A stretch of DNA of 64,000 bases, from the NCBI GenBank assembly GCA_038231275.1, contig JBBRLQ010000021.1, positions 68,957 to 132,956 of the forward strand. Direction: 5' to 3'. Positions 1 through 64,000 of the stretch are shown here, piece by piece (position 1 is the first letter of the stretch; each line of letters begins with the position of its first letter). A program made the translations under genes and the position numbers. Under the pieces are notes generated by a model. The model did no database searches. It worked only from the letters and a program-made list of their open reading frames with translations, and was not told the origin of the DNA. The DNA comes from Polyangiales bacterium. GTDB lineage: Bacteria; Myxococcota_A; Polyangia; Polyangiales; Polyangiaceae.

Positions 1-2
1 GC

Positions 3-836
3 GTGCTCCTGCTCGTCGTCACGAGCGGCTGCGCGGCGCCGCCTTACGAAGCGCGCGGCATGTACTCGCCGGCGGAGGCGTCGCAGATCCTACGCGAGCA
101 CCCGTCGCACGCTTGGATCGTGAGCGGCAACGAACGTCGCGAGCTCGGCGTCGGCGGCCGCATCGAAGCGGACGGCGCCGGGTTCCGCGCGGTGCCCGCG
201 AAGGGTCGCGGCGGATCGCACGTCCGCAAGCTCGAGGACGGCGACGCCGTCATCGTGGACGAGGCTGGTCACGTCATCGGCATCCGCGCACGGAGCGGCG
301 CCGAGACCGCCTTCGCACCGGGCAGCGCATCGCTCCCCCCGAACAGCGACGAGGTGTTGGTCCAGGAGACCGCCGACGTCGAAGGGACACGCCTCGCCGC
401 CGGTGACAAGATCGAGGTGCTCGCGTCCTACGCGCCCGGCGACAAGGTGCCGGGGCTGGGGCACGTCGAGGAGAGTCGAAAGCTCATCCCGCTGGTCGCC
501 GGATCGCTGCTCTTCGCGATCACGTACGGGCCCGTCGCGTACGTGGGCTTCGCGAGCTCGCTGAAGATCGATCGAACGCTCCTGGTCCCTGGACTCGGTC
601 CGTGGATCGATCTGCTCGCGCGTCCGAAGTGCACTCCGCCCGACACACCCGTCGCGCTCCCGGTCGACGCGTGCACCGGCGAGACCGCGGCAAAGGTCGG
701 CCTGGTGACGAGCGGGCTCGGACAGGCCGTCGGAATCGTCCTCATCGTCCTCGGCTTGCCGGCGGAGGCGGTGCTCGTGAAGGACAACGCCGCCACGTTG
801 CGCGTCGGGCCGTTCGGCGCGCGCGGCGAGTTCTGA
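3..836 (+). CDS. Hypothetical lipoprotein with C-terminal hydrophobic helices (5' end may lie outside the window)
   Basis: Lipobox-like VTSGC near the N-terminus; C-terminal hydrophobic segments ending ...GARGEF, typical of myxobacterial envelope proteins. Confidence 0.65.
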   Translation: MLLLVVTSGCAAPPYEARGMYSPAEASQILREHPSHAWIVSGNERRELGVGGRIEADGAGFRAVPAKGRGGSHVRKLEDGDAVIVDEAGHVIGIRARSGAETAFAPGSASLPPNSDEVLVQETADVEGTRLAAGDKIEVLASYAPGDKVPGLGHVEESRKLIPLVAGSLLFAITYGPVAYVGFASSLKIDRTLLVPGLGPWIDLLARPKCTPPDTPVALPVDACTGETAAKVGLVTSGLGQAVGIVLIVLGLPAEAVLVKDNAATLRVGPFGARGEF

Positions 837-843
837 TCTCGGA

Positions 844-1200
844 TCAGCCGCGCGGGCGCGTGCGCGCTGCCAGCTTCTCGGTCGCCCGCGCGGCGAGGTA
901 CCCGATCACGCCGGCGCCCGCGTCGAGGAGCTCGCCGCTCGCGGGCGCGTCGACACGAACGACGCGCGGACGTGCGCTCCCGTCGTTGACCGTGACGAGG
1001 ACCCGCCCCGAGCCGAGATCGACGGACAACGATCGCGCACGCACCCCCGGCTCGCGCGCCTCCAACCACGCGAGCATGGGCGCCGCCGCCGCGAACGCTG
1101 CACGCGCCTCGGCTCCTCGCAGATCGACGCCCGCCTCGCCCGACACCAGCGCGATTCGCGCGTGATCCTCGAAGAACCGAAGCTTGAACGACGCGATCAC
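844..1200 (-). CDS. Hypothetical protein
   Basis: GTG start overlaps the upstream TGA (GTGA coupling at 1197-1200); protein-like composition from VIASFKLRFF onward. Confidence 0.65.
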   Translation of the reverse strand: MIASFKLRFFEDHARIALVSGEAGVDLRGAEARAAFAAAAPMLAWLEAREPGVRARSLSVDLGSGRVLVTVNDGSARPRVVRVDAPASGELLDAGAGVIGYLAARATEKLAARTRPRG

Positions 1201-1685
1201 TCCCCGAAGACGGCCTTCACGAGCTCGCCCGAAGCGTCCATGCGCACGAGATCGGCATAGCGCCCGACCGGCCCCGGGCCTACGAAGACGACCGGCAGCT
1301 CGTCGTCCTTCACCTTCGCGGTGCGGCACACGAAATCGAGCGTGTTTTGATCGCCCGCGACGTCGAGCTTCTTGTACGCGATCTTGCGCGCGTCGAGCGT
1401 CTCGCAGATACGCCCGAGCTCGCGCGCGTTGCGATCCTTCTCGAAGTACACGGTCACCGGCGCCGGCTCGCGCGCGATCTTGGTCGTGCCGCCGGCGTTT
1501 CGCAGCGCCGCGAGCTTCGCCTGGGCGGCGCGCCGCTTCTCGAGGTCGGCGGTCGAGCAGAGCGGCTGCCCGAGCGTCGCGTTGAGGCGTCGCGCGAGAT
1601 CCTTCGGCACGCGCACCGGCGCGAAGCCGTCGAGCGCGGGGGAGGTGATGGCGGTGTGGAGTCGGGTTCGGAGAAAATCGAGCAT
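1197..1685 (-). CDS. Glutaredoxin/thioredoxin-like fold protein lacking CxxC
   Basis: C-terminal pattern VTVYF...IAYKKLDV...LPVVFVG...GRYADL...SGEL resembles the glutaredoxin fold. Confidence 0.6.
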   Translation of the reverse strand: MLDFLRTRLHTAITSPALDGFAPVRVPKDLARRLNATLGQPLCSTADLEKRRAAQAKLAALRNAGGTTKIAREPAPVTVYFEKDRNARELGRICETLDARKIAYKKLDVAGDQNTLDFVCRTAKVKDDELPVVFVGPGPVGRYADLVRMDASGELVKAVFGE

Positions 1686-1702
1686 CGTGTCCTCGTGTGC
1701 CC

Positions 1703-3016
1703 TCAGGGAGGGGTTATCTGGAAGGTGTCGCGCACGACGCCGTCCTTGTCGATGGCCTGTCCGGAGATCGTGCTGCCGGCCGTCGCCGCGGCGACGTCGA
1801 CGATGAGCGCGTGGTAGTAGGGTCCGCTTGCGACGCGCTTGTCGCAGTAGCTACGGCTCGTGTTGAGATCGGGCTTCTCGATGATCCCGCCGCCGCCGCC
1901 GGTCGTGACGTACGTGATCGCGTCGAAGGTGAAGCGCTCGTAGCCGTGCATGTGGGCCTGGAGCACCAGCGGCACTTTGTACGTCTTGAAGAGCGGGCCG
2001 TAGTACTGAAACGCCGTGGGATCGTCCCCGGTGTCGCCGCACGTGACGAACGGCTTGTGAAAGTAGACGATCGAGAAGCGGTAGCCGGGCTTCTTCGACG
2101 CGTCCTCGAGGGACGACACGAGCCAGTTGCCTTGCTCGGTGCCCGGCGCCACCGACTGCTCGGTGTCGATCGAGAAGAACCACACGCCGCCCGACTGGAA
2201 GCGGTAGTACGCCGCCGTCCCGTCGAAGCCGGCGTCGTGGAAGAAGCGCAGCGTGTACTGCGCATACTCGCCGGGCTTCTCCGACTCGTGGTTGCCGATC
2301 GCGGGGAAGAACGCGCCCTGCGCGAGCAGCGGCTGCATGATCGGGAACCACCCCGACCACGTCTCGATCCCGGACGCGTAGTACTGGATGTCGCCGCCGT
2401 GGACGATGAAGTCGGGGTTCTTGGGGAGCGTCTGCGCGATGATCTTCTTCGTGTTGTCGTTGATGGTCGGGTTCGTGTCGCCGATCGCCATGAAGCGGAG
2501 CGCGTCGCCCGCAGCGCGCGCGGTGCAGAAGCGACCCGCGTAGCTCGCGTCGGCGGCGAGCGCGTAGCGGTAGCACGCGCCTTGCGTGAGCCCTGTCAGC
2601 GCGGCCTCGTGCATGTAGAAGGTGCCGGCCGGATCGGGGAACTTTGGGGCGAGCGGCGTGATCGTCTGCTCGGTCACCACCGTCGCCGCTTCGACAGCAT
2701 CGACGCTCATCGGCGCGCCCCCAGCGCCGCCAACCTCGGGCGTGATCGTCACGCGCGCGGCGGTGCCGGCGACGCACGACTCCCAGCGGATCTTTGCGTT
2801 CGTTGCGTCGACGCCGAGGACCCACGGGCCCTTCGAGAGGCCGCCGGCGCCGCACGGGAGCGCGACGGCGGCGTCGTCCGTTCCATCGCCGCCATCGTCC
2901 GCGGGGAGCGTATCGACCGACGAGTGCTTGCACGCGCTCTGGCCGAGCACGCTTGCGAGCGCGACGAGCAGCGCGAGAGGAAGACGAGCGAGACGCGGGA
3001 GACGAGCAAGACGCAT
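1703..3016 (-). CDS. Metallophosphoesterase (purple acid phosphatase-like) lipoprotein
   Basis: Calcineurin-like motifs GD, GDIQY, GNHE and AHMHGYER; signal peptide with lipobox. Confidence 0.9.
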   Translation of the reverse strand: MRLARLPRLARLPLALLVALASVLGQSACKHSSVDTLPADDGGDGTDDAAVALPCGAGGLSKGPWVLGVDATNAKIRWESCVAGTAARVTITPEVGGAGGAPMSVDAVEAATVVTEQTITPLAPKFPDPAGTFYMHEAALTGLTQGACYRYALAADASYAGRFCTARAAGDALRFMAIGDTNPTINDNTKKIIAQTLPKNPDFIVHGGDIQYYASGIETWSGWFPIMQPLLAQGAFFPAIGNHESEKPGEYAQYTLRFFHDAGFDGTAAYYRFQSGGVWFFSIDTEQSVAPGTEQGNWLVSSLEDASKKPGYRFSIVYFHKPFVTCGDTGDDPTAFQYYGPLFKTYKVPLVLQAHMHGYERFTFDAITYVTTGGGGGIIEKPDLNTSRSYCDKRVASGPYYHALIVDVAAATAGSTISGQAIDKDGVVRDTFQITPP

Positions 3017-3116
3017 CGGGCGCGCACCATAGCGCGCGGCGACGAACGCGTGGCAGCCCCATCGTTCGTGTGGCGGGACACCTGGCGACGATACTGAACA
3101 CGTGTATAGTATACGA

Positions 3117-3350
3117 ATGCCGCTTCACGCGATGCACGCGCTCCATTTCGTCGCCGCGTGCGACGCCTGCGGCGCAAGGTCGGCGCTCGTTTGTGCCCGC
3201 GAGCTGCCGAGCGCGCGGCGTGAAGCGGTCGCGCGGCTGACGACGCTCGGGTGGTCGCACGCGGCGCCGCCGAGCGAGCGCGCGGAGACGCGAAAGTGGG
3301 TGGAGGCCGAAGGGGCAGGGCAGTGGCGCTGTCCACTTTGCACCATGTAA
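3117..3350 (+). CDS. Small zinc-ribbon protein (start uncertain)
   Basis: CDAC and WRCPLC cysteine pairs in a short intergenic ORF. Confidence 0.6.
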   Translation: MPLHAMHALHFVAACDACGARSALVCARELPSARREAVARLTTLGWSHAAPPSERAETRKWVEAEGAGQWRCPLCTM

Positions 3351-3469
3351 GCCCAGCGGAGCGAACCGCGCGTGACCTCAAGATCCCGCAAGTCCTGAGC
3401 TCGTGACCGAAAAGGACCTGACTGGCTTTTCCGGTCAGGCCTTGGCGGGGCGGGATAAGCTTCGAGGGG

Positions 3470-5542
<2,073 letters not shown>

Positions 5543-5641
5543 CTTCTTTTTGGGGTCACTCCCGCCGCTTGCCCGCTGCAAGCGAAGCGACCTCTGCTCG
5601 ATTCGCTAAAGGGCTGAGGGGCGCGTGCCGTTCACCGCGGC

Positions 5642-7912
5642 GTGACCCGTCCTCTGCGCTCCATCGCGCTGTTCGCCGCCCTCGTGGGTGGAGGGTGCGG
5701 CTCGGCGTCCGACGGTGGCGCAGCCACGACGACGAACGAGTGTGCGGCGGCGGGGACCTGCAGCGCGGGCGATGCGCCGAGCGACACGCGCCCTGCGGCC
5801 GCGATCTGCGTGACGTCGCCTGCGATCGTGCGCGGGGGGTCGTGCGCGGCGCACGCATCGCCGACCGACGCGCTCGACGACGCGCTGGGGCGAATCGGGC
5901 TCGATCGATGCACATTGGCCCACTCCGCCACCGATCTCGCCGTCGGCAAGCTCGATCCGCGCGATCCGCGCGCGATGGCGGACATGCTCCCCTCGTTCGC
6001 GCGGCCCCTCGGGATGCCGGCGTATGGCGCGGCGCTCGCGCGTGACTGGGACGCCGCGCTCGCGTCGAAGATCCCGGTGACCTCGGCGATCCTCGCGGCG
6101 GCGGTGCGGCGTGGAGCCGCGGTGCAGGCGTGCGACGATCCCGCGTGGTACGCGTTCGCGACGGACGATCCCGCGCCGCTTGCGAAAGCCCTCGCCGACG
6201 TCGGCGCCGCGCGCGCGGACGTGAGCGGTGTTCCGCGTGACCTCCAGATCGCGCTCGCGCCGATCGTGCGTGCGCTCGCGTCGACCTCGAACGACGTGGT
6301 CGCCGCGCGCAAGGTGGGGCCCAAGACCGCCGACTCGCTCGCGTCCGTCGCGACGTGGATGCTCGGCATCCGCCACTTCGAGCTCGACGCCGACACCGTC
6401 GCCGCGATGGACCTCGTCGACGTCGACGCCATCACGGTCGCCGCCGCGCGCATCGCCGGTGTCGTCGAGCGCGCCGATCTCTCGCGCTTCGCGGGCGCGG
6501 CCGTCGCCGACGTCACGCTCGCCACGCCGTTCGGCGCGATCGTTCTTCGCGGACCCGGGGCGCACACCTACGAGGCCGGCGGACCGGCCGACGGCGCCGC
6601 GTTCGTCCTCGACACCGGCGGCGACGACGTCTACCGCGCCGCGATCGCCGCCAGCTCCGTCGCGCGCCCCATCTCGATCGCCGTCGATCTCGCCGGAGAC
6701 GACACGTACGCGTACGCGGAGACCAAGGTCGCCGCGGACGGCGTGGGCCGAAGGCTCCCAAGCGACGGCGCCGGTCGCGCGTCCGACGGCCGCACGCTCT
6801 CGCGAACGCTCCGCCAAGGCGCCGGCGTGCTCGGCGTCGGGCTCCTCTTCGACCTCGGCAAGGGCAACGACACCTACCGGTCCCTCGTCGGCGCGCAGGG
6901 CGTCGCGACCCACGGCGTGGGCGTCCTCTTCGACGAGGCCGGCGACGACGCGTACGTCGCGGAGGGCTTCGCGCAAGGGGCGGCGGCGTGGGGCATCGGC
7001 CTCCTCCTCGACGGCGCCGGCAACGATACGCGCGCGCTCTACGTGCAAGGGCAAGGCTACGGCTTCACGCGCGGCCTCGGCGCGCTCGTCGACCTCGCGG
7101 GCAACGACGCGTACGTCGCCTACGCCGGTGACTGGAAGGGCGCGCCCACGTCGCTCGCGTCGGACGTGCTGTACCCGAGCTCGCAGCTCACGGGCGCGAA
7201 GACCTCCGGCATCGCCGCGAACATGTCGCTCGCGCAAGGCTGTGGCGCCGGTCACCGTTGGGACTGGCCGGACGCGGGCTTCCCCAGCCCCGGCGGCATC
7301 GGCGTGCTCTACGACGCGAAGGGCGATGACACCTACGGCGCCGGCGTCTTTGCGCAAGGCACCGGCTTCGTCCAGGGCCTTGGTCTCCTCCTCGACGGCG
7401 CCGGCAACGACGCCTACGACGCGCTCTACTACGCGCAAGGCGCCGGCGTGCACATGGGCCTCGCGCTCTTCGACGACGGCGGCGGCAACGACACCTACGA
7501 CGCGAAGGTCCCCGTCCAGACCGCGGCCCTCGGCGTCGCGCACGACGTGTCCGCCGCGGTCCACGTCGATCGCGGTGGCGACGACGTCTACCACGCGCCG
7601 GATCTCTCGCTCGGCGCGGCCGAGGACGACTCGATGTCCGTCTTCGTCGCGATGGGCGGGAATGACGATTTCCAGGCGGGCGGCGCATGGTCGCTCGGCG
7701 ACGCGATCATGAGCCAGAGCGACGCCGCGCGGAAGAAGGTCATGACCGTCGGCGTCTTCGTCAAGGCCGGCGGCGTCGGGCGTTACCGCGTCGGGAGCTC
7801 CTCCAAGCTCGAGCCGCGCAGCGGAAAGAGCTGGGACTCGACGCGCGAGGACGGCCCCGTGTCGGTCAAGGCCGTCGGCGTCGACCGCCCCAAGGGCACC
7901 GCGGCGCTCTAG
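5642..7912 (+). CDS. Lipoprotein with about 10 D-x-x-G-[ND]-D-x-Y / AQG-x-G repeats (beta-solenoid-like)
   Basis: Lipobox GGGC; repeats such as DLAGDDTY, DEAGDDAY, DGAGNDAY. Confidence 0.8.
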   Translation: MTRPLRSIALFAALVGGGCGSASDGGAATTTNECAAAGTCSAGDAPSDTRPAAAICVTSPAIVRGGSCAAHASPTDALDDALGRIGLDRCTLAHSATDLAVGKLDPRDPRAMADMLPSFARPLGMPAYGAALARDWDAALASKIPVTSAILAAAVRRGAAVQACDDPAWYAFATDDPAPLAKALADVGAARADVSGVPRDLQIALAPIVRALASTSNDVVAARKVGPKTADSLASVATWMLGIRHFELDADTVAAMDLVDVDAITVAAARIAGVVERADLSRFAGAAVADVTLATPFGAIVLRGPGAHTYEAGGPADGAAFVLDTGGDDVYRAAIAASSVARPISIAVDLAGDDTYAYAETKVAADGVGRRLPSDGAGRASDGRTLSRTLRQGAGVLGVGLLFDLGKGNDTYRSLVGAQGVATHGVGVLFDEAGDDAYVAEGFAQGAAAWGIGLLLDGAGNDTRALYVQGQGYGFTRGLGALVDLAGNDAYVAYAGDWKGAPTSLASDVLYPSSQLTGAKTSGIAANMSLAQGCGAGHRWDWPDAGFPSPGGIGVLYDAKGDDTYGAGVFAQGTGFVQGLGLLLDGAGNDAYDALYYAQGAGVHMGLALFDDGGGNDTYDAKVPVQTAALGVAHDVSAAVHVDRGGDDVYHAPDLSLGAAEDDSMSVFVAMGGNDDFQAGGAWSLGDAIMSQSDAARKKVMTVGVFVKAGGVGRYRVGSSSKLEPRSGKSWDSTREDGPVSVKAVGVDRPKGTAAL

Positions 7913-7983
7913 GGCAATCGTCCGACGCGCAGCGCGGCCCGCGCGAGGAATACCCTTCGTTTGCCCGGTGCTACGGTGGTGAG

Positions 7984-8481
7984 ATGCGCACGAAGCTCCT
8001 CGCTGCGGCCGCCATCGCGATCGTCGCGGCGACGCTGTACTTCGTCTTTGCCGGCAAGAGTGACGAGGATCGCATCCGCGACACGCTCGGGCGGCTCGCG
8101 AAGGTCGTGGAGATCAAGGACGACGGCAGCAACCCGCTCCTCCGCATGGGGCGCGTGCGGGGCGATCTCGACGCGCTCGTCACCGACGACGTCCATGTCA
8201 GCATCCCGGAGCTTGGCGGCGCGCGCCAAGGGCGCCAGGGGATTTCGGAGGCCGTGACGACCGCGCAGCTCGTGTTCGCGTGGGCGCAGGTCGATCTGCG
8301 CGCGATCGAGATCAAGCTCGAGCCGGGCGCGCTCACGGCGCAGGCCTCCGCCGAGGCGCAGCTCAAAGGCAAGACCCGCGGAGGCGAGACGCGTCGGGAC
8401 GATCGCAACGTCGACTTTCTCCTCCGCAAGGGCGACGGCACGTGGAAGGTCAAGAGCGTGACCGTCTGGGCGCCGAAATGA
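7984..8481 (+). CDS. Membrane-anchored NTF2/SnoaL-like protein
   Basis: N-terminal TM segment; C-terminal FLLRKGDGTWKV typical of the NTF2-like fold. Confidence 0.65.
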   Translation: MRTKLLAAAAIAIVAATLYFVFAGKSDEDRIRDTLGRLAKVVEIKDDGSNPLLRMGRVRGDLDALVTDDVHVSIPELGGARQGRQGISEAVTTAQLVFAWAQVDLRAIEIKLEPGALTAQASAEAQLKGKTRGGETRRDDRNVDFLLRKGDGTWKVKSVTVWAPK

Positions 8482-8515
8482 TCCTGCGGCCCCGCGCCGA
8501 CGCCGACCCGCGCAG

Positions 8516-8938
8516 CTAGAGCTGAACGCCGAAGATCTCTCGAACGCGCGCGTAGGTCTCGCGTCCCGGGTCGATGTCCGCGAAGCCGACGCGCATCGAG
8601 ATCGTCCCGCCGTCGCCCCACGGCCACCAGAGCCCGAACGCGACGAGGTTGCCGCCGAGCGCGCCCGACGTGAAAAGGTACTGTCCCTGACGAAGGCCCC
8701 CGTAGCGATCGATGTAATCGCGCAAGACCTGCGGCGCCTTGGCGATCGACTGCGACGTGAACTCCACCGGGTAGGCCTCGGTGATCGCGGCTCGCGCGCT
8801 CGTCTCGAACTCCGTGCTGAAGGAGGAGGTGATGCAGGTCATGCGGCTGTCCCAGCTCCACCCGCGCGAAGGCCACGCCGCGCGCACGCGACGCAGGGCT
8901 CCAAAGAGCTGTTCGTGGAGGGCCGGGGCAGTCGCCAT
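8516..8938 (-). CDS. Hypothetical protein
   Basis: Aromatic-rich globular ORF (WSWD, YGGLR, WWPWG). Confidence 0.75.
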   Translation of the reverse strand: MATAPALHEQLFGALRRVRAAWPSRGWSWDSRMTCITSSFSTEFETSARAAITEAYPVEFTSQSIAKAPQVLRDYIDRYGGLRQGQYLFTSGALGGNLVAFGLWWPWGDGGTISMRVGFADIDPGRETYARVREIFGVQL

Positions 8939-8988
8939 GTCTACAGCGTACCCAAAAAAAGGCACGAGGCGGTAGTAAGCTCTCGTTC

Positions 8989-9642
8989 GTGGCCGGCTTT
9001 CCCGGGATCTCGCCTCTGATTCTCTTCGTCGCAAGGCACGGCGAGACCGATTGGAACGCCGAAGGGCGCCTCCAGGGGCACACTGACGTGCCGTTGAATG
9101 CGCGCGGTCGGGCGCAGGCGGTCGCGCTCGGCGCGGCGCTGGCGGGGGTCGGGATCGGGGCGATCGTCACGAGCGATCTGGCGCGCGCGAGGGAGACCGG
9201 CGAGATCGTCGCCCGCGCGCTCGGCGTCGGCGTTCCGTCGCTCGATTTACGCTGGCGCGAGCGAGGGTTCGGCGCGTTCGAGGGACGCACCAAGGTCGAG
9301 ATCGCCGCGTCGGATCCCGAGGCGTGGCGCCTCTGGACCGAGGATCCTCGCGCGCGACCTCCCGGGGGCGAATCCCACGAGGATCTCGCCGCGCGTGTCC
9401 TCGCCGCGGCGACGGATGCGGCCACCCTCGCGCGACCCGGTGCCCCGGCTCTGGTCGTCTCCCACGGCGCCGCGGTCCACGCGTTCCTGCTCGCCGCCAC
9501 CGGCCTCCGCGCGCCGCCGCTCGGGAACGGCGCTGTCTATCGCCTCTCCTTCGACGGCCTCGGGTTCGACGATGCCCGTCTCGTGTGGTCCGGCGACGCG
9601 GACCCGCCGATCTACGCGACGTTCCCGCGCGAGACGAAATGA
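8989..9642 (+). CDS. Histidine phosphatase (phosphoglycerate mutase family)
   Basis: RHGETDWN...LQG motif, SDLAR, GES, VVSHG. Confidence 0.92.
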   Translation: MAGFPGISPLILFVARHGETDWNAEGRLQGHTDVPLNARGRAQAVALGAALAGVGIGAIVTSDLARARETGEIVARALGVGVPSLDLRWRERGFGAFEGRTKVEIAASDPEAWRLWTEDPRARPPGGESHEDLAARVLAAATDAATLARPGAPALVVSHGAAVHAFLLAATGLRAPPLGNGAVYRLSFDGLGFDDARLVWSGDADPPIYATFPRETK

Positions 9643-9670
9643 GGTAGAGGAAGCCTGCGAAGACGCAAAC

Positions 9671-9743
9671 GGGCCTATAGCTCAGTTGGTAGAGCTGCGG
9701 ACTTTTAATCCGTAGGTCGTGGGTTCAAGTCCCACTGGGCCCA
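9671..9743 (+). tRNA. tRNA-Lys (anticodon TTT), 3' CCA not encoded
   Basis: Acceptor stem GGGCCTA/TGGGCCC; D-arm AGCTCAGTTGGTAGAGC; anticodon arm GCGGA-CTTTTAA-TCCGT; T-loop GGTTCAAGTCC. Confidence 0.97.
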
Positions 9744-9799
9744 CAGAGAGCAGATCGCTGGTGATTGCTGCGATCGACGATGGGGTCCGCCGGGCTCCG

Positions 9800-10618
9800 T
9801 CAGTGACACGCGATGTCGGTGTTCGCGCCGTTCGGGGTCCCCAAGAAGAGCCCGCCGTATTCCTGCGACGACCACCCCCAGCTCGCCCATGACGTGCGCG
9901 AAGAGGCCGGGCACGCCGCGGGAAACGCCATCGACGCTCCCGTAAGCCACGGCAAGGTCGCGTCGTACGTCAGCGTGTCGATGGTCACGCCGCCGAGTGA
10001 CACCGTGATCGTGTCGCCGGAATTCTTCAGAACGTCGCTCGCGCTCCCCGCGAACTCGTACACCCGTGCGCCGAGACCATGGTTGATCAACGGATCGGCG
10101 CTGTCGGCGACCACGAACGAGCCGCCGGGCGGAAGGAGCGTGGTCGTGGTGATGTCGAGGTAGTCGGAGGTGGTGCCGCGCGGCGACTCGACGCGGAGCC
10201 CGCGGAGGTCGAGGTTGCACGCTCGGGTACTTCTCACTTCGAGCCACTCGCCACGGTCCCCGCTGCCGATCTGAGAGGCGATCATGATTTCCACGATGAC
10301 GAGATCGCCCGGCCCCAGCGATCCGCAGTCGGAAGGAGCCGAGTCGACCGGCGCGTCGACTCCGCCGTCCGAACGCGGTCCGCCATCGGGAAGCGGCCCG
10401 CCATCCGGAGGCGGCGGAGGTGGAGGCAGAGGCGATCCATCGTCTGCCCGACCGCTATCGCGGTGATTGATGACCTGTCCGTCGATCCCGGGGGAGCCGC
10501 TGTCCTCCAGCGTGTCTGGCGGCGCGGTTCCCGGATGGAGATCGTCGAGATCGCTCCCCCCGAGTAGCGCCGAGCACCCTGAGAGAACGGCAACACCTGC
10601 GAGAATGAGTGCGCGCAT
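9800..10618 (-). CDS. Lamin-tail-domain (LTD)-like lipoprotein
   Basis: Lipobox LSGC; LVIVEIM...GEWLEV, LKNSGDTITV, GTP motifs. Confidence 0.8.
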   Translation of the reverse strand: MRALILAGVAVLSGCSALLGGSDLDDLHPGTAPPDTLEDSGSPGIDGQVINHRDSGRADDGSPLPPPPPPPDGGPLPDGGPRSDGGVDAPVDSAPSDCGSLGPGDLVIVEIMIASQIGSGDRGEWLEVRSTRACNLDLRGLRVESPRGTTSDYLDITTTTLLPPGGSFVVADSADPLINHGLGARVYEFAGSASDVLKNSGDTITVSLGGVTIDTLTYDATLPWLTGASMAFPAACPASSRTSWASWGWSSQEYGGLFLGTPNGANTDIACH

Positions 10619-11619
10619 CAGAACGCCCCCGTCGCGCCGACGCCGCCACCGCCAGGCAACAGGAGGGGCCCAATCGACGCCGACTTCGGAGCCGGCTCGC
10701 TCGGTGTCGTCAGCAGAAACACACCGACGCCGACCCCAACGAGGCCCGCGCCGACGCCGAGGGTGCCCAAGAGCGACAGCGTCCGAAACTGATCCGCCGC
10801 CGCGAGCCCCTCGCCGTCGCACGCGTGCGACGCGTCGCAATGAGCGAGCGCGTCGCGTTTCTTTTGAGTGGCGAGGATTGCCGTGACGCCGCCGAAGATG
10901 AGCGCGGCGGCGCCGGTACCCAAGGTCACGAAGGCCGCCGTTTGCCGCGTCGAGGGCGGCCGCGACGAAGAGGCCGTAGACGCCGCGGTCGCGTGCGGCG
11001 GCGCAGCGGCGACCGGAGTCGCGACGGAGTCCGGCGTTGAGGGGGCAACGGGCGGAGAGACTGTCTCGAGGGGCGTCGGCGCGACTGCGATCTCCGCCGT
11101 CTCGGACTCCTTCAGTGCGATGGGGTAGGTGCGGTCCTTGCGCTCCGGCGTTCGAACGACGAGCGTGTGCTTGCCGGGGTTCACACGCGCGGTCGCTCCA
11201 AGCGAAACGGGCGCCCCGTCGAGCAGGACCTTGGTCCCCTCCGGCGAACCGGGCACGAGCGAGACGCGTAGGCGGCCCACGCGGCGCTCGAGCCGCATGG
11301 CCTGATCCAGGCCGAGCGGGGCGCGATCGTCGCCGGGCTGCAGCATCGCCGACATCTTCTCCAGCTTCGTGAGCGCCGCGGTGAAGTCGCCGGCGTGCTC
11401 GTCGCATTGGGCGAGGTTAAGCAGTGTCCCCGCCGCCGGATCGAGGCGCATGCTCTCCGCGAACTTCGGACATCCGGTGGCGAAGTCGCCGCGCGCAACC
11501 GCTTCGCGGCCCTCGCGGAACAACGCATCGGCGGACGCTTTGCGGGCACCTTGCGCCGCCGCCGAACCGGCAATGGCGAGCGACAGCGCGACGAGGGAGG
11601 CAGAGAGGCGGTGACGCAT
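10618..11619 (-). CDS. TPR + PEGA-like envelope protein
   Basis: Signal peptide; ADALFREG...GTLLNLAQC TPR; C-terminal hydrophobic hairpin ending GAF. Confidence 0.8.
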   Translation of the reverse strand: MRHRLSASLVALSLAIAGSAAAQGARKASADALFREGREAVARGDFATGCPKFAESMRLDPAAGTLLNLAQCDEHAGDFTAALTKLEKMSAMLQPGDDRAPLGLDQAMRLERRVGRLRVSLVPGSPEGTKVLLDGAPVSLGATARVNPGKHTLVVRTPERKDRTYPIALKESETAEIAVAPTPLETVSPPVAPSTPDSVATPVAAAPPHATAASTASSSRPPSTRQTAAFVTLGTGAAALIFGGVTAILATQKKRDALAHCDASHACDGEGLAAADQFRTLSLLGTLGVGAGLVGVGVGVFLLTTPSEPAPKSASIGPLLLPGGGGVGATGAF

Positions 11620-11623
11620 GGAT

Positions 11624-12949
11624 CTACTCACGGCGGTCATAAGGGTTGGAACGTGGTGAAGGAGGGGTCGGTCGCGTCGGTGTCGCCTTGCCGATGCCGA
11701 GCACGCGATTGGTCTTGGTGGGGGCCGGCGGCGGAGGCGGCGAATCGGTCAGTGACGCTCCCTCCGGCTTTGGAGCGGCGTCGATGGGGACGGTAGGCGG
11801 CGCGTTCGCCGGCGGTGCCGCGTTGACGGTTGGAGGGACGGGCACAGCAGCCGACGCCAACTCGGCGCGTCCAACGGCCTGCGCCGAGTCGGTGCGAACG
11901 GCGTCGACGAGGATGGCAAGGCCGACGACTGAACCGAGAGCGAGCACCACCGCGCCCGCCAGCACGATCGGCGAGGGGCCGGCGGTGTGGAGCGTGGGCA
12001 CCGTCGGCTTCGGTGGGAGGATGAGCGTCGCGGCGAGCCTGAGGTCCACCGAGTCGATCGCGGCGGTCGTACGCATCACCGATGCGGACGTTGCGGCGCT
12101 CGCACGGGCGCGGGCGAGCGCTTCCTGCATGGCTTTCGCACCGGGCCAGCGGTCGGTTTTCTCGAACGCGACCGCGCGGTCCACGAGGTCTACGACGTCT
12201 CCGGGAAGATCGGGGCGAGTGGCCGCGAGGCTCGGGAGCGGCTCGGTCATCGCTGCGCAGAGCTCCTCGTTGACGGTCTCGCCTCGTCGAGGAGGATTGC
12301 CCGTGAGCAGCGCAAAAAGGACCGCGCCACAGGAGTAGACGTCCGATCGGGGGTCCACTTCGCCGAAGCGCCCGCGTGCGAGCTCGGGCGACATGAACGC
12401 TGGCGTCCCGAACGACGAAGCCTTGGCCGGGGCGTCGTTGTCCATTTCGCGCTCGGCGACGAAGGCGCTTCCGAAATCGAACAGCTGGATCCGTCCGTCC
12501 CTGCGCAAGAAGACGTTCTTGGGTGCGACGTCGCGATGCTGGATGCCTTGCGCGTGCGCCGCACCAAGCACGTCGAGCACGCAGTCGGTGATTCGAAGCG
12601 CTTCGTCGACCGCAAACGGCGAAGCGGTCCGTTCGAGCTTCTCGTTGAGCGTCTCCCCATCGAGCCTCTCCATCACGAGGTAGACGGATCCGTCTTCGGC
12701 GACATCGTCGTCGAGCACGCGCACGACCCCGTCGTGCCTGACTCCGTTGACGGCGTAGCCTTCACGCAGAAACGCCGCGCGCACGGCCCGATCCGCGGCA
12801 AACACCGGGTGGAGCATCTTGAGAGCTCCCTTGCTCCGATTTCGGTGCGTCGCGGAGTAAACCGCGGCCGTCGCGCCCACGCCGAGCAACGCATCCAGCC
12901 GCCATTTCCCGCCGATGAGCGCGCCGACGCGTGAGCTTGCGGAGGTCAT
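11624..12949 (-). CDS. Ser/Thr protein kinase (Hanks type), membrane-spanning
   Basis: GVGATAAV, ALK, HRDVAPKN, DFG, GTPAFMSPE; TM segment and Pro-rich tail. Confidence 0.93.
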   Translation of the reverse strand: MTSASSRVGALIGGKWRLDALLGVGATAAVYSATHRNRSKGALKMLHPVFAADRAVRAAFLREGYAVNGVRHDGVVRVLDDDVAEDGSVYLVMERLDGETLNEKLERTASPFAVDEALRITDCVLDVLGAAHAQGIQHRDVAPKNVFLRRDGRIQLFDFGSAFVAEREMDNDAPAKASSFGTPAFMSPELARGRFGEVDPRSDVYSCGAVLFALLTGNPPRRGETVNEELCAAMTEPLPSLAATRPDLPGDVVDLVDRAVAFEKTDRWPGAKAMQEALARARASAATSASVMRTTAAIDSVDLRLAATLILPPKPTVPTLHTAGPSPIVLAGAVVLALGSVVGLAILVDAVRTDSAQAVGRAELASAAVPVPPTVNAAPPANAPPTVPIDAAPKPEGASLTDSPPPPPAPTKTNRVLGIGKATPTRPTPPSPRSNPYDRRE

Positions 12950-13025
12950 CGCCCGTTGACGAGCACGGAGCATGCCGAAGGTATGGCAGCGTGTTCTTTG
13001 TACCTACACTCGGCAACGGGCGGCG

Positions 13026-13122
13026 GCGCAACCCCTGAAGCGCAACCCGTTGCCCTCGAGGCGCACGCGCGGGGGCGGCGTTCGGCGCAAACGCGCGCAC
13101 CCCATCGTGGTCCAGCCCCTGC
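13026..13122 (+). promoter_or_regulatory. Sigma54-type promoter with upstream GCGCAAC repeats (copy 1)
   Basis: TGGTCCAGCCCCTGC at 13108-13122 has GG-N10-GC spacing; the whole block recurs at 14375-14472. Confidence 0.7.
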
Positions 13123-13136
13123 AACCGGTGGGGCAA

Positions 13137-14342
13137 ATGATGCTTCGCAAGCTCCTGGTCTGCGCGACGTTGGTGAGCGCGTACGCGGGGGCCACGGGGT
13201 GCTCCTCTCACGCCGACAGCAGCGGCGTTGCAAGTGGAGGCGAAGCAATCAACACGAGCGACCGGCCGCCGCCCGGCGGCAAACCCCGGCCGGCCCAGCT
13301 GAGAAACCCAGACTACGGGTTCTGGGACCCCGGTCTCGTCACGGCGACTGCCCGTACCGCGTACGACGCGCAGGACATGGGGACGCGCGCGAACCCGATC
13401 GTCCCCACCGCGTGCCTTTACCCCGACACCACCGATCCGATCCTCATCAACGGGGAGGCGTGTGGGAACGTCCACACGCTGCCGCCCTTCGCGAACGCGA
13501 ACGCGTGGACCAACGCGCCGTCGTGGCCGCTGAAAGACTTCTGGGTCGTGCAGATGAACGATGAGGGGGCCTTCGACGCCTGCAACAGCGGCCCTCCCGA
13601 CGCGTCCGTCCAGCGTTCGAGTCCGGGCAACGGGATGATGGGGCTCACACTCCTCGACACCGGCGAATCGCTCACGCGAAGTCACCTCGTCCTCAACTAC
13701 ACCTTCAACGGACCGTGCGAGCAGGCCGCGCCGTTCACGCGCATCCCGTTTCTGTCGTTTGGGGCGCACAAGAGCCGCGGCAACGGCAAGCCGATCGCCG
13801 CGATCCACCCGAGCCCCGGCGTTCCGAGCCACGTGAGCTTCACGCTCAAGCTCTGGGACATCAGCTCCAACGCCACCCCGATGGCGTCCGAGCTGTGGAC
13901 GGTCTCGTCGTGGGGCGGCATCACGCGGATGATCTTCATCGCCGTCGGTCGCTCGAATCTGTCCTTCGGGCACGTGCACCGGCATTGGAACTGGCCCATC
14001 GCCCAGAGCTTCCTCGCTCCGGGAGCCGACATCGCCTACTACGACAGCGAAGAGCTCGAGGCCCGATGCCCGGGCGCGATGACGGCGACGAGGGACGGCC
14101 GGGCGGTCTCGACGTCGCTCTTCTCCACCGACGATCACGCGACGAATCTGGGGAGAGACGTCAGCTACGATCTCGACCTCGAGGCGCTCTACGGGTGTGC
14201 GAGCGCCGATGGCTCCTTCGATGCGCCGGCCCCCTCGACCGCGGACATCCCGGTCGACGGCGTGTTCTGGTCCAACGAGATCGCGGGTAGAGGGAGCCCT
14301 TCGTGGCTTTGGACAAGCGTTCACGGAATGGACGTGCACTGA
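13137..14342 (+). CDS. Hypothetical lipoprotein
   Basis: Signal peptide ending ATGC; Trp/Asn-rich globular domain. Confidence 0.8.
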   Translation: MMLRKLLVCATLVSAYAGATGCSSHADSSGVASGGEAINTSDRPPPGGKPRPAQLRNPDYGFWDPGLVTATARTAYDAQDMGTRANPIVPTACLYPDTTDPILINGEACGNVHTLPPFANANAWTNAPSWPLKDFWVVQMNDEGAFDACNSGPPDASVQRSSPGNGMMGLTLLDTGESLTRSHLVLNYTFNGPCEQAAPFTRIPFLSFGAHKSRGNGKPIAAIHPSPGVPSHVSFTLKLWDISSNATPMASELWTVSSWGGITRMIFIAVGRSNLSFGHVHRHWNWPIAQSFLAPGADIAYYDSEELEARCPGAMTATRDGRAVSTSLFSTDDHATNLGRDVSYDLDLEALYGCASADGSFDAPAPSTADIPVDGVFWSNEIAGRGSPSWLWTSVHGMDVH

Positions 14343-14374
14343 AGTGGAGCGAAGCGCAGCGGAGCGAAACGCCC

Positions 14375-14472
14375 GCGCAACCCCCGAAGCGCAACCCCGT
14401 TGCGCTCGAGGCGCACGCGCGGAGGCGGCGCGGGTGTAGACGCCCGTACCCACATGGTGGTCCAGGCCCTGC
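14375..14472 (+). promoter_or_regulatory. Sigma54-type promoter with upstream GCGCAAC repeats (copy 2)
   Basis: TGGTCCAGGCCCTGC at 14458-14472; palindrome GCGCAAC-CCC-GTTGCGC at 14389-14405. Confidence 0.7.
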
Positions 14473-14484
14473 AACGCGCTAGGC

Positions 14485-15597
14485 ATGCGCAGGACCCCGA
14501 CCATCACCACGCCTTCACCGGCGTCCGGCTCTTCTTCTGTTTCTGTTTCGTCGGACACCGGACGGGCGCGCCGGGTGGTCGGGCTCCTCGCGTTCTTGGT
14601 CATGGCCGTCGCGCCGGCGGCGTGCGTCACCAACGGACCGGACGACACGCTCGCAGGCCTGCCGCCGGGCGACGCCCTCCCCGACACGGGGGTCCCGCCC
14701 GACGGCGCGGGCGCGGCGCGCCGTTGGGGTTGGGGGCAAGCGACTGGGAGCAGCGACGCGCACACCGACGGCGGCGACGGAGCCGCGCCGTCGGACGGCG
14801 GCGTCGCGTCGGCGTGCGGCGCCTGCGCCGCCGGCGAGGCCTGCTCGCCCGCCGGAAAATGCGCGCCATGCACCAAGGCATGCGGCGCGAACGGGGTCTG
14901 CGCGCTCTCCTGGGAGACCGGGCCGCACTGCCAGTGCGCGCCGGGCTACTACGAGACGCTCTCGGGGTGCGCGCCGGTCGCCGGCAGCCCTTGCGCCGGG
15001 ATCACCTGCGGCGGCCACGGGACTTGCTACGCGGCACCTCCCTTGTTCAGCCCCGAGTGCCACTGCGAGGGGGACACCGTCAGCTACGGCCTCACCTGCT
15101 CGCCGCGCAAAACGATCCGCTGCATCGACCGAGACGGCACGCTCAAGGACAAGGGCGCGGTCCGCTGCAGCGCCGACGACACGACGTTCGAGGTCTGCCG
15201 CGACGGCGACGGCGACGGCGCCGTGGAGTGGGTCGCGAGCGGCAAGCCGAGCTGCGCCGCGGGCCCCGCCTGTTCGCAGTGCCTAGAAACCAAGTGCGAC
15301 AACGGCGATGGTACCGGCGGCCAGGCGTGCCCCACCGGCACCGTCTGCATGGGGATGGTGCACGAGACCCCCGTCTACCGCTGTCAGCCGTCGTGCGACT
15401 GCACCAACTGCGGCACGTGCGATCCGGGGCAGTTCCACGGCTACCAGCGCGCGTGCGGATCGGACGCCGACACCTTCGAGAACCCCACCATCGTTTGCAA
15501 ATCCCCGTGCCCGCACGCCGGCGACGGGTGCTTGCCCTATGGCCAGTTCGCCTTCTGTTTCCCGAACGAGGGCTGCGCCAGCGCAGCCCCGCGCTGA
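14485..15597 (+). CDS. Cys-rich EGF-like repeat lipoprotein
   Basis: Hydrophobic segment ending PAAC; many Cys, including CQCAPGY and CHCEG EGF-like motifs. Confidence 0.8.
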   Translation: MRRTPTITTPSPASGSSSVSVSSDTGRARRVVGLLAFLVMAVAPAACVTNGPDDTLAGLPPGDALPDTGVPPDGAGAARRWGWGQATGSSDAHTDGGDGAAPSDGGVASACGACAAGEACSPAGKCAPCTKACGANGVCALSWETGPHCQCAPGYYETLSGCAPVAGSPCAGITCGGHGTCYAAPPLFSPECHCEGDTVSYGLTCSPRKTIRCIDRDGTLKDKGAVRCSADDTTFEVCRDGDGDGAVEWVASGKPSCAAGPACSQCLETKCDNGDGTGGQACPTGTVCMGMVHETPVYRCQPSCDCTNCGTCDPGQFHGYQRACGSDADTFENPTIVCKSPCPHAGDGCLPYGQFAFCFPNEGCASAAPR

Positions 15598-15651
15598 CGC
15601 GGATCCGCGGAATTATCGGCTGCGCCCCGCGCGCGGTAAGCTTGGACCGGG

Positions 15652-16437
15652 ATGCCGACGCGCCTACGTTTCACCTTCGCCGCGGCGGCTGCGCTGCTGG
15701 TCGCCGCCACGCCGTCGGCGGCGCGCGCGGACGAAACCGTTCGGCGGTGCATCGCGTCCTACGAGCGCGCGCAGGTCCTCTCGCACCAGGGGCAGCTCGG
15801 CGACGCGCGGCGCGCGCTCTCGCAGTGCCTCGACGAGCGCTGCCCCGCCACGCTCCGCAAAGACTGCGGCGCGTGGCTCGCCGACGTCGAGCAGCGCCAG
15901 CCGAGCATCGTGGTGCGCGTCGAGGCGGCCAAGCCTGCGGCGATTACGTCCGTGGAGCTCGACGCCAAACCGTGGGTGCTTCCGCCCGCAGGTCGGTCCG
16001 CGGAAGTCGACCCGGGGTCGCACGTCCTCACGTTGCGTACGGCCGAAGGGTCCGCGAGCGTGCGCTTCGTCGCGACCGAAGGACAGAAGCTGCAGTCGGT
16101 CTCGGCGCGCTTCGCGCCTCCGGCCGCGCCGACCGCGCCGCCGCTACGCGCCGAGGCGCGCCCGATCTGGCCGAGCCTCCTCCTCGCGGGGGTCGGCGTC
16201 GTGTCGGTCGGCTCGTTCGCGTTTTTTGGCCTCACGGGGCGCGCCGACCAGCGCGGGCTGGACGCGTGCGACCCGCACTGCACCCACGACGACGTGAGCA
16301 GGGTGCGGACCAAGTACATCGTCGCCGACGTCTCGCTCTTGGTCGCTGCAGTCTCGTTCGTCGCGTCGGCCGTGCTCCTCGCGACGGGCGGCGGCGACGC
16401 GCCTAGAGGAGCCGTCTCGTCCGGAGCCGCGCGGTGA
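15652..16437 (+). CDS. TPR/PEGA-like envelope protein
   Basis: Signal peptide; helical domain with Cys pairs; VDPGSH; C-terminal hydrophobic helices; coupled to the downstream kinase. Confidence 0.75.
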   Translation: MPTRLRFTFAAAAALLVAATPSAARADETVRRCIASYERAQVLSHQGQLGDARRALSQCLDERCPATLRKDCGAWLADVEQRQPSIVVRVEAAKPAAITSVELDAKPWVLPPAGRSAEVDPGSHVLTLRTAEGSASVRFVATEGQKLQSVSARFAPPAAPTAPPLRAEARPIWPSLLLAGVGVVSVGSFAFFGLTGRADQRGLDACDPHCTHDDVSRVRTKYIVADVSLLVAAVSFVASAVLLATGGGDAPRGAVSSGAAR

Positions 16438-18245
16438 CCGACGAGGTCCGGCAGCTCGGGCGCTACGCGATCCACGACTCGATTGCGTCCGGCGGGATGG
16501 CGCGCGTGCACCTCGCGCGGCAGCTCGGTTCCGCCGGCTTCGCGCGCCCCGTGGCGATGAAGATCCTGCACCCCAACCTCGCCTCGGATCCGCGCTTCGT
16601 CGCGATGCTCATCGACGAGGCGCACCTCGCGGCGCGCATCCGGCACCCGAACGTGGTCCCCATCCTCGACATCGTGACCGCCGATCGCGAGATCGCCCTC
16701 GTGATGGAGTTCGTGCACGGCGAGTCGCTGGACAAGCTCATCGCCGCCGCGCGCAAGGCCGGCGAGCCGATCGAGGCGGGCGTCATCTCGACGGTCATGG
16801 TCGGCGCGCTCGAAGGCCTGCACGCCGCGCACGAGGCCAAGGCGGAGAGCGGCGCGTCGCTCTCGATCATCCATCGCGACGTGTCGCCGCACAACGTGCT
16901 CGTCGGCGTGGACGGCGTCACGCGCGTCACCGATTTCGGCGTCGCCAAGGCCGCCTCGCGTCTCCAGAGCACCGAGACGGGGGAGCTCAAGGGGAAGTTC
17001 GCGTACATGGCCCCCGAGCAGCTCGAGGCGAAAGCGCTGACCAGGGCCGTCGACGTCTGGGCGGCGGGGCTGCTGCTCTGGGAGCTCGTGGCCCGGCACC
17101 GGCTCTTCGTCGAGGAGTCGGTCGATCTCATTCGCGCGATCCGGAGTAAATCGATCGTCGTGCCGTCGTCCTCGGGCGGGACGGACCTCTTCGACGCGAT
17201 CGCGATGCGCGCGCTTTCGCGGGACCCGCGCCAGCGCTTCGCGACGGCGCGCGAGATGGCCGAGGCGATCGACCGCCAGTGCCTCCCCGCGTCGGCGCGA
17301 GAGGTTGGCGCGTGGGTGGAGCGCCTCGCCGCCGGCGGGCTGGCCGCGCGCTCGCAAATCCTCGCGCGGATCGAGCGCGAGGCGAGCGCCCTCAAGGGGA
17401 CGGGCGGCGCGTACGCGTCGGAGCTCGCCGCGCTCGGCGTCGACGTTGCGCCCGGGCCGCCGCCGGAGCGGTCGCCGTCGCCGTCGACGCTCGATTTCCC
17501 TGCGGACGCCCCGTTGCCGACGCGGCCGGTGCTCGGGCGGCAGGCACCGCCCGCGGCCGTGACGCGTCGGTCCGGAGGTCGGCCGGCGCCCGACGACGCC
17601 CCTGGGGACGCCGGCTCGGCGACCGTCGCGGCGACGCCCAACGTCCTTGGGGCGAAGCGCGCGCCTCCGAGCGATGGAATGACGATGCTCTCCGCCGGGC
17701 ATGAGCCCACGTCGTCTCCGCCGTCCACGGCCGCGCCGGTCGCCGTTCGCATCGTCCCGCCGCCGACGGCGGCCGCGGTCCAGCCTACGCCCGCGGCGGT
17801 CGAGACCCCGACGGTCACGACGGTCGCGTCGACGCGGCGGCGCCGGAGGATCCTCGTCGCGATTGCGGCGATCGCCCTTTCGCTCGTCGTGCCGACGGCG
17901 TTCGTCCTCCGCGCGCGCAGGCTTGCCGACCTTCGCCGCGCCGCGCGTGAAGAGACGCCCACCCCGATCGCGTCCGTGGTCGCCGCCGCGTCATCCGCCG
18001 CCACGTCGTCCGCCGCTGTGGCGATCACGCCTGCTCCGGTCGCGTCGAGCGCGGCGGTGGCCAGCGCGGCGCTCGCGCCCCGCGCGGGCGGGGCGAAGGG
18101 GCCGCGCCCACGCGAGCGTCCGTCCGGCCCGCGCCCGGCACCGAGCGCGGCGGGCCCGCCGCCGGACCACTGCAACCCGCCCTACTCGGTCGGGCCGCCG
18201 CCCGACTTCATCCGGCACCCCAAGCCCGAGTGCTTCGAGCGCTGA
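16434..18245 (+). CDS. Ser/Thr protein kinase, membrane-spanning
   Basis: GGMARV, AMK, HRDVSPHN, DFG, GKFAYMAPE; TM segment; Cys-looped C-terminal tail. Confidence 0.95.
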   Translation: MTDEVRQLGRYAIHDSIASGGMARVHLARQLGSAGFARPVAMKILHPNLASDPRFVAMLIDEAHLAARIRHPNVVPILDIVTADREIALVMEFVHGESLDKLIAAARKAGEPIEAGVISTVMVGALEGLHAAHEAKAESGASLSIIHRDVSPHNVLVGVDGVTRVTDFGVAKAASRLQSTETGELKGKFAYMAPEQLEAKALTRAVDVWAAGLLLWELVARHRLFVEESVDLIRAIRSKSIVVPSSSGGTDLFDAIAMRALSRDPRQRFATAREMAEAIDRQCLPASAREVGAWVERLAAGGLAARSQILARIEREASALKGTGGAYASELAALGVDVAPGPPPERSPSPSTLDFPADAPLPTRPVLGRQAPPAAVTRRSGGRPAPDDAPGDAGSATVAATPNVLGAKRAPPSDGMTMLSAGHEPTSSPPSTAAPVAVRIVPPPTAAAVQPTPAAVETPTVTTVASTRRRRRILVAIAAIALSLVVPTAFVLRARRLADLRRAAREETPTPIASVVAAASSAATSSAAVAITPAPVASSAAVASAALAPRAGGAKGPRPRERPSGPRPAPSAAGPPPDHCNPPYSVGPPPDFIRHPKPECFER

Positions 18246-18278
18246 ACCGCGCACCCCCGGATCGGCTAGTATTCGAGG

Positions 18279-19178
18279 GTGAAGGTGACGGCACATCGGG
18301 CGCTCGGCCTGTCCGCGGTCATCGCGGCGTGTTCGCTCACGCCGCTCGATCACTACGACTCGCAGAACGGATCGAGCGACATCGACGCGGGCGATGCCAC
18401 GTCGGGCGAAGGGGCGGCGCCGGACGTCGCCCAGGACGCGCTTCCACTCGACGACGGCGGGGCGCCGGACGTCGACGCCGGCCCCGGCGCGCCGTGGACG
18501 CGCTACTCGCTCGACACGTCGAGCGCCGCCGGCGCGCCGTGGACGGTGACGCCTCTCGAGCAGCTCTGGACCGGCCCGAGCGCGCCCCCTCCGCGGGGCG
18601 TCGTCGCAGCGGTGCAGCTCGTCGACTTCTCGCGCCTCCTCGTCATCACGGGCGACGGGACGCTGTACGTTCAGCAGGACGGTGGCGTGTGGATGAGCCC
18701 GATGGCGATCACCGCCGCCTTCCCGCAGATCACCGGCCCGGTCGACGGCATCACGCACATCCCGTACGCATTCGCCGTCACGCTGCAGCCGGACGCAGCG
18801 CTCGTGGAGTCGCTGCTCCTCCAGAAGGTCCCGCAGTACTGGTACTACCAGTACCTGCCCAACGATCAGCGCGTCTTCGAGAGGACCGGCACGACGGTGG
18901 ACGTGCCGCCCCCCGGCGCGCCGGAGGGGACCGGCAAGCTCCTCGCGAACTTCGAGATCCTGGACCTCGGCAACGCGGACGCGGCCGTCCACTTCCGCCG
19001 CTTCGACGTCTACGGCGACGGCAACGTGTACTCCTTCGACGCCGCCGCGACGTGGACCAAGACCCCGCTCGGCGCGCACCCGTTCTGGAGCGGCCGCGCC
19101 GGCGCCCCCGCGCTCGGGAGCATCCGCGCCACGTACTACGACCAGGGGAGCACGACCTTGCACGTGATCGGTCCGTGA
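18279..19178 (+). CDS. Hypothetical lipoprotein
   Basis: Lipobox IAAC; acidic linker; beta-rich domain. Confidence 0.75.
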
Positions 19179-19212
19179 GGATGTTAGCCTTCCGGTGGGA
19201 GGCGATCTCGAC

Positions 19213-20559
19213 GTGACCAAAGCACGCGCCGATGACGCCACGCGGACCGTGACCGCCGCCGCCCGCCCGCGCGACGAGCGCGCGGGGCCGCGCCTCGTCG
19301 CTGTGTGGACCGACGGCTCCCTCATCCTGCCGCTCACGCCGGGCGCCGCACTGACGGTCGGACGCGGCGACGACGCGGACGTGCACATCGCCCACCCCTC
19401 GATGTCGCGTCTCCACGCCCGCCTCGAGATGGGGCCGCCGGTGCGCTGGACCGATCTCGGGAGCTTCAACGGGACCTGGGTCGACGGGCGGCGCCTCGGC
19501 CAAGGGGAGCGCGCGGAGCTCCCGCACGGCGCGGTGGCGGAGCTCGGGAGCGTCCTCGTGATCGTCGAGCCGGGCGCCTCCTCACCGACGCCGCCGCGCG
19601 CGCCGCGGGGCCGCGACGTCGTCGTCGTCGATGCCGCGACGGTCGCCGTCTATCGCCAGATCGAGCTCGTCGCGCAGAGCCACTTGAACGTGCTGCTCCT
19701 CGGGGAGTCGGGTGTCGGCAAAGAGCTCCTCGCCGCGCACGTTCACGCAGCGTCGCGTCGCGCGGCGGGGCCGATGGTCAAGGTCAACTGCGCGGCGCTC
19801 GTCGACACGCTCCTCGAGGCCGAGCTGTTCGGGTACGAGAAGGGGGCCTTCACCGGCGCGACGCACGCGAAGATCGGGCTGCTCGAGTCGGCCAGCGGCG
19901 GCACCTTCTTCCTCGATGAGGTAGGAGATCTGCCGGCGGCGACGCAGACCAAGCTCCTGCGCGTCCTCGAGGCGAACGAGGTGCAGCCGGTGGGCGCGCT
20001 CAAGCCGAGGCCGCTCGACGTGCGCTACGTGTCGGCGACGAACCGTGACCTCCGCAAGCTCGTCGCCTCCGGCGCGTTCCGCGAAGATCTCTTCTTCCGG
20101 CTCGACGGCTTCTCGCTGCGCGTGCCCCCCCTCCGGGATCGCATCGGGGACGTCCCGCCGCTCGTGGAAGCGTTCGTCGCCGACACCTGCGCGCGCGCCG
20201 GACGCCCGCCGCCACGCATCGCCGAAGATGCGATGGCGCGCCTCCTGTCCTACCCGTGGCCTGGGAACGTTCGGGAGCTCCGCAACGTCGTCGCGCGGAG
20301 CGTCGTGATGTCCGCGGCCGACACGCTTCACGCCGCGGATCTACTCTTCGACGCCGAAGGGGGCTCGCCCGCCACCGCGCGCACGCTGAAGGAGGTCCCC
20401 GCCGCGGGAGGTGACGCCGCCGCGCGCGAGGCCATCCTGCGCGCGCTCGCCGAGAGCGCGGGCAACCAGAAGCGCGCCGCCGAGATCCTCGGCGTCTCCC
20501 GGAGGACGCTACAGTACCGGCTCGATGCGCTGAAGATCCCTCGCCCGCGCAAGGGCTAG
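19213..20559 (+). CDS. FHA-domain sigma54-dependent transcriptional activator (bEBP)
   Basis: FHA motifs GR...SRLH...[30 protein letters not shown]; Fis-type HTH. Confidence 0.95.
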
Positions 20560-20627
20560 CAGCTCACGAGGGAACGATCGACATCGCGCGGCGGGCGCGC
20601 GGCGCTCCATGCCCCGAACCGGGTATC

Positions 20628-21575
20628 GTGATGGGAGTGCTAGGCGTGAGGTCGATCTTGCCGCCCGTGCTCGCGGTGCTCCTTCTGACCCTCGCCGCTG
20701 CGGTGGCAACGGGGCCGCGTTGGCAGCGGCGCGTCGCCGTCGTGATCGGCGGCGCGTCGATCTTCCTTCCTTGGCTCCTCCCGCCGGAGCCAGCTGTCGC
20801 TCGTGGCGTCCTCGCGCTCGTCACGAGCGTGTGGACGATGCGCGTCATCGATCTGCGCCGCGGGACTTGGTCATTGCCCGCGCGCGTCGTGCACACGTTC
20901 TCCGTCGTCGACACGCGCTTGCTCGTCCGCGGCCCCCGGCGGCTCGACGTCGCCGGCTTGTTCAATGCGCTGGGGTGGATCGCTGCGGCGGTCGCGGCGG
21001 CGTGGGGCCTCGGCGCGCTCCACGCCGCCGGCGGCGAGGCCTGGATCACGCGATGGGCGATCGGCGTCGTGCTCGTGTACGCCGCGATCTCCACGCTCTA
21101 TGGCATGATGGCAGTCGGGTATCGGGCGCTGGGCTTCCAGACGCCGCCGCTGCACGTCGCGCCGATCCTCGCGCGTTCGGTGCAGGAGCTCTGGGGCGAG
21201 CGATGGGCCAAGCCGATCAGTCGTTGGCTGGGCGAGACGTGCTTTCGTCCGTGGGCGCGCACGCGGCCGCTCGTCGGCGTGCTGGCCGCGTTCGCGGTGA
21301 GCGCGTTCTTTCACGCGTATGCGGTGTGGGTGGCGCTCGGCGTCTTCGATGGGCTCGCGCTGACGGCCGTGATGTTCGCGTACTTCGTTCTCCAAGGCGC
21401 GGTGATGAACGTCGAACGCGTGGCCGGCGTGCGGCGGTGGCCGGCATGGGCGGGGCACGCGTGGACCGTCGTCTGGATGCTCGCGTTCGCGCCCTTCTTC
21501 GTCGAGCCGGCGCTACGCGTGCTCGGGTACGCGGCGCCGGCGCGTGAGGGTGCGACGGTGTCGGCGCCGCGGTGA
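20628..21575 (+). CDS. MBOAT family membrane-bound O-acyltransferase (wax synthase-like)
   Basis: Multi-TM protein with PILARSVQELWGERW and AFAVSAFFH motifs. Confidence 0.85.
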   Translation: MMGVLGVRSILPPVLAVLLLTLAAAVATGPRWQRRVAVVIGGASIFLPWLLPPEPAVARGVLALVTSVWTMRVIDLRRGTWSLPARVVHTFSVVDTRLLVRGPRRLDVAGLFNALGWIAAAVAAAWGLGALHAAGGEAWITRWAIGVVLVYAAISTLYGMMAVGYRALGFQTPPLHVAPILARSVQELWGERWAKPISRWLGETCFRPWARTRPLVGVLAAFAVSAFFHAYAVWVALGVFDGLALTAVMFAYFVLQGAVMNVERVAGVRRWPAWAGHAWTVVWMLAFAPFFVEPALRVLGYAAPAREGATVSAPR

Positions 21576-21823
21576 TCGCCGGGCTCGTCGCGGACCTGGA
21601 TCACGCGGCTGGCGCGCAAGGCCAATGGATCGCCGGGCCCGAGGGGGCAGTTCGGCCCATGTCCGACGGCCACGACACTGGTGTCCGGCGGTCGGGACAG
21701 CGCACGCGGTCCTTCGCGACGACGCGCGGAGACGGAGCCTCCGAGCGCATCTCCCTCGCGACGACGCGCGCTAACGTCGCGAGTCGTCGCGAAGCGCCGA
21801 CGATCCAGGCGCATCGTCGTTCG

Positions 21824-21838
21824 TGGCACGCGGAGTGC
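21824..21838 (+). promoter_or_regulatory. Sigma54-type -24/-12 promoter
   Basis: TGGCACG-CGGA-GTGC, close to consensus, 14 nt before the ATG; a TCGCGACGACGCGCG direct repeat lies upstream. Confidence 0.75.
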
Positions 21839-21851
21839 GATGCACCCGGCC

Positions 21852-23441
21852 ATGATGACCTCGACGCGCAGCGTGTTCGCGATCGCCTCGCTCGCCCTCG
21901 CCTCCATCGCCTTGGGGTGCGGAGGCCACGACGGCGAATCCGCCTCCCAAGGTGTCTCGAGCGACGAGCTCGGCGCGGGGCGCTACGGCGTCGACTATTC
22001 GTTCGCGCGCCCTTCGCCCGCCACGCTGCGCGCCAACGGCTACACGTTCGCCGTGCGCTACCTCAGCTACGAGCCGGCGAAGAACCTCTCGCGCGGCGAG
22101 GCGCAGGCGCTGATCGCCGCCGGCATCGACGTTGTCTCCAACTGGGAAGAAGGCGCGAGCGACGCCCTCAAAGGTTTCGCGCGCGGCGCGTCCGACGCCA
22201 GCGAGGCCGCGCGTCAGGCCGCGGAGGACGGCGCGCCCGCGTCGCGCCCGATCTACTTCAGCGTCGACTTCGACGTGCAACCGAGCCAGCTCGCCGCGGT
22301 CGAGGCGTACTTCGAGGGCGTTGCCTCGGTCATCGGCGTCGCACGCACCGGCGTGTACGGCGGGTACTACGTCGTCAGTCAGCTCTTCGACGCCGGTCGA
22401 ATCAAGTACGGCTGGCAGACATACGCGTGGTCGCGCGGCAAATGGGATCCGCGCGCGCAGGCGCGTCAGATTCAGAACAGCATCCTCGGCGGAACCTGCG
22501 ACAAGGACCAAGCCATCGCCGCGGACTTCGGGCAATGGGGAAGCGGCGGCGCACCGAGCGGCGGCAAGGGCGTCGCGGAGATCGCGTTCCAGGCGAACAC
22601 ATCGAGCCTCTGGACGGTCGGCAACGCGGGCAACAAGGACTGGGGCCTCGGCATGATGCCCGGAACGAGCCCGAGCATCGCCGCGCTCGAAGGCGGCGGC
22701 TTCGAGGTCGCCTTCCAAGCGAACACCGGCGACCTCTGGACGGTCGGCGACGCCGGCAACACGAACTGGCACCTCGGAATGATGGCGGGCTCGAGCCCGG
22801 CGATCACCGGCCTGAAGGGCGGCGGCTTCGAGGTCGCGTTCCAGGCGAACACGACGAACCTCTGGACCGTCGGCAACGCGGGTAACAAGGACTGGGCCCT
22901 CGGCATGATGAAGGGCACGAGCCCGAGCATCACGGGGCTCGACACGGGCGGCTTCGAGGTCGCGTTCCAGGCGAACACGACGAACCTCTGGACCGTCGGC
23001 GATGCGGGCAACCAGGACTGGCAGCTCGGAATGCACAGCGCATCGAGCCCCAGCATCACCGCGCTCGCCGGCGGCAAATTCCAAGTCGCGTTCGAGGCGA
23101 ACACGACGAACCTCTGGACCGTCGGCGACGCCGGCAACAGGGACTGGCAGCTCGGAATGTACGCGGGCACGAGCCCGAGCATCGCGGCGCTCGGCGGCGG
23201 CAGCTTCCAGGTCGCGTTCCAGGCGAACACGACGAGCCTCTGGACCGTCGGCGACGGCGGCGACAAGGACTGGGGCCTCGGAATGATGCCCGGCTCGAGC
23301 CCGAGCATTTCGTCGCTCGGGGGTGGCGGCTTCCACGCGACGTTCGAGGCGAACACGACGAGCCTGTGGTCCGCCGGCACCGACGGAGTCACCGACATGC
23401 AGCTCGGCATGATGAAGGGAACCGGCCCGTCGGGATCCTGA
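21852..23441 (+). CDS. DUF1906 (Rv2525c-like) putative peptidoglycan hydrolase lipoprotein with a 7-repeat C-terminal domain
   Basis: GVDY...VRYLS...IYFSVDFD...GVYG...WQT..WS motifs; lipobox ALGC. Confidence 0.85.
   Translation: MMTSTRSVFAIASLALASIALGCGGHDGESASQGVSSDELGAGRYGVDYSFARPSPATLRANGYTFAVRYLSYEPAKNLSRGEAQALIAAGIDVVSNWEEGASDALKGFARGASDASEAARQAAEDGAPASRPIYFSVDFDVQPSQLAAVEAYFEGVASVIGVARTGVYGGYYVVSQLFDAGRIKYGWQTYAWSRGKWDPRAQARQIQNSILGGTCDKDQAIAADFGQWGSGGAPSGGKGVAEIAFQANTSSLWTVGNAGNKDWGLGMMPGTSPSIAALEGGGFEVAFQANTGDLWTVGDAGNTNWHLGMMAGSSPAITGLKGGGFEVAFQANTTNLWTVGNAGNKDWALGMMKGTSPSITGLDTGGFEVAFQANTTNLWTVGDAGNQDWQLGMHSASSPSITALAGGKFQVAFEANTTNLWTVGDAGNRDWQLGMYAGTSPSIAALGGGSFQVAFQANTTSLWTVGDGGDKDWGLGMMPGSSPSISSLGGGGFHATFEANTTSLWSAGTDGVTDMQLGMMKGTGPSGS
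22578..23438 (+). repeat. Seven tandem ~126-bp (42-aa) intragenic repeats
   Basis: Unit [EQ]VAFQANTTNLWTVGDAGNKDWxLGMMxGTSPSIxxLxGGxF; the last copy is shorter. Confidence 0.95.
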
Positions 23442-23459
23442 CCCGCGCGCCTCGTCGGG

Positions 23460-23645
23460 GGAAACGGACACGACGAGACTGTCCGCATGTCGTGGTCGGT
23501 CGAGAAGGACTGCGTGCGCGAGACGCGCGGACGGGTCGACGGACGGCGGCGTCACGTGGAAGCCGATGTTCGACATGGTGTTCCGCCGTCACGCGCCGAA
23601 GGTTACGGCCGACCGCGACGGAGCACGTCGGCGACACGGTGGGTA
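23460..23645 (+). pseudogene. Frameshifted C-terminal gene remnant with an Asp-box motif
   Basis: TVRMSWSVEKDCVRE in one frame continues as GSTDGGVTWKPMFDMVFRR in another. Confidence 0.45.
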
Positions 23646-23764
23646 AGGCTCGTCCCTTCGATGGTTCGCCCGCTTCCCATCTGGACCTCGAGGCGTCCAG
23701 GCAAAAGGTCCAGTTTCATGCCCCTCGGCGCATGAATTCCGGCCGCTTTTAGCGCGAATTTTGG

Positions 23765-23779
23765 TGGATCGACAGTTGC
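23765..23779 (+). promoter_or_regulatory. Sigma54-type promoter
   Basis: TGGATCG-ACAG-TTGC, 14 nt before ATG 23793. Confidence 0.7.
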
Positions 23780-23792
23780 GTGGGAGTGGGCA

Positions 23793-24914
23793 ATGCCAAT
23801 CCGCCGCGTGGGTCGACGCGCCTCGCTGATTCTCCTGTTGGCGGCGGTGGCCTGCGGCAGCTCTCCGCGCGACTCGGCGCCTCCCGCCCCCGATGGCGCC
23901 GTCGCGACGACCGACTCCGGTGCTCCCGCGGACCTCGACGCTGGCAGCCCGAGCGATGCGTACGACGGGAGCGACGCGGGATTTCCGGCGATCGACGCGT
24001 CCGCGCTGACGCCGTGCCCCACGACCGGCGCGGGCGCGTTCGCGGTCACGGGCGTCACGTGCTTCAACGCGACGCCTGCTGCGATCGGCGCGACCGCCAC
24101 CGGCGAGAACGCGACGGTCCCCCACTACGCGATTCGTCCATCGGCCGCGGCGCCGGCTACCTTGGTCCTCTTCCTCGTGGGCAGCGGCGGGAAGCCGTCC
24201 GGCGTCGTGAGGACCGATCCGACGGTGAACCTCTACGCCGCCGCCGCCGCCGCCGGGCGCGCCGTGCTCGGCCTCGCGTACAAGAACGACGCGTCGCTCG
24301 GCAGCCTCTGCAAGCGCGCCGACGCCTGCTACTTCCCGTCGCGCAAGAGCATCATCCTCGGCGGATCGGAGCCGGGGTCTGCCATCGACGTGACGCCGGA
24401 CGAGAGCGTCGTCGACCGCACGGCGCGCGCGCTCCGCTTCTTGGCGGCCGGGGATCCCGGCGGCGGATGGGGAGACTTCCTCACGACGCGCGATCCCGGC
24501 GCCGATCCGACGGCGGCGATCGCGTGGCCCAAGATCCTCGTCGCCGGGCATTCGCAAGGAGGCGGGCACGCCGCGGCGATCGCGAAGCTCTTTCCCGTCG
24601 CGCGCGTCGTGCAGCTCTCCTCCACGTGCGACGGCACGACCGGCGGCGCCGCGGTCTCGTGGACGAACGGCGCCGCGGGGCCGTGGGCCACCGATCCGGC
24701 GCAATTTTACGGGTTCGCGGCAACATCCACGCTGGCGCCCGACGGCACGGGCGACACGACGTGCCCATACCACACGCTCAATTGGGCGAACCTGGGCATG
24801 CTGCCGTCACGCCAGAACGACGCCGCGGCGCTCTGCGGCGCGACGGGAGACACGCACAGCGCGTCGCTCCAGTGCAAAGACAACTACCCCGCGTGGCTTC
24901 AGCTGTTTCAGTGA
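23793..24914 (+). CDS. Alpha/beta-hydrolase lipoprotein (BPSS1187-like)
   Basis: Nucleophile elbow AGHSQGGG; lipobox AVAC; C-terminal His. Confidence 0.8.
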   Translation: MPIRRVGRRASLILLLAAVACGSSPRDSAPPAPDGAVATTDSGAPADLDAGSPSDAYDGSDAGFPAIDASALTPCPTTGAGAFAVTGVTCFNATPAAIGATATGENATVPHYAIRPSAAAPATLVLFLVGSGGKPSGVVRTDPTVNLYAAAAAAGRAVLGLAYKNDASLGSLCKRADACYFPSRKSIILGGSEPGSAIDVTPDESVVDRTARALRFLAAGDPGGGWGDFLTTRDPGADPTAAIAWPKILVAGHSQGGGHAAAIAKLFPVARVVQLSSTCDGTTGGAAVSWTNGAAGPWATDPAQFYGFAATSTLAPDGTGDTTCPYHTLNWANLGMLPSRQNDAAALCGATGDTHSASLQCKDNYPAWLQLFQ

Positions 24915-24925
24915 GGTCGCGCGCA

Positions 24926-25855
24926 TCAGTCCTCTTCCGCGCGTCCGCGGTACGGGTGTCGCGTCGAGAGTCGCCCGATGCGCGGCTCGCGGTCGGAGTC
25001 GGCGTCGGAGTCGGAGTCGGAGTCGGAGTCGGGGTCGGAGTCGGAGTCGGAGTCGGCGTCGGCGTCGGCGTCGGAGTCGGCGTCGGACCACGGGTCGCGC
25101 TTCGGCGACGGATCAAACTCGTTGGGGACGTCGATCGCCCCGCCGGTGTCGTCGCTCTCCTCCTCCTCGGCCGCCAAGATCGCCTCGAGCGATGGCGTCG
25201 TGCCGTCCTCCAGGTAACGCCGCCATAGCTCCGGATGCTCGCGCTCGCACAGCTTCCGGAGCGCCATGTCGCGAATCCGCACGATGGGCTTGCCGTCGGT
25301 GCTGCTGCGCGGCCGGTTCCGTAGCTCGCTCGGTGGGTAGACCGTGAGCTCGATCGGGAAGAGGTCGGCGACGTTCACGTGCGTGAAATCCTGGTTCTTG
25401 CCGTTCTTGCGGATGCTCACGCGCTGCGTCTCGTGCGTCCAGCCGAGGCCCGCGACGTGCGCCTCGACGCCCGCGGCGTCCCACGCGAACACGTGGAGAT
25501 CGACGTCGCTGCCGCTGCGGACGTGGCCGGTGGCGACGGAGCCGATCAGGCGCGGCGTGAATTTTTGGAGCGCCTCCATCGCCTCGAGCGCGCAGATGCG
25601 CATCGCGAAGAGGCGCTGCGTGCGACCCTCTCCTTCGATCTCCGTGACGAGCTCGAGGAGCGCCTGCTTGATCTCGCCGTTCGACGGCAAATCCCGCGGA
25701 CGGTAGCGCATCGCCTTGGCGTCCGCCTGGCCGAGCAGCCGCTTGGCCGCGAGGCGCTTCGCGGTGAAGTACTGCTTCACCTCTTCGCCGTACATAATCT
25801 GCGCGGCGAGCTGGGCGATCGCGGCGCGGAGGCCGCCATAGCGTTCCCAGCTCAT
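24926..25855 (-). CDS. DNA polymerase beta-superfamily nucleotidyltransferase with an acidic (DS)n tail
   Basis: LIGSVATG...SDVDLHV (GS...DxD) motif; N-terminal AKRLAA...LPSNGEI helical region. Confidence 0.85.
   Translation of the reverse strand: MSWERYGGLRAAIAQLAAQIMYGEEVKQYFTAKRLAAKRLLGQADAKAMRYRPRDLPSNGEIKQALLELVTEIEGEGRTQRLFAMRICALEAMEALQKFTPRLIGSVATGHVRSGSDVDLHVFAWDAAGVEAHVAGLGWTHETQRVSIRKNGKNQDFTHVNVADLFPIELTVYPPSELRNRPRSSTDGKPIVRIRDMALRKLCEREHPELWRRYLEDGTTPSLEAILAAEEEESDDTGGAIDVPNEFDPSPKRDPWSDADSDADADADSDSDSDPDSDSDSDSDADSDREPRIGRLSTRHPYRGRAEED
24990..25086. repeat. GAGTCG/GCGTCG hexamer tandem repeat, read as Asp-Ser/Asp-Ala in the nucleotidyltransferase tail
   Basis: Directly visible in the sequence. 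Confidence 0.9.
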
Positions 25856-26328
25856 CGCGCGTCGGGGTCGAAGCTCCCGTCGTCGGCGTTCAGGGTGTCG
25901 TGGGCTCCGTCGAAGAGCGCGTCGTACGCGTCGATTGCCGGGGTGACGCGCGCGCGCGGATCGCGGCCGGTGAGGTCCCACCTGCGAAGCTGTTCCAGAT
26001 CGCGAAGCGCCGCGGTGCCGAGCCATCGTCGCCGCGTGCGTCGCGCGTTCTTGAGCAGATCGAGGTGATGGCGCACGAGCCAGACGGCGCGCGCCGGGAG
26101 CAGGCCCTCGAGGAGATCGGCGCCGACCTCGTCGTGGAGCGGCCCGTCGATGGCCTTGCCGACGTCGTGGAAGAGCGCGGCGGCCCAGAGCACGCGATCG
26201 TCCGTCGCGCGCCGCGCGAGCGCGAAGACTTGCAGCGAGTGGTAGAGCGCGTCCCCTTCGGGGTGCCAGCGCGGGGATTGTTCGATGCCGTCGAGACCGG
26301 AGAGGAGCGAGAACAGTTCGTCGTTCAT
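25852..26328 (-). CDS. HD-domain phosphohydrolase
   Basis: QSPRWHPEGDALYH...LFHDVGK...H...HH; ATGA overlap with the nucleotidyltransferase gene. Confidence 0.9.
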   Translation of the reverse strand: MNDELFSLLSGLDGIEQSPRWHPEGDALYHSLQVFALARRATDDRVLWAAALFHDVGKAIDGPLHDEVGADLLEGLLPARAVWLVRHHLDLLKNARRTRRRWLGTAALRDLEQLRRWDLTGRDPRARVTPAIDAYDALFDGAHDTLNADDGSFDPDAR

Positions 26329-26700
26329 TCACCAGCGGGGCGACTCGCCGCCGCGTGGCCGCCTCGCGATGGCGAGCGCGACCCAAGGGAGAGGATAGCG
26401 CAACCCGGGTCGGCGGCCATCGCGCGCGCAGGTACCCCGATCCGGCACCCTCCTGCGGCGATGGGATGGACGCGGCAGGCGCCATCGCAGGGAGCGGCGG
26501 CGCCGCGCACGCGGACGAAAGGAGCCAGGGGACAGCGATGACGAAACGCAGCGATCGAATGTTCATGGCGGGGCGATTTGGCAGCCCCGCACCGACGAGC
26601 AGGGCAGACCGACGCGATTTCGCGTGTCGTTCGGGCCGACGAGGCGGTCCCTCGCAAGGGACGGGCCGCGGCGTGCACCGCGCGGGTCTCGCCCGCCGCC

Positions 26701-27375
26701 TCAGGACGAGAGCAAGGGTTCGAGATCGAAGACCGGCATCCCTGCGTCCTCGAGCAGGCGCTCCAGATGTTCGGTGAGCCCTCGCCGGCGCGAGGGGATT
26801 TTGTGCTCGGCCTCGACGAGACGACGACGACCCTCGTGCAAGCGCCACGCGATCGTGCCGCGCGAGCAGCCCTGTACGACGGCGGCTTCCGCGTTGGAGA
26901 GTCCCTGCAAGGTCACGAGGACCACGGTCGTGCGCATCTCCGTCGGCAGCGCGTCGAGCGCGCGGAGGACACGCGCGTAGGTTTGGCGAAGCTCGGCGGC
27001 GCGGCGCGGATCGCCGTCGGCGTCGACTTGCACCGCGCGCTCGATGCGCGGATCGGCCTCGTCGATCGACGACTCGCTGCGACGAGCGTGGGTGCGCCGC
27101 GCGTCGAGCGCGCGGTTGACGGTGAGGCGATAGACCCAGGTGAAGAACTCGCTGCGGCCTTCGAACTGCTCGAGGGCCCGGAACGCGCGCAGGAACACGT
27201 CTTGGACGATGTCGTCCGCGTCGCTCTCGGAGCCCGACAGGTGCAGCGCGAGCGCGAAGATGCGCTTGCGGTACCGGCGCACGAGCGCATCGAACGCGCG
27301 CGGCTCACCCGCCTTGGCGCGCGCCACGAGGAGCGCCGCGGTCGCAGCCTCGCGCTGGGCAGGTGTGGTCATCAC
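26701..27375 (-). CDS. ECF RNA polymerase sigma factor
   Basis: DIVQDVFLRAF, FFTWVYRL; region 4 GLSNAEAA...GTIAWRLHEGR. Confidence 0.93.
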   Translation of the reverse strand: MMTTPAQREAATAALLVARAKAGEPRAFDALVRRYRKRIFALALHLSGSESDADDIVQDVFLRAFRALEQFEGRSEFFTWVYRLTVNRALDARRTHARRSESSIDEADPRIERAVQVDADGDPRRAAELRQTYARVLRALDALPTEMRTTVVLVTLQGLSNAEAAVVQGCSRGTIAWRLHEGRRRLVEAEHKIPSRRRGLTEHLERLLEDAGMPVFDLEPLLSS

Positions 27376-27423
27376 GGTCTTGGACGTCGCGAGGGGCTCA
27401 TTGGTTGGGGAAATCTTCGCGCC

Positions 27424-27447
27424 AACCGACGACCGGCGCGCGACGTC
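27424..27447 (+). promoter_or_regulatory. Candidate ECF promoter AAC-N17-CGTC
   Basis: Classical ECF -35/-10 pattern directly before ATG 27459, divergent from an ECF gene. Confidence 0.5.
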
Positions 27448-27458
27448 TGACCTGCACG

Positions 27459-28604
27459 ATGAAGCTCACGTGCCCCGCCTGCCACGCCAAATACTCGATC
27501 TCCGACGAACGCTTTGCCGGGAGGAGGGTGACCATCCGCTGCAGACGCTGCGGCGAAGCCTTCCCCGTCGAAGTGCCGGGAGAGAGTGACCAAATGTGCG
27601 ACACGCCGCCGATCTCGATGCCGGCCCCCCTGGTGGGCGAGCGGAACGAGAGCAGCGTCCTCTTCTCGCTGGCGACGCTGGCGAGGACGGCAACGCCTCT
27701 GCCCGCGACGGCGCCGACCGACGCGTCGTCGCTGATCGATCTGCGCGCGCTCTCCTCGGCAATGGCGAAAGAAGGTGCGAGGGACGGAGAGGAGGCGTCG
27801 TCGTCGCGCGTCGATGAGGTCCTCCACTTGGGTGGCGCGTCTCTGTTCGGTCCGCTCGCCGCGCCGTTGGCGCTCGATCCGGTCGACGATCCGGACGCGA
27901 GGCGGAGCAAAATGCCGCTGGCCCTCGCGTCGACGATGCTGGCCATCGTTGTCCTCGTAGGCGCTGCGCTGTTCGCCACGGCCAGCGCGCCGTCGCCGGC
28001 GTTGGCGCAGCTCCCAACCGCCTTCGACACGCGGCCGACCGCGTCACCGCTGCCGAGCATCGCACCGACCACGCCCCCGACCGCGACCACGACCACGACC
28101 GCGACTACGACCACGACCGCGACCACGACCGCGACCGCGACCGCGACCGCGACGACGACCACGACCACGACGGCGACCAGATGGACGACGGGGAACGCGA
28201 CCGCGACCGCGAACCCGGCGTCGGCCGCGGCAACGACGGTGACGCCGAAGTGTTGTCTCGGGGAGTCCGCGACGAGCTGTCAGGTTCGCCTCAGCGTCGG
28301 TGCGCCATGCGGCGAGGCGCCGGCTCCGTCGTCCACGCCGTCGACGTCTGCATTCGATCGAACCAGCGCCGCTCGCGCCCTCGCGATCGACGTCGCCGCC
28401 TGCAAGCGGGCGGACGGCCCGAGCGGGGCGGGGCACGTGCGCGTGACGTTCCAGCCGAGCGGGTCGGTGTCCGCCGTCGACGTCGCGCCGCCCTTCGCCG
28501 GCACCGCGACCGGTGGATGCATCTCGCAGCGCTACCGCGGCGTCAGCGTACCTGCGTTCTCGGGGGGCGCGCTGACCGTCGGCAAGAGCTTCGCGATCCC
28601 GTGA
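27459..28604 (+). CDS. Zinc-ribbon (MJ0042-type) membrane protein with a TonB-C/AgmX-GltJ-like C-terminus
   Basis: CPAC...CRRC; GERNESSVLFSL; TM segment; Thr-rich linker; VRVTFQPSGSV. Confidence 0.8.
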   Translation: MKLTCPACHAKYSISDERFAGRRVTIRCRRCGEAFPVEVPGESDQMCDTPPISMPAPLVGERNESSVLFSLATLARTATPLPATAPTDASSLIDLRALSSAMAKEGARDGEEASSSRVDEVLHLGGASLFGPLAAPLALDPVDDPDARRSKMPLALASTMLAIVVLVGAALFATASAPSPALAQLPTAFDTRPTASPLPSIAPTTPPTATTTTTATTTTTATTTATATATATTTTTTTATRWTTGNATATANPASAAATTVTPKCCLGESATSCQVRLSVGAPCGEAPAPSSTPSTSAFDRTSAARALAIDVAACKRADGPSGAGHVRVTFQPSGSVSAVDVAPPFAGTATGGCISQRYRGVSVPAFSGGALTVGKSFAIP

Positions 28605-28726
28605 GATCCGTGTCGACGGGGCCGCGATGTTTGCGCTCCGCATGCTGTCTTTGCGCCGAGGCGCTCCGAAGATCCGCGAAATGCACAAAGAGCCGGCGGG
28701 GTGTGGATCGTGCACCCGATGCCGAG

Positions 28727-29821
28727 ATGACCAAGAAAATGCGCGTCGCGCTCGTCGCCGAGCTCGGCAAGCCGCTCGTGGATGCGGAGTGGGACGTGCC
28801 GTCTCCGGGACCCGGCGAGATCCTCGTCGCCACCGAGGCGTGCGGCGTTTGCCACACGGATCTCCACGCGGCGGCCGGCGATTGGCCAGTGAAGCCGAAG
28901 ACGCCGTTCGTTCCCGGCCACGAGGCGATCGGCCGCGTCGTCGCGCTCGGCCTGGGCGTCACGAACGTCAAGGAGGGGGATCGCGTGGGCGTGCCGTGGC
29001 TCTACTCGGCGTGCGGGTATTGTGAGCACTGCCTCGCAGCGTGGGAGACGGTCTGCGCGAAGGCCGAGTTCGGCGGCTACACCAAGAACGGCGGCTTCGC
29101 AGAGTACCTCCTCGCCGATCCGAGCTACGTCGCGCGCATCCCGGCGAGCCTCGACCCGAAGCAAGCCGCGCCGCTCATCTGCGCGGGCGTCACGTCGTAC
29201 AAGGGCATCAAGGAGACCAAGACCAGACCGGGGGAGTGGCTCGTCGTCTCGGGCGCCGGAGGCCTCGGCCATCTCGCGATCCAGTACGCGAAGGCGATGG
29301 GGCTCCACGTCTGCGCCGTCGACATCGACGACGCGAAGCTCGCGCAGGCCAAGGCGCTCGGCGCCGATCTCGTCGTCAACGCGGCGCACCCCGGTGCGGC
29401 CGAGGCGGTCACCAAGGGCACGGGCGGGGGCGCGCACGGCGTGCTCATCACCGCGCCGTCGCTCGGCGCGTTCAAGCAAGGCGTCGCGATGACCCGCAAG
29501 CGCGGCACGTGCGTCCTCGTGGGCTTGCCGCCGGGAGATTTTCCCGTGCCCCTCTTCGACGTCGTGGCCAACTGCGTAACGATCCGCGGTTCGTTTGTCG
29601 GCACCCGCGAGGACATGGCCGAGGCGCTCGCCTTCGCGGCCGACGGCAAGGTGAAGGCCGAGATCGAGCTCCAGCCCCTCTCGGCGATTAATTCGGTCTT
29701 CGATCGGCTGAGGCACGGCGGCGTGGCCGGCCGCGTCGTCCTCGACTTCGCCGAGGCCACAGCCGGCGTTCGCCCGACGACGTCTCTGCCCAAGAACGGA
29801 GCTTCCGCGGGCGTTCGTTAG
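28727..29821 (+). CDS. adhP: Zinc-dependent alcohol dehydrogenase (propanol-preferring type)
   Basis: CHTDLH, PGHE, structural zinc motif CGYCEHC...C, GAGGLG. Confidence 0.92.
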   Translation: MTKKMRVALVAELGKPLVDAEWDVPSPGPGEILVATEACGVCHTDLHAAAGDWPVKPKTPFVPGHEAIGRVVALGLGVTNVKEGDRVGVPWLYSACGYCEHCLAAWETVCAKAEFGGYTKNGGFAEYLLADPSYVARIPASLDPKQAAPLICAGVTSYKGIKETKTRPGEWLVVSGAGGLGHLAIQYAKAMGLHVCAVDIDDAKLAQAKALGADLVVNAAHPGAAEAVTKGTGGGAHGVLITAPSLGAFKQGVAMTRKRGTCVLVGLPPGDFPVPLFDVVANCVTIRGSFVGTREDMAEALAFAADGKVKAEIELQPLSAINSVFDRLRHGGVAGRVVLDFAEATAGVRPTTSLPKNGASAGVR

Positions 29822-29844
29822 GTTCGGAAACCGCTTTAGGACCG

Positions 29845-30561
29845 CTACCCGATGCCCGCGACGCCGAGCAGGTGACCGATGAGCGCGGTCGTCGCCATCG
29901 CCGCGCCGCCGCCCACGACGACGCGCAGCGCGGCCCTGCCCATCGGGGCTCCGCCGAGCCGTCCGCCGAGCGCGCCGAGCACGGCGAGGCTCGCCAGGCT
30001 GAGCAGCGCGATCGCGGCGACGCGCAATGGCGCCGGCGCGAGGAGGAGCGCGAGGATCGGGAGTAGGCCGAGGGCGGTGAAGCTCGCCGCCGAGACCAGC
30101 GCCGCCTGGACCGGGCGCGCGAGCTTCGAGGGCTCGAGGCCGAGCTCGTCGCGCAGGTGGGCGGCCAGGCGGTTGCCGCGACTGAGCTGCTCCGCGACGT
30201 TCGCCGCGAGATCGGCGTCGAGGCCGCGCGCGCGGTAGATCGCTGTGAGCTCGACGAGCTCTCCCTTGGGATCGCGTGCGAGCTCCCGCTTCTCGAGGGA
30301 GATGTCGGCCTCCTCGGCGTCCCGCTGCGAGCTGACCGAGACATACTCTCCTGCCGCCATCGACAGCGCGCCTGCAACGAGCCCTGCGATGCCGGCGACG
30401 AGCACGGTCCCGTTCGACGCGGACGCGGACGCGGACGCGACGCCGATCATCAAGCTCGCGGTGGACACGACGCCGTCGTCGGCGCCGAGGACGGCCGCGC
30501 GCAGCCAGCTCCCGCGGCTGGCGCGGTGGCGCTCGATCGTGGTTGGGCTCCGGGCGTTCAT
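29845..30561 (-). CDS. VIT1/CCC1 family Fe/Mn transporter
   Basis: LRAAVLGADDG, AGALSMAAGEYVSVSSQ. Confidence 0.93.
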   Translation of the reverse strand: MNARSPTTIERHRASRGSWLRAAVLGADDGVVSTASLMIGVASASASASNGTVLVAGIAGLVAGALSMAAGEYVSVSSQRDAEEADISLEKRELARDPKGELVELTAIYRARGLDADLAANVAEQLSRGNRLAAHLRDELGLEPSKLARPVQAALVSAASFTALGLLPILALLLAPAPLRVAAIALLSLASLAVLGALGGRLGGAPMGRAALRVVVGGGAAMATTALIGHLLGVAGIG

Positions 30562-30616
30562 CGGCGCGAGGATACGTCACCTGAAGAGCAACGCGCGCCG
30601 CGCTCCTCAATCCTCG

Positions 30617-32530
<1,914 letters not shown>

Positions 32531-32574
32531 GGGGTGTGGTCCTTCCGACAAGCGGGTTGCGCGCCCCTGAGCGA

Positions 32575-32632
32575 GCAACTTCCGGGCCCCGCCGCCGATG
32601 CACTCGCGGGCGCAAAGACGCGTCGTTTGCGC
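32575..32632 (-). promoter_or_regulatory. Sigma54-type promoter with an upstream palindrome for dnaK
   Basis: Minus-strand GGGCCCGGAAGTTGC (32575-32589); near-palindrome GCGCAAAGACGCGTCGTTTGCGC (32610-32632). Confidence 0.55.
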
Positions 32633-32743
32633 GCAACGCGTGCGTCGCTCGTGGCGAGAACGCGGACCGGGGCGCTCCTGCGCGCCCGATCCCGACGGAC
32701 CCGCTCGGATAGGTCAGGTGCGGTGCCGTGGCGCGCGGCCGAC

Positions 32744-34093
32744 TCAGGTCCCTCGCGTGACGGTGACCACCGCTGTGGACGACGCGTCGTCGATCGACAC
32801 GACCTTGACGACCAGCCCAGGATGCGTGCACGTCATGCCGGCCGCCCACGCCTTGTCGGCGCTGGGGCTCACGACGATCTTCGTGCGTCCGGCCTCGATG
32901 CGGTGGACGAGGACGCGCGACGCCGGCGCGCCGACGTCCCAGCCCGTGTTGCGCACGAGCTCCACAGTGTAGAAGCTCGCGCTGTCGATCGGGACCTCGA
33001 CGACGCGAATCCCCGCGACCTCCGGGTGGTTCACGGCCGCGAGCGTCACCGTCGTCGTGGTGCCTGGCGCCGGCGTGAGGATCTCGGACGTCGTGAAGGG
33101 GCTGAGCCCCAGGTTGGCTCCGAGGAACACACGCTGTCCGGCGATGAAGCCGTTGGCTCCCGGAAACCCGTCGCGGTCGCGCATGCCCGGCGCGGGGTGC
33201 GCGTAGTTAAGCTGCGCGCTCATCTCGTCCCAGGGATCGCAGTAGTCGCCGGGCGCGCCGCCGCACGCGCTCAGCGCTTCGTCCTGGGCGTGCGAGAGGC
33301 CGTACGCGTGGCCCATCTCGTGGGCCGTGAAGTCGGTGTCGAGGTGATCTTGCGCGATCGTCACCGCGGCACCCGCGGCGCCATCGTCCGCGAAGTCGAC
33401 GTTCTCGACCGCGAGCACGCGGAAGTAGCTCGTCATGTCGAGCGTCGGGTTGGCCTTCTGGGTCGCCGCCACGCATGCGTTGTAGAAGGCCGCGCGGTCG
33501 TGAATCGTCGCCTCGAGGACGGGATCGCTCCGGCTGCCCAGCGACGTCCATCCGACCACGCGTGAGCCGCTCAGATCGAGCCGGCCGTACGTCATCTCCG
33601 CGTAGTAGTCGAAGAGGTTGTCCTTCCCCGAGCCGTCGACGAGAAACAGGCGACGGGCGGCACCTTCCGCTCCCGCCGTGTCCGGCGTCTCGTCGAAGCG
33701 GCACATGAGCACGAGCTCGGGTGCCTTCATGGCATCGGGCTGCATGCATCTGGCGCCGACGTTGACGAGGCCGGGGTTGCACTGGCTGCCGCCGCACGCG
33801 AGGAGGCCGGGGGCGCCGCACGGGACGCAGACGCTGCGCGCGATGTTGTACGTGAGCCCGACGAGGCAAACGCTGGTGCAGCCGACCTCCTCCTCGCCGC
33901 ACGCGTGGCTCCCCGAGCCGCCGCAGGTGTCGGGATCGGAGTCGACGGTGCAGATGGGCTTCTTCTTCGCAGCCGACAAGCCGCGCGACGACGACGGATC
34001 GTCGCCGTGATCGCCACCGCCCGTCGTGCCTCCGCATGCGGCCATCGCGCAAATGAACAGGGAACCGAGCCTTCGCGTCGTGAGCATGAGCAT
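32744..34093 (-). CDS. Metzincin zinc metalloprotease lipoprotein (M6/M11-like) with a Cys-rich N-terminus
   Basis: HEMGHAYGLSH followed by Y.DPWDEMS Met-turn; lipobox MAAC. Confidence 0.88.
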   Translation of the reverse strand: MLMLTTRRLGSLFICAMAACGGTTGGGDHGDDPSSSRGLSAAKKKPICTVDSDPDTCGGSGSHACGEEEVGCTSVCLVGLTYNIARSVCVPCGAPGLLACGGSQCNPGLVNVGARCMQPDAMKAPELVLMCRFDETPDTAGAEGAARRLFLVDGSGKDNLFDYYAEMTYGRLDLSGSRVVGWTSLGSRSDPVLEATIHDRAAFYNACVAATQKANPTLDMTSYFRVLAVENVDFADDGAAGAAVTIAQDHLDTDFTAHEMGHAYGLSHAQDEALSACGGAPGDYCDPWDEMSAQLNYAHPAPGMRDRDGFPGANGFIAGQRVFLGANLGLSPFTTSEILTPAPGTTTTVTLAAVNHPEVAGIRVVEVPIDSASFYTVELVRNTGWDVGAPASRVLVHRIEAGRTKIVVSPSADKAWAAGMTCTHPGLVVKVVSIDDASSTAVVTVTRGT

Positions 34094-34184
34094 CCTCCGT
34101 ATGCGCGGTGCCTCCGCGGGGTCGACTGGACCGGGCCTCCGGCCTCGCGATCCTCCGCGGCACTCCCTACGCGTTCGAGGGGTG

Positions 34185-34211
34185 TTCGTCGCGAGCTCCC
34201 GGAAGCTGACA
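34185..34211 (-). promoter_or_regulatory. ECF-like promoter TGTCAG-N17-CGAA (metalloprotease)
   Basis: One of four matching intergenic or gene-end motifs around the ECF gene. Confidence 0.7.
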
Positions 34212-34264
34212 CGCCACCTTCACGCGCGGCGCCCGTGAGGTGCGCGGCGTGATACGACACGCCC

Positions 34265-34912
34265 GTGTCCACCGACGACACCGCGCCTGCTCTGCTCGAG
34301 CGCGCGCTCGCGGGAGACCGGAGCGCGATGCACGCGCTCTTCGTACGCGTCGCGCCCGTCATTCAAGCGCGCATCGCGCGCGCGCTCCTTCGTCGAAGCC
34401 GCGCGTCGGGGCGCGATCCGCGGCAGGAGCTCCGCGACATGACGCAGGAGGTCTTCGTCGCGCTCCTCGCGGACGACGGCAAGACGCTACGGGCGTGGAA
34501 GGCGGAGCGCGGCATGTCGCTCGAGAACTTCGTCGGCCTCGTCGCCGAACGGCAGGTCGCGTCGATCATGCGCACCGGCAAGCGGAGCCCTTGGAAAGAG
34601 GATCCCGTCGTCGAGGAGGACCTCGCGCTCCACGCCGGCGCGAGCGACGGGGAGGGGATGGCGGCGTTGTCGCGCGACACGCTCCAGGCGCTCGTCGACC
34701 GGCTGCGGGAGGAGCTCACGCCGAAGATGCTGCGGCTGTTTTATGCGCTGTGGGTGGAGGAGCAGCCGGTCGCCCAAATATGTGAAACGATGGAGATGCA
34801 GCCCGACGCGGTCTACGCGGCCCGTTCGCGCATCGCCAAACGGGCCCGCGCCATCGCGGTCGAGCTCGAACGAGAAATGTCAGATTCCGGGCGGCGCCCG
34901 ACGAACTCCTAA
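34265..34912 (+). CDS. ECF RNA polymerase sigma factor
   Basis: DMTQEVFVAL region 2; region 4 VAQIC...DAVYAARSRI; no region 3. Confidence 0.88.
   Translation: MSTDDTAPALLERALAGDRSAMHALFVRVAPVIQARIARALLRRSRASGRDPRQELRDMTQEVFVALLADDGKTLRAWKAERGMSLENFVGLVAERQVASIMRTGKRSPWKEDPVVEEDLALHAGASDGEGMAALSRDTLQALVDRLREELTPKMLRLFYALWVEEQPVAQICETMEMQPDAVYAARSRIAKRARAIAVELEREMSDSGRRPTNS
34878..34905 (+). promoter_or_regulatory. ECF-like promoter TGTCAG-N18-CGAA inside the sigma gene 3' end, facing the anti-sigma gene
   Basis: TGTCAGATTCCGGG...CGACGAA closely matches the 34185-34211 copy. Confidence 0.65.
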
Positions 34913-34921
34913 GGTGACTGG

Positions 34922-35641
34922 ATGGCGGAGGATCCCCTCATGAAAGAGCTCGGCCGCATCGCGCGGGAGGAGGACTCCGCGCGGGACGACGCGGAGGCGC
35001 GCGAGCTCTTGCGCCCGTTCAGCCCGGAGGAGCTCCGGGGAATGGCGGAGAGCGCGACCAAGGCTGTGCTCGGAGAAGGGCCCGAGGCCGCCGTCGTTCG
35101 CCCGGCGGAGGCGCGCGCGCGTGCACGGTGGGCTGGCGCGGGCCGGCCGCTGACGATCGGCGCGTTCGTCGTCGCGGCCGCGGCGGCCCTCTTCTTCTGG
35201 ATGCGGACCGCTCCCCCCGCGATGCCGGACGGCGCGCTTGCGAGCTACGAGCTCGTGGTGGAAGGGGGCGAGCGTCCTACGCGCGCGGGCGATCCGGCGA
35301 GCGTGACCGAGCCAGTGCGCGTGGCGCGCGACGGGCGGCTCGTCATCGTCGCGCGGCCCGCCAAGCTGGCGACGGGGGTGGGCGCGGTCGTCTGGATCGC
35401 GCGCGGCGAGTCCCTGGCGGCGTGGAACGTCGCTCCGCAAGTGTCGGCCGAGGGGGCCGTGCGCGTCGAGGCGGGCCCGAGCGCCATCGCGCAGCTGCCG
35501 GAGGGCTCGAGTCGGCTCGTGGTCTTCGTCGGGGCGCCGAGCGCGCTGCCGTCGAGCGAAGGGGCCGCGCGCGACGTGCGGCGTGCGCCGCCCGCGGGCG
35601 TGCGCGTGCTCGAGCGCGCCCTCGACGTCGCGCCGCGCTGA
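34922..35641 (+). CDS. Putative anti-sigma factor (single TM, extracytoplasmic beta domain)
   Basis: Directly downstream of the ECF gene; short cytoplasmic N-terminus; TM segment IGAFVVAAAAALFFW. Confidence 0.7.
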   Translation: MAEDPLMKELGRIAREEDSARDDAEARELLRPFSPEELRGMAESATKAVLGEGPEAAVVRPAEARARARWAGAGRPLTIGAFVVAAAAALFFWMRTAPPAMPDGALASYELVVEGGERPTRAGDPASVTEPVRVARDGRLVIVARPAKLATGVGAVVWIARGESLAAWNVAPQVSAEGAVRVEAGPSAIAQLPEGSSRLVVFVGAPSALPSSEGAARDVRRAPPAGVRVLERALDVAPR

Positions 35642-35653
35642 CCCGCCGATCCG

Positions 35654-38401
35654 TCAACGGACCAGGACGCGAAACGCGCCGTAGTCGGCGACGCCTTGCT
35701 TCCACGCGTCGATCTGCGCCTCGCGGAGCGCTTCGGCGACGTCTCCATCCGGCCGCAGATGCCGGTACAGAGCCGCCGCGAGGATCGCCGACGCCGCGTC
35801 GTCCACTGTGCGCGTCGCCGCCACCACCGCGCCCGCGCCGGCCACGAGGAAGGCCTGCGCGAGCCCCAGGCCTTCGGCTTGCGCCTCGCCCGACGTCCGC
35901 GCGGTCTCGCACCCGAGGAGCACCACGCCCGCCGGCGCGTGGGGAAGCGCGAGGATGTCGGCCACCGTGAGCTCGGAGTGATCGGCGAGAGGAAGCGCGC
36001 TCTGCCACCCATCGCGACCGGCGAACTTTCCGTGACCGGCGTAGTGGAAGAGGCGCGCGCCCGCCAGCGCGGACCTCACGGCCGCGCCGGTCGCCGACGC
36101 TCCCGTGAGCACGGAGACACGCGTCTCGCCCGCGTCGCGGAGCTGCGCGGTGACCGCGTCGACCTCGCGCCGCGCGAACGGCAGATCCGACGTGGGATCG
36201 CCCACGACGAGGACGCCCACCGAGACAGGATCGGCGGCCGGTGCCGCGCCGCGATCGGTGGGGTAGACGACGGCCATCTTGGCGACGAGCGGCGCCCCGT
36301 CCCACGGGAGCGCGTGCACGTCGATCGCGCGCGCGGCCCCGAGCGCCACGACGGCGAGGCGCGGGGCCGCGGCGAGCTCGACGCGAAACGGCGAGAGGAT
36401 CGCGCGGGTAAGGACCTCCGGCGACGCCGACGGATCGACCGCGCCGAGCTGCACGGCCCGTGTCTTGCGGCCCGCGGTGAGTAGCCCGAGGAGGCCGTGC
36501 TCGGTCGGGACGAGCGCGAGGGTGACGTCGCGCGTCGCGGAGGTGCGCCGGATCTTGTTCGGTTCGACGAGGACGCGCGCCAACGCCCCGTCGAGCGCCG
36601 CACGGGCCGCCTCTGCGCGGGCCGCACGCTTCGCGCCGCTCGCCGCGAGCGACTCCTTCGAGAGCTTCCAGTCGTCCGTCCCCTCCCGCTCGAGCGCCTC
36701 GCGCTCACGGCGGTAGGCGCCGACGGCGTCGAGCCACTCGTCGGCGGCGGACGGGGGAAGGGCCGCGAGGCGGTGCCGGCTCTCGAGCGCGTCGAGCACG
36801 CGCGATCGAATCCGAACGACCTCCCGCGCGGCGTCCTCCGGTCGCCTCATCGCGACGAGGAGCTCCACGCGGCGCGTATCCGCCCGCTCTTGCTCGCTGG
36901 CGAAGCTCTCGCGCCCCTCGCCGAGCGGAATGCTCACGAGCATGCGCTCGGTGAGCGCGGCCGCTTGCTCGAGCGCCGCGAGCGCGTCGGCGTCTCGGTG
37001 AAGCGTGGAGAGGGCGAGCGCGCGGCCGTCGAGGGCGAGCCGCAAGAACCCGTCGTCGCCAATGCCCCGCGCCATCGCCGCCATCTCGTCCCACGACGCG
37101 AGCGCGTCGCGTGCTCGCCCGCGCGCGAGCTCCACCTCGGCCCTGGTCCGCAGGCGATCGATCGTCACCTCCACCCTCGTGTGCGGCGCCGCGGCGACGG
37201 ACGCCCGCAGGTGCTTCTCCGCCTCGTCGACGCGACCCGCGCGAAGCTCGGCGCGAGCCATGTACGCCTCCAGGTTCGCGATACGGGCGGGATCGTACGA
37301 CGCTGGACAGCTCGTTCGGTACGTGACGAGCGCCTTCTCCAGCCACCCGCGCGCGTCCGCGGCGGCGAGGCCCTGCGCGTGCGTGCCGACGGCGCCGCGC
37401 AGACCGAGGAGGTCCGCCAGATCGCAGGGATCCATGTCCGCTTCGAACGCGCGCCGCTGGCCGTCGAGAATGGCGAGCGCGTCGTCGACGCGGCCGAGAT
37501 CGTCGAGCATGGAGGCCTCGAGCTGCTGCGTCATCCGCTCGAGGCGCACGAGGCCGAGCCGCGCGGTCTCCTCTTCGGCGAGGCGGCACTCGGCGAGCGC
37601 CTCGCGCGACTGGGCGGACATCCCCAGGATGGCGGCCGTGTAGTACCGGACGCGCGCCACACCGTCGGGGTAGTGAGCGGACAGCGCCGCTGCGCGCGCG
37701 AGGACGCGCCGGGCTTCGACCAGTCGCACTCGCGCGAGGAGCGAGAAGACGAGCGCGAACGCGTCGTCCGCGGCCTCGGAGGCGCGCCCCGCCGCGTCGC
37801 CGAGCCGAATCGACTCGTCGAACAATCGATCGACGTCGTCGTCGCGCCCGTCCGCCAGCGCGATCCGCGCGAGCGCTCCGAGGACCAGCCCGCCCTCACC
37901 GGCAGCGCGCGCCCGGGGCAGGTCCGCCTCGAGCCGGGCGCGCGCCTCGGCGAGCTTGCCCGCCGCGCGCAGCTCCGCCGCCTCGCGCACCGAAGCAAGC
38001 TTCGCGGGCGCGGGCGCGAGGGCGAGCGAGAACGCGCGACCGATCGCGGTGACCTCCAGCTTCCGGCCGCCTGCCGGCGCCAAGGTGATCAGCGCGCCTC
38101 CCCGAACGTCGATGCGCGACCGCACCTCCGCGGGCGCGCCGTCGATGGTGAGCGCGGGCGTGTCGGGCGGTGCGGGTACCCAGACGCGAAGCGCTCCGCC
38201 GGGCGCCATTTCGCAGACGCCCTCCTTGGTGACGGCCGCACATCCGGAGAAGCGCGCGCCCTCAATCGGGGGAAGCGGCGGCGCGGCGTCGGCGACCGCG
38301 CGCGGCTTCTCGCGGGCGCAACCAAGCGCAAGCGCGACCGCGAGGGCGCCCACGACGAGCAGCGCCCGACGCGTACGCTCCCGACCCGCTCCGGCGCGCA
38401 T
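35654..38401 (-). CDS. TPR-CHAT (caspase-like, clan CD) protease with a lipoprotein signal
   Basis: FHYAGHG and LLGCET catalytic dyad motifs; GLAQAFLVAGA; TPR-like helices; N-terminal LALGC. Confidence 0.9.
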   Translation of the reverse strand: MRAGAGRERTRRALLVVGALAVALALGCAREKPRAVADAAPPLPPIEGARFSGCAAVTKEGVCEMAPGGALRVWVPAPPDTPALTIDGAPAEVRSRIDVRGGALITLAPAGGRKLEVTAIGRAFSLALAPAPAKLASVREAAELRAAGKLAEARARLEADLPRARAAGEGGLVLGALARIALADGRDDDVDRLFDESIRLGDAAGRASEAADDAFALVFSLLARVRLVEARRVLARAAALSAHYPDGVARVRYYTAAILGMSAQSREALAECRLAEEETARLGLVRLERMTQQLEASMLDDLGRVDDALAILDGQRRAFEADMDPCDLADLLGLRGAVGTHAQGLAAADARGWLEKALVTYRTSCPASYDPARIANLEAYMARAELRAGRVDEAEKHLRASVAAAPHTRVEVTIDRLRTRAEVELARGRARDALASWDEMAAMARGIGDDGFLRLALDGRALALSTLHRDADALAALEQAAALTERMLVSIPLGEGRESFASEQERADTRRVELLVAMRRPEDAAREVVRIRSRVLDALESRHRLAALPPSAADEWLDAVGAYRREREALEREGTDDWKLSKESLAASGAKRAARAEAARAALDGALARVLVEPNKIRRTSATRDVTLALVPTEHGLLGLLTAGRKTRAVQLGAVDPSASPEVLTRAILSPFRVELAAAPRLAVVALGAARAIDVHALPWDGAPLVAKMAVVYPTDRGAAPAADPVSVGVLVVGDPTSDLPFARREVDAVTAQLRDAGETRVSVLTGASATGAAVRSALAGARLFHYAGHGKFAGRDGWQSALPLADHSELTVADILALPHAPAGVVLLGCETARTSGEAQAEGLGLAQAFLVAGAGAVVAATRTVDDAASAILAAALYRHLRPDGDVAEALREAQIDAWKQGVADYGAFRVLVR

Positions 38402-38468
38402 CGCCTGCGGTCATGCCACGCGCATCGCAGGGCCGCAACGCGACGCGCCCCGCCTCTCCGTCAATCCA

Positions 38469-39092
38469 TCAAAGGCGGCAGGTGTCGCAGCCGCGCCCGC
38501 CGGTCGTGCCCGTCGGCAAGATCACGATGCACTGGTACAAATTGACGATGTACGCGATCTTCGTGTACTGGAGCGTCCCGCAAAACACCGAGCTGTCGAT
38601 GCGCGAGCCGGGCGGGGCGAAGGCCGAGCCGTCGGCGTTTCGCGCGTTCTCGTAGGCGTAGGTGCACACGAGATCGCTGGACACGAACGGGTTCGGTGCA
38701 TCGTAGTAGGCGTGCCGCTGATCCGCGCCGCCGTACGGCGCCACGGGGTAGCGGGTCGCGTACACCCCTGCGCCCGGCTCGCCCGGCGTCCAGAGTCCGC
38801 CGCCGGCGAGCGAAATGTCGGGACACGCCGCGAGGTACGACGGCACGCCAATCTGGTAACCGAGCTCGGTGTTGCAGATGGTGTTCGGCAACGTCGCGCA
38901 CACGAGCGGGGGCGGAGGCGGCGGTGAGCAGCTCGGATCGAAGACCGTGCACCTCCTCTTCAGCTGCACGCCCTCCCCCGGCAACGTGCTCGACGGCGGA
39001 TCCTGAGGAGTGCCCGAGCAGCCCGTCGCGAGGGCGGTGGCGAACGAGATCACGGCGAGGGACGTCGCGAGGGATGCGCGGAGGGTCGTCAT
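38469..39092 (-). CDS. Small Cys-rich lipoprotein
   Basis: Lipobox ATGC; GGAGG on the plus strand is not an RBS, so the start is assigned from the signal peptide; C-terminal GCDTC. Confidence 0.75.
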   Translation of the reverse strand: MTTLRASLATSLAVISFATALATGCSGTPQDPPSSTLPGEGVQLKRRCTVFDPSCSPPPPPPLVCATLPNTICNTELGYQIGVPSYLAACPDISLAGGGLWTPGEPGAGVYATRYPVAPYGGADQRHAYYDAPNPFVSSDLVCTYAYENARNADGSAFAPPGSRIDSSVFCGTLQYTKIAYIVNLYQCIVILPTGTTGGRGCDTCRL

Positions 39093-39158
39093 GGGAGGTT
39101 CCTGGGCAGGGGGAGCAAAGGGGAGGGGGCGGCGGGGCTTCGTGGTGGCGAAGAGGAC

Positions 39159-39185
39159 TACGCGACGACGGCCGGCGTTCTGACA
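39159..39185 (-). promoter_or_regulatory. ECF-like promoter TGTCAG-N17-CGTA (Cys-rich lipoprotein and possibly CHAT)
   Basis: Motif shared with 34185, 34878 and 43632. Confidence 0.7.
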
Positions 39186-39251
39186 CCGAATTCGTAGGGC
39201 GTCAATTTAGGTAGCTCGAGCGCGTTCAAGTCGTCGTCATCCCGCGGAAAA

Positions 39252-41138
39252 TCACCCCCGACGAAGCTGATCGAGAACGAACCGGATGCGAGCAGCGTCC
39301 TCGGGCCGGGTCGCTCGCGCCATCAAGAACTCGAGCACGCGCCCCACCTCTGGCCCCACGGCGGCGTGCTTTCCGACGAAGGACACGAGCGAGCCATCCA
39401 GCGCCGGGCTGGTTCCCCCCGAGATCACGGCTGCCGAAATGCGCGACAGCTCCTCCGCCGTCACCGGCTGCGCGTCCAGCGAGCGCAGCGCCGCCTCCTC
39501 GACCTCGGGCGCCGCATCGCGGATCAGATCCGTGAGCGCGCGCCGAACCTCCGGCTCCTTGAACCGCCGCAGCGCCCCCGCCGCGCTCGCCCGCGTGCGC
39601 GTTTCCTTGCTGTGCGCGTACGCCAGAATCCGCTGCCCATCGCCGGGCGCCGCCGCCGCCCCGAGCGCGGTCAAGAGCGCGCCTGTCTCCTTGGGCGTCC
39701 TGGCGGTGGCGAGGTCGGCGCGCAAGCGGCCAGCCATCGCGTCCGCGCGCGCGTCTTCACCTTCGCGCCGTGCCGCGAACGACACCGCCCCTGCCGTGTA
39801 CGCGGACGCGAAGCGCGCCTCGTCGCCGCGTGTCCGCGCCGACGCGTATGCCCGATCGACGAAGGCCAGGGTCTCCGGCGTCGGCGCCGGCACGAACGAG
39901 AGGCGCTGCAAAAGCGTGGGATACGCCGGACTCGTCCGCCCCGCCTCCGAGGCCAGCGCCTCGCACATGGCCGACTGCGCCTCCTTCGTCGACGCCGACG
40001 CGAGCAGATCCATCACGAGCCGGCGCTGCGCGTCGTTCGTCTTCGCCGCGGTGAAGAGCGGCACGAGCTTCTTCGCCAGCGCCGAATCCTGCAGGAGGAG
40101 CCCGGACGCGCGCGTGACGAAGCCCTCCTCGAGGGTCTTGCCGTCGTACGACCCCAACGTCCGCTCCGCGTCCTCGAACGAGAGATCACCGACGCGCTGC
40201 GCCAGCAGCTCGCGCTCAGGGACCTCACCGCGCCGTAGCGCGCCGGCCGCGCGCGCCTCGAGCGACGGATCGAGCGTCAGCGTCGTGGGTGCCTCGAAGG
40301 TGCTCACCTCGACGAGATCGAGGCGGAAGGTGGAGACCACACGAAGCGCGGGCTCGGCGCCCTTCTTCGCGGCGACGACGAGCGTCTCGCGATCGTCGAT
40401 GCGCGAGAGGTGCCCCTTCGGATCGAGCGCGATCGCCGCGTGTGCGTCGACGTCGCGCGCGCAACCCTCGCAGCCGATGAGCGCGTACAGCGCGTCGTAG
40501 CTGGTTCGCCGCCGCGTCATGGCAAGCGGGCCGTCCATCGAGTACGCGACGCGCGCCACTCCGGCCGGCGTCGTCTCCGTGCCGCTCCATTCGCGCGGGC
40601 CGTCCGCCGGCACCACGACGGTCATCGCGGCCACGAGCGTCTGCGTCACGCTCTTCCAGAGCTCGGGCGCCGTCGCCTTGTACAAGATGCGCTCGGGCTT
40701 GCCCGTCGGCGCGAGCTCGACGAACGCCTCCTGGTCCGCGAAGATCGCGCGCGCGGCGGCGTCGTCCCCCAGGAGATCGCCGCCGAGGATCTTCCACGCG
40801 TGCTCGTCGACTCGCGGCAGCGTCAGGGCAAGCACGGCGCGGTCGCCGTTCGTCCCGAGCGCCCGGAGCTCCAGCGCGCCCGCGAGTGCGATCGCCGAGG
40901 CGAGCTCCCCGTTCTCGCCGAGCCCCGGCGTCCTGGCCGACGTCGTGGACGCGAGGTCGAACGTGTAGCGGTAGCGGGTGCCGGTAGCCCACGCCAGGTG
41001 AGCGCGCGGGGCTTCGGTCTCGGTGGACCCGCTCGACGCGGCGTCCAGTGCGGTCGGGCCGCGCCGCGAAACGGCGACGGCCCCGAGGAGGAGGAGTGCT
41101 CCGAGCGCGGCGGCGCCGGCGAGGGTCCTGCGCTTCAC
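39252..41138 (-). CDS. Exported protein with a beta domain plus HEAT-like helical domain, resembling the vitellogenin/MTP N-terminal lipid-transport module
   Basis: N-terminal TM/signal; GTRYRY, ETTPAGVARVAY; helical repeats; GTG start overlaps the upstream stop. Confidence 0.7.
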   Translation of the reverse strand: MKRRTLAGAAALGALLLLGAVAVSRRGPTALDAASSGSTETEAPRAHLAWATGTRYRYTFDLASTTSARTPGLGENGELASAIALAGALELRALGTNGDRAVLALTLPRVDEHAWKILGGDLLGDDAAARAIFADQEAFVELAPTGKPERILYKATAPELWKSVTQTLVAAMTVVVPADGPREWSGTETTPAGVARVAYSMDGPLAMTRRRTSYDALYALIGCEGCARDVDAHAAIALDPKGHLSRIDDRETLVVAAKKGAEPALRVVSTFRLDLVEVSTFEAPTTLTLDPSLEARAAGALRRGEVPERELLAQRVGDLSFEDAERTLGSYDGKTLEEGFVTRASGLLLQDSALAKKLVPLFTAAKTNDAQRRLVMDLLASASTKEAQSAMCEALASEAGRTSPAYPTLLQRLSFVPAPTPETLAFVDRAYASARTRGDEARFASAYTAGAVSFAARREGEDARADAMAGRLRADLATARTPKETGALLTALGAAAAPGDGQRILAYAHSKETRTRASAAGALRRFKEPEVRRALTDLIRDAAPEVEEAALRSLDAQPVTAEELSRISAAVISGGTSPALDGSLVSFVGKHAAVGPEVGRVLEFLMARATRPEDAARIRFVLDQLRRG

Positions 41139-43552
41139 GGCTTCGGCACCACGTTGGGGGGCTGCGCCGTCGCGAGCGCGATGACCGGATAGCCCTTGTC
41201 GAGCGGCTTCCACAGATCGTGATCGTAGGAGACGCCGTCCCAGGAGAAGATCGTGTGCTCGATACGGTTGCAGCCGAAGATGTAACAGATCTCCGCGTAG
41301 GCCTTCACGTCGCCCTTGAGGAGAGTCAGGCTGAGGTGGGCGTTGTTCGTGAGGTGCAAGGCGAGCGTCTCGGTCGGCACCCCCTCGTCGTCGTAGAACG
41401 TCTCGGTCTTGAGCTTCACGCCGGCGGTGAACGGCAGTCGAACCTCGGCCAGAGTGACGTTGCCCTCGATGCCCGCTTCGGCCCCGAGCCCGGCAAATTC
41501 GCCGCCGATGGCGCCCCACGCGCGGCCCGTCGCCCTCGCATACGGCGACAGCGTACCGCTCAGCGCGACCTCGGGCGACAGCGCGCAGAGGTCGGTGCTC
41601 TGCGGGGCCTTCGCCGTCACCGTCGCGTCGAAGCCGACCGCGAGCTCCGCGCTCGCCCCCACCGTCACGGGCACGAAGCCGACGAAGAGCGTCTGGCTGT
41701 AGCTCGGCCCGCCCGACGCGGGCGGCGGCGCGAGGTGGAAGTCTCCGACGGTCGTGTCGCCATAGACCGGCACGTCGAGGATCGTGAGCGAAGCGTCGGT
41801 GACGAGATCGGGGTTACCCGCTGCGCCGGCCGACGCGTGGATGCTCGCCGTGGCGACGCCGATCGACTGCTTCAGGATGTGGACGGTGACCCCGACGTCG
41901 CCCCAAAGCTCCGGCTGCATGTTGCACACGGGCTGCGCGTCGGTCGACGCATGATCCATGTGCACGCCCCAGCGCATTTGATAGTTGTATTCTGCACTGA
42001 ACCAATCGGGGTCCCCGAGGCCGTTGCTGCCGACCTTCGAGTCGCCGACGGTGCCTTTGTCGATCCAGGGCAGATCCTTCACGACCTTGGTGCGCTGGTC
42101 CTCGGCGTATCCGAGCCACACCTCGAGCGCGTCCCAGTCGCTGCGCGCGTCGGCGCGGGTGGCGGAGGCGTTCATCGTCGGGAACTGCGAGACGAAGTTG
42201 TCGCCGGTGTCGCGCATGCAATGGGTGAAGTCGGCCTCGCGCTTGACGTCGGCGAGGTGGAGGTACTTGACGAGCGACTTGGGCGACCAGTCGCAGGAGA
42301 TGCCCGCCGGATCGAGGCACCCGTGGTCGATGCTCCCGTCGCGCGGGCTCGTGTGGCGCCACTCGCGGACGAGCGCCAGCATGAGCGCGTCCGTGTAGAA
42401 GAAGAACTCGAGGGTCTCGGCGGTGATCGGCGGCCGGTAGTTGCCGGGGCACGCCGGATCGGGCGGGACGTCGGGCATGCGCAGGTGTCCGCACGAGTCG
42501 TAGCGGGAGGGGTGGAGGTACTGCTCCGCCTTCACACCGAGCTTCGTGAGCTCGCCCTGGAACCGCGCGAGCGCCTGGGTGAAGGAGATCGAGCGGAGCT
42601 CGATCTTGCGGTACTCGGCCAGCGTGAGCGCGAGCGGCGCTTGCATCTCGCGCATCTCGAGATCGTGCGCCACGCCGTCGACGAAGCTGTAGTCCTCGGC
42701 GAACCCCGCGGCGAAGGCGGTCATGAGGGCCGTCGTCTCGTCGAGGCCGTAGAACCGGGCCATTCGCTCGTTGAGCCCCTGCACGATCATCGACGCGAAG
42801 AACGGATTCTTCTTCACGGTCTGCGCGACCATGATCTCGCCGAGCTGAGGGCGGAACTGGAAGGGCAGCGGAGAGCGGGCGCCGTCGCGCGAAAACAATG
42901 TCGGCTTGTCCATCCCCGGCAAGCCGTCGCCCGCCATCGCGAAGAGCTCGCCGAGGCAGAGGTAGTCCGACTTGCAGCTCGCGGCCGCCTCTTCGAAGCG
43001 CGTGTAGTCGTAGTACTTGTCGAAGACGTAGTCCTCGCACGACGCGATGGTCGTCGTCGTCGGGTGGCGCGAGCCGAGCTCGGGGTGGCGGCCGACGATA
43101 TCGAGGCCCGCGAAGGTCCCTGGCAGGAGGGCGTTCTGCGCGATGCTGGCATACGAGAGATCCGTGTTCAGCGCGCCGGTGCGCGACAGGGACGAGTCGT
43201 CGAACGGCTCTTGCGCGGCGTCGATGAGGATTCCGGGGTGGCGCGGCATCGTCGCCGGCAAGATGACCTGGTCGAGGCTCGCGCACGTCTGCTGGTTGGG
43301 CCCGCACCCCTGGTCAGCGGCCCACTGCCCGTGAAACGAGTTGGCGACGACGTCGCGGCACGCCGTCTCGTTGATCCGCTTGCAAAAATTGAGCGGCGAG
43401 GCGCGCATCTCCTTTTGGCACTCGGTCAGCGTCGGCGCTGGACAGTGGCGCGGAGGACCGGGCGGCAGCGGCGGCCCGATCTGGGCGCTCGCGGCGGCGC
43501 TGGCCGAGAGGATCGCCGAGACGGCAAGACAAAACGCGACACGTCGAGACAT
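41135..43552 (-). CDS. Secreted Cys-containing protein with a long C-terminal amphipathic beta-sheet
   Basis: Signal peptide; C-terminal third made of long alternating strands (e.g. VPVTVGASAELAVGFDATVTA). Confidence 0.8.
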   Translation of the reverse strand: MSRRVAFCLAVSAILSASAAASAQIGPPLPPGPPRHCPAPTLTECQKEMRASPLNFCKRINETACRDVVANSFHGQWAADQGCGPNQQTCASLDQVILPATMPRHPGILIDAAQEPFDDSSLSRTGALNTDLSYASIAQNALLPGTFAGLDIVGRHPELGSRHPTTTTIASCEDYVFDKYYDYTRFEEAAASCKSDYLCLGELFAMAGDGLPGMDKPTLFSRDGARSPLPFQFRPQLGEIMVAQTVKKNPFFASMIVQGLNERMARFYGLDETTALMTAFAAGFAEDYSFVDGVAHDLEMREMQAPLALTLAEYRKIELRSISFTQALARFQGELTKLGVKAEQYLHPSRYDSCGHLRMPDVPPDPACPGNYRPPITAETLEFFFYTDALMLALVREWRHTSPRDGSIDHGCLDPAGISCDWSPKSLVKYLHLADVKREADFTHCMRDTGDNFVSQFPTMNASATRADARSDWDALEVWLGYAEDQRTKVVKDLPWIDKGTVGDSKVGSNGLGDPDWFSAEYNYQMRWGVHMDHASTDAQPVCNMQPELWGDVGVTVHILKQSIGVATASIHASAGAAGNPDLVTDASLTILDVPVYGDTTVGDFHLAPPPASGGPSYSQTLFVGFVPVTVGASAELAVGFDATVTAKAPQSTDLCALSPEVALSGTLSPYARATGRAWGAIGGEFAGLGAEAGIEGNVTLAEVRLPFTAGVKLKTETFYDDEGVPTETLALHLTNNAHLSLTLLKGDVKAYAEICYIFGCNRIEHTIFSWDGVSYDHDLWKPLDKGYPVIALATAQPPNVVPKP

Positions 43553-43631
43553 GGACGGCTCCTTCGTGAACGGAGCGGGCGCGAAGCGGGTCGGGCCCGC
43601 GCGCGCGCTCGCCGGGTGGGTGCAAGAGGGC

Positions 43632-43658
43632 TACGCGGCGACCCGCGCGAACCTGACA
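43632..43658 (-). promoter_or_regulatory. ECF-like promoter TGTCAG-N17-CGTA (43552/41138 operon)
   Basis: Fourth copy of the motif, correctly oriented upstream of ATG 43552. Confidence 0.7.
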
Positions 43659-43685
43659 TCTTGCGGCGCGCTGCGCGGCCGGAGG

Positions 43686-45008
43686 TTACTCCACGGCGTA
43701 CACGTGGACCGCGAACCCGGCGAACGCATCTTGGAACACGCCGGAGGTCACCGGCACCGTGCGCCCTTCGCCGAGCACGGTAACCTTCGACGCCGGGCCC
43801 CGCTGGACGGTGAAGCTTGCGGTGCCGGCCGTCGTGCCCATCGACACCGCGAGCACGTAGAGCGTCCCGCCGCGTCGCTTCACGAGCGCGTCCACTTTGC
43901 CTCCGCCGGTGACCGCGACCTTCACCGCGTTCGTGATCGGCGGCGTGTCGAGCGCCGGCGCCAGCTCGCGGATCTGCGCGTTGATCGCCGACACTGCGGA
44001 CTTCATCGCCGGATCGTCGAGCAGCGCGTGATCGTCCTCGGTCGGCGTGAACTGGTGCACGAAATATCCGATGCCCATCGACCCGTGCACGATCGACATC
44101 CAGACCTCGGCCTTCACTTGCTCGGGCGTCGGCTTGCCGTTCGCCTGGCCGATGCGCGTGCACTCGATCCAGTTGTAGACGGGCTTCTTGTGGTCGACCC
44201 ACTGCCCGAGGCGATCGACGCCGAGCGGTACGTCGAGGAGGTCGAGCCCGTCGTTCACCGGGTAGAGATCGAACGAGACGATGTCGGCGCCTTTGCAGTA
44301 GTCGGGGTAGTCGGCGATGCCCGAGCAGCTGCCGCGCCCGACGTAACCGGTGTTGCCGACGCCCTGGCCGAGGTTCAGAAAGATCGGGCGCGTCGTGTCG
44401 GACTTTTGCATCGCCGTGTACTTCGACTGGATGGTGGCGGCGGAGATGCACGGTCCGTAGCCGCCTTTGCCATCGGGTTGCGCGTTGTCGGGCTCGTCGG
44501 TCTGCGCCCAGCCGTCGAGCGTCTTGTTGGCGACGCCGAGGGTCGCGGCGCTCTGGTCGACCAGGACATGCAGGCCCGCTTGCGCGATCGTCGACAGATC
44601 CGCGGCGGTCGGCGTGTTCCACAGACCAACGTAGGTGTTGACGCCGATCGCGGCGTACTGCGCCGCGAGACTCGGGTCCTGGAGCCAGACGCCGATGGGG
44701 AAGAACGACGGGTCGGCCGGCGGCCCGTTCGTGAAGCGCGCGTAGTACGCGGAGCCTCCGGCCCACGGTCCGTACTCGTCGCCGTAGGCGTTCGCGGCGT
44801 CCGGCGTCGCGCTCGCGTCTGAGCCCCCATCTGCGCCCGGCGGCGACGCGTCGTCGCCTGGCAACGCACCCCGCGCGTCGGTGTCCGCGCTGGCGTCGGC
44901 GCGTGCACCGCCGGTTGGGCCGAGCGTCGTGTCGTCGCCGGCGGAGCATGCCGCGAGGAGTAGCAGCGACACGTAGATCGCAGCGGTAGCGCGGCTCGAG
45001 CGAATCAT
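43686..45008 (-). CDS. Glycoside hydrolase-like (TIM barrel) lipoprotein
   Basis: Lipobox LAAC; FFPIGVW, DEPDN, DIVSFDLYP, VHGSMGIGYF. Confidence 0.7.
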   Translation of the reverse strand: MIRSSRATAAIYVSLLLLAACSAGDDTTLGPTGGARADASADTDARGALPGDDASPPGADGGSDASATPDAANAYGDEYGPWAGGSAYYARFTNGPPADPSFFPIGVWLQDPSLAAQYAAIGVNTYVGLWNTPTAADLSTIAQAGLHVLVDQSAATLGVANKTLDGWAQTDEPDNAQPDGKGGYGPCISAATIQSKYTAMQKSDTTRPIFLNLGQGVGNTGYVGRGSCSGIADYPDYCKGADIVSFDLYPVNDGLDLLDVPLGVDRLGQWVDHKKPVYNWIECTRIGQANGKPTPEQVKAEVWMSIVHGSMGIGYFVHQFTPTEDDHALLDDPAMKSAVSAINAQIRELAPALDTPPITNAVKVAVTGGGKVDALVKRRGGTLYVLAVSMGTTAGTASFTVQRGPASKVTVLGEGRTVPVTSGVFQDAFAGFAVHVYAVE

Positions 45009-45021
45009 GACGCGATGGGGT

Positions 45022-45117
45022 GCAAGCGCAGCGCCCGCCCGCGGCCTCGCATTTCCGAGGATTTGTGCGAACGGCGGGGTGCTCGATCCCCCTCGCGCGA
45101 GGGGGATGGTTCCCCCT
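45022..45117 (-). promoter_or_regulatory. Sigma54-type promoter with two AGGGGGAT-N2-ATCCCCCT-like sites
   Basis: Minus-strand GGGCGCTGCGCTTGC (45022-45036); sites at 45076-45093 and 45100-45117. Confidence 0.7.
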
Positions 45118-45174
45118 GGGCCCACGCGGCGGCGGAAGCGCCCTCTTTACGCCCCGATGGTATGCTCCTCGGCC

Positions 45175-46113
45175 GTGGAGATCGCTCGCGACAGGACCGC
45201 GCACCTCCTGTCGGCGGGGATCACGGCGTTCGCGCTCACCTTCGCCGCGCCGGCCGTCGCCGCGCCCACCGACGAGGCCGACGCGCTCTTCGAAGAGGGC
45301 CGGCGCCTCATGGACGAGGGGAAGCTGCCGGACGCGTGCGCCAAGCTCGAACGGAGCTTTCAGCTCGCGCCGCGCCTCGGCACGATGCTGAACCTCGGCG
45401 CGTGCACCGAGCGGCGCGGTCAGCTCGCGCGCGCGATCGCCCTGTACGAGCGCGCGGCGACCCTCGCGCGCCAGACGGGCCGCGCCGATCGCGAGGCGGT
45501 GGCGCGCGAGTACGCCGCCGCGCTTGAGGCCAAGGTCGGCAAGCTCGTCGTCGTCCTCGAGGAGCCCGCCGCCGATCAGCTCACGCAGATCGACGGCGAG
45601 ACGATCTCCACGCGGGGGGGCCTCGTGCCGCTCGACCCCGGGCGGCGCCGCCTCGTCGCGCGCGCGGCCGGTCGCGCGCCGTTCGAGAAGGTGATCGACG
45701 TGACCGTCGGGGCGACGATCACCGTGAAAATTCCGAGGCTCGCCGCGCTGCCTCCGGCGGAGGACGCGCCTCGCGCGAGCAGCACGCGGACGTGGGTGGT
45801 CGCGTCCGGCGTCGCGCTCACGGTCGTCGGGGCGTCGGTCGGGACGTACTTCGGCCTCCGCGCGCGCTCGAAGCACGACGCGTACACCGCGCAGTGCGAC
45901 GCGCGCGGCTGCACGCCGGATGGACTGACGCTGAGCGAGGACGCGCGGACGGCGGGGAACGTCTCGACCGTCGCGTTCGCGGTCTCCGGCGCCGCCCTCG
46001 CGGGCACGATCGTCGCGCTCGTCCTCTTGCCGGGCCCCCACGCGCAGCCCGCGCGCGTGACGGCGCGCGTCGTGCCGTCGCTCGGCGGGCTATCGCTCGC
46101 GGGGAGCTTCTGA
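45175..46113 (+). CDS. TPR + PEGA-like envelope protein
   Basis: ADALFEEG...GTMLNLGAC; paralogue of 10618-11619; ends GSF. Confidence 0.8.
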   Translation: MEIARDRTAHLLSAGITAFALTFAAPAVAAPTDEADALFEEGRRLMDEGKLPDACAKLERSFQLAPRLGTMLNLGACTERRGQLARAIALYERAATLARQTGRADREAVAREYAAALEAKVGKLVVVLEEPAADQLTQIDGETISTRGGLVPLDPGRRRLVARAAGRAPFEKVIDVTVGATITVKIPRLAALPPAEDAPRASSTRTWVVASGVALTVVGASVGTYFGLRARSKHDAYTAQCDARGCTPDGLTLSEDARTAGNVSTVAFAVSGAALAGTIVALVLLPGPHAQPARVTARVVPSLGGLSLAGSF

Positions 46114-46115
46114 TC

Positions 46116-47468
46116 GTGGCGGCCGACAAGGACACCGAGACGGCGACGTCCGCGATCGGGCACTGGGTCTCTCCCGACGGCGCGGTCCTCGTCGTGCTCG
46201 ACGGCGACGCCGTGCAGCGCGAGGTCAAGATCCCCGGCCGCATCGGCGGCGTCCTCAAGATCGGCAAGGCGCCCGACAACCAGCTCGTTTTGCCGGACGC
46301 CACCGTCTCGCGTTACCACCTCGAGATCGTCCGCGGCGACCACGGCATCGTCGTACGCGATCTCGGGAGCCGCAACGGCACGTTCATCGGCGGCGCGCGC
46401 ATCAAGGAGGCGACCGTCGAGCCGGGCTCCCTCCTCAAGATCGGCGACGTGAGCCTGCTCGTGCGCGTGGACCTCGCCGGAGCCATCGTCCCGCCGAGCC
46501 CTCACACGCGCTTCGGCTACGCGCACGGCCGCAGCATGCTCATGCGCCGCCTCTTCGGCCTCCTCGAGCGCGTCGCGCCGAGCGAGGCGTCCGTGCTCCT
46601 CATCGGCGAGACGGGGACCGGCAAGGACATCCTCGCGCGTTCGCTCCACGACGCGAGCCCCCGCGCGCGCGGCCCCATGGAGGTCGTCGACTGCAGCGCC
46701 ATCGCCAGCGGTGTCATCGAGAGCGAGCTCTTCGGGCACGAGCGCGGCGCGTTCACCGGCGCCGTGAGCGAGCACGAGGGGGCGTTCGAGCGCGCGCGCG
46801 GCGGCACGGTCTTCCTCGACGAGATCGGTGAGCTGCCTCTCGACGTTCAGCCCAAGCTCCTCCGCGTCCTCGAGTCGCGTCAGATCCGCCGCGTGGGCGG
46901 CAAGAAGACGATCGACGTGGACGTCCGCATCGTGTCGGCGACCACCCGCGATCTCGCAGAAGAAGCGCGCGCCGGGCGGTTCCGACAAGACCTGTATTTT
47001 CGGCTCGCCGTCGTCGTCGCGCACGTGCCCGCGCTTCGCGAGCGGACGGAGGACGTCGACGTCATCGCCGAGCAGATGCTGACCGGCTTCGCGCCGGGGC
47101 TGACGCTCGATCCCCAGGCGCTCGCGCAGCTGCGCTCGTACGCATGGCCGGGCAACGCGCGCGAGCTGCGAAACGTGCTGGAGCGCGCGGCGATCCTCGC
47201 GCAGGCGTCCGGCGCGCGCTCGCTCCAGGGCTTCGACCTCGGGCAGCCCGCGCCGACCGGCGGACCGCTGCACGAGTTCGTGGAGGGCGAGTCGTACGGC
47301 GACGCGCGCGCCCGCGTGGAGCTCGCCTTCGAGCGCCAGTTCGTCACCTGGATCCTCGGCCTCCACCGCGGCAACATCGCAGCGGCCGCGCGCGCGGCGA
47401 AGATGGATCGAAAGTACCTGGGAGACCTCGCGCGCAAGCACGGCCTCTCGCCGACGGGCGGGCGCTGA
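46116..47468 (+). CDS. FHA-domain sigma54-dependent activator (bEBP)
   Basis: FHA motif SRYH...[32 protein letters not shown]. Confidence 0.95.
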
Positions 47469-47487
47469 TCCGCCCTCCCGCGACGGG

Positions 47488-48966
47488 CTAGACGAGGCCG
47501 GGCATCGGCCCCTTGAACCCGAGCCCCGGATCGTCGATCCCGAAGTGCGCGTCGGGGAAGCCGAAGGCGTTGAGGATCGACGTGAAGAGGTTGTGCGTGC
47601 CCGTCTTGGATTGGTAGGCGCGCGGATCGGCGGCGGTGTTGAAGTTGAGGTGCCGGCCCGTGCGGAACGCGCCGCCAGCCGACCCCGCCATGAGGAGCGG
47701 CATGTTGTTCTCGCTGTGGAACGAGCCGTTCGAGAACTCGCTCGTGTAGAGCATCAGCGTGTTGTCGAGCATCGTGCCGTTTCCCTCGGGCACGCTGTCG
47801 AGCCCCTCGAGCAGGCGCTGGAAGAGGCCGATGCACCAGCCACGGTTGGCGACCATCTCGTCGAGCCACTGCTGCTGCTTCGCGAACTGGGTGCCCTTCG
47901 CGCCGCAGTCGCTCGCGACGTGGTGCAGCGAGTGACCGATGTCGAACGCGACGTCGCCGAACGGCGTGGGCAGCCAGTGGGTGATGATGTCCGCGAGCTC
48001 CAACGTGGCGACTTGGGTGAGGCCGCACCGCATCGCCGCGAGGATGATGTCGACCATGATCGGGCCCACGTGCTCTGCGTCGGCGTCCTGCACCTTGTGA
48101 TCGACGTTGATCGGCGTGCACGTCACCGTCTGGAGCGTCTTGATGCGCCGCTCGAGCTCGCTCAGCTGCGTGAGGTGCGCGTCGACGACCTGACGGTCCT
48201 GCGATGAGATCTTCGGCTGAAGGGCCTTGTAGCCATCCATGACGCCCTCGAGGACGCTGACGCCCATCGCCTGACGCCGCACGAGCTCGGGGTTCGGCGT
48301 GCCGGAGCCGACGCCGCCGAGGTACGTGTCGAAGGCCTTGCCGGGGTTCGTCTCGGAGTTGACGGGGCTCGCAGGACCGGAGAAAAAGGGCGTTCCGTAC
48401 TGGTGCCCGTCGACCATCACGTTCATGGACGGGAAGGGGAGCGGGGTCTGCGCCGTGAGACGCTTGGCGAGCACCTGATCGAGCGACGGGCCCTGCGCGA
48501 GCACGATCTGGTTGCCGGCGGCGTCGGTCGACTCGGTGGCCTTCGCCGACGTCATGATCGTGCTGTTCGCCCAGCGGTGGTCGCCGAGGTACGGCGACTG
48601 GATCACGCCCGCCGCGTTGTCGACGCCGCTCAAGAGGAGCAGCTTGCTCTTGTGCGCCTCCAGCGCCGCGTGAATGGGACCGAGGACAAGCGTCTCGCCG
48701 GGATCCTTCGGGGCCCACAGATCGTGCCCTTGCTCGGGGCCCGTGCCGTCGAGCCGGTCGCCGAGCTTGTTGATCGGGTAGCGCTGCACGCTACTCGCGG
48801 TGCCGCCGTGGCGAAAGACGACGATGAAGCGCTTGGCGATGCTGGCGGTGTTCTGCGGGTTTCCCCACGAGTCGCCGTGCGTCGCCTCGAGGACCGGCAG
48901 CGCCAGCATGAACCCGCCCGCGGCCCGGAGGAACGCGCGACGCCCGAAGTTCGTCCCTCGCTTCAT
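47488..48966 (-). CDS. DUF1552 family Tat-exported protein
   Basis: GRRAFLR...ALPVLE Tat-like leader; SLDQVLA, DAHL...ELERR, GTMLDNTL. Confidence 0.88.
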   Translation of the reverse strand: MKRGTNFGRRAFLRAAGGFMLALPVLEATHGDSWGNPQNTASIAKRFIVVFRHGGTASSVQRYPINKLGDRLDGTGPEQGHDLWAPKDPGETLVLGPIHAALEAHKSKLLLLSGVDNAAGVIQSPYLGDHRWANSTIMTSAKATESTDAAGNQIVLAQGPSLDQVLAKRLTAQTPLPFPSMNVMVDGHQYGTPFFSGPASPVNSETNPGKAFDTYLGGVGSGTPNPELVRRQAMGVSVLEGVMDGYKALQPKISSQDRQVVDAHLTQLSELERRIKTLQTVTCTPINVDHKVQDADAEHVGPIMVDIILAAMRCGLTQVATLELADIITHWLPTPFGDVAFDIGHSLHHVASDCGAKGTQFAKQQQWLDEMVANRGWCIGLFQRLLEGLDSVPEGNGTMLDNTLMLYTSEFSNGSFHSENNMPLLMAGSAGGAFRTGRHLNFNTAADPRAYQSKTGTHNLFTSILNAFGFPDAHFGIDDPGLGFKGPMPGLV

Positions 48967-50645
48967 CACGGCGTTCCCTTTCGCATGTACTGGAAGGCGG
49001 GGCTGTCGATGAGGCCGACGAGCGCGTCGCGGAGGCTCCCCGACGCGGCGAGGCGGTCCTGCACGTACTTGAGCGACGTGGCCTCCTGCGCGCCGACGTC
49101 GCGCGCGAACGCGGCGCGCCAGGTGCGAGAAGCGATGCAGTCCTTCACCTGCCGGCTCGCGGCGAGCTTGGCGGAGAGAGCGACCGCCCCGTCGAGCGCG
49201 CCGGCGACGTCGCTGCCGAGCAGATCTCCCGCGGTGTCGATGTCGGCGGTGTACGTGACGCCAGCTGGCGAGACGCCCTTCTCCTTGTCCTGCCACTGCC
49301 CCAGCGCGTCGTAGTGCCCGAACGCGAAGCCGGTCGGGTTCAGCTTCTGGTGGCAGCTCGCGCAGACCGGATCGAGCATCGTTTTCGCATCGACGGTCTG
49401 GCGAATGGAGAGCGGCTTTCCGGACGGATCGGTCTCGCCGCCCTTGATCATGACGTCCATCGCGGCGGGCGGCGGCGGCGGGAAGGTCGTGCACATGAAC
49501 TCGCGCCACACCGCCGAGCCGCGGCGAATGGGGGAGGGGATGTCGGGGTTCGCGTAGACGAGCAGGAACGCCGCGCGCGTCGCGATGCCGGCGCGCTGGG
49601 CGGCGGGCAAGGTCACCCACGCCCACGTGTCTCCCTGCGGCGCGCCGTCTTTGACGCCGTAGAGCGCCGCGAGGGGGCCGTTGACGAACGCGTCGGTGGA
49701 AGTGAAGAGCGCGTCGACTTTTCCGCCCTGCTCCCAGACGCGCCCGACGAGCTCCTGGGTTTCGCGACGCACCGCCGCGCGCAACGCAGCGTTGTCGCCG
49801 GGAAAGCGGGCGGGATCCTTCACCGCCTCTTCGATCGACACGTGCCGCGCGGTCCCATCGAGCTCCATCCACGCCGTCATGAACTCGATGATCTTCGCGC
49901 GCGCGCGCGGATCGTCGAGCATGCGCTTGGCCTGCGCGCGAAGCCCGTCACCCTTCAGCTGCCGCTGCGCCGCCGCCGCGAAGAGCGCATCGTCGGGCAT
50001 CGAATCCCAGAGGAAGTACGACAAGCGGCTCGCGAGCTCGTACTGCGTCACGCTGAGGAGGCCGGGCGGGAGGCCGTCCGTCGCCTCTCCCTCCTCGTGC
50101 ACGTACACGACCTGCGGCGACTGGAGCATGACGCGCGCGAGGACGTCGAGGCTGTCGGCGAACGAGAACGTCGTCCGCGCGGTCTTGTAGATGCCGGTGA
50201 GCCAGGAGAGCTCGTCGGGCGTGACCGGATGACGGAACGCCTTCGTTCCGAAGTCAGTGATGAACTTCGTCGCGCAGTCGGCGGTGCCCGCTCCGGCGAC
50301 GTCGCACGTGGCGATCTTCTTGTGGGCGCCGAGCGCGGTGAGCTGCGTCGCGGCGTCGTCGAGCTTGCTCACCGTGAGGAGCGATGGGATTCCGCCGGCG
50401 TCGGTCGGGATCTTGATGCTCGCGACGTCGGCGTCGGTCAGGCCGAGGAGATCGCGCACGGTCCGGCGGTACTGCGTCGGCGTGAGCGGATGGAGCGCGG
50501 ACGGCGCCGCATCGAGCGTGACGCCCGCGGGGACCTCGGGGCCGCCCGGCACCTTCGGCGGCGGGCTCTGGCTCCCGCTCACGTCCTCTTGCGCCGACGT
50601 GCAGGCCACGAGCGCCGCGGCTCCCCAGACCAAGAGGCTCCTCAT
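48966..50645 (-). CDS. DUF1592/DUF1588-family lipoprotein with a CxxCH motif
   Basis: QYRRTVRDLLG, ELASRLSYFLW, SPIRRG, CASCH...NPTGFAF. Confidence 0.9.
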   Translation of the reverse strand: MRSLLVWGAAALVACTSAQEDVSGSQSPPPKVPGGPEVPAGVTLDAAPSALHPLTPTQYRRTVRDLLGLTDADVASIKIPTDAGGIPSLLTVSKLDDAATQLTALGAHKKIATCDVAGAGTADCATKFITDFGTKAFRHPVTPDELSWLTGIYKTARTTFSFADSLDVLARVMLQSPQVVYVHEEGEATDGLPPGLLSVTQYELASRLSYFLWDSMPDDALFAAAAQRQLKGDGLRAQAKRMLDDPRARAKIIEFMTAWMELDGTARHVSIEEAVKDPARFPGDNAALRAAVRRETQELVGRVWEQGGKVDALFTSTDAFVNGPLAALYGVKDGAPQGDTWAWVTLPAAQRAGIATRAAFLLVYANPDIPSPIRRGSAVWREFMCTTFPPPPPAAMDVMIKGGETDPSGKPLSIRQTVDAKTMLDPVCASCHQKLNPTGFAFGHYDALGQWQDKEKGVSPAGVTYTADIDTAGDLLGSDVAGALDGAVALSAKLAASRQVKDCIASRTWRAAFARDVGAQEATSLKYVQDRLAASGSLRDALVGLIDSPAFQYMRKGTP

Positions 50646-50658
50646 GTCCACGCAGTTT

Positions 50659-50754
50659 GCAAGGCGCGGTCCACGCGGGAACCGGGCGCCCAGATGCGAC
50701 ATTAGCGACAGGAGGGGGATCGATCCCCCTCCCCGAAGGGGGATGTGTACCCCT
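50659..50754 (-). promoter_or_regulatory. Sigma54-type promoter with two AGGGGGAT-N2-ATCCCCCT-like sites
   Basis: Minus-strand TGGACCGCGCCTTGC (50659-50673); perfect palindrome at 50713-50730 and a second site at 50737-50754. Confidence 0.78.
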
Positions 50755-50765
50755 CAACGGCGCAC

Positions 50766-51644
50766 CTATTTTCCTGCGGCTTTGAGGTGCGCGAGCACCC
50801 GGTCGCCGAGGAGGACGTGGTCGTAGACGGCGAGCTCGTCGATCGCGCCGGAGTACGCGTTGCCGGTGCACGTGCAGTTCTGTCCGCCGATGGTGAAGCC
50901 CTTGCCGATCGCAGGAATGGAGACGCTGTTGGCGCCGGAGGACGCGCCGAGTGTGCCGTCGACGAAGACCCTCAGGATGTTCCCGTCCCAGGTCGCGAGC
51001 ACGTGGTGCCAGGTGTCGGCCGGCGGCGCGGTCGCCGTCGACGACGCGTGATCGGCGGGGCTCGCGTAGCGCTCGAAGCCGATCCCGTCGCTCCCGCCGA
51101 GGAGGTTCCACCCGAAGCGCGTGGTGTCCCAGTCCTCGTGATCGAGCACGAACCCGAGCCCGCTCTGCGCCGCGTCGCGCTCGAGCCACATCTCGACGGA
51201 GAACGCGGCGGTGCCGGCGAACTCGGCGATCGCGGGCATCGTGATCGGCGCTTGGCCGCTCAGGTGCACGGCGCCGTTGGGATCGCCGGTGAGCGCGCCC
51301 GGCACCGCGTAGGTCGCGCCGAAGGTCGGGTACGTGCCGTCGGCGGCGCGCATCTCGTCGCGCGCGGTGCCGCCGCCGGTCTCGCCGAAGCGCAAGTAGA
51401 AGAGCGGCGCGTCGGCCATGACTTCGCGCGCGTAGGCGGAGGCGATCGCGCCGTCGGAGCCGTCGCGTCCGCCGGCTCCATCGGTCACGACGTCGGCGCT
51501 GCCGTCCGTTCCCCCGTCGGCGCCGGACCCGCCTTCCGTCGCGCCGGCGTCGGCGTCCCGGAGGTGCTGCGGATCGTTGCCGAGGAGGGCGTTGCACGCG
51601 ACGAGCGAGCACGTGAGTGCCATCGTCCCGAGCGCGCGCGCCAT
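50766..51644 (-). CDS. LamG/concanavalin-like domain lipoprotein
   Basis: FSVEMW, WHHVLATWDG...VFVDG, GAIDELAVY; lipobox LVAC. Confidence 0.88.
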   Translation of the reverse strand: MARALGTMALTCSLVACNALLGNDPQHLRDADAGATEGGSGADGGTDGSADVVTDGAGGRDGSDGAIASAYAREVMADAPLFYLRFGETGGGTARDEMRAADGTYPTFGATYAVPGALTGDPNGAVHLSGQAPITMPAIAEFAGTAAFSVEMWLERDAAQSGLGFVLDHEDWDTTRFGWNLLGGSDGIGFERYASPADHASSTATAPPADTWHHVLATWDGNILRVFVDGTLGASSGANSVSIPAIGKGFTIGGQNCTCTGNAYSGAIDELAVYDHVLLGDRVLAHLKAAGK

Positions 51645-51736
51645 GGCGACATGGTGGCGGCCTTTCACCCTCGCGACAAGGTCGGCGAGCGCGCGAGAGT
51701 GCCGGCGCCCGTTCGCGCTGGTACGATGGGACGGTA

Positions 51737-53125
51737 GTGACCTCCTCGCCCGGTACCCTCATCGCCGACAAATACCGGCTCGATCGCGTCATCGCATCGG
51801 GGGGCATGGGCGTCGTCTACGCCGCGACGCACATGATGCTCGAGCGGCCCGTGGCGGTTAAGGTGCTTCGCGGTCACCTTTCCGACGACAAGAAGGCCGG
51901 CGCGCGGCTGCTCGGCGAGGCGCGGGTGGTCGCGGGGCTGCGCAGCGACCACATCGCCCAGGTCATCGACGTCGGGCTCCACGACGGCGCGCCGTTCGTC
52001 GTGATGGAGCTCTTGGAGGGATGCACGGTTCACGAGGCGGTCCACAAAGGCGGCCCGTTCGACGAGACGCGCGCCGCCGATCTCGTCATCCAGGCGTGCC
52101 ACGGCCTCGCCGAAGCGCACAAGCGCGGCGTCGTCCACCGGGACGTCAAGCCCTCGAACCTCTTCCTCTCGCGCGACGACGATCGCGAGACCTTGAAGGT
52201 CATCGACTTCGGCGTCTCCAAGGATCAGTTCCTCGAGAAGCCGGGTGAGGGAGAGGCGACGACGACCGGCACGCTCCTCGGATCGCCGTCGTTCATGGCG
52301 CCGGAGCAGATCCGCTCGGCGCGCGACGTCGACGGGCGCGCCGACGTGTGGTCGCTCGGCGTCGTCCTCTACTTCATGCTCACGGGCAAGAGGCCGTTCG
52401 AGGCGGAGTCGCTCCTCGAGCTCATGACGCAGATCGTCCACGAGGCGCCGCGCCCGCTCCGGGCGGTGCGGCCTAGCACCTCGGAGATCCTCGCGGCGGT
52501 GGTCGCGCGCTGCCTCGAGAAGGAGCCGGCGCTTCGTTTCCCGAACGCCGCCGAGCTCGCGCGTGCCCTCGCGCCGCTGGCCTCTACGCGGATGCGGGCG
52601 CTCGCGGCGCGCGTGCCTGTCGCGGCCGCGATGCCGTTGCGCGAGGCGGTCCCGGAGACGGTCTCGGAGCCGGCGTCCGAGCCGGTGGCCGAGCTCCCGG
52701 TCGAGGAGACCGCGTCGCTTCGGGGGTTCGTCCCCGAGACGACGACGCGCGCCCGCCGCCCGCGTTCACTCGTCCTCGTGGCCGGCGTCGTCGTGGGGCT
52801 CGGGGTGGGCCTCTCGCTCGTCCTTACGCGTCCGCGCGCCGCGGTCTCGCCGCCGGCCGTCACGCCTTCTGCGCCGACGACGATCGACACGACCGCGTTG
52901 CCGTCTCCCACGCCACCCGCCGCGCCACCGTCGCCCGCCGTCTCCGCGCCGCCGAAGGTCGACCCGCCGCTGACGCCGACGAGAGCGCATCCTTCGCGAC
53001 GCTCTCCGCAACCGCCCGCGCCTTCGAGCGCGAAAGCCGCGGCCGTGTCGCCGCCGCCCGCGCCTCCACCCCCCGCGCCGAGCGCTCCGGGGACGAAGCG
53101 CGATCTGCCGACGACGCCGGACTGA
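51737..53125 (+). CDS. Ser/Thr protein kinase, membrane-spanning
   Basis: GGMGVV, VAVK, HRDVKPSN, DFG, GSPSFMAPE; TM segment; Pro-rich tail. Confidence 0.95.
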   Translation: MTSSPGTLIADKYRLDRVIASGGMGVVYAATHMMLERPVAVKVLRGHLSDDKKAGARLLGEARVVAGLRSDHIAQVIDVGLHDGAPFVVMELLEGCTVHEAVHKGGPFDETRAADLVIQACHGLAEAHKRGVVHRDVKPSNLFLSRDDDRETLKVIDFGVSKDQFLEKPGEGEATTTGTLLGSPSFMAPEQIRSARDVDGRADVWSLGVVLYFMLTGKRPFEAESLLELMTQIVHEAPRPLRAVRPSTSEILAAVVARCLEKEPALRFPNAAELARALAPLASTRMRALAARVPVAAAMPLREAVPETVSEPASEPVAELPVEETASLRGFVPETTTRARRPRSLVLVAGVVVGLGVGLSLVLTRPRAAVSPPAVTPSAPTTIDTTALPSPTPPAAPPSPAVSAPPKVDPPLTPTRAHPSRRSPQPPAPSSAKAAAVSPPPAPPPPAPSAPGTKRDLPTTPD

Positions 53126-53171
53126 CGAGCGCCGTGCTCTTTCCCGGCCGTCGCCGCGCGCTCGGCGATCC

Positions 53172-53738
53172 TCAGTGCGCGGTTGCGCTCGAGTGGGACC
53201 GAGAGGCGTCCGGCGCGTACGCATGGAGCCCGCGCGCGCGCTCGGCGATGCCTTCGGCCGGCACACCCAGCATTTGGCGGAGCTCGCCGACGGTCATCTT
53301 CAAGAGCTCCTCGTAGCGCGCCTTGAAGTCGGGCGCGGTGCTCGCGCACAGCGGGAAGAGCGACGCGCCGTCGGATCGTGCGGCCCGCCACGCGCGGAGC
53401 GTTCGTCGGGGCGCGAGGAACACGCCAAGGAGCACCCCCGACGCGACGATTCCGCCGACGTAAGCGCCGAGCGGCCGGAGCCCTTGGCGCGCCTCCCACG
53501 CGGAGATTTCCCCCTCGCCCGCGAGATCCGTGCCGAACCCGGTCGCGACGTGGTGAAGATCATGGAGCATGATCCCCGCGCGGTGCCGGGCGGTGTTCGG
53601 CACACGGAAGCGGAGTCCGAAGAACGACGCGTCCGTCCACTTCGCGTCGTACGCGGCCAGCGTGAAGCCGTTCTCGGCCAGATACGCGTCGCGCGCCTGG
53701 CGAACGGTCATCGCGGACGAGAGGGGCGGCTCTTTCAT
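53172..53738 (-). CDS. Coq4-like metal-binding protein
   Basis: HDLHHVATGFGTDLAGE matches the HDxxH-x11-E Coq4 signature. Confidence 0.6.
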   Translation of the reverse strand: MKEPPLSSAMTVRQARDAYLAENGFTLAAYDAKWTDASFFGLRFRVPNTARHRAGIMLHDLHHVATGFGTDLAGEGEISAWEARQGLRPLGAYVGGIVASGVLLGVFLAPRRTLRAWRAARSDGASLFPLCASTAPDFKARYEELLKMTVGELRQMLGVPAEGIAERARGLHAYAPDASRSHSSATAH

Positions 53739-53871
53739 GGATGAGATCTAGGTCCGGCTCCGCTGCCGACAAGGCCTCCGCAGCCCGCCGCCGCTTGTGA
53801 CTGACCCGCGGCAGGGTAGCCTCGCGGGCAGCGCCCTGCGATGGGAATGCAGTAATCGCCCGCCGCCTGCC

Positions 53872-55338
53872 TCAGGTAAAGAGCTCCGGCACGTTGCCGG
53901 TGACTTCGCCGAGCACGTTCGCGGCGAGCCCGGCGGCGTTCATCGCGCTGACGAGCACGTTGGCCGGGTGCTTCCCCGTCGCGACGACGTGCTTGCCGGG
54001 CTTCAGCCCTCCCGCGCGCCCGGCGATGAGGCACGCCATGTTCTCCGTCGAGTGCGAGCTCCACTGCTTTCCGCTCGCCGGATCGTAGCCATGCCCGCCC
54101 TCGTGCAGCATCACCGCGACGGTGTTGTCGAGCAGGTTGCCGCTGCCCTCGGGCGTCGCCTTCAGCTTCCCGATCAGGTACGCGAAGTGCTTCATGTGCC
54201 ACGCGATGGCCTTGCTCACTTGCAGCGTCACGTCGTTGCCGGGGATGCCGTGGTGCCCGATCTCGTGCAAATCGCTCGCCTGACCCGTCATCGCGAACAT
54301 GTTGAGGTGCGACTGCGCCATCGTGAATTGTAGCGACGCGACGCGCGTGAGATCGCACACGATCGCCATGTGGATCAGATCGCAGAACACCTTCGCGCGC
54401 TGCTCCTCGCCGCTGTAGCCGAGGTTCTGATCGAAGGTCGTGCCCTGGTTGCCGCCGAGCGCGGGATCGGCGCCGGGATCGCCGGGCTTCACGCACGTCG
54501 CGCTCGGGACCGGCGGGATCGCCGCGATGCGGCGCTCGAGATCGCGGATCTCGTCGAGGTGCGCCTGCAGGCGTTGCTTGTCGGCGGCGCCGAGGCGCGT
54601 GAGCAGGCGGCCCGCGCGCTTGTCGATGAGATCGAGCACGCTCTTGCGCTGGCGGAGCTCGAATTCGGCTTGTTTTTGCGCGCCGCTGTTGTCGGGCGGG
54701 ACGAAGCTCGAGAAGAGCGAGTCGAACGCCTGCCGCGGGCTCACCGTCGCGGGGATCGGCGTCGGCTTCTGCCCGGCGGCCGCGGCCTTGTACGAGATGA
54801 TGTCGCGCCCGTACGGCGCCGACACGCTCAGGTACCACGCCGCTTGCACGCGGTAGACGAGCGACTTGAACGTCGTCGTCGTCCCGATCGCGTCGGCGAC
54901 GAGCTGATCGGAGGTCGGCCCCATCACCGTCTGCGCCGGATCGGACCGCATGCCCGAGAAGAGCGGGCTCAGCGAGTTGATGTGAAAGTCGTCAGAGCGC
55001 CCGCCCGCAGGGATCGCGCCGCCGTTGTCGTGCGCCGTCGGGATCTTGAGGCCCGAAACGACCGACACGTCGCCTTGCACGGCCGCGAGCGGCGCGAGCG
55101 CGCTCTTCAAGTCGTAGTTGGCCCCGACCGTGTTGGGCACGTAGTCGTTGATGAGCGGATCGTCGTCGCCGCCGAGCGACTGCCCGTCGAAGCAGACGAT
55201 GTAGCGCTTGGGGATCGTCCCGGGCGGTCCCGCGTGCGACCGCTTGCCATCGAACATGATCTCGAGCGCCGGCAGCGCGATGGCCACGCCGCCGAGACCG
55301 CGCAAGATCGCCCGTCGACCGAGCTTCAAGGACGACAT
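53872..55338 (-). CDS. DUF1552 family Tat-exported protein
   Basis: GRRAILRG...ALPALE; RKSVLD, AHLDEIRDLERR, GNLLDNT. Confidence 0.9.
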   Translation of the reverse strand: MSSLKLGRRAILRGLGGVAIALPALEIMFDGKRSHAGPPGTIPKRYIVCFDGQSLGGDDDPLINDYVPNTVGANYDLKSALAPLAAVQGDVSVVSGLKIPTAHDNGGAIPAGGRSDDFHINSLSPLFSGMRSDPAQTVMGPTSDQLVADAIGTTTTFKSLVYRVQAAWYLSVSAPYGRDIISYKAAAAGQKPTPIPATVSPRQAFDSLFSSFVPPDNSGAQKQAEFELRQRKSVLDLIDKRAGRLLTRLGAADKQRLQAHLDEIRDLERRIAAIPPVPSATCVKPGDPGADPALGGNQGTTFDQNLGYSGEEQRAKVFCDLIHMAIVCDLTRVASLQFTMAQSHLNMFAMTGQASDLHEIGHHGIPGNDVTLQVSKAIAWHMKHFAYLIGKLKATPEGSGNLLDNTVAVMLHEGGHGYDPASGKQWSSHSTENMACLIAGRAGGLKPGKHVVATGKHPANVLVSAMNAAGLAANVLGEVTGNVPELFT

Positions 55339-55348
55339 GCGACCTCCA

Positions 55349-56962
55349 TCACTCCGCCCTCCGGAAGCCGAAGCCGCCCTCGGCGACGACCTCCAGCATC
55401 AGCGGCGCGAAGCCGTGATCGGCGTTCTTGAATTTTGTGGTGAGGCCTTCGAGCACCGGCGTGTCCTCGCTCGCCTCGCGCCGTCCGATCGCGAAGCGAT
55501 AGAGCTGCGTCACCACGCACGCCTCCAGGTTGCCCGACGCGAGGAGCTTGTCGGCGAGCCCCGCCGGTCCGTTGAAGGGCCCGACGCCGATCAGCTCGCC
55601 GGCGCCGTCGATCGGGCACTCGGGCTTGCCGGTCTCCGCCGCGCGGAAGACGCCCGCCTTGTCGTACGCCTCGAGGCCGAAGCCGATCGGATCCATCTGC
55701 GAGTGGCAGCCCTGGCACGCGCCGTCGGTGGCGTGGGCCTTGTACTTGTCGATCTTGCAGTTGCCGGGCGCGTCGCTCGGAGGGTTGTCGCTCTTGGTGG
55801 TCGGCGGCGGCGGCGGGATCTCTTTGCAGAGGAGGCGGTTCTGCACGAATTTCCCGCGCTGCGTGGGGCTCGTGTCGGTGAACTTCGCGCCGGCCGACAG
55901 GACCGAGCCGTGCGAGAGGATCCCTTTTCGACCCGTGGTCCCGTACGGAACCCACGCGCCGGTGGTGCTGCCCGGCTTCGGCAGGCCGTAGTGATCGGCG
56001 AGGAAATCGTTCGCGAACGTGTCGCTCGACGTGAAGAGGTCGAAGTACGACGACGGCTTGTCGAAGACGACACGGTTGATGAGCGCCGCCGTCTCTGCGC
56101 GCAGCGCCGCGGTGAGATCGGGCGGGTGGGGGAGCTGGTGGAAGCTGAGCCAGAGCGCGTGGAAGCGGTTCACGCGATCGCGCGCGCGCGGGTTGGCCAT
56201 CATCGTGACGGCGGCGGCGCGGATGTCGGCGGGGCTGCCGAGCTTGCCGGCGGCGGCGATGTCGAGGAGCGCGTCGTCGGGCGTCGTCCCGAGGAGGAAG
56301 TAGGAAAGGCGCGTCGCGACCTCGAAGTGGTTCAGCTTGAAGACGCCGGCGAGGCCCTGAACTTCGGTGCCGACCTCGACGCGGTAGAGGAACTCAACGT
56401 CCTGGAGCATCGCGCGCAGGACGAGCTCGACGCCGAGGTCGAACGAGTTGCCCTCCACCGCGAACGCACCGAGGGCCGCATACTCGTCCACCTCCGCGGC
56501 CTCGAGCGGCCTCCGCAACGCGCGGCGCCCGAACGTGGTGATGAACTTCTTGAGGCAGTCGGCGTCGCCCGGCCCCGTCGGCGCGCACGGGAGGATCTTC
56601 GCGTGGATCGCCGGATCCGCGAGCGCGCGCTTCGCCGCAGCCGTCGCCAGCGTCTCCGCCGCGTCGATGAGCGCCGGCGAGACGAGCTGCGTGGCGTAGT
56701 TGTTGTCGAAGGGATCGTTCACGTCCTCCGGCAGCGTCGCGAAGCCCGAGCTCGTCGCATCACCGAGCAGATCGCGCAGCGTGTCGTCGTATTCGGTTCG
56801 CGTGAGTCGCCGCGCGCCGCTGACCACCGCGGTCTGCGCGTGCGCCACGTCGTTGGGGGCGGCGTTGGGATCGCGCGGCGGCAGGAGCTCACCGTCCGAC
56901 GAGCACCCGCCCAGCGCCGCGAGCACGAGGGGTACGAGCGTACGTTTCCAGCTCCGGCGCAT
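55349..56962 (-). CDS. DUF1592/DUF1588-family lipoprotein with a CxxCH motif
   Basis: RRLTRTEYDDTLRDLLG, RLSYFL, TSPTQRG, CQGCH...DPIGFGLE. Confidence 0.9.
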   Translation of the reverse strand: MRRSWKRTLVPLVLAALGGCSSDGELLPPRDPNAAPNDVAHAQTAVVSGARRLTRTEYDDTLRDLLGDATSSGFATLPEDVNDPFDNNYATQLVSPALIDAAETLATAAAKRALADPAIHAKILPCAPTGPGDADCLKKFITTFGRRALRRPLEAAEVDEYAALGAFAVEGNSFDLGVELVLRAMLQDVEFLYRVEVGTEVQGLAGVFKLNHFEVATRLSYFLLGTTPDDALLDIAAAGKLGSPADIRAAAVTMMANPRARDRVNRFHALWLSFHQLPHPPDLTAALRAETAALINRVVFDKPSSYFDLFTSSDTFANDFLADHYGLPKPGSTTGAWVPYGTTGRKGILSHGSVLSAGAKFTDTSPTQRGKFVQNRLLCKEIPPPPPTTKSDNPPSDAPGNCKIDKYKAHATDGACQGCHSQMDPIGFGLEAYDKAGVFRAAETGKPECPIDGAGELIGVGPFNGPAGLADKLLASGNLEACVVTQLYRFAIGRREASEDTPVLEGLTTKFKNADHGFAPLMLEVVAEGGFGFRRAE

Positions 56963-57154
56963 CGTGTCTCTAGGCGTAAACGTCTCGTCGCTCGGCAACC
57001 AGGCCGAAACCCCGCGCGAGCGGATTTGTGGAGGGGATCGTCCGTCGTTCTCACACCTTTCTCGTGGTCCGTCGAGGACCCAGGCTGTCTGTTCTCGCGC
57101 ACCTAGCGCCTCGGCGGTTGCAACGGCGACGCCTTCGTGGACATCTGACGATCC

Positions 57155-58222
57155 ATGCTCTTCGACCCGTTTACCCTCGGTCCCATTCCGCTTCGAAACC
57201 GCGTCGTCATGTCGCCGATGACGCGAAGCCGATCGATCGGCAATGTCCCCGGCGATCTCGTCGCGACGTACTACGGGCAGCGCGCGAGCGCGGGGCTCAT
57301 CATCACCGAAGGAACGTCCCCGTCACCGAACGGCCTCGGCTACGCGCGCATCCCGGGCATGTTCTCGAAGGAGCAGGTCGCGGGATGGAAGAAGGTGACC
57401 ACGGCCGTTCACTTGGCGGGCGGGTGCATCGCGGTTCAGTTGATGCACACCGGGCGCGTCGGTCATCCTGCGAATTTGCCGAAGGGAGCGCGCATGCTCG
57501 CGCCGTCGGCGATCGCGGCGCCGGGCGAGATGTGGACGGACGCAGAGGGCAGCAAGCCGCACCCGGTCCCCGAGGCGATGACCGCGGCCGACATCGAGAC
57601 GGCGATCGCCGAGTACGCGACCTCCGCGGCGCTCGCGCGGGAGGCGGGCTTCGACGCGGTGGAGCTGCATGGCGCGAACGGATACCTCATCGAGCAGTTC
57701 CTCAACGTCGCCTCGAACACGCGCACCGACGAGTGGGGCGGATCGATCGATGGGCGACTGAAGTTCGTCCTCGCGGTGATCGATCGTGTCGCCGCGAAGA
57801 TCGGCGCCGATCGGGTCGCCATCCGCCTCTCGCCGTACGGGGTCTTCGGGGGCATGCAGCCGGACGCGGACACCGATGCGCTCTACACGAAGCTCGCCGA
57901 GCAGCTGTCGGCGCGAAAGATCCTCTACGTGCACCTCGCCGACCACAGCTCGATGGGCGCGCCGAAGCCGAAGCCGGAGCTCATCGCCGCGATCCGTCGC
58001 ACGTTCAAGGGCACGATGATCCTCTCGGGCGGCTACGACAAGGAGCGCGCGGAGGCGGATCTGAAGGACGGGCGCGGCGATCTCGTCGCGTTCGGTCGTC
58101 CGTTCCTTGCGAACCCGGACCTCCCGGAGAAGCTGAAGAGCGGAGCGCCGCTGGCCGCGCCCGACCATGCGACGTTCTACACGCCGGGCGAAAAGGGCTA
58201 CACCGACTACCCTTCGCAGTAG
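57155..58222 (+). CDS. Old yellow enzyme family alkene reductase (NemA-like)
   Basis: MSPMTRSR, YYGQRAS, ELHGANGYL, RTDEWGGS, GYTDYP. Confidence 0.95.
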   Translation: MLFDPFTLGPIPLRNRVVMSPMTRSRSIGNVPGDLVATYYGQRASAGLIITEGTSPSPNGLGYARIPGMFSKEQVAGWKKVTTAVHLAGGCIAVQLMHTGRVGHPANLPKGARMLAPSAIAAPGEMWTDAEGSKPHPVPEAMTAADIETAIAEYATSAALAREAGFDAVELHGANGYLIEQFLNVASNTRTDEWGGSIDGRLKFVLAVIDRVAAKIGADRVAIRLSPYGVFGGMQPDADTDALYTKLAEQLSARKILYVHLADHSSMGAPKPKPELIAAIRRTFKGTMILSGGYDKERAEADLKDGRGDLVAFGRPFLANPDLPEKLKSGAPLAAPDHATFYTPGEKGYTDYPSQ

Positions 58223-58265
58223 CGCGAACGAGCCAGGCGCCCGACCTTCGTGGCATGATGAGGGC

Positions 58266-59819
58266 GTGGAATCGGGCGCATCTCCGCTCACGCCTGGCTA
58301 CCGGCTCGATCGGTACGAGCTGCTCTGCCCGATCGCTACCGGCGGCATGGCGCAGGTGTGGCTCGCGCAGCTCCGCGGCAAGCGCGGCTTCGAGAAGCTC
58401 TTCGCGATCAAGACGATCAAGACGGACTTCACCGACGACAAAAGCTTTCAAGAGATGTTCCTCGACGAGGCGCGCATCGCCTCGGGCATCCAGCACCCCA
58501 ACGTCGCGCAGATCCTGGACCTCGGCGAGCAGGACGAGATCCTCTACATCGTCATGGAGTGGGTGGACGGCGACACGTTGTCGCGCATCCTCAAGCTCGC
58601 GCGCAAGGGCGGCAAGGCCGTGCCGATCGGCGTGGCGCTCCGCGTGGTCGCGGACGCGTGCGAGGGTCTGCACGCGGCGCACGAGCTCTGCGACGAGGAA
58701 GGCGCCTCGCTCGGCGTCGTCCATCGCGACGTCTCCCCGCAGAACCTCCTCGTGAGCACCGCGGGGAGCGTCAAGGTGATCGACTTCGGCATCGCCGTGG
58801 CCAAAAACCGCCACGCCGGGACGACGCGCGAGGGCATCGTCAAAGGCAAGGTGCGCTACATGGCGCCCGAGCAGGTGAACGGCAAGACGACCGATCGCCG
58901 GGCGGACGTGTGGGCGATGGGCGTGTGCCTCTACGAGCTCATCACCGGCGCGCTGCCGTTCGACAGCGACAACGACGTCGACGTGGTGCGCCGCTTGATG
59001 AGCGGCGAGGCGCCCCCGCGTCCGGGCGGCGCGGTGCCCGAGGCGGTGGATCTGATCCTCGGGCGCTCGCTCGTGCGCGTCCAGAGCGCGCGCTTCGCCA
59101 CGGCCGCGTCGATGCACCGCGCCATCGAAGAGGCGATCGACGACATCGGCGTGGCGGCGACGAACGAGGACGTGGCGGAGTTCGTACGCAGCGCGTGTCC
59201 CGAGCTCGAAAAGAAGCGGCGCGAGACGGTCACCAAGGCGCTCACCGCCGTCAAGACCCGCGCCACCGCAGCCAAGGCGCCTGCCCCGGCGGACAGCGGC
59301 ATCTCGCTCGACGAAGCGCTCGCGCCGACCGTCCTCTCGGGCAAGATCCGCGAAGGGAGCGATCCGCCGAAGAGGGCGCACGAAGAGTCCAAGCCCACGC
59401 TGCGCGCCTCCGAGCTCGTGCGCGAGCGGCCCTCGCGTGGCGGTGGCATCCTTTGGCTCCTCGCGGTCGTGGGCGGCGTCGGTGCCGGGGCCTGGTTCGC
59501 CTGGCCCGGCGGAGCACGAATCCGCGCCGCGCTCGAGACCCCGGCGCCGCAGCCACACCCCGAGCCTTCGATCGCCGCACCTCCGCCACCCGCGAGCGCC
59601 GTCGTCGACACGTCGCCGTCCGCGGCACCCTCGATCGATCCGGCGACCCTCGCGATCGCCGATGCCGGCACCGACGCGCCGCACCACGCGACGAACGATC
59701 CGCGTCGCCGCATGCACCTCTGGCCGGTCGTGCCTGCACCTGCCGGCTCCGGCGCGGGCCTCCTGCCAGGCCTCCCCCCCGCGCCGAGCGCGTCGCCGGA
59801 CGACGATAACCCTTACTGA
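58266..59819 (+). CDS. Ser/Thr protein kinase, membrane-spanning
   Basis: GGMAQV, AIK, HRDVSPQN, DFG, GKVRYMAPE; TM segment; ends NPY. Confidence 0.95.
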   Translation: MESGASPLTPGYRLDRYELLCPIATGGMAQVWLAQLRGKRGFEKLFAIKTIKTDFTDDKSFQEMFLDEARIASGIQHPNVAQILDLGEQDEILYIVMEWVDGDTLSRILKLARKGGKAVPIGVALRVVADACEGLHAAHELCDEEGASLGVVHRDVSPQNLLVSTAGSVKVIDFGIAVAKNRHAGTTREGIVKGKVRYMAPEQVNGKTTDRRADVWAMGVCLYELITGALPFDSDNDVDVVRRLMSGEAPPRPGGAVPEAVDLILGRSLVRVQSARFATAASMHRAIEEAIDDIGVAATNEDVAEFVRSACPELEKKRRETVTKALTAVKTRATAAKAPAPADSGISLDEALAPTVLSGKIREGSDPPKRAHEESKPTLRASELVRERPSRGGGILWLLAVVGGVGAGAWFAWPGGARIRAALETPAPQPHPEPSIAAPPPPASAVVDTSPSAAPSIDPATLAIADAGTDAPHHATNDPRRRMHLWPVVPAPAGSGAGLLPGLPPAPSASPDDDNPY

Positions 59820-60577
59820 GACGACGCGACGCGATCCTGATCCGGATCGAAGCGCGGCAGCCGAGTGAACCCCTCCTCATCGCGCACGCGCGGGAGGACG
59901 GTCGGGACAGGCGCGCGATGAACCGCAGCGACACGCGACGCGGGGGCGCGTCGCGGTAACGCGGTCGTGGTCGCGGTCGTGGTCGTGGTCGTGGTCGCGG
60001 TCGTGGTCGCCGTCATCGTCGCGGTCCCGATCGGAGTCGGAGTCGGAGTCGGAGTCGGAATCGGAGTCGGAGTCGGAGTCGGAGTCGGAGTCGGAGTCGG
60101 AGTCGGAGTCGGAATTGAAGCGACTGCGTGTCTCGTAGGCTCGACTCCAATCGTCGCCGCAAGCACCCCGCTCACCCCCAGCATCAGCGCCGTCACCGCG
60201 ATCGCGATGACCTGCTTCGTGCGGCGCGGCATCGGCGGCGGCACTTCGCGTGGCGTGACGTCCGCCTCGACGAGGAACGCATCCAACCTCGGTGCCCCCA
60301 GCTGACGCGCCGGCGGCACCACGAGCTCGCCGAGATCGATCTCGGTGTCGCGCCGCGCCCACGGGGAGATGTCTTGCCTCCTCCTCGGCCCCTTCGCCCG
60401 GCGCGCGGCGGCGGGCAGCGGGGGCGGTCTCGGCGCGCGGAGCTTCCGGATCGCCGCGAGCGAAAGGATCAGCGACGTGTCGAGCATTCCAGAGCGGCGC
60501 GCGCGCGACGCGTCGAGTTCCTCTTGGATCGCACGCGCGACGTCGAACACCGTCGAGCTGAAGTGGGGTGAGCGCAC
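59813..60577 (-). CDS. Hypothetical single-TM protein with a Pro/Thr-rich tail (start uncertain)
   Basis: Hydrophobic segment VIAIAVTALMLGV followed by (PT)n and poly-Thr. Confidence 0.55.
   Translation of the reverse strand: MRSPHFSSTVFDVARAIQEELDASRARRSGMLDTSLILSLAAIRKLRAPRPPPLPAAARRAKGPRRRQDISPWARRDTEIDLGELVVPPARQLGAPRLDAFLVEADVTPREVPPPMPRRTKQVIAIAVTALMLGVSGVLAATIGVEPTRHAVASIPTPTPTPTPTPTPTPTPIPTPTPTPTPIGTATMTATTTATTTTTTTATTTALPRRAPASRVAAVHRAPVPTVLPRVRDEEGFTRLPRFDPDQDRVASSQ
59962..60113. repeat. GAGTCG hexamer and GTGGTC-type tandem repeats
   Basis: Directly visible in the sequence. Confidence 0.9.
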
Positions 60578-60714
60578 GCTGGACCTGTACGCAAGTCCCG
60601 CGCCGTCGTCTCACGCGCGCGCGCACCGTATTTTCTCGGCATCGCGAGGGTGGATCCTCCGAGAAACGCGGCAGGAATCGCGCGCTCGTCGCCGGCGAAA
60701 AATTGCCAGATCGC

Positions 60715-62412
60715 CTATTTGATCGGCGGCGGCGTGTAGATCTTCTTCACGTTCGACCCGCCCACGAACGCGTACGAGCCGGCGTTCCCATAGCCGTACG
60801 CGACGATGCAGAACGGCTTGTCTCCGCTCATCGTGTGCGCCCCCTCGGTCAACGGGCAGCGTCGCGACACGTAGTTCGTTCCGTCGAGGACGCCGCTCGT
60901 CGCGCTCGTGCAGTTCGCGCCGATCGCGACGCCGTCGATCGTCACGTTCGTCCCTTCGGGCATCGCGATGACGACGTAGTTCTTGAGCCACGTGCCCGGC
61001 ACGAGGAAGAGGTAGTCCTGGCGGTATTGATCGATCGCCGGCAAGACCGTCAGCGACGGATCGCCGGTCCCGTCGTCGGTGTAGTCCTGGCTGACGAGGA
61101 TCTGACCGATCGCGACCGGCTGCGTCGCGTCGACGGTGAAGTCGCCGGTCACGAGGATGTCCTTCACTTGCCCGGGCGCGAGCGAGAAGTGATCGTTGGG
61201 CGCCGGCAGGTTCGTCTTCACGTCGGCCGTCGCCGCGACGCCGAGGAAGCGGATGTAGTCGGGCTCGATGAACGACGAACCGCGCGGCGGGCTCCGCGGG
61301 ATGACGAATTTTTTGCCGTACGACTCCACCGGCAAGAGCTGCTCGTCGAGGTGGTCGAGGCAACACGAGCCCGGGTTGGTCGCCCGCGGAGGCGGCGTCG
61401 GAGAGGTCACGCCGCCCGAGAGCTCCGTCCCGACGAAGACCGACACCGGCGCGCTCGCCGTGACGATCGAGCCCGTGAGATCGCCCGGCATGCCGTCGGT
61501 CTCGAGGTTCAGCACGTCGAACGGCCCGAGCGTCACCTGCACCGTGCCCCCCTTCGGCGTCGCGGGGATGCCGCCGCCTGCGAGGATCGCCTGCGACACG
61601 ACGACGGTGACCTGTGTTCGCGCCTGCGTGCCGAGCACCGTGAGAAATCCGCGATCGATCGGCGATCCGAGGAAGCTCACCGGCTTGCCCGACGGCCACG
61701 ACAACGCGCGGTACGTCTGGCCCAGCGCCGGCGTCGGCAAGAGGAGCGACGCGTCGTTCGAGTACTGCGCCCGCAGCGGGTTGAACTGGTAGATGACGAC
61801 GGGCTGCGTCGAGGTCACGCGCATCGCGCGCGACGAGAGCATCGTGCCCGGCCCCTCGTTTTTGCCTTGGAGGCTGCCGTCGATCTCGCGCGTCGGCATC
61901 TCGAGGACGGTGAGGGCGCCCGGCGCGACGCTGACCTTCTTGACGAGGCTCAGCACCGGCGGCGCGCCCGGCGCGGCCTCGTTCTGCTCGATCAGCACGT
62001 CGGTCGTCGTGTCGCCGGCGTTCGAAATGACGAGCCCCCACGGCGCGCCCGCGGCGTCGTTGAACCCGTCGTTGTTGTTGTCGAGGTCCACCGCCCAGAA
62101 CTCGCAGCCGACGTTCGACGTCACCACGGTCGTCGCCGCGCAGCCCTTCTGGCACGTGCCGCCGATGCACACCTCGCCCTTGCCAGTGCACTCGCCGATC
62201 TTCGCGCCCGCGTTGCCCGCCGCGTCGCACGCGTGAATCTCGCTGCCGACGCAGACCTTGCCGTCCTTGCAGAGCGCGATCCCCGGCCCGCCGTCGGTGC
62301 CGATGCCGCCGAGATCGCCGCCGTCGACCGCCTCGAAGCCGGACTTCTTGCTGCCGCACGCCAGGACCGCGACGAGCGCCGCGCCGAGCAGACCAAAAAA
62401 CCGGGCGTTCAT
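60715..62412 (-). CDS. IgGFc-binding N-terminal domain lipoprotein
   Basis: SNVGCEFWAVDLDN, SNDASLLLP, DHLDEQL, GDPSL, SYAFVGG; lipobox VLAC. Confidence 0.85.
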   Translation of the reverse strand: MNARFFGLLGAALVAVLACGSKKSGFEAVDGGDLGGIGTDGGPGIALCKDGKVCVGSEIHACDAAGNAGAKIGECTGKGEVCIGGTCQKGCAATTVVTSNVGCEFWAVDLDNNNDGFNDAAGAPWGLVISNAGDTTTDVLIEQNEAAPGAPPVLSLVKKVSVAPGALTVLEMPTREIDGSLQGKNEGPGTMLSSRAMRVTSTQPVVIYQFNPLRAQYSNDASLLLPTPALGQTYRALSWPSGKPVSFLGSPIDRGFLTVLGTQARTQVTVVVSQAILAGGGIPATPKGGTVQVTLGPFDVLNLETDGMPGDLTGSIVTASAPVSVFVGTELSGGVTSPTPPPRATNPGSCCLDHLDEQLLPVESYGKKFVIPRSPPRGSSFIEPDYIRFLGVAATADVKTNLPAPNDHFSLAPGQVKDILVTGDFTVDATQPVAIGQILVSQDYTDDGTGDPSLTVLPAIDQYRQDYLFLVPGTWLKNYVVIAMPEGTNVTIDGVAIGANCTSATSGVLDGTNYVSRRCPLTEGAHTMSGDKPFCIVAYGYGNAGSYAFVGGSNVKKIYTPPPIK

Positions 62413-62450
62413 GACCACGGCCTAGCACGGACCGGCGGCCGAAAAACGCA

Positions 62451-63119
62451 CTACTTGATCGCCGAGAGGTGCACAACGAACCACTCGCCGCGCCACGAGA
62501 TGAGTGACTTCACCACCGTCGCCTGCGCCTTGCCGTCCGCGCGCTCCAAAAGCAGCTTGCTCGCGAAGACGCGCCAGTACCCGATCTTGTTGTACTCCTC
62601 GCCCGGCTCGACCCACCGCGGCGCGGGCCCTGCTTCGAACCGAACGAATTTGGCGCCGGCGGTGTCCTTCCCCAGCTCTTTGTGGAGCTCGTGGATGTCG
62701 CGCGCGTACGCGCCGACGAGGCGCCGTTTCCAGTCTACGGCGGGGTTCTGGATCGCCTTGACCTGCGCGTACGCGGCGAGCGGAAAGAAGAAGGGGAGGG
62801 CCCGGTCCGGATCGTCCGCGACGATGGCGTCCCACAGGACCGCCACCCTCGCGTCGAACGCGGCGCCGGACGCCTCGGGCTTGTCGCGCGTCTGCGGAAG
62901 GGTCGCAGGATCCACCGCCGGAGCAGCATCGGCGATCGGAGTCGGAGTCGGAGTCGGAGTTGGAGTCGGCGTCGGCGTCGGAGTCGGAGTCGGAGTCGGA
63001 GTCGGAGTCGAGCTTGACGGACTCGCGGACTGGGTCGCGCCGTCCCATGTCGGCGGCTCGTGACGGAGACAGCCCGCGAGCGACAGCACCAGAGGAAGAG
63101 ACACGCCAGAGCTGCGCAT
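62451..63119 (-). CDS. Hypothetical lipoprotein with a (PT)n linker
   Basis: Lipobox LAGC; conserved-looking FFP...Y and SLISWRGEW motifs. Confidence 0.75.
62935..63010. repeat. GAGTCG hexamer tandem repeat
   Basis: Directly visible in the sequence. Confidence 0.9.
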
Positions 63120-63237
63120 GCGCGCTCTTTACCATGGCTGTAAGATGCGCTCTCGTTCCGTCGTTGACGCTGCAGGTGGCCGGCGGCTACCTCTAGACTC
63201 ACCATCTTGTGGGGTGGGTCGCTTCTTGGAGGACAGA

Positions 63238-63744
63238 ATGAAGACCGTTGCGTCGTTCGTGTGCGTGGTCGGCGTCGGTCTCGTCATCGGTGTCGGGTGC
63301 AAGAAGGACGAACCGCCCCCCGTGGCGCCGAACGCCGCGAATTCGGCGTACCCACAGGGCTACCCTCCGCAAGGCTATCCACAGCAGCAGGGCTACCCGC
63401 AGCAGTACCCGCAGCAGTACCCGCAGCAGCCGCAGGGCTATCCGCAGCAGCAGCAGCAGGGCTATCCGCAGCAGTACCCGCAACAGCAACCGCAGGGCTA
63501 CCCGCAGCAGCCCCCGCCCGCGACGCCGCCCGGCGTCACCCCGCCGCCGCAAGGCGCCGCGCTCGCGGTCCCGGGCCCCGCGGCGCTCCCTTGCTCGAAC
63601 GATTCGATGTGCCTCACCCACAAGTGCAACACGCAATACGGCAAGTGCGCCTTCCCTTGCGAGACGGACAACGACTGCATTCAAGGCGCCTTCTGCTTCA
63701 AAGGCCCCGTCCCCGCCTGCCTAATAAAGCCCCCCGGCCAATAA
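63238..63744 (+). CDS. Gln/Pro/Tyr-rich lipoprotein with a C-terminal Cys-rich domain
   Basis: GGAGG RBS; lipobox GVGC; (QQGYP)n tract; 8 Cys in the C-terminal domain. Confidence 0.85.
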
Positions 63745-63763
63745 CCCCCACAAATTCAAACAA

Positions 63764-63900
63764 GGCTTGGCGGGCTCGCCTCTCCTTTGCCCCGTAAGGA
63801 CACCACGCGCCGGCGCATCCGCTTCACTAGCCACTCACCAGCGTCGCCGGCGCGAGCGCGCCCCCCGCCAGGGGCAAAGGAGAGGCGAGCCCGCCAAGCC
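63764..63900. repeat. Perfect 30-bp inverted repeat pair flanking 77 bp (REP-doublet or MITE-like)
   Basis: GGCTTGGCGGGCTCGCCTCTCCTTTGCCCC at 63764-63793 and its exact reverse complement at 63871-63900. Confidence 0.85.
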
Positions 63901-64000
63901 GCGCGCCCCGTCAGTATTGCTTCGTAACGAAATCCATCGTCGCGTTCGCAGGCCACGAGAGCCCGCGAACGTGACGGTCGACGCACGACGAGACCGCACC

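Follow-up and report, generated by a model that had tools for sequence, protein, structure and literature searches.

A candidate split form of the DdvA-type switch in Myxococcota: an ECF-type sigma factor, a membrane anti-sigma and an exported TPR-CHAT protein

Gene content of the locus

The window, a 64,000-nucleotide stretch of a Polyangiales genome, holds a trio of genes for an alternative sigma factor, a membrane anti-sigma and an exported TPR-CHAT protein. Codon-position GC backs seven genes between positions 32744 and 43658, whereas two open reading frames on the plus strand (39286-40500 and 40519-40968) are shadows of a minus-strand gene. The genes and their features are as follows.

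32744..34093 (-): lipoprotein with a HEMGH zinc-metalloprotease motif (at residue 258), 449 aa, divergent from the sigma gene
34181..34213 (-): weak promoter variant 5' of the metalloprotease gene, -35 identical and -10 different (10.8 bits)
34265..34912 (+): divergent ECF-type sigma factor, 215 aa, P0001 (family profile; Pfam at family level)
34876..34908 (+): promoter-like variant TGTCAGA..CGACGAAC in the 3' end of the sigma gene, 13 nt 5' of the anti-sigma start (9.8 bits)
34922..35641 (+): single-pass anti-sigma, 239 aa, P0002, unannotated family (profile, AlphaFold2 model)
35147..35209 (+): transmembrane helix of the anti-sigma, residues 76-96 (AlphaFold2 model)
35246..35629 (+): Ig-like beta-sandwich ectodomain of the anti-sigma, residues 109-236 (AlphaFold2 model)
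35264..35314 (+): juxtamembrane loop GG[ED][QR]xxR[SGA], residues 115-131, candidate cleavage site (conservation and pLDDT)
35282-35284 (+): R121 of the anti-sigma, inside loop 115-131
35654..38401 (-): TPR-CHAT cysteine protease P0003, 915 aa, a predicted exported lipoprotein; its gene and that of the anti-sigma are convergent (PF12770, lipobox)
35696..36415 (-): CHAT domain (PF12770), predicted catalytic His790 (36032-36034) and Cys831 (35909-35911)
38318..38401 (-): lipoprotein signal peptide of P0003, lipobox Cys28 at 38318-38320 (sequence)
38469..39092 (-): Cys-rich lipoprotein, 207 aa, putative regulon member (sequence)
39155..39187 (-): sigma-type promoter motif GTCAGA-N17-CGTA, 5' of the Cys-rich lipoprotein gene (30.3 bits)
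39252..41138 (-): p628, 628 aa, N-terminal hydrophobic anchor and HEAT repeats (HEAT_2 7.9e-5, below cut-off)
41135..43552 (-): exported protein p805, 805 aa (sequence)
43628..43660 (-): second full promoter motif, 5' of the p805-p628 operon (30.3 bits)

An earlier note on this DNA had placed an ECF sigma factor at 34265, and this assignment holds for a divergent member of the group. The evidence comes from the family profile, which matches the solved ECF sigma ShbA (9isn_F) at 3.4e-15; Sigma70_r2 is matched by 28 and Sigma70_r4_2 by 15 of the 42 family members. P0001 alone falls below all curated cut-offs, with no Pfam sigma domain and only sub-threshold NCBIfam matches (ShbA model 5e-9, TIGR02937 3.9e-5). 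The window's 9.28-Mb genome (G000) contains one sigma factor of this family.

The neighboring gene at 34922 had been called a putative anti-sigma with a single transmembrane segment, and the AlphaFold2 model of P0002 (mean pLDDT 84) agrees, predicting three N-terminal helices, one transmembrane helix and a beta-sandwich. No Pfam family was found on any of 38 members of its family, although the family profile retrieves 3490 cluster representatives (E<=1e-3), and P0002 has no zinc motif. The ectodomain matches only generic Ig-like folds (Foldseek E about 2e-3; best VIA Z 8.6, rmsd 3.1, 108 aligned). Three of its positions are strongly conserved: P146 is kept in 152, Y109 in 149 and R121 in 148 of 153 anti-sigmas, and R121 is invariant in 38/38 family members. 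The model gives the ectodomain low confidence in one stretch alone, and R121 falls there, roughly 25 residues from the membrane; block pLDDT in this stretch is 79 and 60 compared to 95-98 elsewhere in the domain. The stretch GGERPTRAG, near which cleavage had been suggested, holds this arginine and thus stays a plausible candidate. We infer that the R121 loop is the CHAT cleavage site, but R121 may be structural, and the loop may simply be modelled badly.

The TPR-CHAT protein carries a clear PF12770 match (E 2.1e-31, residues 663-902). The His/Cys dyad had been described as intact, and H790 and C831 are in fact invariant among 28/28 aligned homologues, a pattern indicating at the sequence level that selection acts on catalysis. 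Its N-terminus ends in LALGC, as reported for the lipoprotein signal. An extracytoplasmic location is likewise predicted for the homologues, among which 25/28 have a lipobox and 3/28 a hydrophobic signal or anchor, and a conserved GC..C cysteine pair follows the signal in 24/28. P0003 is the sole CHAT-domain gene found in G000, where Peptidase_M50 (RseP-type) genes also occur.

Promoter motif and putative regulon

The motif TGTCAG-N15-CGCGTAG has two matches in the window, at 39158-39185(-) and 43631-43658(-), compared to a chance count of 0.04, and two matches were reached in 0/100 shuffles. These sites precede three genes, those for the Cys-rich lipoprotein, p805 and p628. The idea that four genes share one promoter motif is therefore correct for three of them, served by two sites, whereas the protease gene has only the weaker variant. 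Both full motifs are conserved in a same-genus genome, G001 (L013 14838-14863 and 19310-19335), and the motif is also conserved in other genera. GTCAGA-N17-CGTA also stands before a gene on a different contig, which encodes a Tectonin-domain lipoprotein.

At the sigma-internal position before the anti-sigma gene, the core motif is present in 14/37 related loci against 0.14 expected, with 4 of these 14 matches having been among the 14 training sites. The -35 of the variant in the window contains a rare Ser codon, TCA. Before sigma genes, the motif occurs in 5/41 loci against 0.48 expected, and directly 5' of the CHAT gene in 0/27. Read-through into the CHAT gene from the 39159 promoter had been considered, and it is possible because no terminator-like site was found between 38469 and 38401, the 67-nt gap that separates the Cys-rich lipoprotein gene from the CHAT gene.

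The flanking proteins had been described as exported, and all four products appear to begin with a signal or lipoprotein-like N-terminus, as judged by reading the sequences rather than with a signal-peptide program. The Cys-rich lipoprotein belongs to no family found in Pfam or NCBIfam, and its G001 ortholog occupies the same position (47% identity). For p805, which has a G001 ortholog at 76% identity, there was no Pfam family and all protein-atlas matches were below 0.9. The p628 and p805 genes overlap by GTGA at start and stop. As a lead only, p628 seems to resemble clusters with HEAT and Vitellogenin_N (atlas score 0.98; family common to the best 10/10 named matches). Domain matches of the metalloprotease are below cut-off (Reprolysin_5 6.3e-4, M6 domain 1.4e-3).

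Conservation, fusions and related systems

Conservation was assessed in 51 sigma loci (the window plus 50 fetched), with CHAT homologues counted at >=300 bits. An anti-sigma homologue lies directly 3' of the sigma gene on the same strand in 42/51. A CHAT homologue is nearby in 33/51, in four arrangements (17 operonic, 6 convergent, 5 divergent and 5 upstream), and all 4/4 Sorangium loci found with the CHAT query hold sigma, anti-sigma and CHAT genes on one strand. The trio, for which a synteny search had been suggested, is thus conserved. When the phylum was sampled evenly, a P0003-like gene lay <=6 kb from the sigma gene in 29/53 places, and HMMs recovered CHAT in a further 5 of 20 fetched 'CHAT-less' loci. 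CHAT is the constant neighbor of related loci while the enzyme genes vary, comprising secreted enzymes such as S8 subtilase, beta-lactamase-fold/BTRD1, 5'-nucleotidase, SLT and S11. Distances among the three proteins correlate (r 0.48-0.53, reached in 0/2000 permutations), a relationship confounded by shared ancestry.

The remaining 18/51 loci have no CHAT homologue (>=300 bits) nearby, although for two of these the contig is shorter than 4 kb and a third has a partial match where its contig ends. The CHAT-less loci are spread over the sigma tree, with 9 changes, a number as low in 142/500 label shuffles, and their anti-sigmas retain Y109, R121 and P146. In one genome, G115 (97% complete), the sigma/anti-sigma pair is present with zero CHAT-domain matches genome-wide. 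Therefore the arginine is not kept for CHAT alone, and the cleavage idea is weakened by these pairs.

Natural fusions also exist. The metagenomic proteins P0005 (1087 aa) and P0006 (1084 aa) each comprise the anti-sigma N-terminal motif, transmembrane segment and ectodomain followed by TPR-CHAT (PF12770). Residues 238-713 of P0006 align with residues 34-520 of P0003 (E 9e-15), and therefore the fusion join replaces the lipoprotein signal.

Among natural proteins of solved structure, DdvA (8rot_B, E 1.2e-13) best matches the CHAT-family profile, although P0003 alone does not match DdvA. DdvS/DdvA of Myxococcus xanthus (PDB 8ROT; PMC11506125, PMC6061681), from the same phylum, also pairs an ECF sigma with a single-pass anti-sigma, and both systems have a periplasmic TPR-CHAT with a His/Cys dyad. 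The DdvA authors proposed in 2024 that CHAT makes a site-1 cut in the transmembrane-proximal linker, followed by RseP (PMC11506125). There are several differences. In DdvA the TPR-CHAT is reported as fused to the anti-sigma, whereas here it is a separate lipoprotein; the anti-sigma here lacks the zinc (CHCC) motif and has an Ig-like ectodomain instead of the flexible linker and helical scaffold described for DdvA; and the predicted targets are exported proteins rather than the CBASS or CRISPR genes reported for DdvA-DdvS. The sigma-family profile does not match DdvS at E<=0.01, the nearest solved relative being ShbA (ECF40s2). Because the sigma is not DdvS-like and the anti-sigma has no zinc motif, the DdvA link depends on the CHAT domain and architecture.

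ECF54 was compared by description. Published descriptions report TPR-CHAT, subtilase and carboxypeptidase-regulatory-like neighbors and proposed proteolytic control (Huang et al. 2015; Casas-Pastor et al. 2021; PMC8999054), and related loci here also have S8 subtilases (L047, L050, L052) and a CarboxypepD_reg protein (L042). The reported ECF54 -35, GTATCAG, resembles GTGTCAG here, whereas its -10, CTCC, differs from GCGTA. ECF54 has been reported only in Actinobacteria and without an anti-sigma, unlike the loci here, of which 42/51 have a transmembrane anti-sigma behind the sigma gene.

Craspase (type III-E CRISPR; Csx29, Csx30, Csx31, RpoE; PMC10028731) is described as having a TPR-CHAT that cleaves a sigma-binding protein and an ECF-type sigma. 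It is cytoplasmic, RNA-guided and CRISPR-linked in that account, whereas here the protease is exported with no cas gene nearby, and Csx29-type chains match the CHAT-family profile weakly (3e-4 to 7e-4). Separase (Peptidase_C50) shares a TPR-like superhelix with a CHAT/caspase-fold domain and cuts after Arg in an acidic context, according to the DdvA report (PMC11506125); the loop [ED][QR]xxR likewise ends in Arg. However, separase is eukaryotic and cytoplasmic/nuclear, with its acidic residue at P4 and not, as here, at P5, and P0003 resembles it only marginally in sequence (1e-4 for Pfam C50, below cut-off; PDB E 0.73).

In the sigma-E system, RseA is a single-pass anti-sigma that is first cut at site 1 in the periplasm, after which an M50 site-2 protease acts on the short remaining stub. 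The locus resembles RseA/DegS/RseP in its single-pass anti-sigma and in the M50 genes of G000. DegS is a PDZ serine protease, whereas the proposed site-1 enzyme here would be a caspase-fold cysteine protease lipoprotein.

The proposed switch and its alternatives

We favor, at roughly even odds (about 0.5), a three-protein envelope signaling module of Myxococcota that is a split, two-polypeptide form of the DdvA-type anti-sigma, in which CHAT cuts the anti-sigma. In the sequence of events that we infer, the anti-sigma would tether the sigma to the inner membrane through its three-helix cytoplasmic domain and display its Ig-like domain to the periplasm, the compartment to which the TPR-CHAT lipoprotein would be exported. 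The TPR part would sense a cue in the periplasm that activates the caspase-like His790/Cys831 site, and CHAT would then cut the flexible juxtamembrane loop, most likely after Arg121 of GG[ED][QR]xxR. An RseP-type site-2 protease would in turn act on the resulting stub of about 25 residues, freeing the sigma to read GTCAGA-N17-CGTA before the genes for the Cys-rich lipoprotein (with read-through into CHAT), p805-p628 and the Tectonin-domain lipoprotein. Weaker variants might be read before the metalloprotease and anti-sigma genes, the latter providing negative feedback.

The linkage, fusions, DdvA precedent, invariant dyad, shared compartment, R121, one-to-one genes, M50 genes and promoter motif all favor the switch. 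The locus had been presented as a candidate new system, a description that is not supported. In DdvA-DdvS, a periplasmic TPR-CHAT already forms part of a transmembrane anti-sigma and is proposed to cleave it (PMC11506125), and an association of subtilase and TPR-CHAT genes with ECF54 has also been described before (PMC7826278, PMC8999054). Because DdvA, the closest solved CHAT, has the same proposed mechanism, the module would be a split form of a known switch. Also, because it is a two-protein version of a fused switch, protease-triggered release is genetically testable.

It is possible, though rather unlikely, that CHAT is an output, an exported protease induced by the sigma and acting on envelope, prey or cargo proteins, perhaps by maturing co-regulated exoproteins, while some other protease inactivates the anti-sigma. 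CHAT is apparently downstream of sigma-dependent promoters, being just behind the promoter-bearing lipoprotein gene in the window and, in the 17 operonic loci, on the same strand behind sigma and anti-sigma, 3' of the internal promoter. Secreted enzymes as neighbors, and pairs such as that of G115 that keep R121 regardless, point the same way. Against this, the fusions join a whole TPR-CHAT to the anti-sigma ectodomain, as in DdvA, CHAT stays constant while enzyme genes change by locus, and no motif directly precedes it. More doubtful is a role as a co-sensor that docks on the ectodomain and sterically shields it from site-2 proteolysis, with a catalytic site directed against some foreign or envelope protein; signal-dependent release of the lipoprotein, rather than a cut made by it, would then set off the release of the sigma. 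TPR arrays bind proteins, fusions demonstrate association rather than cleavage, and the DdvA report describes the bulky TPR-CHAT as blocking RseP and truncated DdvA as degraded (PMC11506125). However, an invariant dyad together with an invariant Arg in an exposed loop is most simply an enzyme and its site, and pairs without CHAT would have no protector.

Control of an anti-phage defense island seems highly improbable despite the CBASS and CRISPR-Cas genes reported under control of the closest characterized relative (PMC11506125). Among 14 neighboring proteins, PADLOC matched none of 13, its sole match being a generic sigma-54 AAA+ domain, which fits the earlier description of the locus as CRISPR-independent, and the predicted targets are exported proteins. 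Adjacency of three functionally unlinked genes by chance is scarcely credible. The CHAT gene of the window is convergent and not co-transcribed with the sigma gene, but the genes stay linked, in four different orders, across families of the phylum, as they do in every Sorangium locus found and in the fusions.

The predicted proteins of the locus

The genome that holds the window (9.28 Mb, 69% G+C) has a single CHAT-domain gene, which encodes the lipoprotein P0003 (915 aa) and lies convergent to a sigma gene and a candidate anti-sigma gene. Gene calls in the window rest on codon-position G+C, and signal peptides were called by eye and with a regular expression.

Genes of the locus (window positions)
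30617-32578, minus strand: dnaK
32744-34093, minus strand: lipoprotein with an HEMGH motif
34265-34912, plus strand: sigma factor (P0001)
34922-35641, plus strand: anti-sigma (P0002, 239 aa)
35654-38401, minus strand: TPR-CHAT protein (P0003)
38469-39092, minus strand: Cys-rich lipoprotein
39252-41138, minus strand: p628, with a GTGA overlap at the p805 stop
41135-43552, minus strand: p805

Plus-strand ORFs at 39286-40500 and 40519-40968 were rejected as genes, being antisense shadows by the same measure. For the remaining locus proteins no Pfam match above cut-off was found, the CHAT domain of the 915-aa protein excepted. The earlier note had described p805 and p628 as a lipid-transfer-like pair. 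This description gains some support, as a lead, from p628, which resembles bacterial clusters with HEAT and Vitellogenin_N ("lipoprotein amino-terminal region") that are common in Myxococcota (atlas score 0.98). For p805, a search revealed no recognizable family.

ECF (group IV) sigma-70 factors have only regions 2 and 4, span about 200 aa, and use bipartite, group-specific promoters that are often autoregulatory. By itself, P0001 yields no Pfam sigma domain and only sub-threshold NCBIfam matches (ShbA model, 5e-9; TIGR02937, 3.9e-5); the solved ECF sigma ShbA (9isn_F) aligns to it end to end (2.4e-8). At the family level, where the domains expected of ECF factors are found, 28 of 42 members match Sigma70_r2 and 15 of 42 match Sigma70_r4_2, and the family profile matches 9isn_F at 3.4e-15 over positions 11-202. 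Based on these family-level matches and the ShbA profile match, the predicted protein is a genuine but divergent ECF sigma. ShbA is assigned to ECF40s2 (PMC12019637). Kinship with DdvS, the partner of the Myxococcus xanthus anti-sigma DdvA, was also considered and rejected, as the sigma profile found no sigma chain of 8ROT (DdvA-DdvS) at E<=0.01. The anti-sigma gene starts 10 nt past the sigma stop, the downstream placement by which ECF factors are also recognized, and its product is a candidate cognate.

No Pfam family was found for P0002 or for any of its 38 aligned homologues, one of which weakly matches the NCBIfam "antisigma" model. Its AlphaFold2 model (mean pLDDT 84) has three helices (5-18, 24-29 and 35-50) in residues 1-75, a stretch without Cys or His. 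A TM helix spans residues 76-96, and the beta-sandwich beyond it (109-236) has pLDDT 95-98 outside a loop at about 116-131, whose block means are 79 and 60. Fold searches returned generic Ig-like domains alone and barely covered the cytoplasmic part. The anti-sigma profile matches 3490 cluster representatives among 1.84 billion proteins at a threshold of E<=1e-3, of which 989 remain at E<=1e-30, and nearly all of the best 150 matches are 195-425 aa long. The conspicuous motif is LPxYxLxVxGG[ED][QR]xxR[SGA], and of 153 sequences, 149 retain Y109, 131 retain G116, 148 retain R121 and 152 retain P146. R121 is the Arg of GGERPTRAG, near which the earlier note had placed its candidate cleavage site.

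In P0003, PF12770 covers residues 663-902 (2.1e-31; 109.9 bits vs a cut-off of 24), and H790 and C831 are invariant in all 28 aligned homologues. With a score above the curated cut-off and both catalytic residues, P0003 qualifies as a predicted PF12770 protease. A lipobox is present in 25 of the 28 and a hydrophobic signal or anchor in the other three, and 24 carry a GC..C cysteine pair after the signal. The invariant dyad and these signals indicate that the CHAT protein is exported and presumably active. Its family profile finds DdvA (8rot_B) as the best natural match among solved chains (E 1.2e-13, in the CHAT domain), and craspase CHAT proteins at 3e-4 to 7e-4. When the profiles of anti-sigma and CHAT protein were compared, no similarity emerged (probability 0.2).

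Linkage and fusion of anti-sigma and CHAT genes

Whether the three genes travel together bears directly on the earlier proposal that they form a system, and a synteny search found the trio conserved. In seven of the 10 best sigma loci of relatives a CHAT homologue adjoins, and two of the remaining three are on contigs shorter than 4 kb. Across 401 genomes sampled evenly from the phylum, the sigma family occurs in 35, at 53 places outside the genome of the window, and 29 of these 53 places have a P0003-like match within 6 kb. Fifty loci of relatives plus the window were tallied by six-frame HMM searches, with an anti-sigma HMM built from clean seeds. They include 20 of the 29 places with a P0003-like match and 20 of the 24 without, the other four having been left out because the sigma gene lies within ~2 kb of a contig end.

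Gene arrangements at 51 loci of one phylum, which are mutually related, so that the counts are not independent (CHAT counted as present at a score of at least 300 bits)
Anti-sigma downstream of sigma, same strand: 42 of 51
CHAT operonic: 17 of 51
CHAT convergent, as in the window: 6 of 51
CHAT divergent: 5 of 51
CHAT upstream, same strand: 5 of 51
CHAT absent: 18 of 51

Thus the anti-sigma follows the sigma gene at most loci, and the CHAT gene accompanies them in four arrangements. In public genomes, a P0003 query found four Sorangium loci, all four with sigma, anti-sigma and CHAT genes on one strand. A single-protein search can miss the CHAT gene, which the HMM recovered in five of the 20 loci that such a search had called CHAT-less. 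That CHAT-less loci form one clade was rejected, since they are scattered on the sigma tree (nine changes, a number that 142 of 500 shuffles equaled or undercut), a pattern suggesting that CHAT was lost or relocated more than once. The sigma, anti-sigma and CHAT proteins have correlated distance matrices (r 0.48-0.53), which shared ancestry alone could explain. Three loci of one family (L034, L036 and L038, in genomes G156, G413 and G271) show a different wiring of the same parts, namely sigma, an overlapping CHAT gene and a ~628-aa gene, with an anti-sigma-like gene ~5 kb downstream.

Further evidence comes from two longer matches to the anti-sigma profile (1087 and 1084 aa), the metagenomic proteins P0005 and P0006, in which PF12770 is present. 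Only 8000 candidates were scored in this search, so the fusions may exceed two. Their order is anti-sigma N-terminus, TM segment, ectodomain with a GEQxTR loop, GC..C, TPR, and CHAT with its His and Cys. Residues 34-520 of P0003 align to 238-713 of P0006 (E 9e-15), and thus the anti-sigma stands where the lipoprotein signal was. Single-sequence PDB searches with P0002, P0003 and P0006 gave nothing useful. The two fused proteins are classical gene-fusion evidence that the anti-sigma and the CHAT protein cooperate in the periplasm.

A candidate promoter within the sigma gene

Two copies of the motif TGTCAG-N15-CGCGTAG lie in the window, near 39155 and 43628, where 0.04 would be expected, and both sites are kept in a same-genus genome. 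In the whole genome, these are joined by one near-copy, the third strong site, at C14:141346-141378 on the plus strand (2847-2879 of locus L063). The near-copy precedes a gene whose product is a lipoprotein containing a Tectonin domain (1.9e-9); this gene is likely an unlinked regulon member. Past these three top sites, a PWM scan of the genome gave 199 sites of at least 13 bits, inseparable from the 93 of a shuffled genome. Two sequence variants of the motif also lie in the window.

Promoter variants (window positions)
34876-34908, plus strand: same -35, -10 CGACGAAC
34181-34213, minus strand: same -35, -10 CGACGAAC, before the protease gene

Over the window and the 50 loci together, the shorter core GTCAG-N17-CGTA has 19 matches, where our own base-composition estimate is ~5. 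A core matrix built from 14 sites has matches no more than 110 nt before the start of 14 of 37 anti-sigma genes (0.14 expected), four of them training sites, and before five of 41 sigma genes (0.48 expected) and none of 27 CHAT genes. No full site was found before the window's own sigma gene. The matches before anti-sigma genes sit within the last codons of the sigma gene, where 14 of 42 sigma genes encode the -35 as Ser-Glu/Asp via TCA-GAx. These are 14 of the 26 dipeptides of this kind, and TCA makes up only four of the 267 Ser codons counted across nine genes of the window. At two loci (L030 and L031), the -10 lies beyond the sigma stop codon. The use of this rare codon and the position of these two -10 elements argue for selection at the DNA level, i.e., for a putative sigma-dependent promoter of the anti-sigma gene. 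At locus L020, two motifs (6303-6328, minus strand; 6355-6380, plus strand) face apart with 27 nt between them next to a CHAT gene, and one of them precedes a lipoprotein gene with a weak MspA-like match.

Known systems and the proposed switch

In M. xanthus, DdvA joins a zinc anti-sigma and a periplasmic TPR-CHAT in one protein, and the authors of its study call it the sole characterized one of its kind (PMC11506125). They propose, and state as unproven, that CHAT cuts a TM-proximal linker before RseP acts; self-cleavage was not demonstrable, given that a single polypeptide is both protease and substrate and that no signal is known (PMC11506125). Like DdvA, the window's CHAT protein is predicted to be exported and carries the His/Cys dyad, and the two are homologous by profile. 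In DdvA, however, TPR-CHAT is covalently joined to the anti-sigma, whereas the window has separate genes and fused forms appear among relatives. DdvA also has an N-terminal zinc-binding (CHCC) domain, which P0002 lacks, and its partner is DdvS, to which the sigma profile has no match at E<=0.01.

In craspase (type III-E), Csx29 acts in the cytoplasm with gRAMP/Cas7-11 and Csx30/Csx31, whereas P0003 has a lipoprotein signal and no cas match. Searches among the neighbors of the trio found no defense or cas genes, as the earlier suggestion of a CRISPR-independent counterpart had anticipated. Published descriptions of actinobacterial ECF54 place it with genes for subtilases, carboxypeptidase-regulatory-like proteins and TPR-CHAT proteins, and give it a GTATCAG/CTCC promoter and no anti-sigma (PMC7826278, PMC8999054). 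CHAT, S8 subtilase and CarboxypepD_reg proteins also occur at related loci here, but in another phylum and with an anti-sigma, unlike ECF54 as so described. No published description was found of a CHAT lipoprotein that has its own gene and accompanies both an ECF sigma and an anti-sigma, although the supplements to the DdvA and ECF-classification papers may list Myxococcota CHAT groups.

Of the readings considered, a split switch of the DdvA type fits the module best. A functional partnership of CHAT and anti-sigma is likely (probability about 0.8), since the two genes stay linked in more than one gene order, fused forms occur, both proteins are placed in one compartment and the dyad is invariant. 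That CHAT cuts the anti-sigma at the Arg121 loop is a more tentative proposal, with odds near even or slightly below. A cut after R121 would leave ~25 periplasmic residues, about the scale of the DdvA truncations that became RseP substrates (PMC11506125), and M50 proteases are encoded in the genome. Counting against such cleavage, sigma/anti-sigma pairs without CHAT retain R121, one near-complete genome has the pair and no CHAT gene, and the CHAT gene is apparently controlled by the sigma. These same observations would fit a CHAT protein that is simply an exported product of the regulon.

On the boldest reading, a large unannotated anti-sigma family (the 3490 cluster representatives) would be controlled by a separable, exported, caspase-like site-1 protease that cuts after the Arg of GG[ED][QR]xxR[SGA], ~25 residues outside the membrane. 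The last codons of the sigma gene, otherwise avoided ones, would spell out a promoter through which the sigma drives the anti-sigma gene (and, in operonic loci, the protease gene), and the sigma would induce its own inhibitor and activator but not itself. This combination is possible, though we would bet against all of its parts holding at once. If true, it would provide the first tractable two-protein model for the still-unproven DdvA-type mechanism. Enzyme and presumed substrate have separate genes, the active site is invariant and there is a single candidate Arg, so point mutants and co-expression can probe a caspase-fold site-1 cut of an ECF anti-sigma. The analysis also delineates a family of anti-sigmas, thousands strong and without a Pfam model, its promoter motif, and a candidate promoter embedded in coding sequence. 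The outputs are likely secreted hydrolases and lipoproteins of myxobacteria.

Some gene neighborhoods deserve separate mention. A recurrent five-gene form (L047, L050 and L052, in genomes G151, G141 and G097) comprises CHAT, S8 subtilase, sigma, anti-sigma, and a protein with BTRD1, a polyglycine-hydrolase-like repeat, and a beta-lactamase fold, and it recalls the ECF54 context of Actinobacteria. The full-length dnaK (30617-32578, minus strand) is two genes away from the sigma gene, and at locus L015 of genome G022 a truncated Hsp70-like gene (12819-14234, 471 aa; HSP70, 1.1e-116) lies ~2.4 kb away from a paralogous pair of sigma and anti-sigma genes that has no CHAT gene; this proximity may be coincidence. 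Farther along the window, a TPR ORF (45007-46113, plus strand) and an ORF for an FHA and sigma-54 activator protein (45528-47468, plus strand) overlap by ~590 nt in different frames; the start called for one or the other is probably wrong.

Follow-up and report, generated by a model that had tools for sequence, protein, structure and literature searches.

A bacterial gene pair that may encode a two-chain relative of large lipid transfer proteins

Eukaryotic large lipid transfer proteins (LLTPs), among them MTP, apoB and vitellogenin, have an N-terminal beta-barrel, to which an earlier note on this DNA ascribes the motif E-x-x-x-x-G-x-C-x-x-x-Y, followed by an alpha-helical domain and by beta-sheets that form the lipid cavity. 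In the large subunit of MTP (6i7s, 8eoj) the barrel spans residues 21-297 and the helical domain residues 298-603, as given in the excerpted part of PMC6717300, and the order and lengths of these domains equal those of P0001, one of the two bacterial proteins described here. The lipid-binding C-terminal domain of MTP comprises ~280 aa in two six-stranded sheets on the protein's own single chain, whereas in the bacterial pair the candidate sheets belong to a second, secreted protein, P0002, whose strand region is of similar size (290 aa). MTP works as a heterodimer with PDI as its partner; the partner of P0001 would be P0002. Unlike in MTP, P0002 adds an extra region of ~480 aa and P0001 has a membrane anchor; MTP and P0001 are 13% identical, and P0001 is without the conserved barrel disulfide. 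Vitellogenins are secreted animal proteins of 1000-1800 aa that have open beta-sheet and vWD domains and form a large, funnel-shaped cavity. Lipovitellin and vitellogenin (1lsh, 9enr) give the highest TM-score and the best sequence-profile match to P0001 or its family; unlike vitellogenin, P0001 ends after the helical domain. P0001 also matches the barrel and helical module in the beta-alpha1 region of apoB100 (9bd1, 9bd8, 9ea7), and the apoB belt of ~4000 lipid-wrapping residues has no counterpart in P0001 or P0002. Finally, HEAT proteins of the PBS-lyase type (HEAT_2, PF13646; alphaRep designs) match only ~75 residues of P0001 (~480-556), have no barrel, and score far below the LLTPs against P0001 in Foldseek.

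The pair lies in a window from a Polyangiales bacterium, by which we mean the whole stretch of 64,000 nucleotides analysed. The earlier note had proposed a coupled two-gene operon resembling a split LLTP, and both of its ORFs were found at the coordinates that it gave, on the minus strand and overlapping by GTGA. The features, from upstream to downstream, are:

43559-43565, minus strand: GAAGGAG, Shine-Dalgarno-like, 6 nt ahead of the ATG of P0002 (read from the sequence)
41135-43552, minus strand: P0002 gene, 805 aa (ORF and translation), the upstream gene of the pair
43481-43552, minus strand: putative P0002 signal peptide, residues 1-24, Sec-type, MSRRVAFCLAVSAILSASAAASA/Q (read from the sequence)
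42053-43480, minus strand: P0002 residues 25-500, Cys-rich, mostly helical in a low-confidence model
41168-42025, minus strand: P0002 residues 510-795, conserved amphipathic beta-strand region, candidate lipid-facing sheets
41135-41138, minus strand: GTGA overlap, four bases shared by the P0002 TGA stop and the P0001 GTG start
39252-41138, minus strand: P0001 gene, 628 aa, homologue of the LLTP N-terminal module, Vitellogenin_N-like with HEAT-like repeats
41067-41126, minus strand: P0001 hydrophobic helix, residues 5-24 (helix 9-23 in the model; family statistics)
40248-40979, minus strand: P0001 predicted beta-barrel, residues 54-297, ~12 strands round a 14-residue helix (159-172)
39258-40217, minus strand: P0001 predicted helical solenoid, residues 308-627, ~20 helices (AlphaFold2 model)

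The shared GTGA bears out the coupled operon and, as a feature of the sequence, suggests translational coupling; homologues of P0001 begin at the aligned position of its GTG start. One correction concerns gene order: the strand-bearing gene, P0002, is the upstream member of the pair and not the downstream one. All of the peptides that it quoted (GTRYRY, FVELAPTGKPERI, ETTPAGVARVAY, DLLASASTKEAQ, LSFVPAPTPETL, LTALGAA and AAGALRRF) occur in the translation of 39252-41138.

The AlphaFold2 model of P0001, built with 141 sequences (pLDDT 92.6, pTM 0.79), consists of an N-terminal membrane helix, a beta-barrel with block pLDDT mostly >90, and a helical solenoid. The layout that the note had read by eye, a beta region followed by helical repeats, reappears in it, with strands occupying residues 54-297 and helices residues 308-627. 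The predicted model has both a barrel of the LLTP kind, in which ~12-13 strands wrap a longer helix, and a two-layer helical solenoid straight after it. In a Foldseek search of the PDB with this model, ranks 1-11 are all LLTPs, with ~640 aligned columns, and the alignments cover the whole query, barrel included. MTP is the best match (6i7s, E 2.9e-16), followed by lipovitellin (1lsh, E 1.6e-15, TM 0.52 by query length, 653 columns), apoB100 (9bd1, 6.2e-12) and bee vitellogenin (9enr, 2.3e-11); a chain holding only the apoB100 barrel (9bd8_A) matches at 1.1e-7, and the best non-LLTP match stands at 8e-5. The AlphaFold and Foldseek check that had been proposed for P0001 returned MTP and lipovitellin and not just generic HEAT repeats. 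The A and C lipid-binding sheets that follow the helical domain in LLTPs are absent from the P0001 chain, which stops at residue 628, and no fused P0001-P0002 form occurs among the 49 loci with a near-full P0001 homologue.

At the level of sequence, the P0001 family is large (971 representatives), and its relation to LLTPs is visible in the helical part. Pfam Vitellogenin_N is matched by 35 of 75 members at E<=1e-3, in the helical part only, and 6 of the 24 members scanned, MXAN_7514 and MXAN_0002 among them, attain the family's gathering score. For P0001 itself the score against Vitellogenin_N (PF01347) is 14.6 bits (E 0.013), under the gathering cut-off of 24. All Vitellogenin_N matches among the members scanned are limited to profile positions ~330-590, and they start at about residue 345-370, ~100 residues ahead of the HEAT_2 region and in register with the profile. 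HEAT_2 is matched by 74 of the 75 members and also matches P0001 itself at residues 503-554; part of the Vitellogenin_N-matching region matches generic HEAT repeats more strongly. A profile of 141 P0001 homologues, searched against PDB sequences, ranks alphaRep and HEAT chains at the top and finds lipovitellin (1.7e-9) and MTP (9.7e-6) in register, with query residues 366-531 aligned to lipovitellin 338-510 and the MTP match at 388-504. A barrel-only profile (alignment A7, 50 sequences) finds no LLTP among PDB sequences at E<=10. In the ESM Atlas clusters nearest to P0001, 41-75% of members carry Vitellogenin_N. In UniProt the Myxococcus orthologue is already annotated as a vitellogenin-domain protein, and in NCBI the orthologues go by the name 'HEAT repeat domain-containing protein'; no paper was found on the Myxococcus orthologue. 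Together with the Foldseek ranks, this family-level evidence strongly supports the LLTP barrel and helical-domain architecture that the note had assigned to 39252-41138, and on the predicted model we consider it very likely that P0001 is a structural homologue of the LLTP N-terminal module.

The barrel motif is present in P0001 without its cysteine, as had been remarked: the protein carries E-x4-G-x-A-x3-Y (E188, G193, A195, Y199), with Ala195 at the position of the motif Cys. G193 is invariant in alignments A4 and A5, and conservation of W184, G193 and Y199 in A3 reaches 90% or more. For E188, invariance is limited to A5, an alignment of 12 sequences, and in A3 the majority of sequences have Glu at this position. 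The conserved barrel disulfide of LLTPs (Cys174-Cys194 in MTP and Cys156-Cys182 in lipovitellin, in the excerpted part of PMC6717300) cannot be a conserved feature of the P0001 family, by cysteine counts over 141 members: 51 have a single cysteine and 20 have none. The N-terminal hydrophobic segment of the family has a median length of 20 aa and is preceded by more positive charge than follows it in 106 of 131 members, a distribution that, as a property of sequence, favours an N-in, C-out topology. The helix is thus probably an uncleaved signal anchor with its N-terminus inside, and the bulk of P0001 would be periplasmic.

P0002 matches no family in Pfam, NCBIfam or PADLOC. N-terminal hydrophobic segments occur across its family. 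Its region 25-500, which varies in length among homologues, contains conserved cysteines (C172, C412, C420, C445) and a CDWSP motif (alignments A2 and A6). In a 46-sequence alignment (A6), strong period-2 hydropathy alternation is seen in 43% of the 10-residue windows between residues 510 and 795 and in 0% of those between residues 40 and 500, so the 'long amphipathic strands' that the note saw at the end of the partner hold at the family level. The structural check on P0002 did not succeed: its model is poor (pLDDT 38.8), with ~12 strands of 13-32 residues in the C-terminal ~290 aa, and yields no Foldseek match at E<=1e-3, porins and pore-forming proteins ranking alongside MTP. One homologue (in locus L038) matches Pfam Vit_open_b-sht weakly (E=0.0042) in the strand region; the other 45 of the 46 homologues have no LLTP Pfam match, and neither the family profile nor the L038 homologue searched alone finds anything among PDB sequences. 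It is plausible that the P0002 strands would supply LLTP-like lipid-cavity sheets in trans.

The association of the two genes is widespread. A near-full P0001 homologue is carried by 49 of 80 flanked loci, of which 48 are testable and one is at a contig edge, and a P0002 homologue is directly beside it, in either order, in 45 of the 48. The P0002 homologue is directly upstream on the same strand in 42 of the 49 loci and directly downstream in 3; none adjoins in the remaining 3. The flanked loci have no conserved neighbours other than the pair itself, and nearly all loci with the pair belong, by their record titles, to Myxococcota. In Myxococcus xanthus, MXAN_7513 neighbours MXAN_7514 and is, by synteny, the presumed P0002 orthologue. 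The Myxococcus pair lies by dnaA and is an unexceptional pair of chromosomal genes.

Complex prediction for P0001 and P0002 passes with a median score of 0.61 (runs 0.73, 0.01 and 0.61, one of the three thus scoring just 0.01), and the best of three controls scores 0.01. In the calibration of the tool, 116 of the 157 solved complexes attained this mark, as did 2 of the 215 mismatched pairs; because the prediction used custom alignments, these counts are only a rough guide here. Partner pLDDT is 61 or higher, and the runs share at least 28% of their contacts. The predicted interface places P0002 residues 498-745, i.e. the strand region, against the solenoid and barrel of P0001, where it involves barrel strands and one helix stripe from 311 to 617. 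Conservation does not set the predicted interface residues apart from other residues (out of 5000 random sets, 1218 and 774 reach the observed value), and the pass may owe something to single-chain LLTP structures that the model has memorised. The heterodimer prediction that had been proposed as a check was nevertheless passed, and with the adjacency it supports the note's view that the two genes work together; a functional link between P0001 and P0002 is, in our judgement, likely.

The predicted fold match of P0001 to the front half of LLTPs, and the almost constant adjacency of P0002, suggest a two-chain bacterial relative of LLTPs. In this model, P0001 would be held in the inner membrane by its single N-terminal helix, with its LLTP-type barrel and solenoid exposed to the periplasm. 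Export of P0002 would rely on its Sec signal peptide and its stability on disulfides, and its C-terminal strand region would dock along the inside of the P0001 solenoid and onto the barrel, where MTP and lipovitellin have their lipid-binding A and C sheets. The assembled chains would then surround a hydrophobic surface able to bind lipid or some other hydrophobic cargo within the cell envelope, and this cargo would be passed between membranes or to vesicles. We infer both lipid binding or transfer by the pair and the 'lipid-scavenging or membrane-targeting' role of the earlier note, and we give the whole lipid-carrier model an even chance of being correct.

There are other possible scenarios. 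P0002 could be an outer-membrane barrel or pore, and P0001 an inner-membrane-anchored HEAT/barrel scaffold that holds or regulates it, giving a trans-envelope tether without lipid carriage. Outer-membrane beta-barrels have a C-terminal aromatic beta-signal, short strands of membrane length and few or no cysteines. The amphipathic strands of P0002 would suit a membrane barrel too, and porins are among the non-significant Foldseek matches of its poor model; however, P0002 lacks an aromatic residue at its C-terminal end (NVVPKP), has 19 cysteines, of which the conserved C543, C656 and C761 fall inside the strand region, and has modelled strands that, in a low-confidence model, reach lengths of 13-32 residues. 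The presumed orthologue is listed in the outer-membrane fraction as a beta-barrel protein (MXAN7513, hypothetical, in Table 3 of PMC3222651), although in that table the identification consists of one peptide and the barrel class comes from a prediction scheme. Gene adjacency and the complex prediction are equally compatible with a tether, but the P0002 strands contact the solenoid in the predicted interface, which would be impossible if they were buried in a membrane, and the specific LLTP fold of P0001 would be left unexplained. We regard a tether as unlikely.

It is considerably less probable that P0002 serves predation as a secreted protein that forms pores or attacks membranes, with P0001 as its chaperone, anchor or immunity factor. 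The long, amphipathic, hairpin-like strands, the many disulfides and the near confinement of the pair to Myxococcota, a predatory group, would agree with such a function, as would the presence of MACPF, gasdermin and aegerolysin-partner pores among the non-significant Foldseek matches; these matches, however, have TM scores of 0.05-0.09 from a poor model, P0002 matches no Pfam toxin family, the LLTP fold of P0001 is unaccounted for, and the Myxococcus pair sits by dnaA like any chromosomal gene pair. Least probable of all is that the LLTP likeness is convergent, P0001 being a generic HEAT-repeat protein joined to an unrelated beta-sandwich and the pair having a role unrelated to lipid, for example in protein scaffolding, because the excess of HEAT_2 over Vitellogenin_N matches, the top rank of alphaRep and HEAT chains, and the barrel's missing sequence match are set against alignment of the whole of P0001 to five LLTPs with E-values eleven orders better than for any HEAT or armadillo protein, the match to the apoB barrel-only chain, the early start and register of the Vitellogenin_N matches, and the MTP-like domain order and lengths.

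Finally, we note what the two-chain, LLTP-like reading may mean for the family. A simple split of an LLTP gene fits poorly, because the gene for the sheet protein usually comes first and P0002 has ~480 extra N-terminal residues without LLTP counterpart; the earlier note's 'split', taken as gene fission, is not supported. A more speculative possibility, which we consider unlikely, is that the pair represents an ancient, Myxococcota-centred, two-chain LLTP, in which a barrel-and-solenoid chain anchored in the inner membrane and a secreted sheet chain would join in the periplasm to form a lipid-holding cavity and move lipid between the two membranes, and that the single-chain LLTPs of animals arose from its fusion. 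If this were true, MTP, apoB and vitellogenin would descend from the fusion of a P0001/P0002-like pair, and the three loci in which the LLTP-module gene precedes the sheet gene would exemplify the arrangement able to yield such a fusion.

Two long open reading frames on the minus strand form the gene pair considered here:

41135-43552, minus strand: P0002 gene, 805 aa, the upstream member of the pair
39252-41138, minus strand: P0001 gene, 628 aa, the downstream member

Both frames were found where the earlier note had placed them, and all the peptides that it quoted are present in the P0001 translation. A GAAGGAG ribosome-binding site precedes P0002, and the GTG start codon of P0001 overlaps the P0002 stop codon, with the bases GTGA in common. 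The G+C content of the window is about 70%. A promoter and terminator scan gave nothing exceeding chance, and no convincing sigma-54 promoter was seen by eye in the 133-nt region upstream of P0002.

The relation of P0001 to the large lipid transfer proteins (LLTPs) is seen in its predicted structure. The AlphaFold2 model, built on a 141-sequence alignment, has a pLDDT of 92.6 and a pTM of 0.79. It comprises a helix at residues 9-23, a linker of low confidence, a region of about 12 strands (54-297) that includes a 14-residue helix (159-172), and lastly about 20 helices at 308-627. When the model was compared with the PDB by Foldseek, ranks 1-11 were LLTP chains without exception, e.g., MTP 6i7s (2.9e-16), lipovitellin 1lsh (1.6e-15, TM 0.52 by query length, 653 columns), apoB100 9bd1 (6.2e-12), honey bee vitellogenin 9enr (2.3e-11), MTP 8eoj (7.3e-11) and the apoB barrel chain 9bd8_A (1.1e-7); the best non-LLTP match was a designed repeat protein at 8e-5. 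In one structural paper, MTP is divided into a barrel (21-297), a helical domain (298-603) and C-terminal sheets (604-884) (PMC6717300). By these boundaries P0001 matches the lengths of the first two domains almost residue for residue, whereas its chain stops where the MTP sheets would begin. That paper also describes a disulfide conserved in LLTP barrels (PMC6717300); the bacterial family cannot share it as a conserved feature, since 20 of its 141 members lack cysteine altogether. We are highly confident that P0001 is a bacterial protein structurally homologous to the barrel-plus-solenoid module of the LLTPs.

Sequence comparisons give a more restricted picture. By itself, P0001 scores below threshold against Pfam, both for HEAT_2 (23.3 bits, cut-off 27.7) and for Vitellogenin_N (14.6 bits, cut-off 24; residues 368-541 on profile positions 352-541), and NCBIfam gave nothing useful. 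Among 75 relatives scanned singly at E<=1e-3, HEAT_2 was matched in 74 and Vitellogenin_N in 35, and 6 of 24 individually listed relatives reached the Vitellogenin_N gathering score. The Vitellogenin_N matches always fall within about positions 330-590 of the profile and keep in register with the numbering of the protein itself. A 141-member profile searched against PDB sequences recovered lipovitellin 1lsh_A at 1.7e-9 (query 366-531 on chain 338-510) and MTP 6i7s_G at 9.7e-6; designed HEAT (alphaRep) proteins outscored the LLTPs, but only at query 480-556. A profile of the barrel only (50 sequences) matched no LLTP among PDB sequences. Homology at the sequence level is therefore limited to the helical domain, where the Vitellogenin_N and LLTP matches fall.

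Word-indexed protein searches had wrongly suggested that the pair is rare (two relatives of P0001 and five of P0002), an impression corrected by an exhaustive profile search and by HMM searches of fetched loci. The exhaustive search, covering 1.84 billion representatives, recovered 971 P0001 family representatives (at 50% identity) with E<=1e-3, of which 318 reached E<=1e-30. Among these, the 150 relatives listed are mostly of 600-650 aa, with matches spanning most of their length. In the ESM Atlas, the neighbours of P0001 (score 0.95-0.98) are bacterial clusters whose proteins are about 520-670 aa long and have Vitellogenin_N in 41-75% of members; these clusters are mostly from Myxococcota, with some from Planctomycetota and Pseudomonadota. 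The bacterial family is large and deeply diverged.

The cellular location of P0001 may be read from its N-terminus. A hydrophobic segment of median length 20 residues is present in 131 of the 141 family members, with a mean net charge of +2.7 before it vs +0.8 in the ten residues after it; the positive charge is greater before the segment than after it in 106 of the 131. Only 5 of the 141 members have a lipobox, and no obvious Ala-x-Ala cleavage site was seen by eye. The N-terminus is probably an uncleaved signal anchor, which would place the LLTP-like module in the periplasm.

The association of P0001 with P0002 was surveyed across genomes using a degenerate DNA motif, designed on the part of the P0001 family where conservation is highest and run on one-genome-per-species contigs. 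The motif matched 113 stretches, and 80 were fetched with their flanks; 49 of these contained a near-full P0001 homologue, the other 31 being chance or partial matches. In 42 of the 49 loci the gene immediately upstream, on the same strand, encodes a P0002 homologue; in three (L046, L058 and L060) the homologue is immediately downstream, while three others (L004, L005 and L031) have none despite at least 2.5 kb of upstream sequence. With one locus at a contig edge (L014) left out, the two genes adjoin in 45 of 48 testable loci, and P0002 is thus a near-obligate genomic partner of P0001. The distances within the two families are also correlated (Mantel r 0.82, reached by 0 of 999 permutations), a result to which we give no weight because shared phylogeny alone yields it. 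By record title the loci are almost all from Myxococcota (Myxococcus, Corallococcus, Archangium, Vitiosangium, Hyalangium, Sorangium, Enhygromyxa, Nannocystaceae, Polyangiaceae and Labilithrix assemblies), which says little about other phyla, since the motif fixes one Leu codon as CTN and is biased to GC-rich genomes. Two shorter relatives (L026:8328-9221 and L051:8848-9687) match only the helical half of the P0001 family (profile positions of about 317-615) and have no P0002-like gene nearby.

No third conserved gene was found in the fetched loci. The only recurring neighbours, Ser/Thr kinases in 12 loci and sigma-54 activators in 5, vary in position and are abundant in these genomes, and they were rejected as a third component. 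Nor was there a PADLOC match at the locus that would indicate a defence system. The surroundings of the pair in the window are as follows:

30617-32578, minus strand: DnaK
34265-34912, plus strand: 215-aa ORF with no Pfam match
35654-38401, minus strand: secreted protein of 915 aa whose C-terminal domain is CHAT protease-like, just downstream of the pair
38469-39092, minus strand: putative lipoprotein of 207 aa, without family, just downstream of the pair
43686-45125, minus strand: ORF of 479 aa, the immediate upstream neighbour of P0002 and co-oriented with it
45792-47468, plus strand: FHA-domain sigma-54 activator, 2.2 kb upstream of the pair, on the opposite strand
48966-50702, minus strand: PSD/PSCyt-domain protein (DUF1592, DUF1588, DUF1595, DUF1585)
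50766-51668, minus strand: Laminin_G_3 lectin-like protein

The CHAT-domain protein, the lipoprotein and other flanking genes are common only to the closest relative, L053. The 215-aa ORF has homologues of 37-39% identity in L017, L063 and L053, which adjoin the P0001 homologue in the first two, and for the 479-aa ORF neither Pfam nor PADLOC gave a match and none of the fetched loci has a counterpart.

P0002 has no match in Pfam, NCBIfam or PADLOC and no usable neighbour in the ESM Atlas. It has 19 cysteines and, as read from its sequence, a Sec-type signal peptide. An HMM built from six sequences (P0002 and the five relatives from word-indexed searches) found the homologues in 45 fetched loci, and in the resulting 46-sequence alignment C172, C412, C420, C445, C543, C656 and a CDWSP motif are conserved. 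The homologues are of about 700-1150 aa, with the length variation in the N-terminal part. In L037 (1136-8026) the homologue makes up the C-terminal part of an ORF of 2297 aa, possibly over-extended, whose N-terminal part has DUF7948, beta-propeller (SBBP) and DUF11 domains; in L035 (10340-12733) it is divided between two adjoining ORFs (profile positions 40-212 and 425-776), the mark of a frameshift or pseudogene, or else of faulty assembly. Across the family, hydrophobic/polar alternation is found in 43% of windows in the C-terminal 290 residues vs 0% in the N-terminal part. AlphaFold2 failed on the six-sequence alignment (pLDDT 38.8), the low-confidence model having helices to residue 492 and about 12 strands thereafter. 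Foldseek found nothing for it at E<=1e-3; MTP 8eoj_B was nominally top (4.8e-3, probability 0.11, TM 0.07) with porins and pore-forming proteins around it, a ranking we treat as meaningless. The Pfam profile Vit_open_b-sht matched 1 of the 46 homologues (L038; E 0.0042, residues 718-814 on profile 199-294). This match, inside the strand region, is a lead, not a proof; PDB sequences searched with two P0002 profiles and with the L038 homologue gave no match.

A controlled complex prediction was made with P0001 residues 45-628 and P0002 residues 400-805. Three runs gave 0.73, 0.01 (a failure) and 0.61 (median 0.61), and none of the three controls scored higher than 0.01. When the tool was calibrated, 116 of 157 solved complexes attained that mark, as did 2 of 215 mismatched pairs; these figures are only roughly valid here because custom alignments were used. 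The partner pLDDT was at least 61 and contact agreement between runs at least 28%. The confidently predicted interface takes in, on P0001, the first barrel strands (64-83), central-helix residues 163 and 167, and helices between 311 and 617 that form a regular stripe. Its P0002 side spans residues 498-745 and is densest at 584-638. Interface residues were not enriched in conservation over the rest. P0002 is accordingly presented as a predicted physical partner of P0001. Since single-chain LLTP structures have been solved, the pass may partly be a recall of the LLTP fold, in which case it shows likeness, not binding.

In Myxococcus xanthus, a harmless and genetically tractable model organism, the P0001 orthologue is MXAN_7514, labelled hypothetical or HEAT-repeat protein by NCBI and 'Vitellogenin domain-containing protein' by UniProt; the vitellogenin-domain label is thus already in databases, attached automatically. 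MXAN_7514 adjoins dnaA, on whose other side is a paralogue, MXAN_0002 (DK1622), with no P0002-like neighbour. The pair also lies directly beside dnaA in L033 (4736-8069; M. xanthus AM003) and in L028, a record titled Comamonas sp. KCTC 72670. The latter has the M. xanthus layout (P0002, P0001, dnaA, paralogue) and neighbours closely similar to those of M. xanthus, and its organism name looks doubtful. A literature mention of MXAN_7515 is, from its context (MXAN_7515-_7422, EpsZ/MXAN_7415), an apparent misprint for 7415. Among full-text articles, with subscription journals and supplements outside, none dealing with bacterial LLTP homologues or with these genes came to light, and the large P0001 family is unstudied.

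As the best available reading, we infer that the lipid-binding sheets come from P0002 and that the two proteins together handle lipid; the full model of a two-chain lipid carrier has, in our judgment, about an even chance of being correct. Its main rival has an outer-membrane barrel that is tethered to a scaffold in the inner membrane. By synteny, MXAN_7513 is presumably the P0002 orthologue, and an outer-membrane proteome study lists MXAN7513 as a hypothetical protein, predicted to be a beta-barrel and detected by one peptide (PMC3222651). The term 'split gene' is better replaced by 'two-chain relative': neither the usual order of the genes nor the additional N-terminal region of P0002 fits a simple fission.

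Finally, we consider the implications for the evolution of lipid transfer. LLTPs (MTP, apoB, vitellogenin and apolipophorin) are regarded as an animal invention and are central to lipoprotein and yolk biology. A large, deeply diverged family with a barrel-plus-solenoid fold and a secreted partner makes a concrete candidate for a prokaryotic relative of the LLTPs, or even a precursor. The pair may represent a new lipid-handling system of the bacterial envelope, beside Mla, Lpt and the AsmA/TamB-type bridges. The findings bear on the origin of LLTPs, in that a bacterial family predicted to have the same barrel-plus-solenoid fold is nearly always paired with an unstudied secreted protein.
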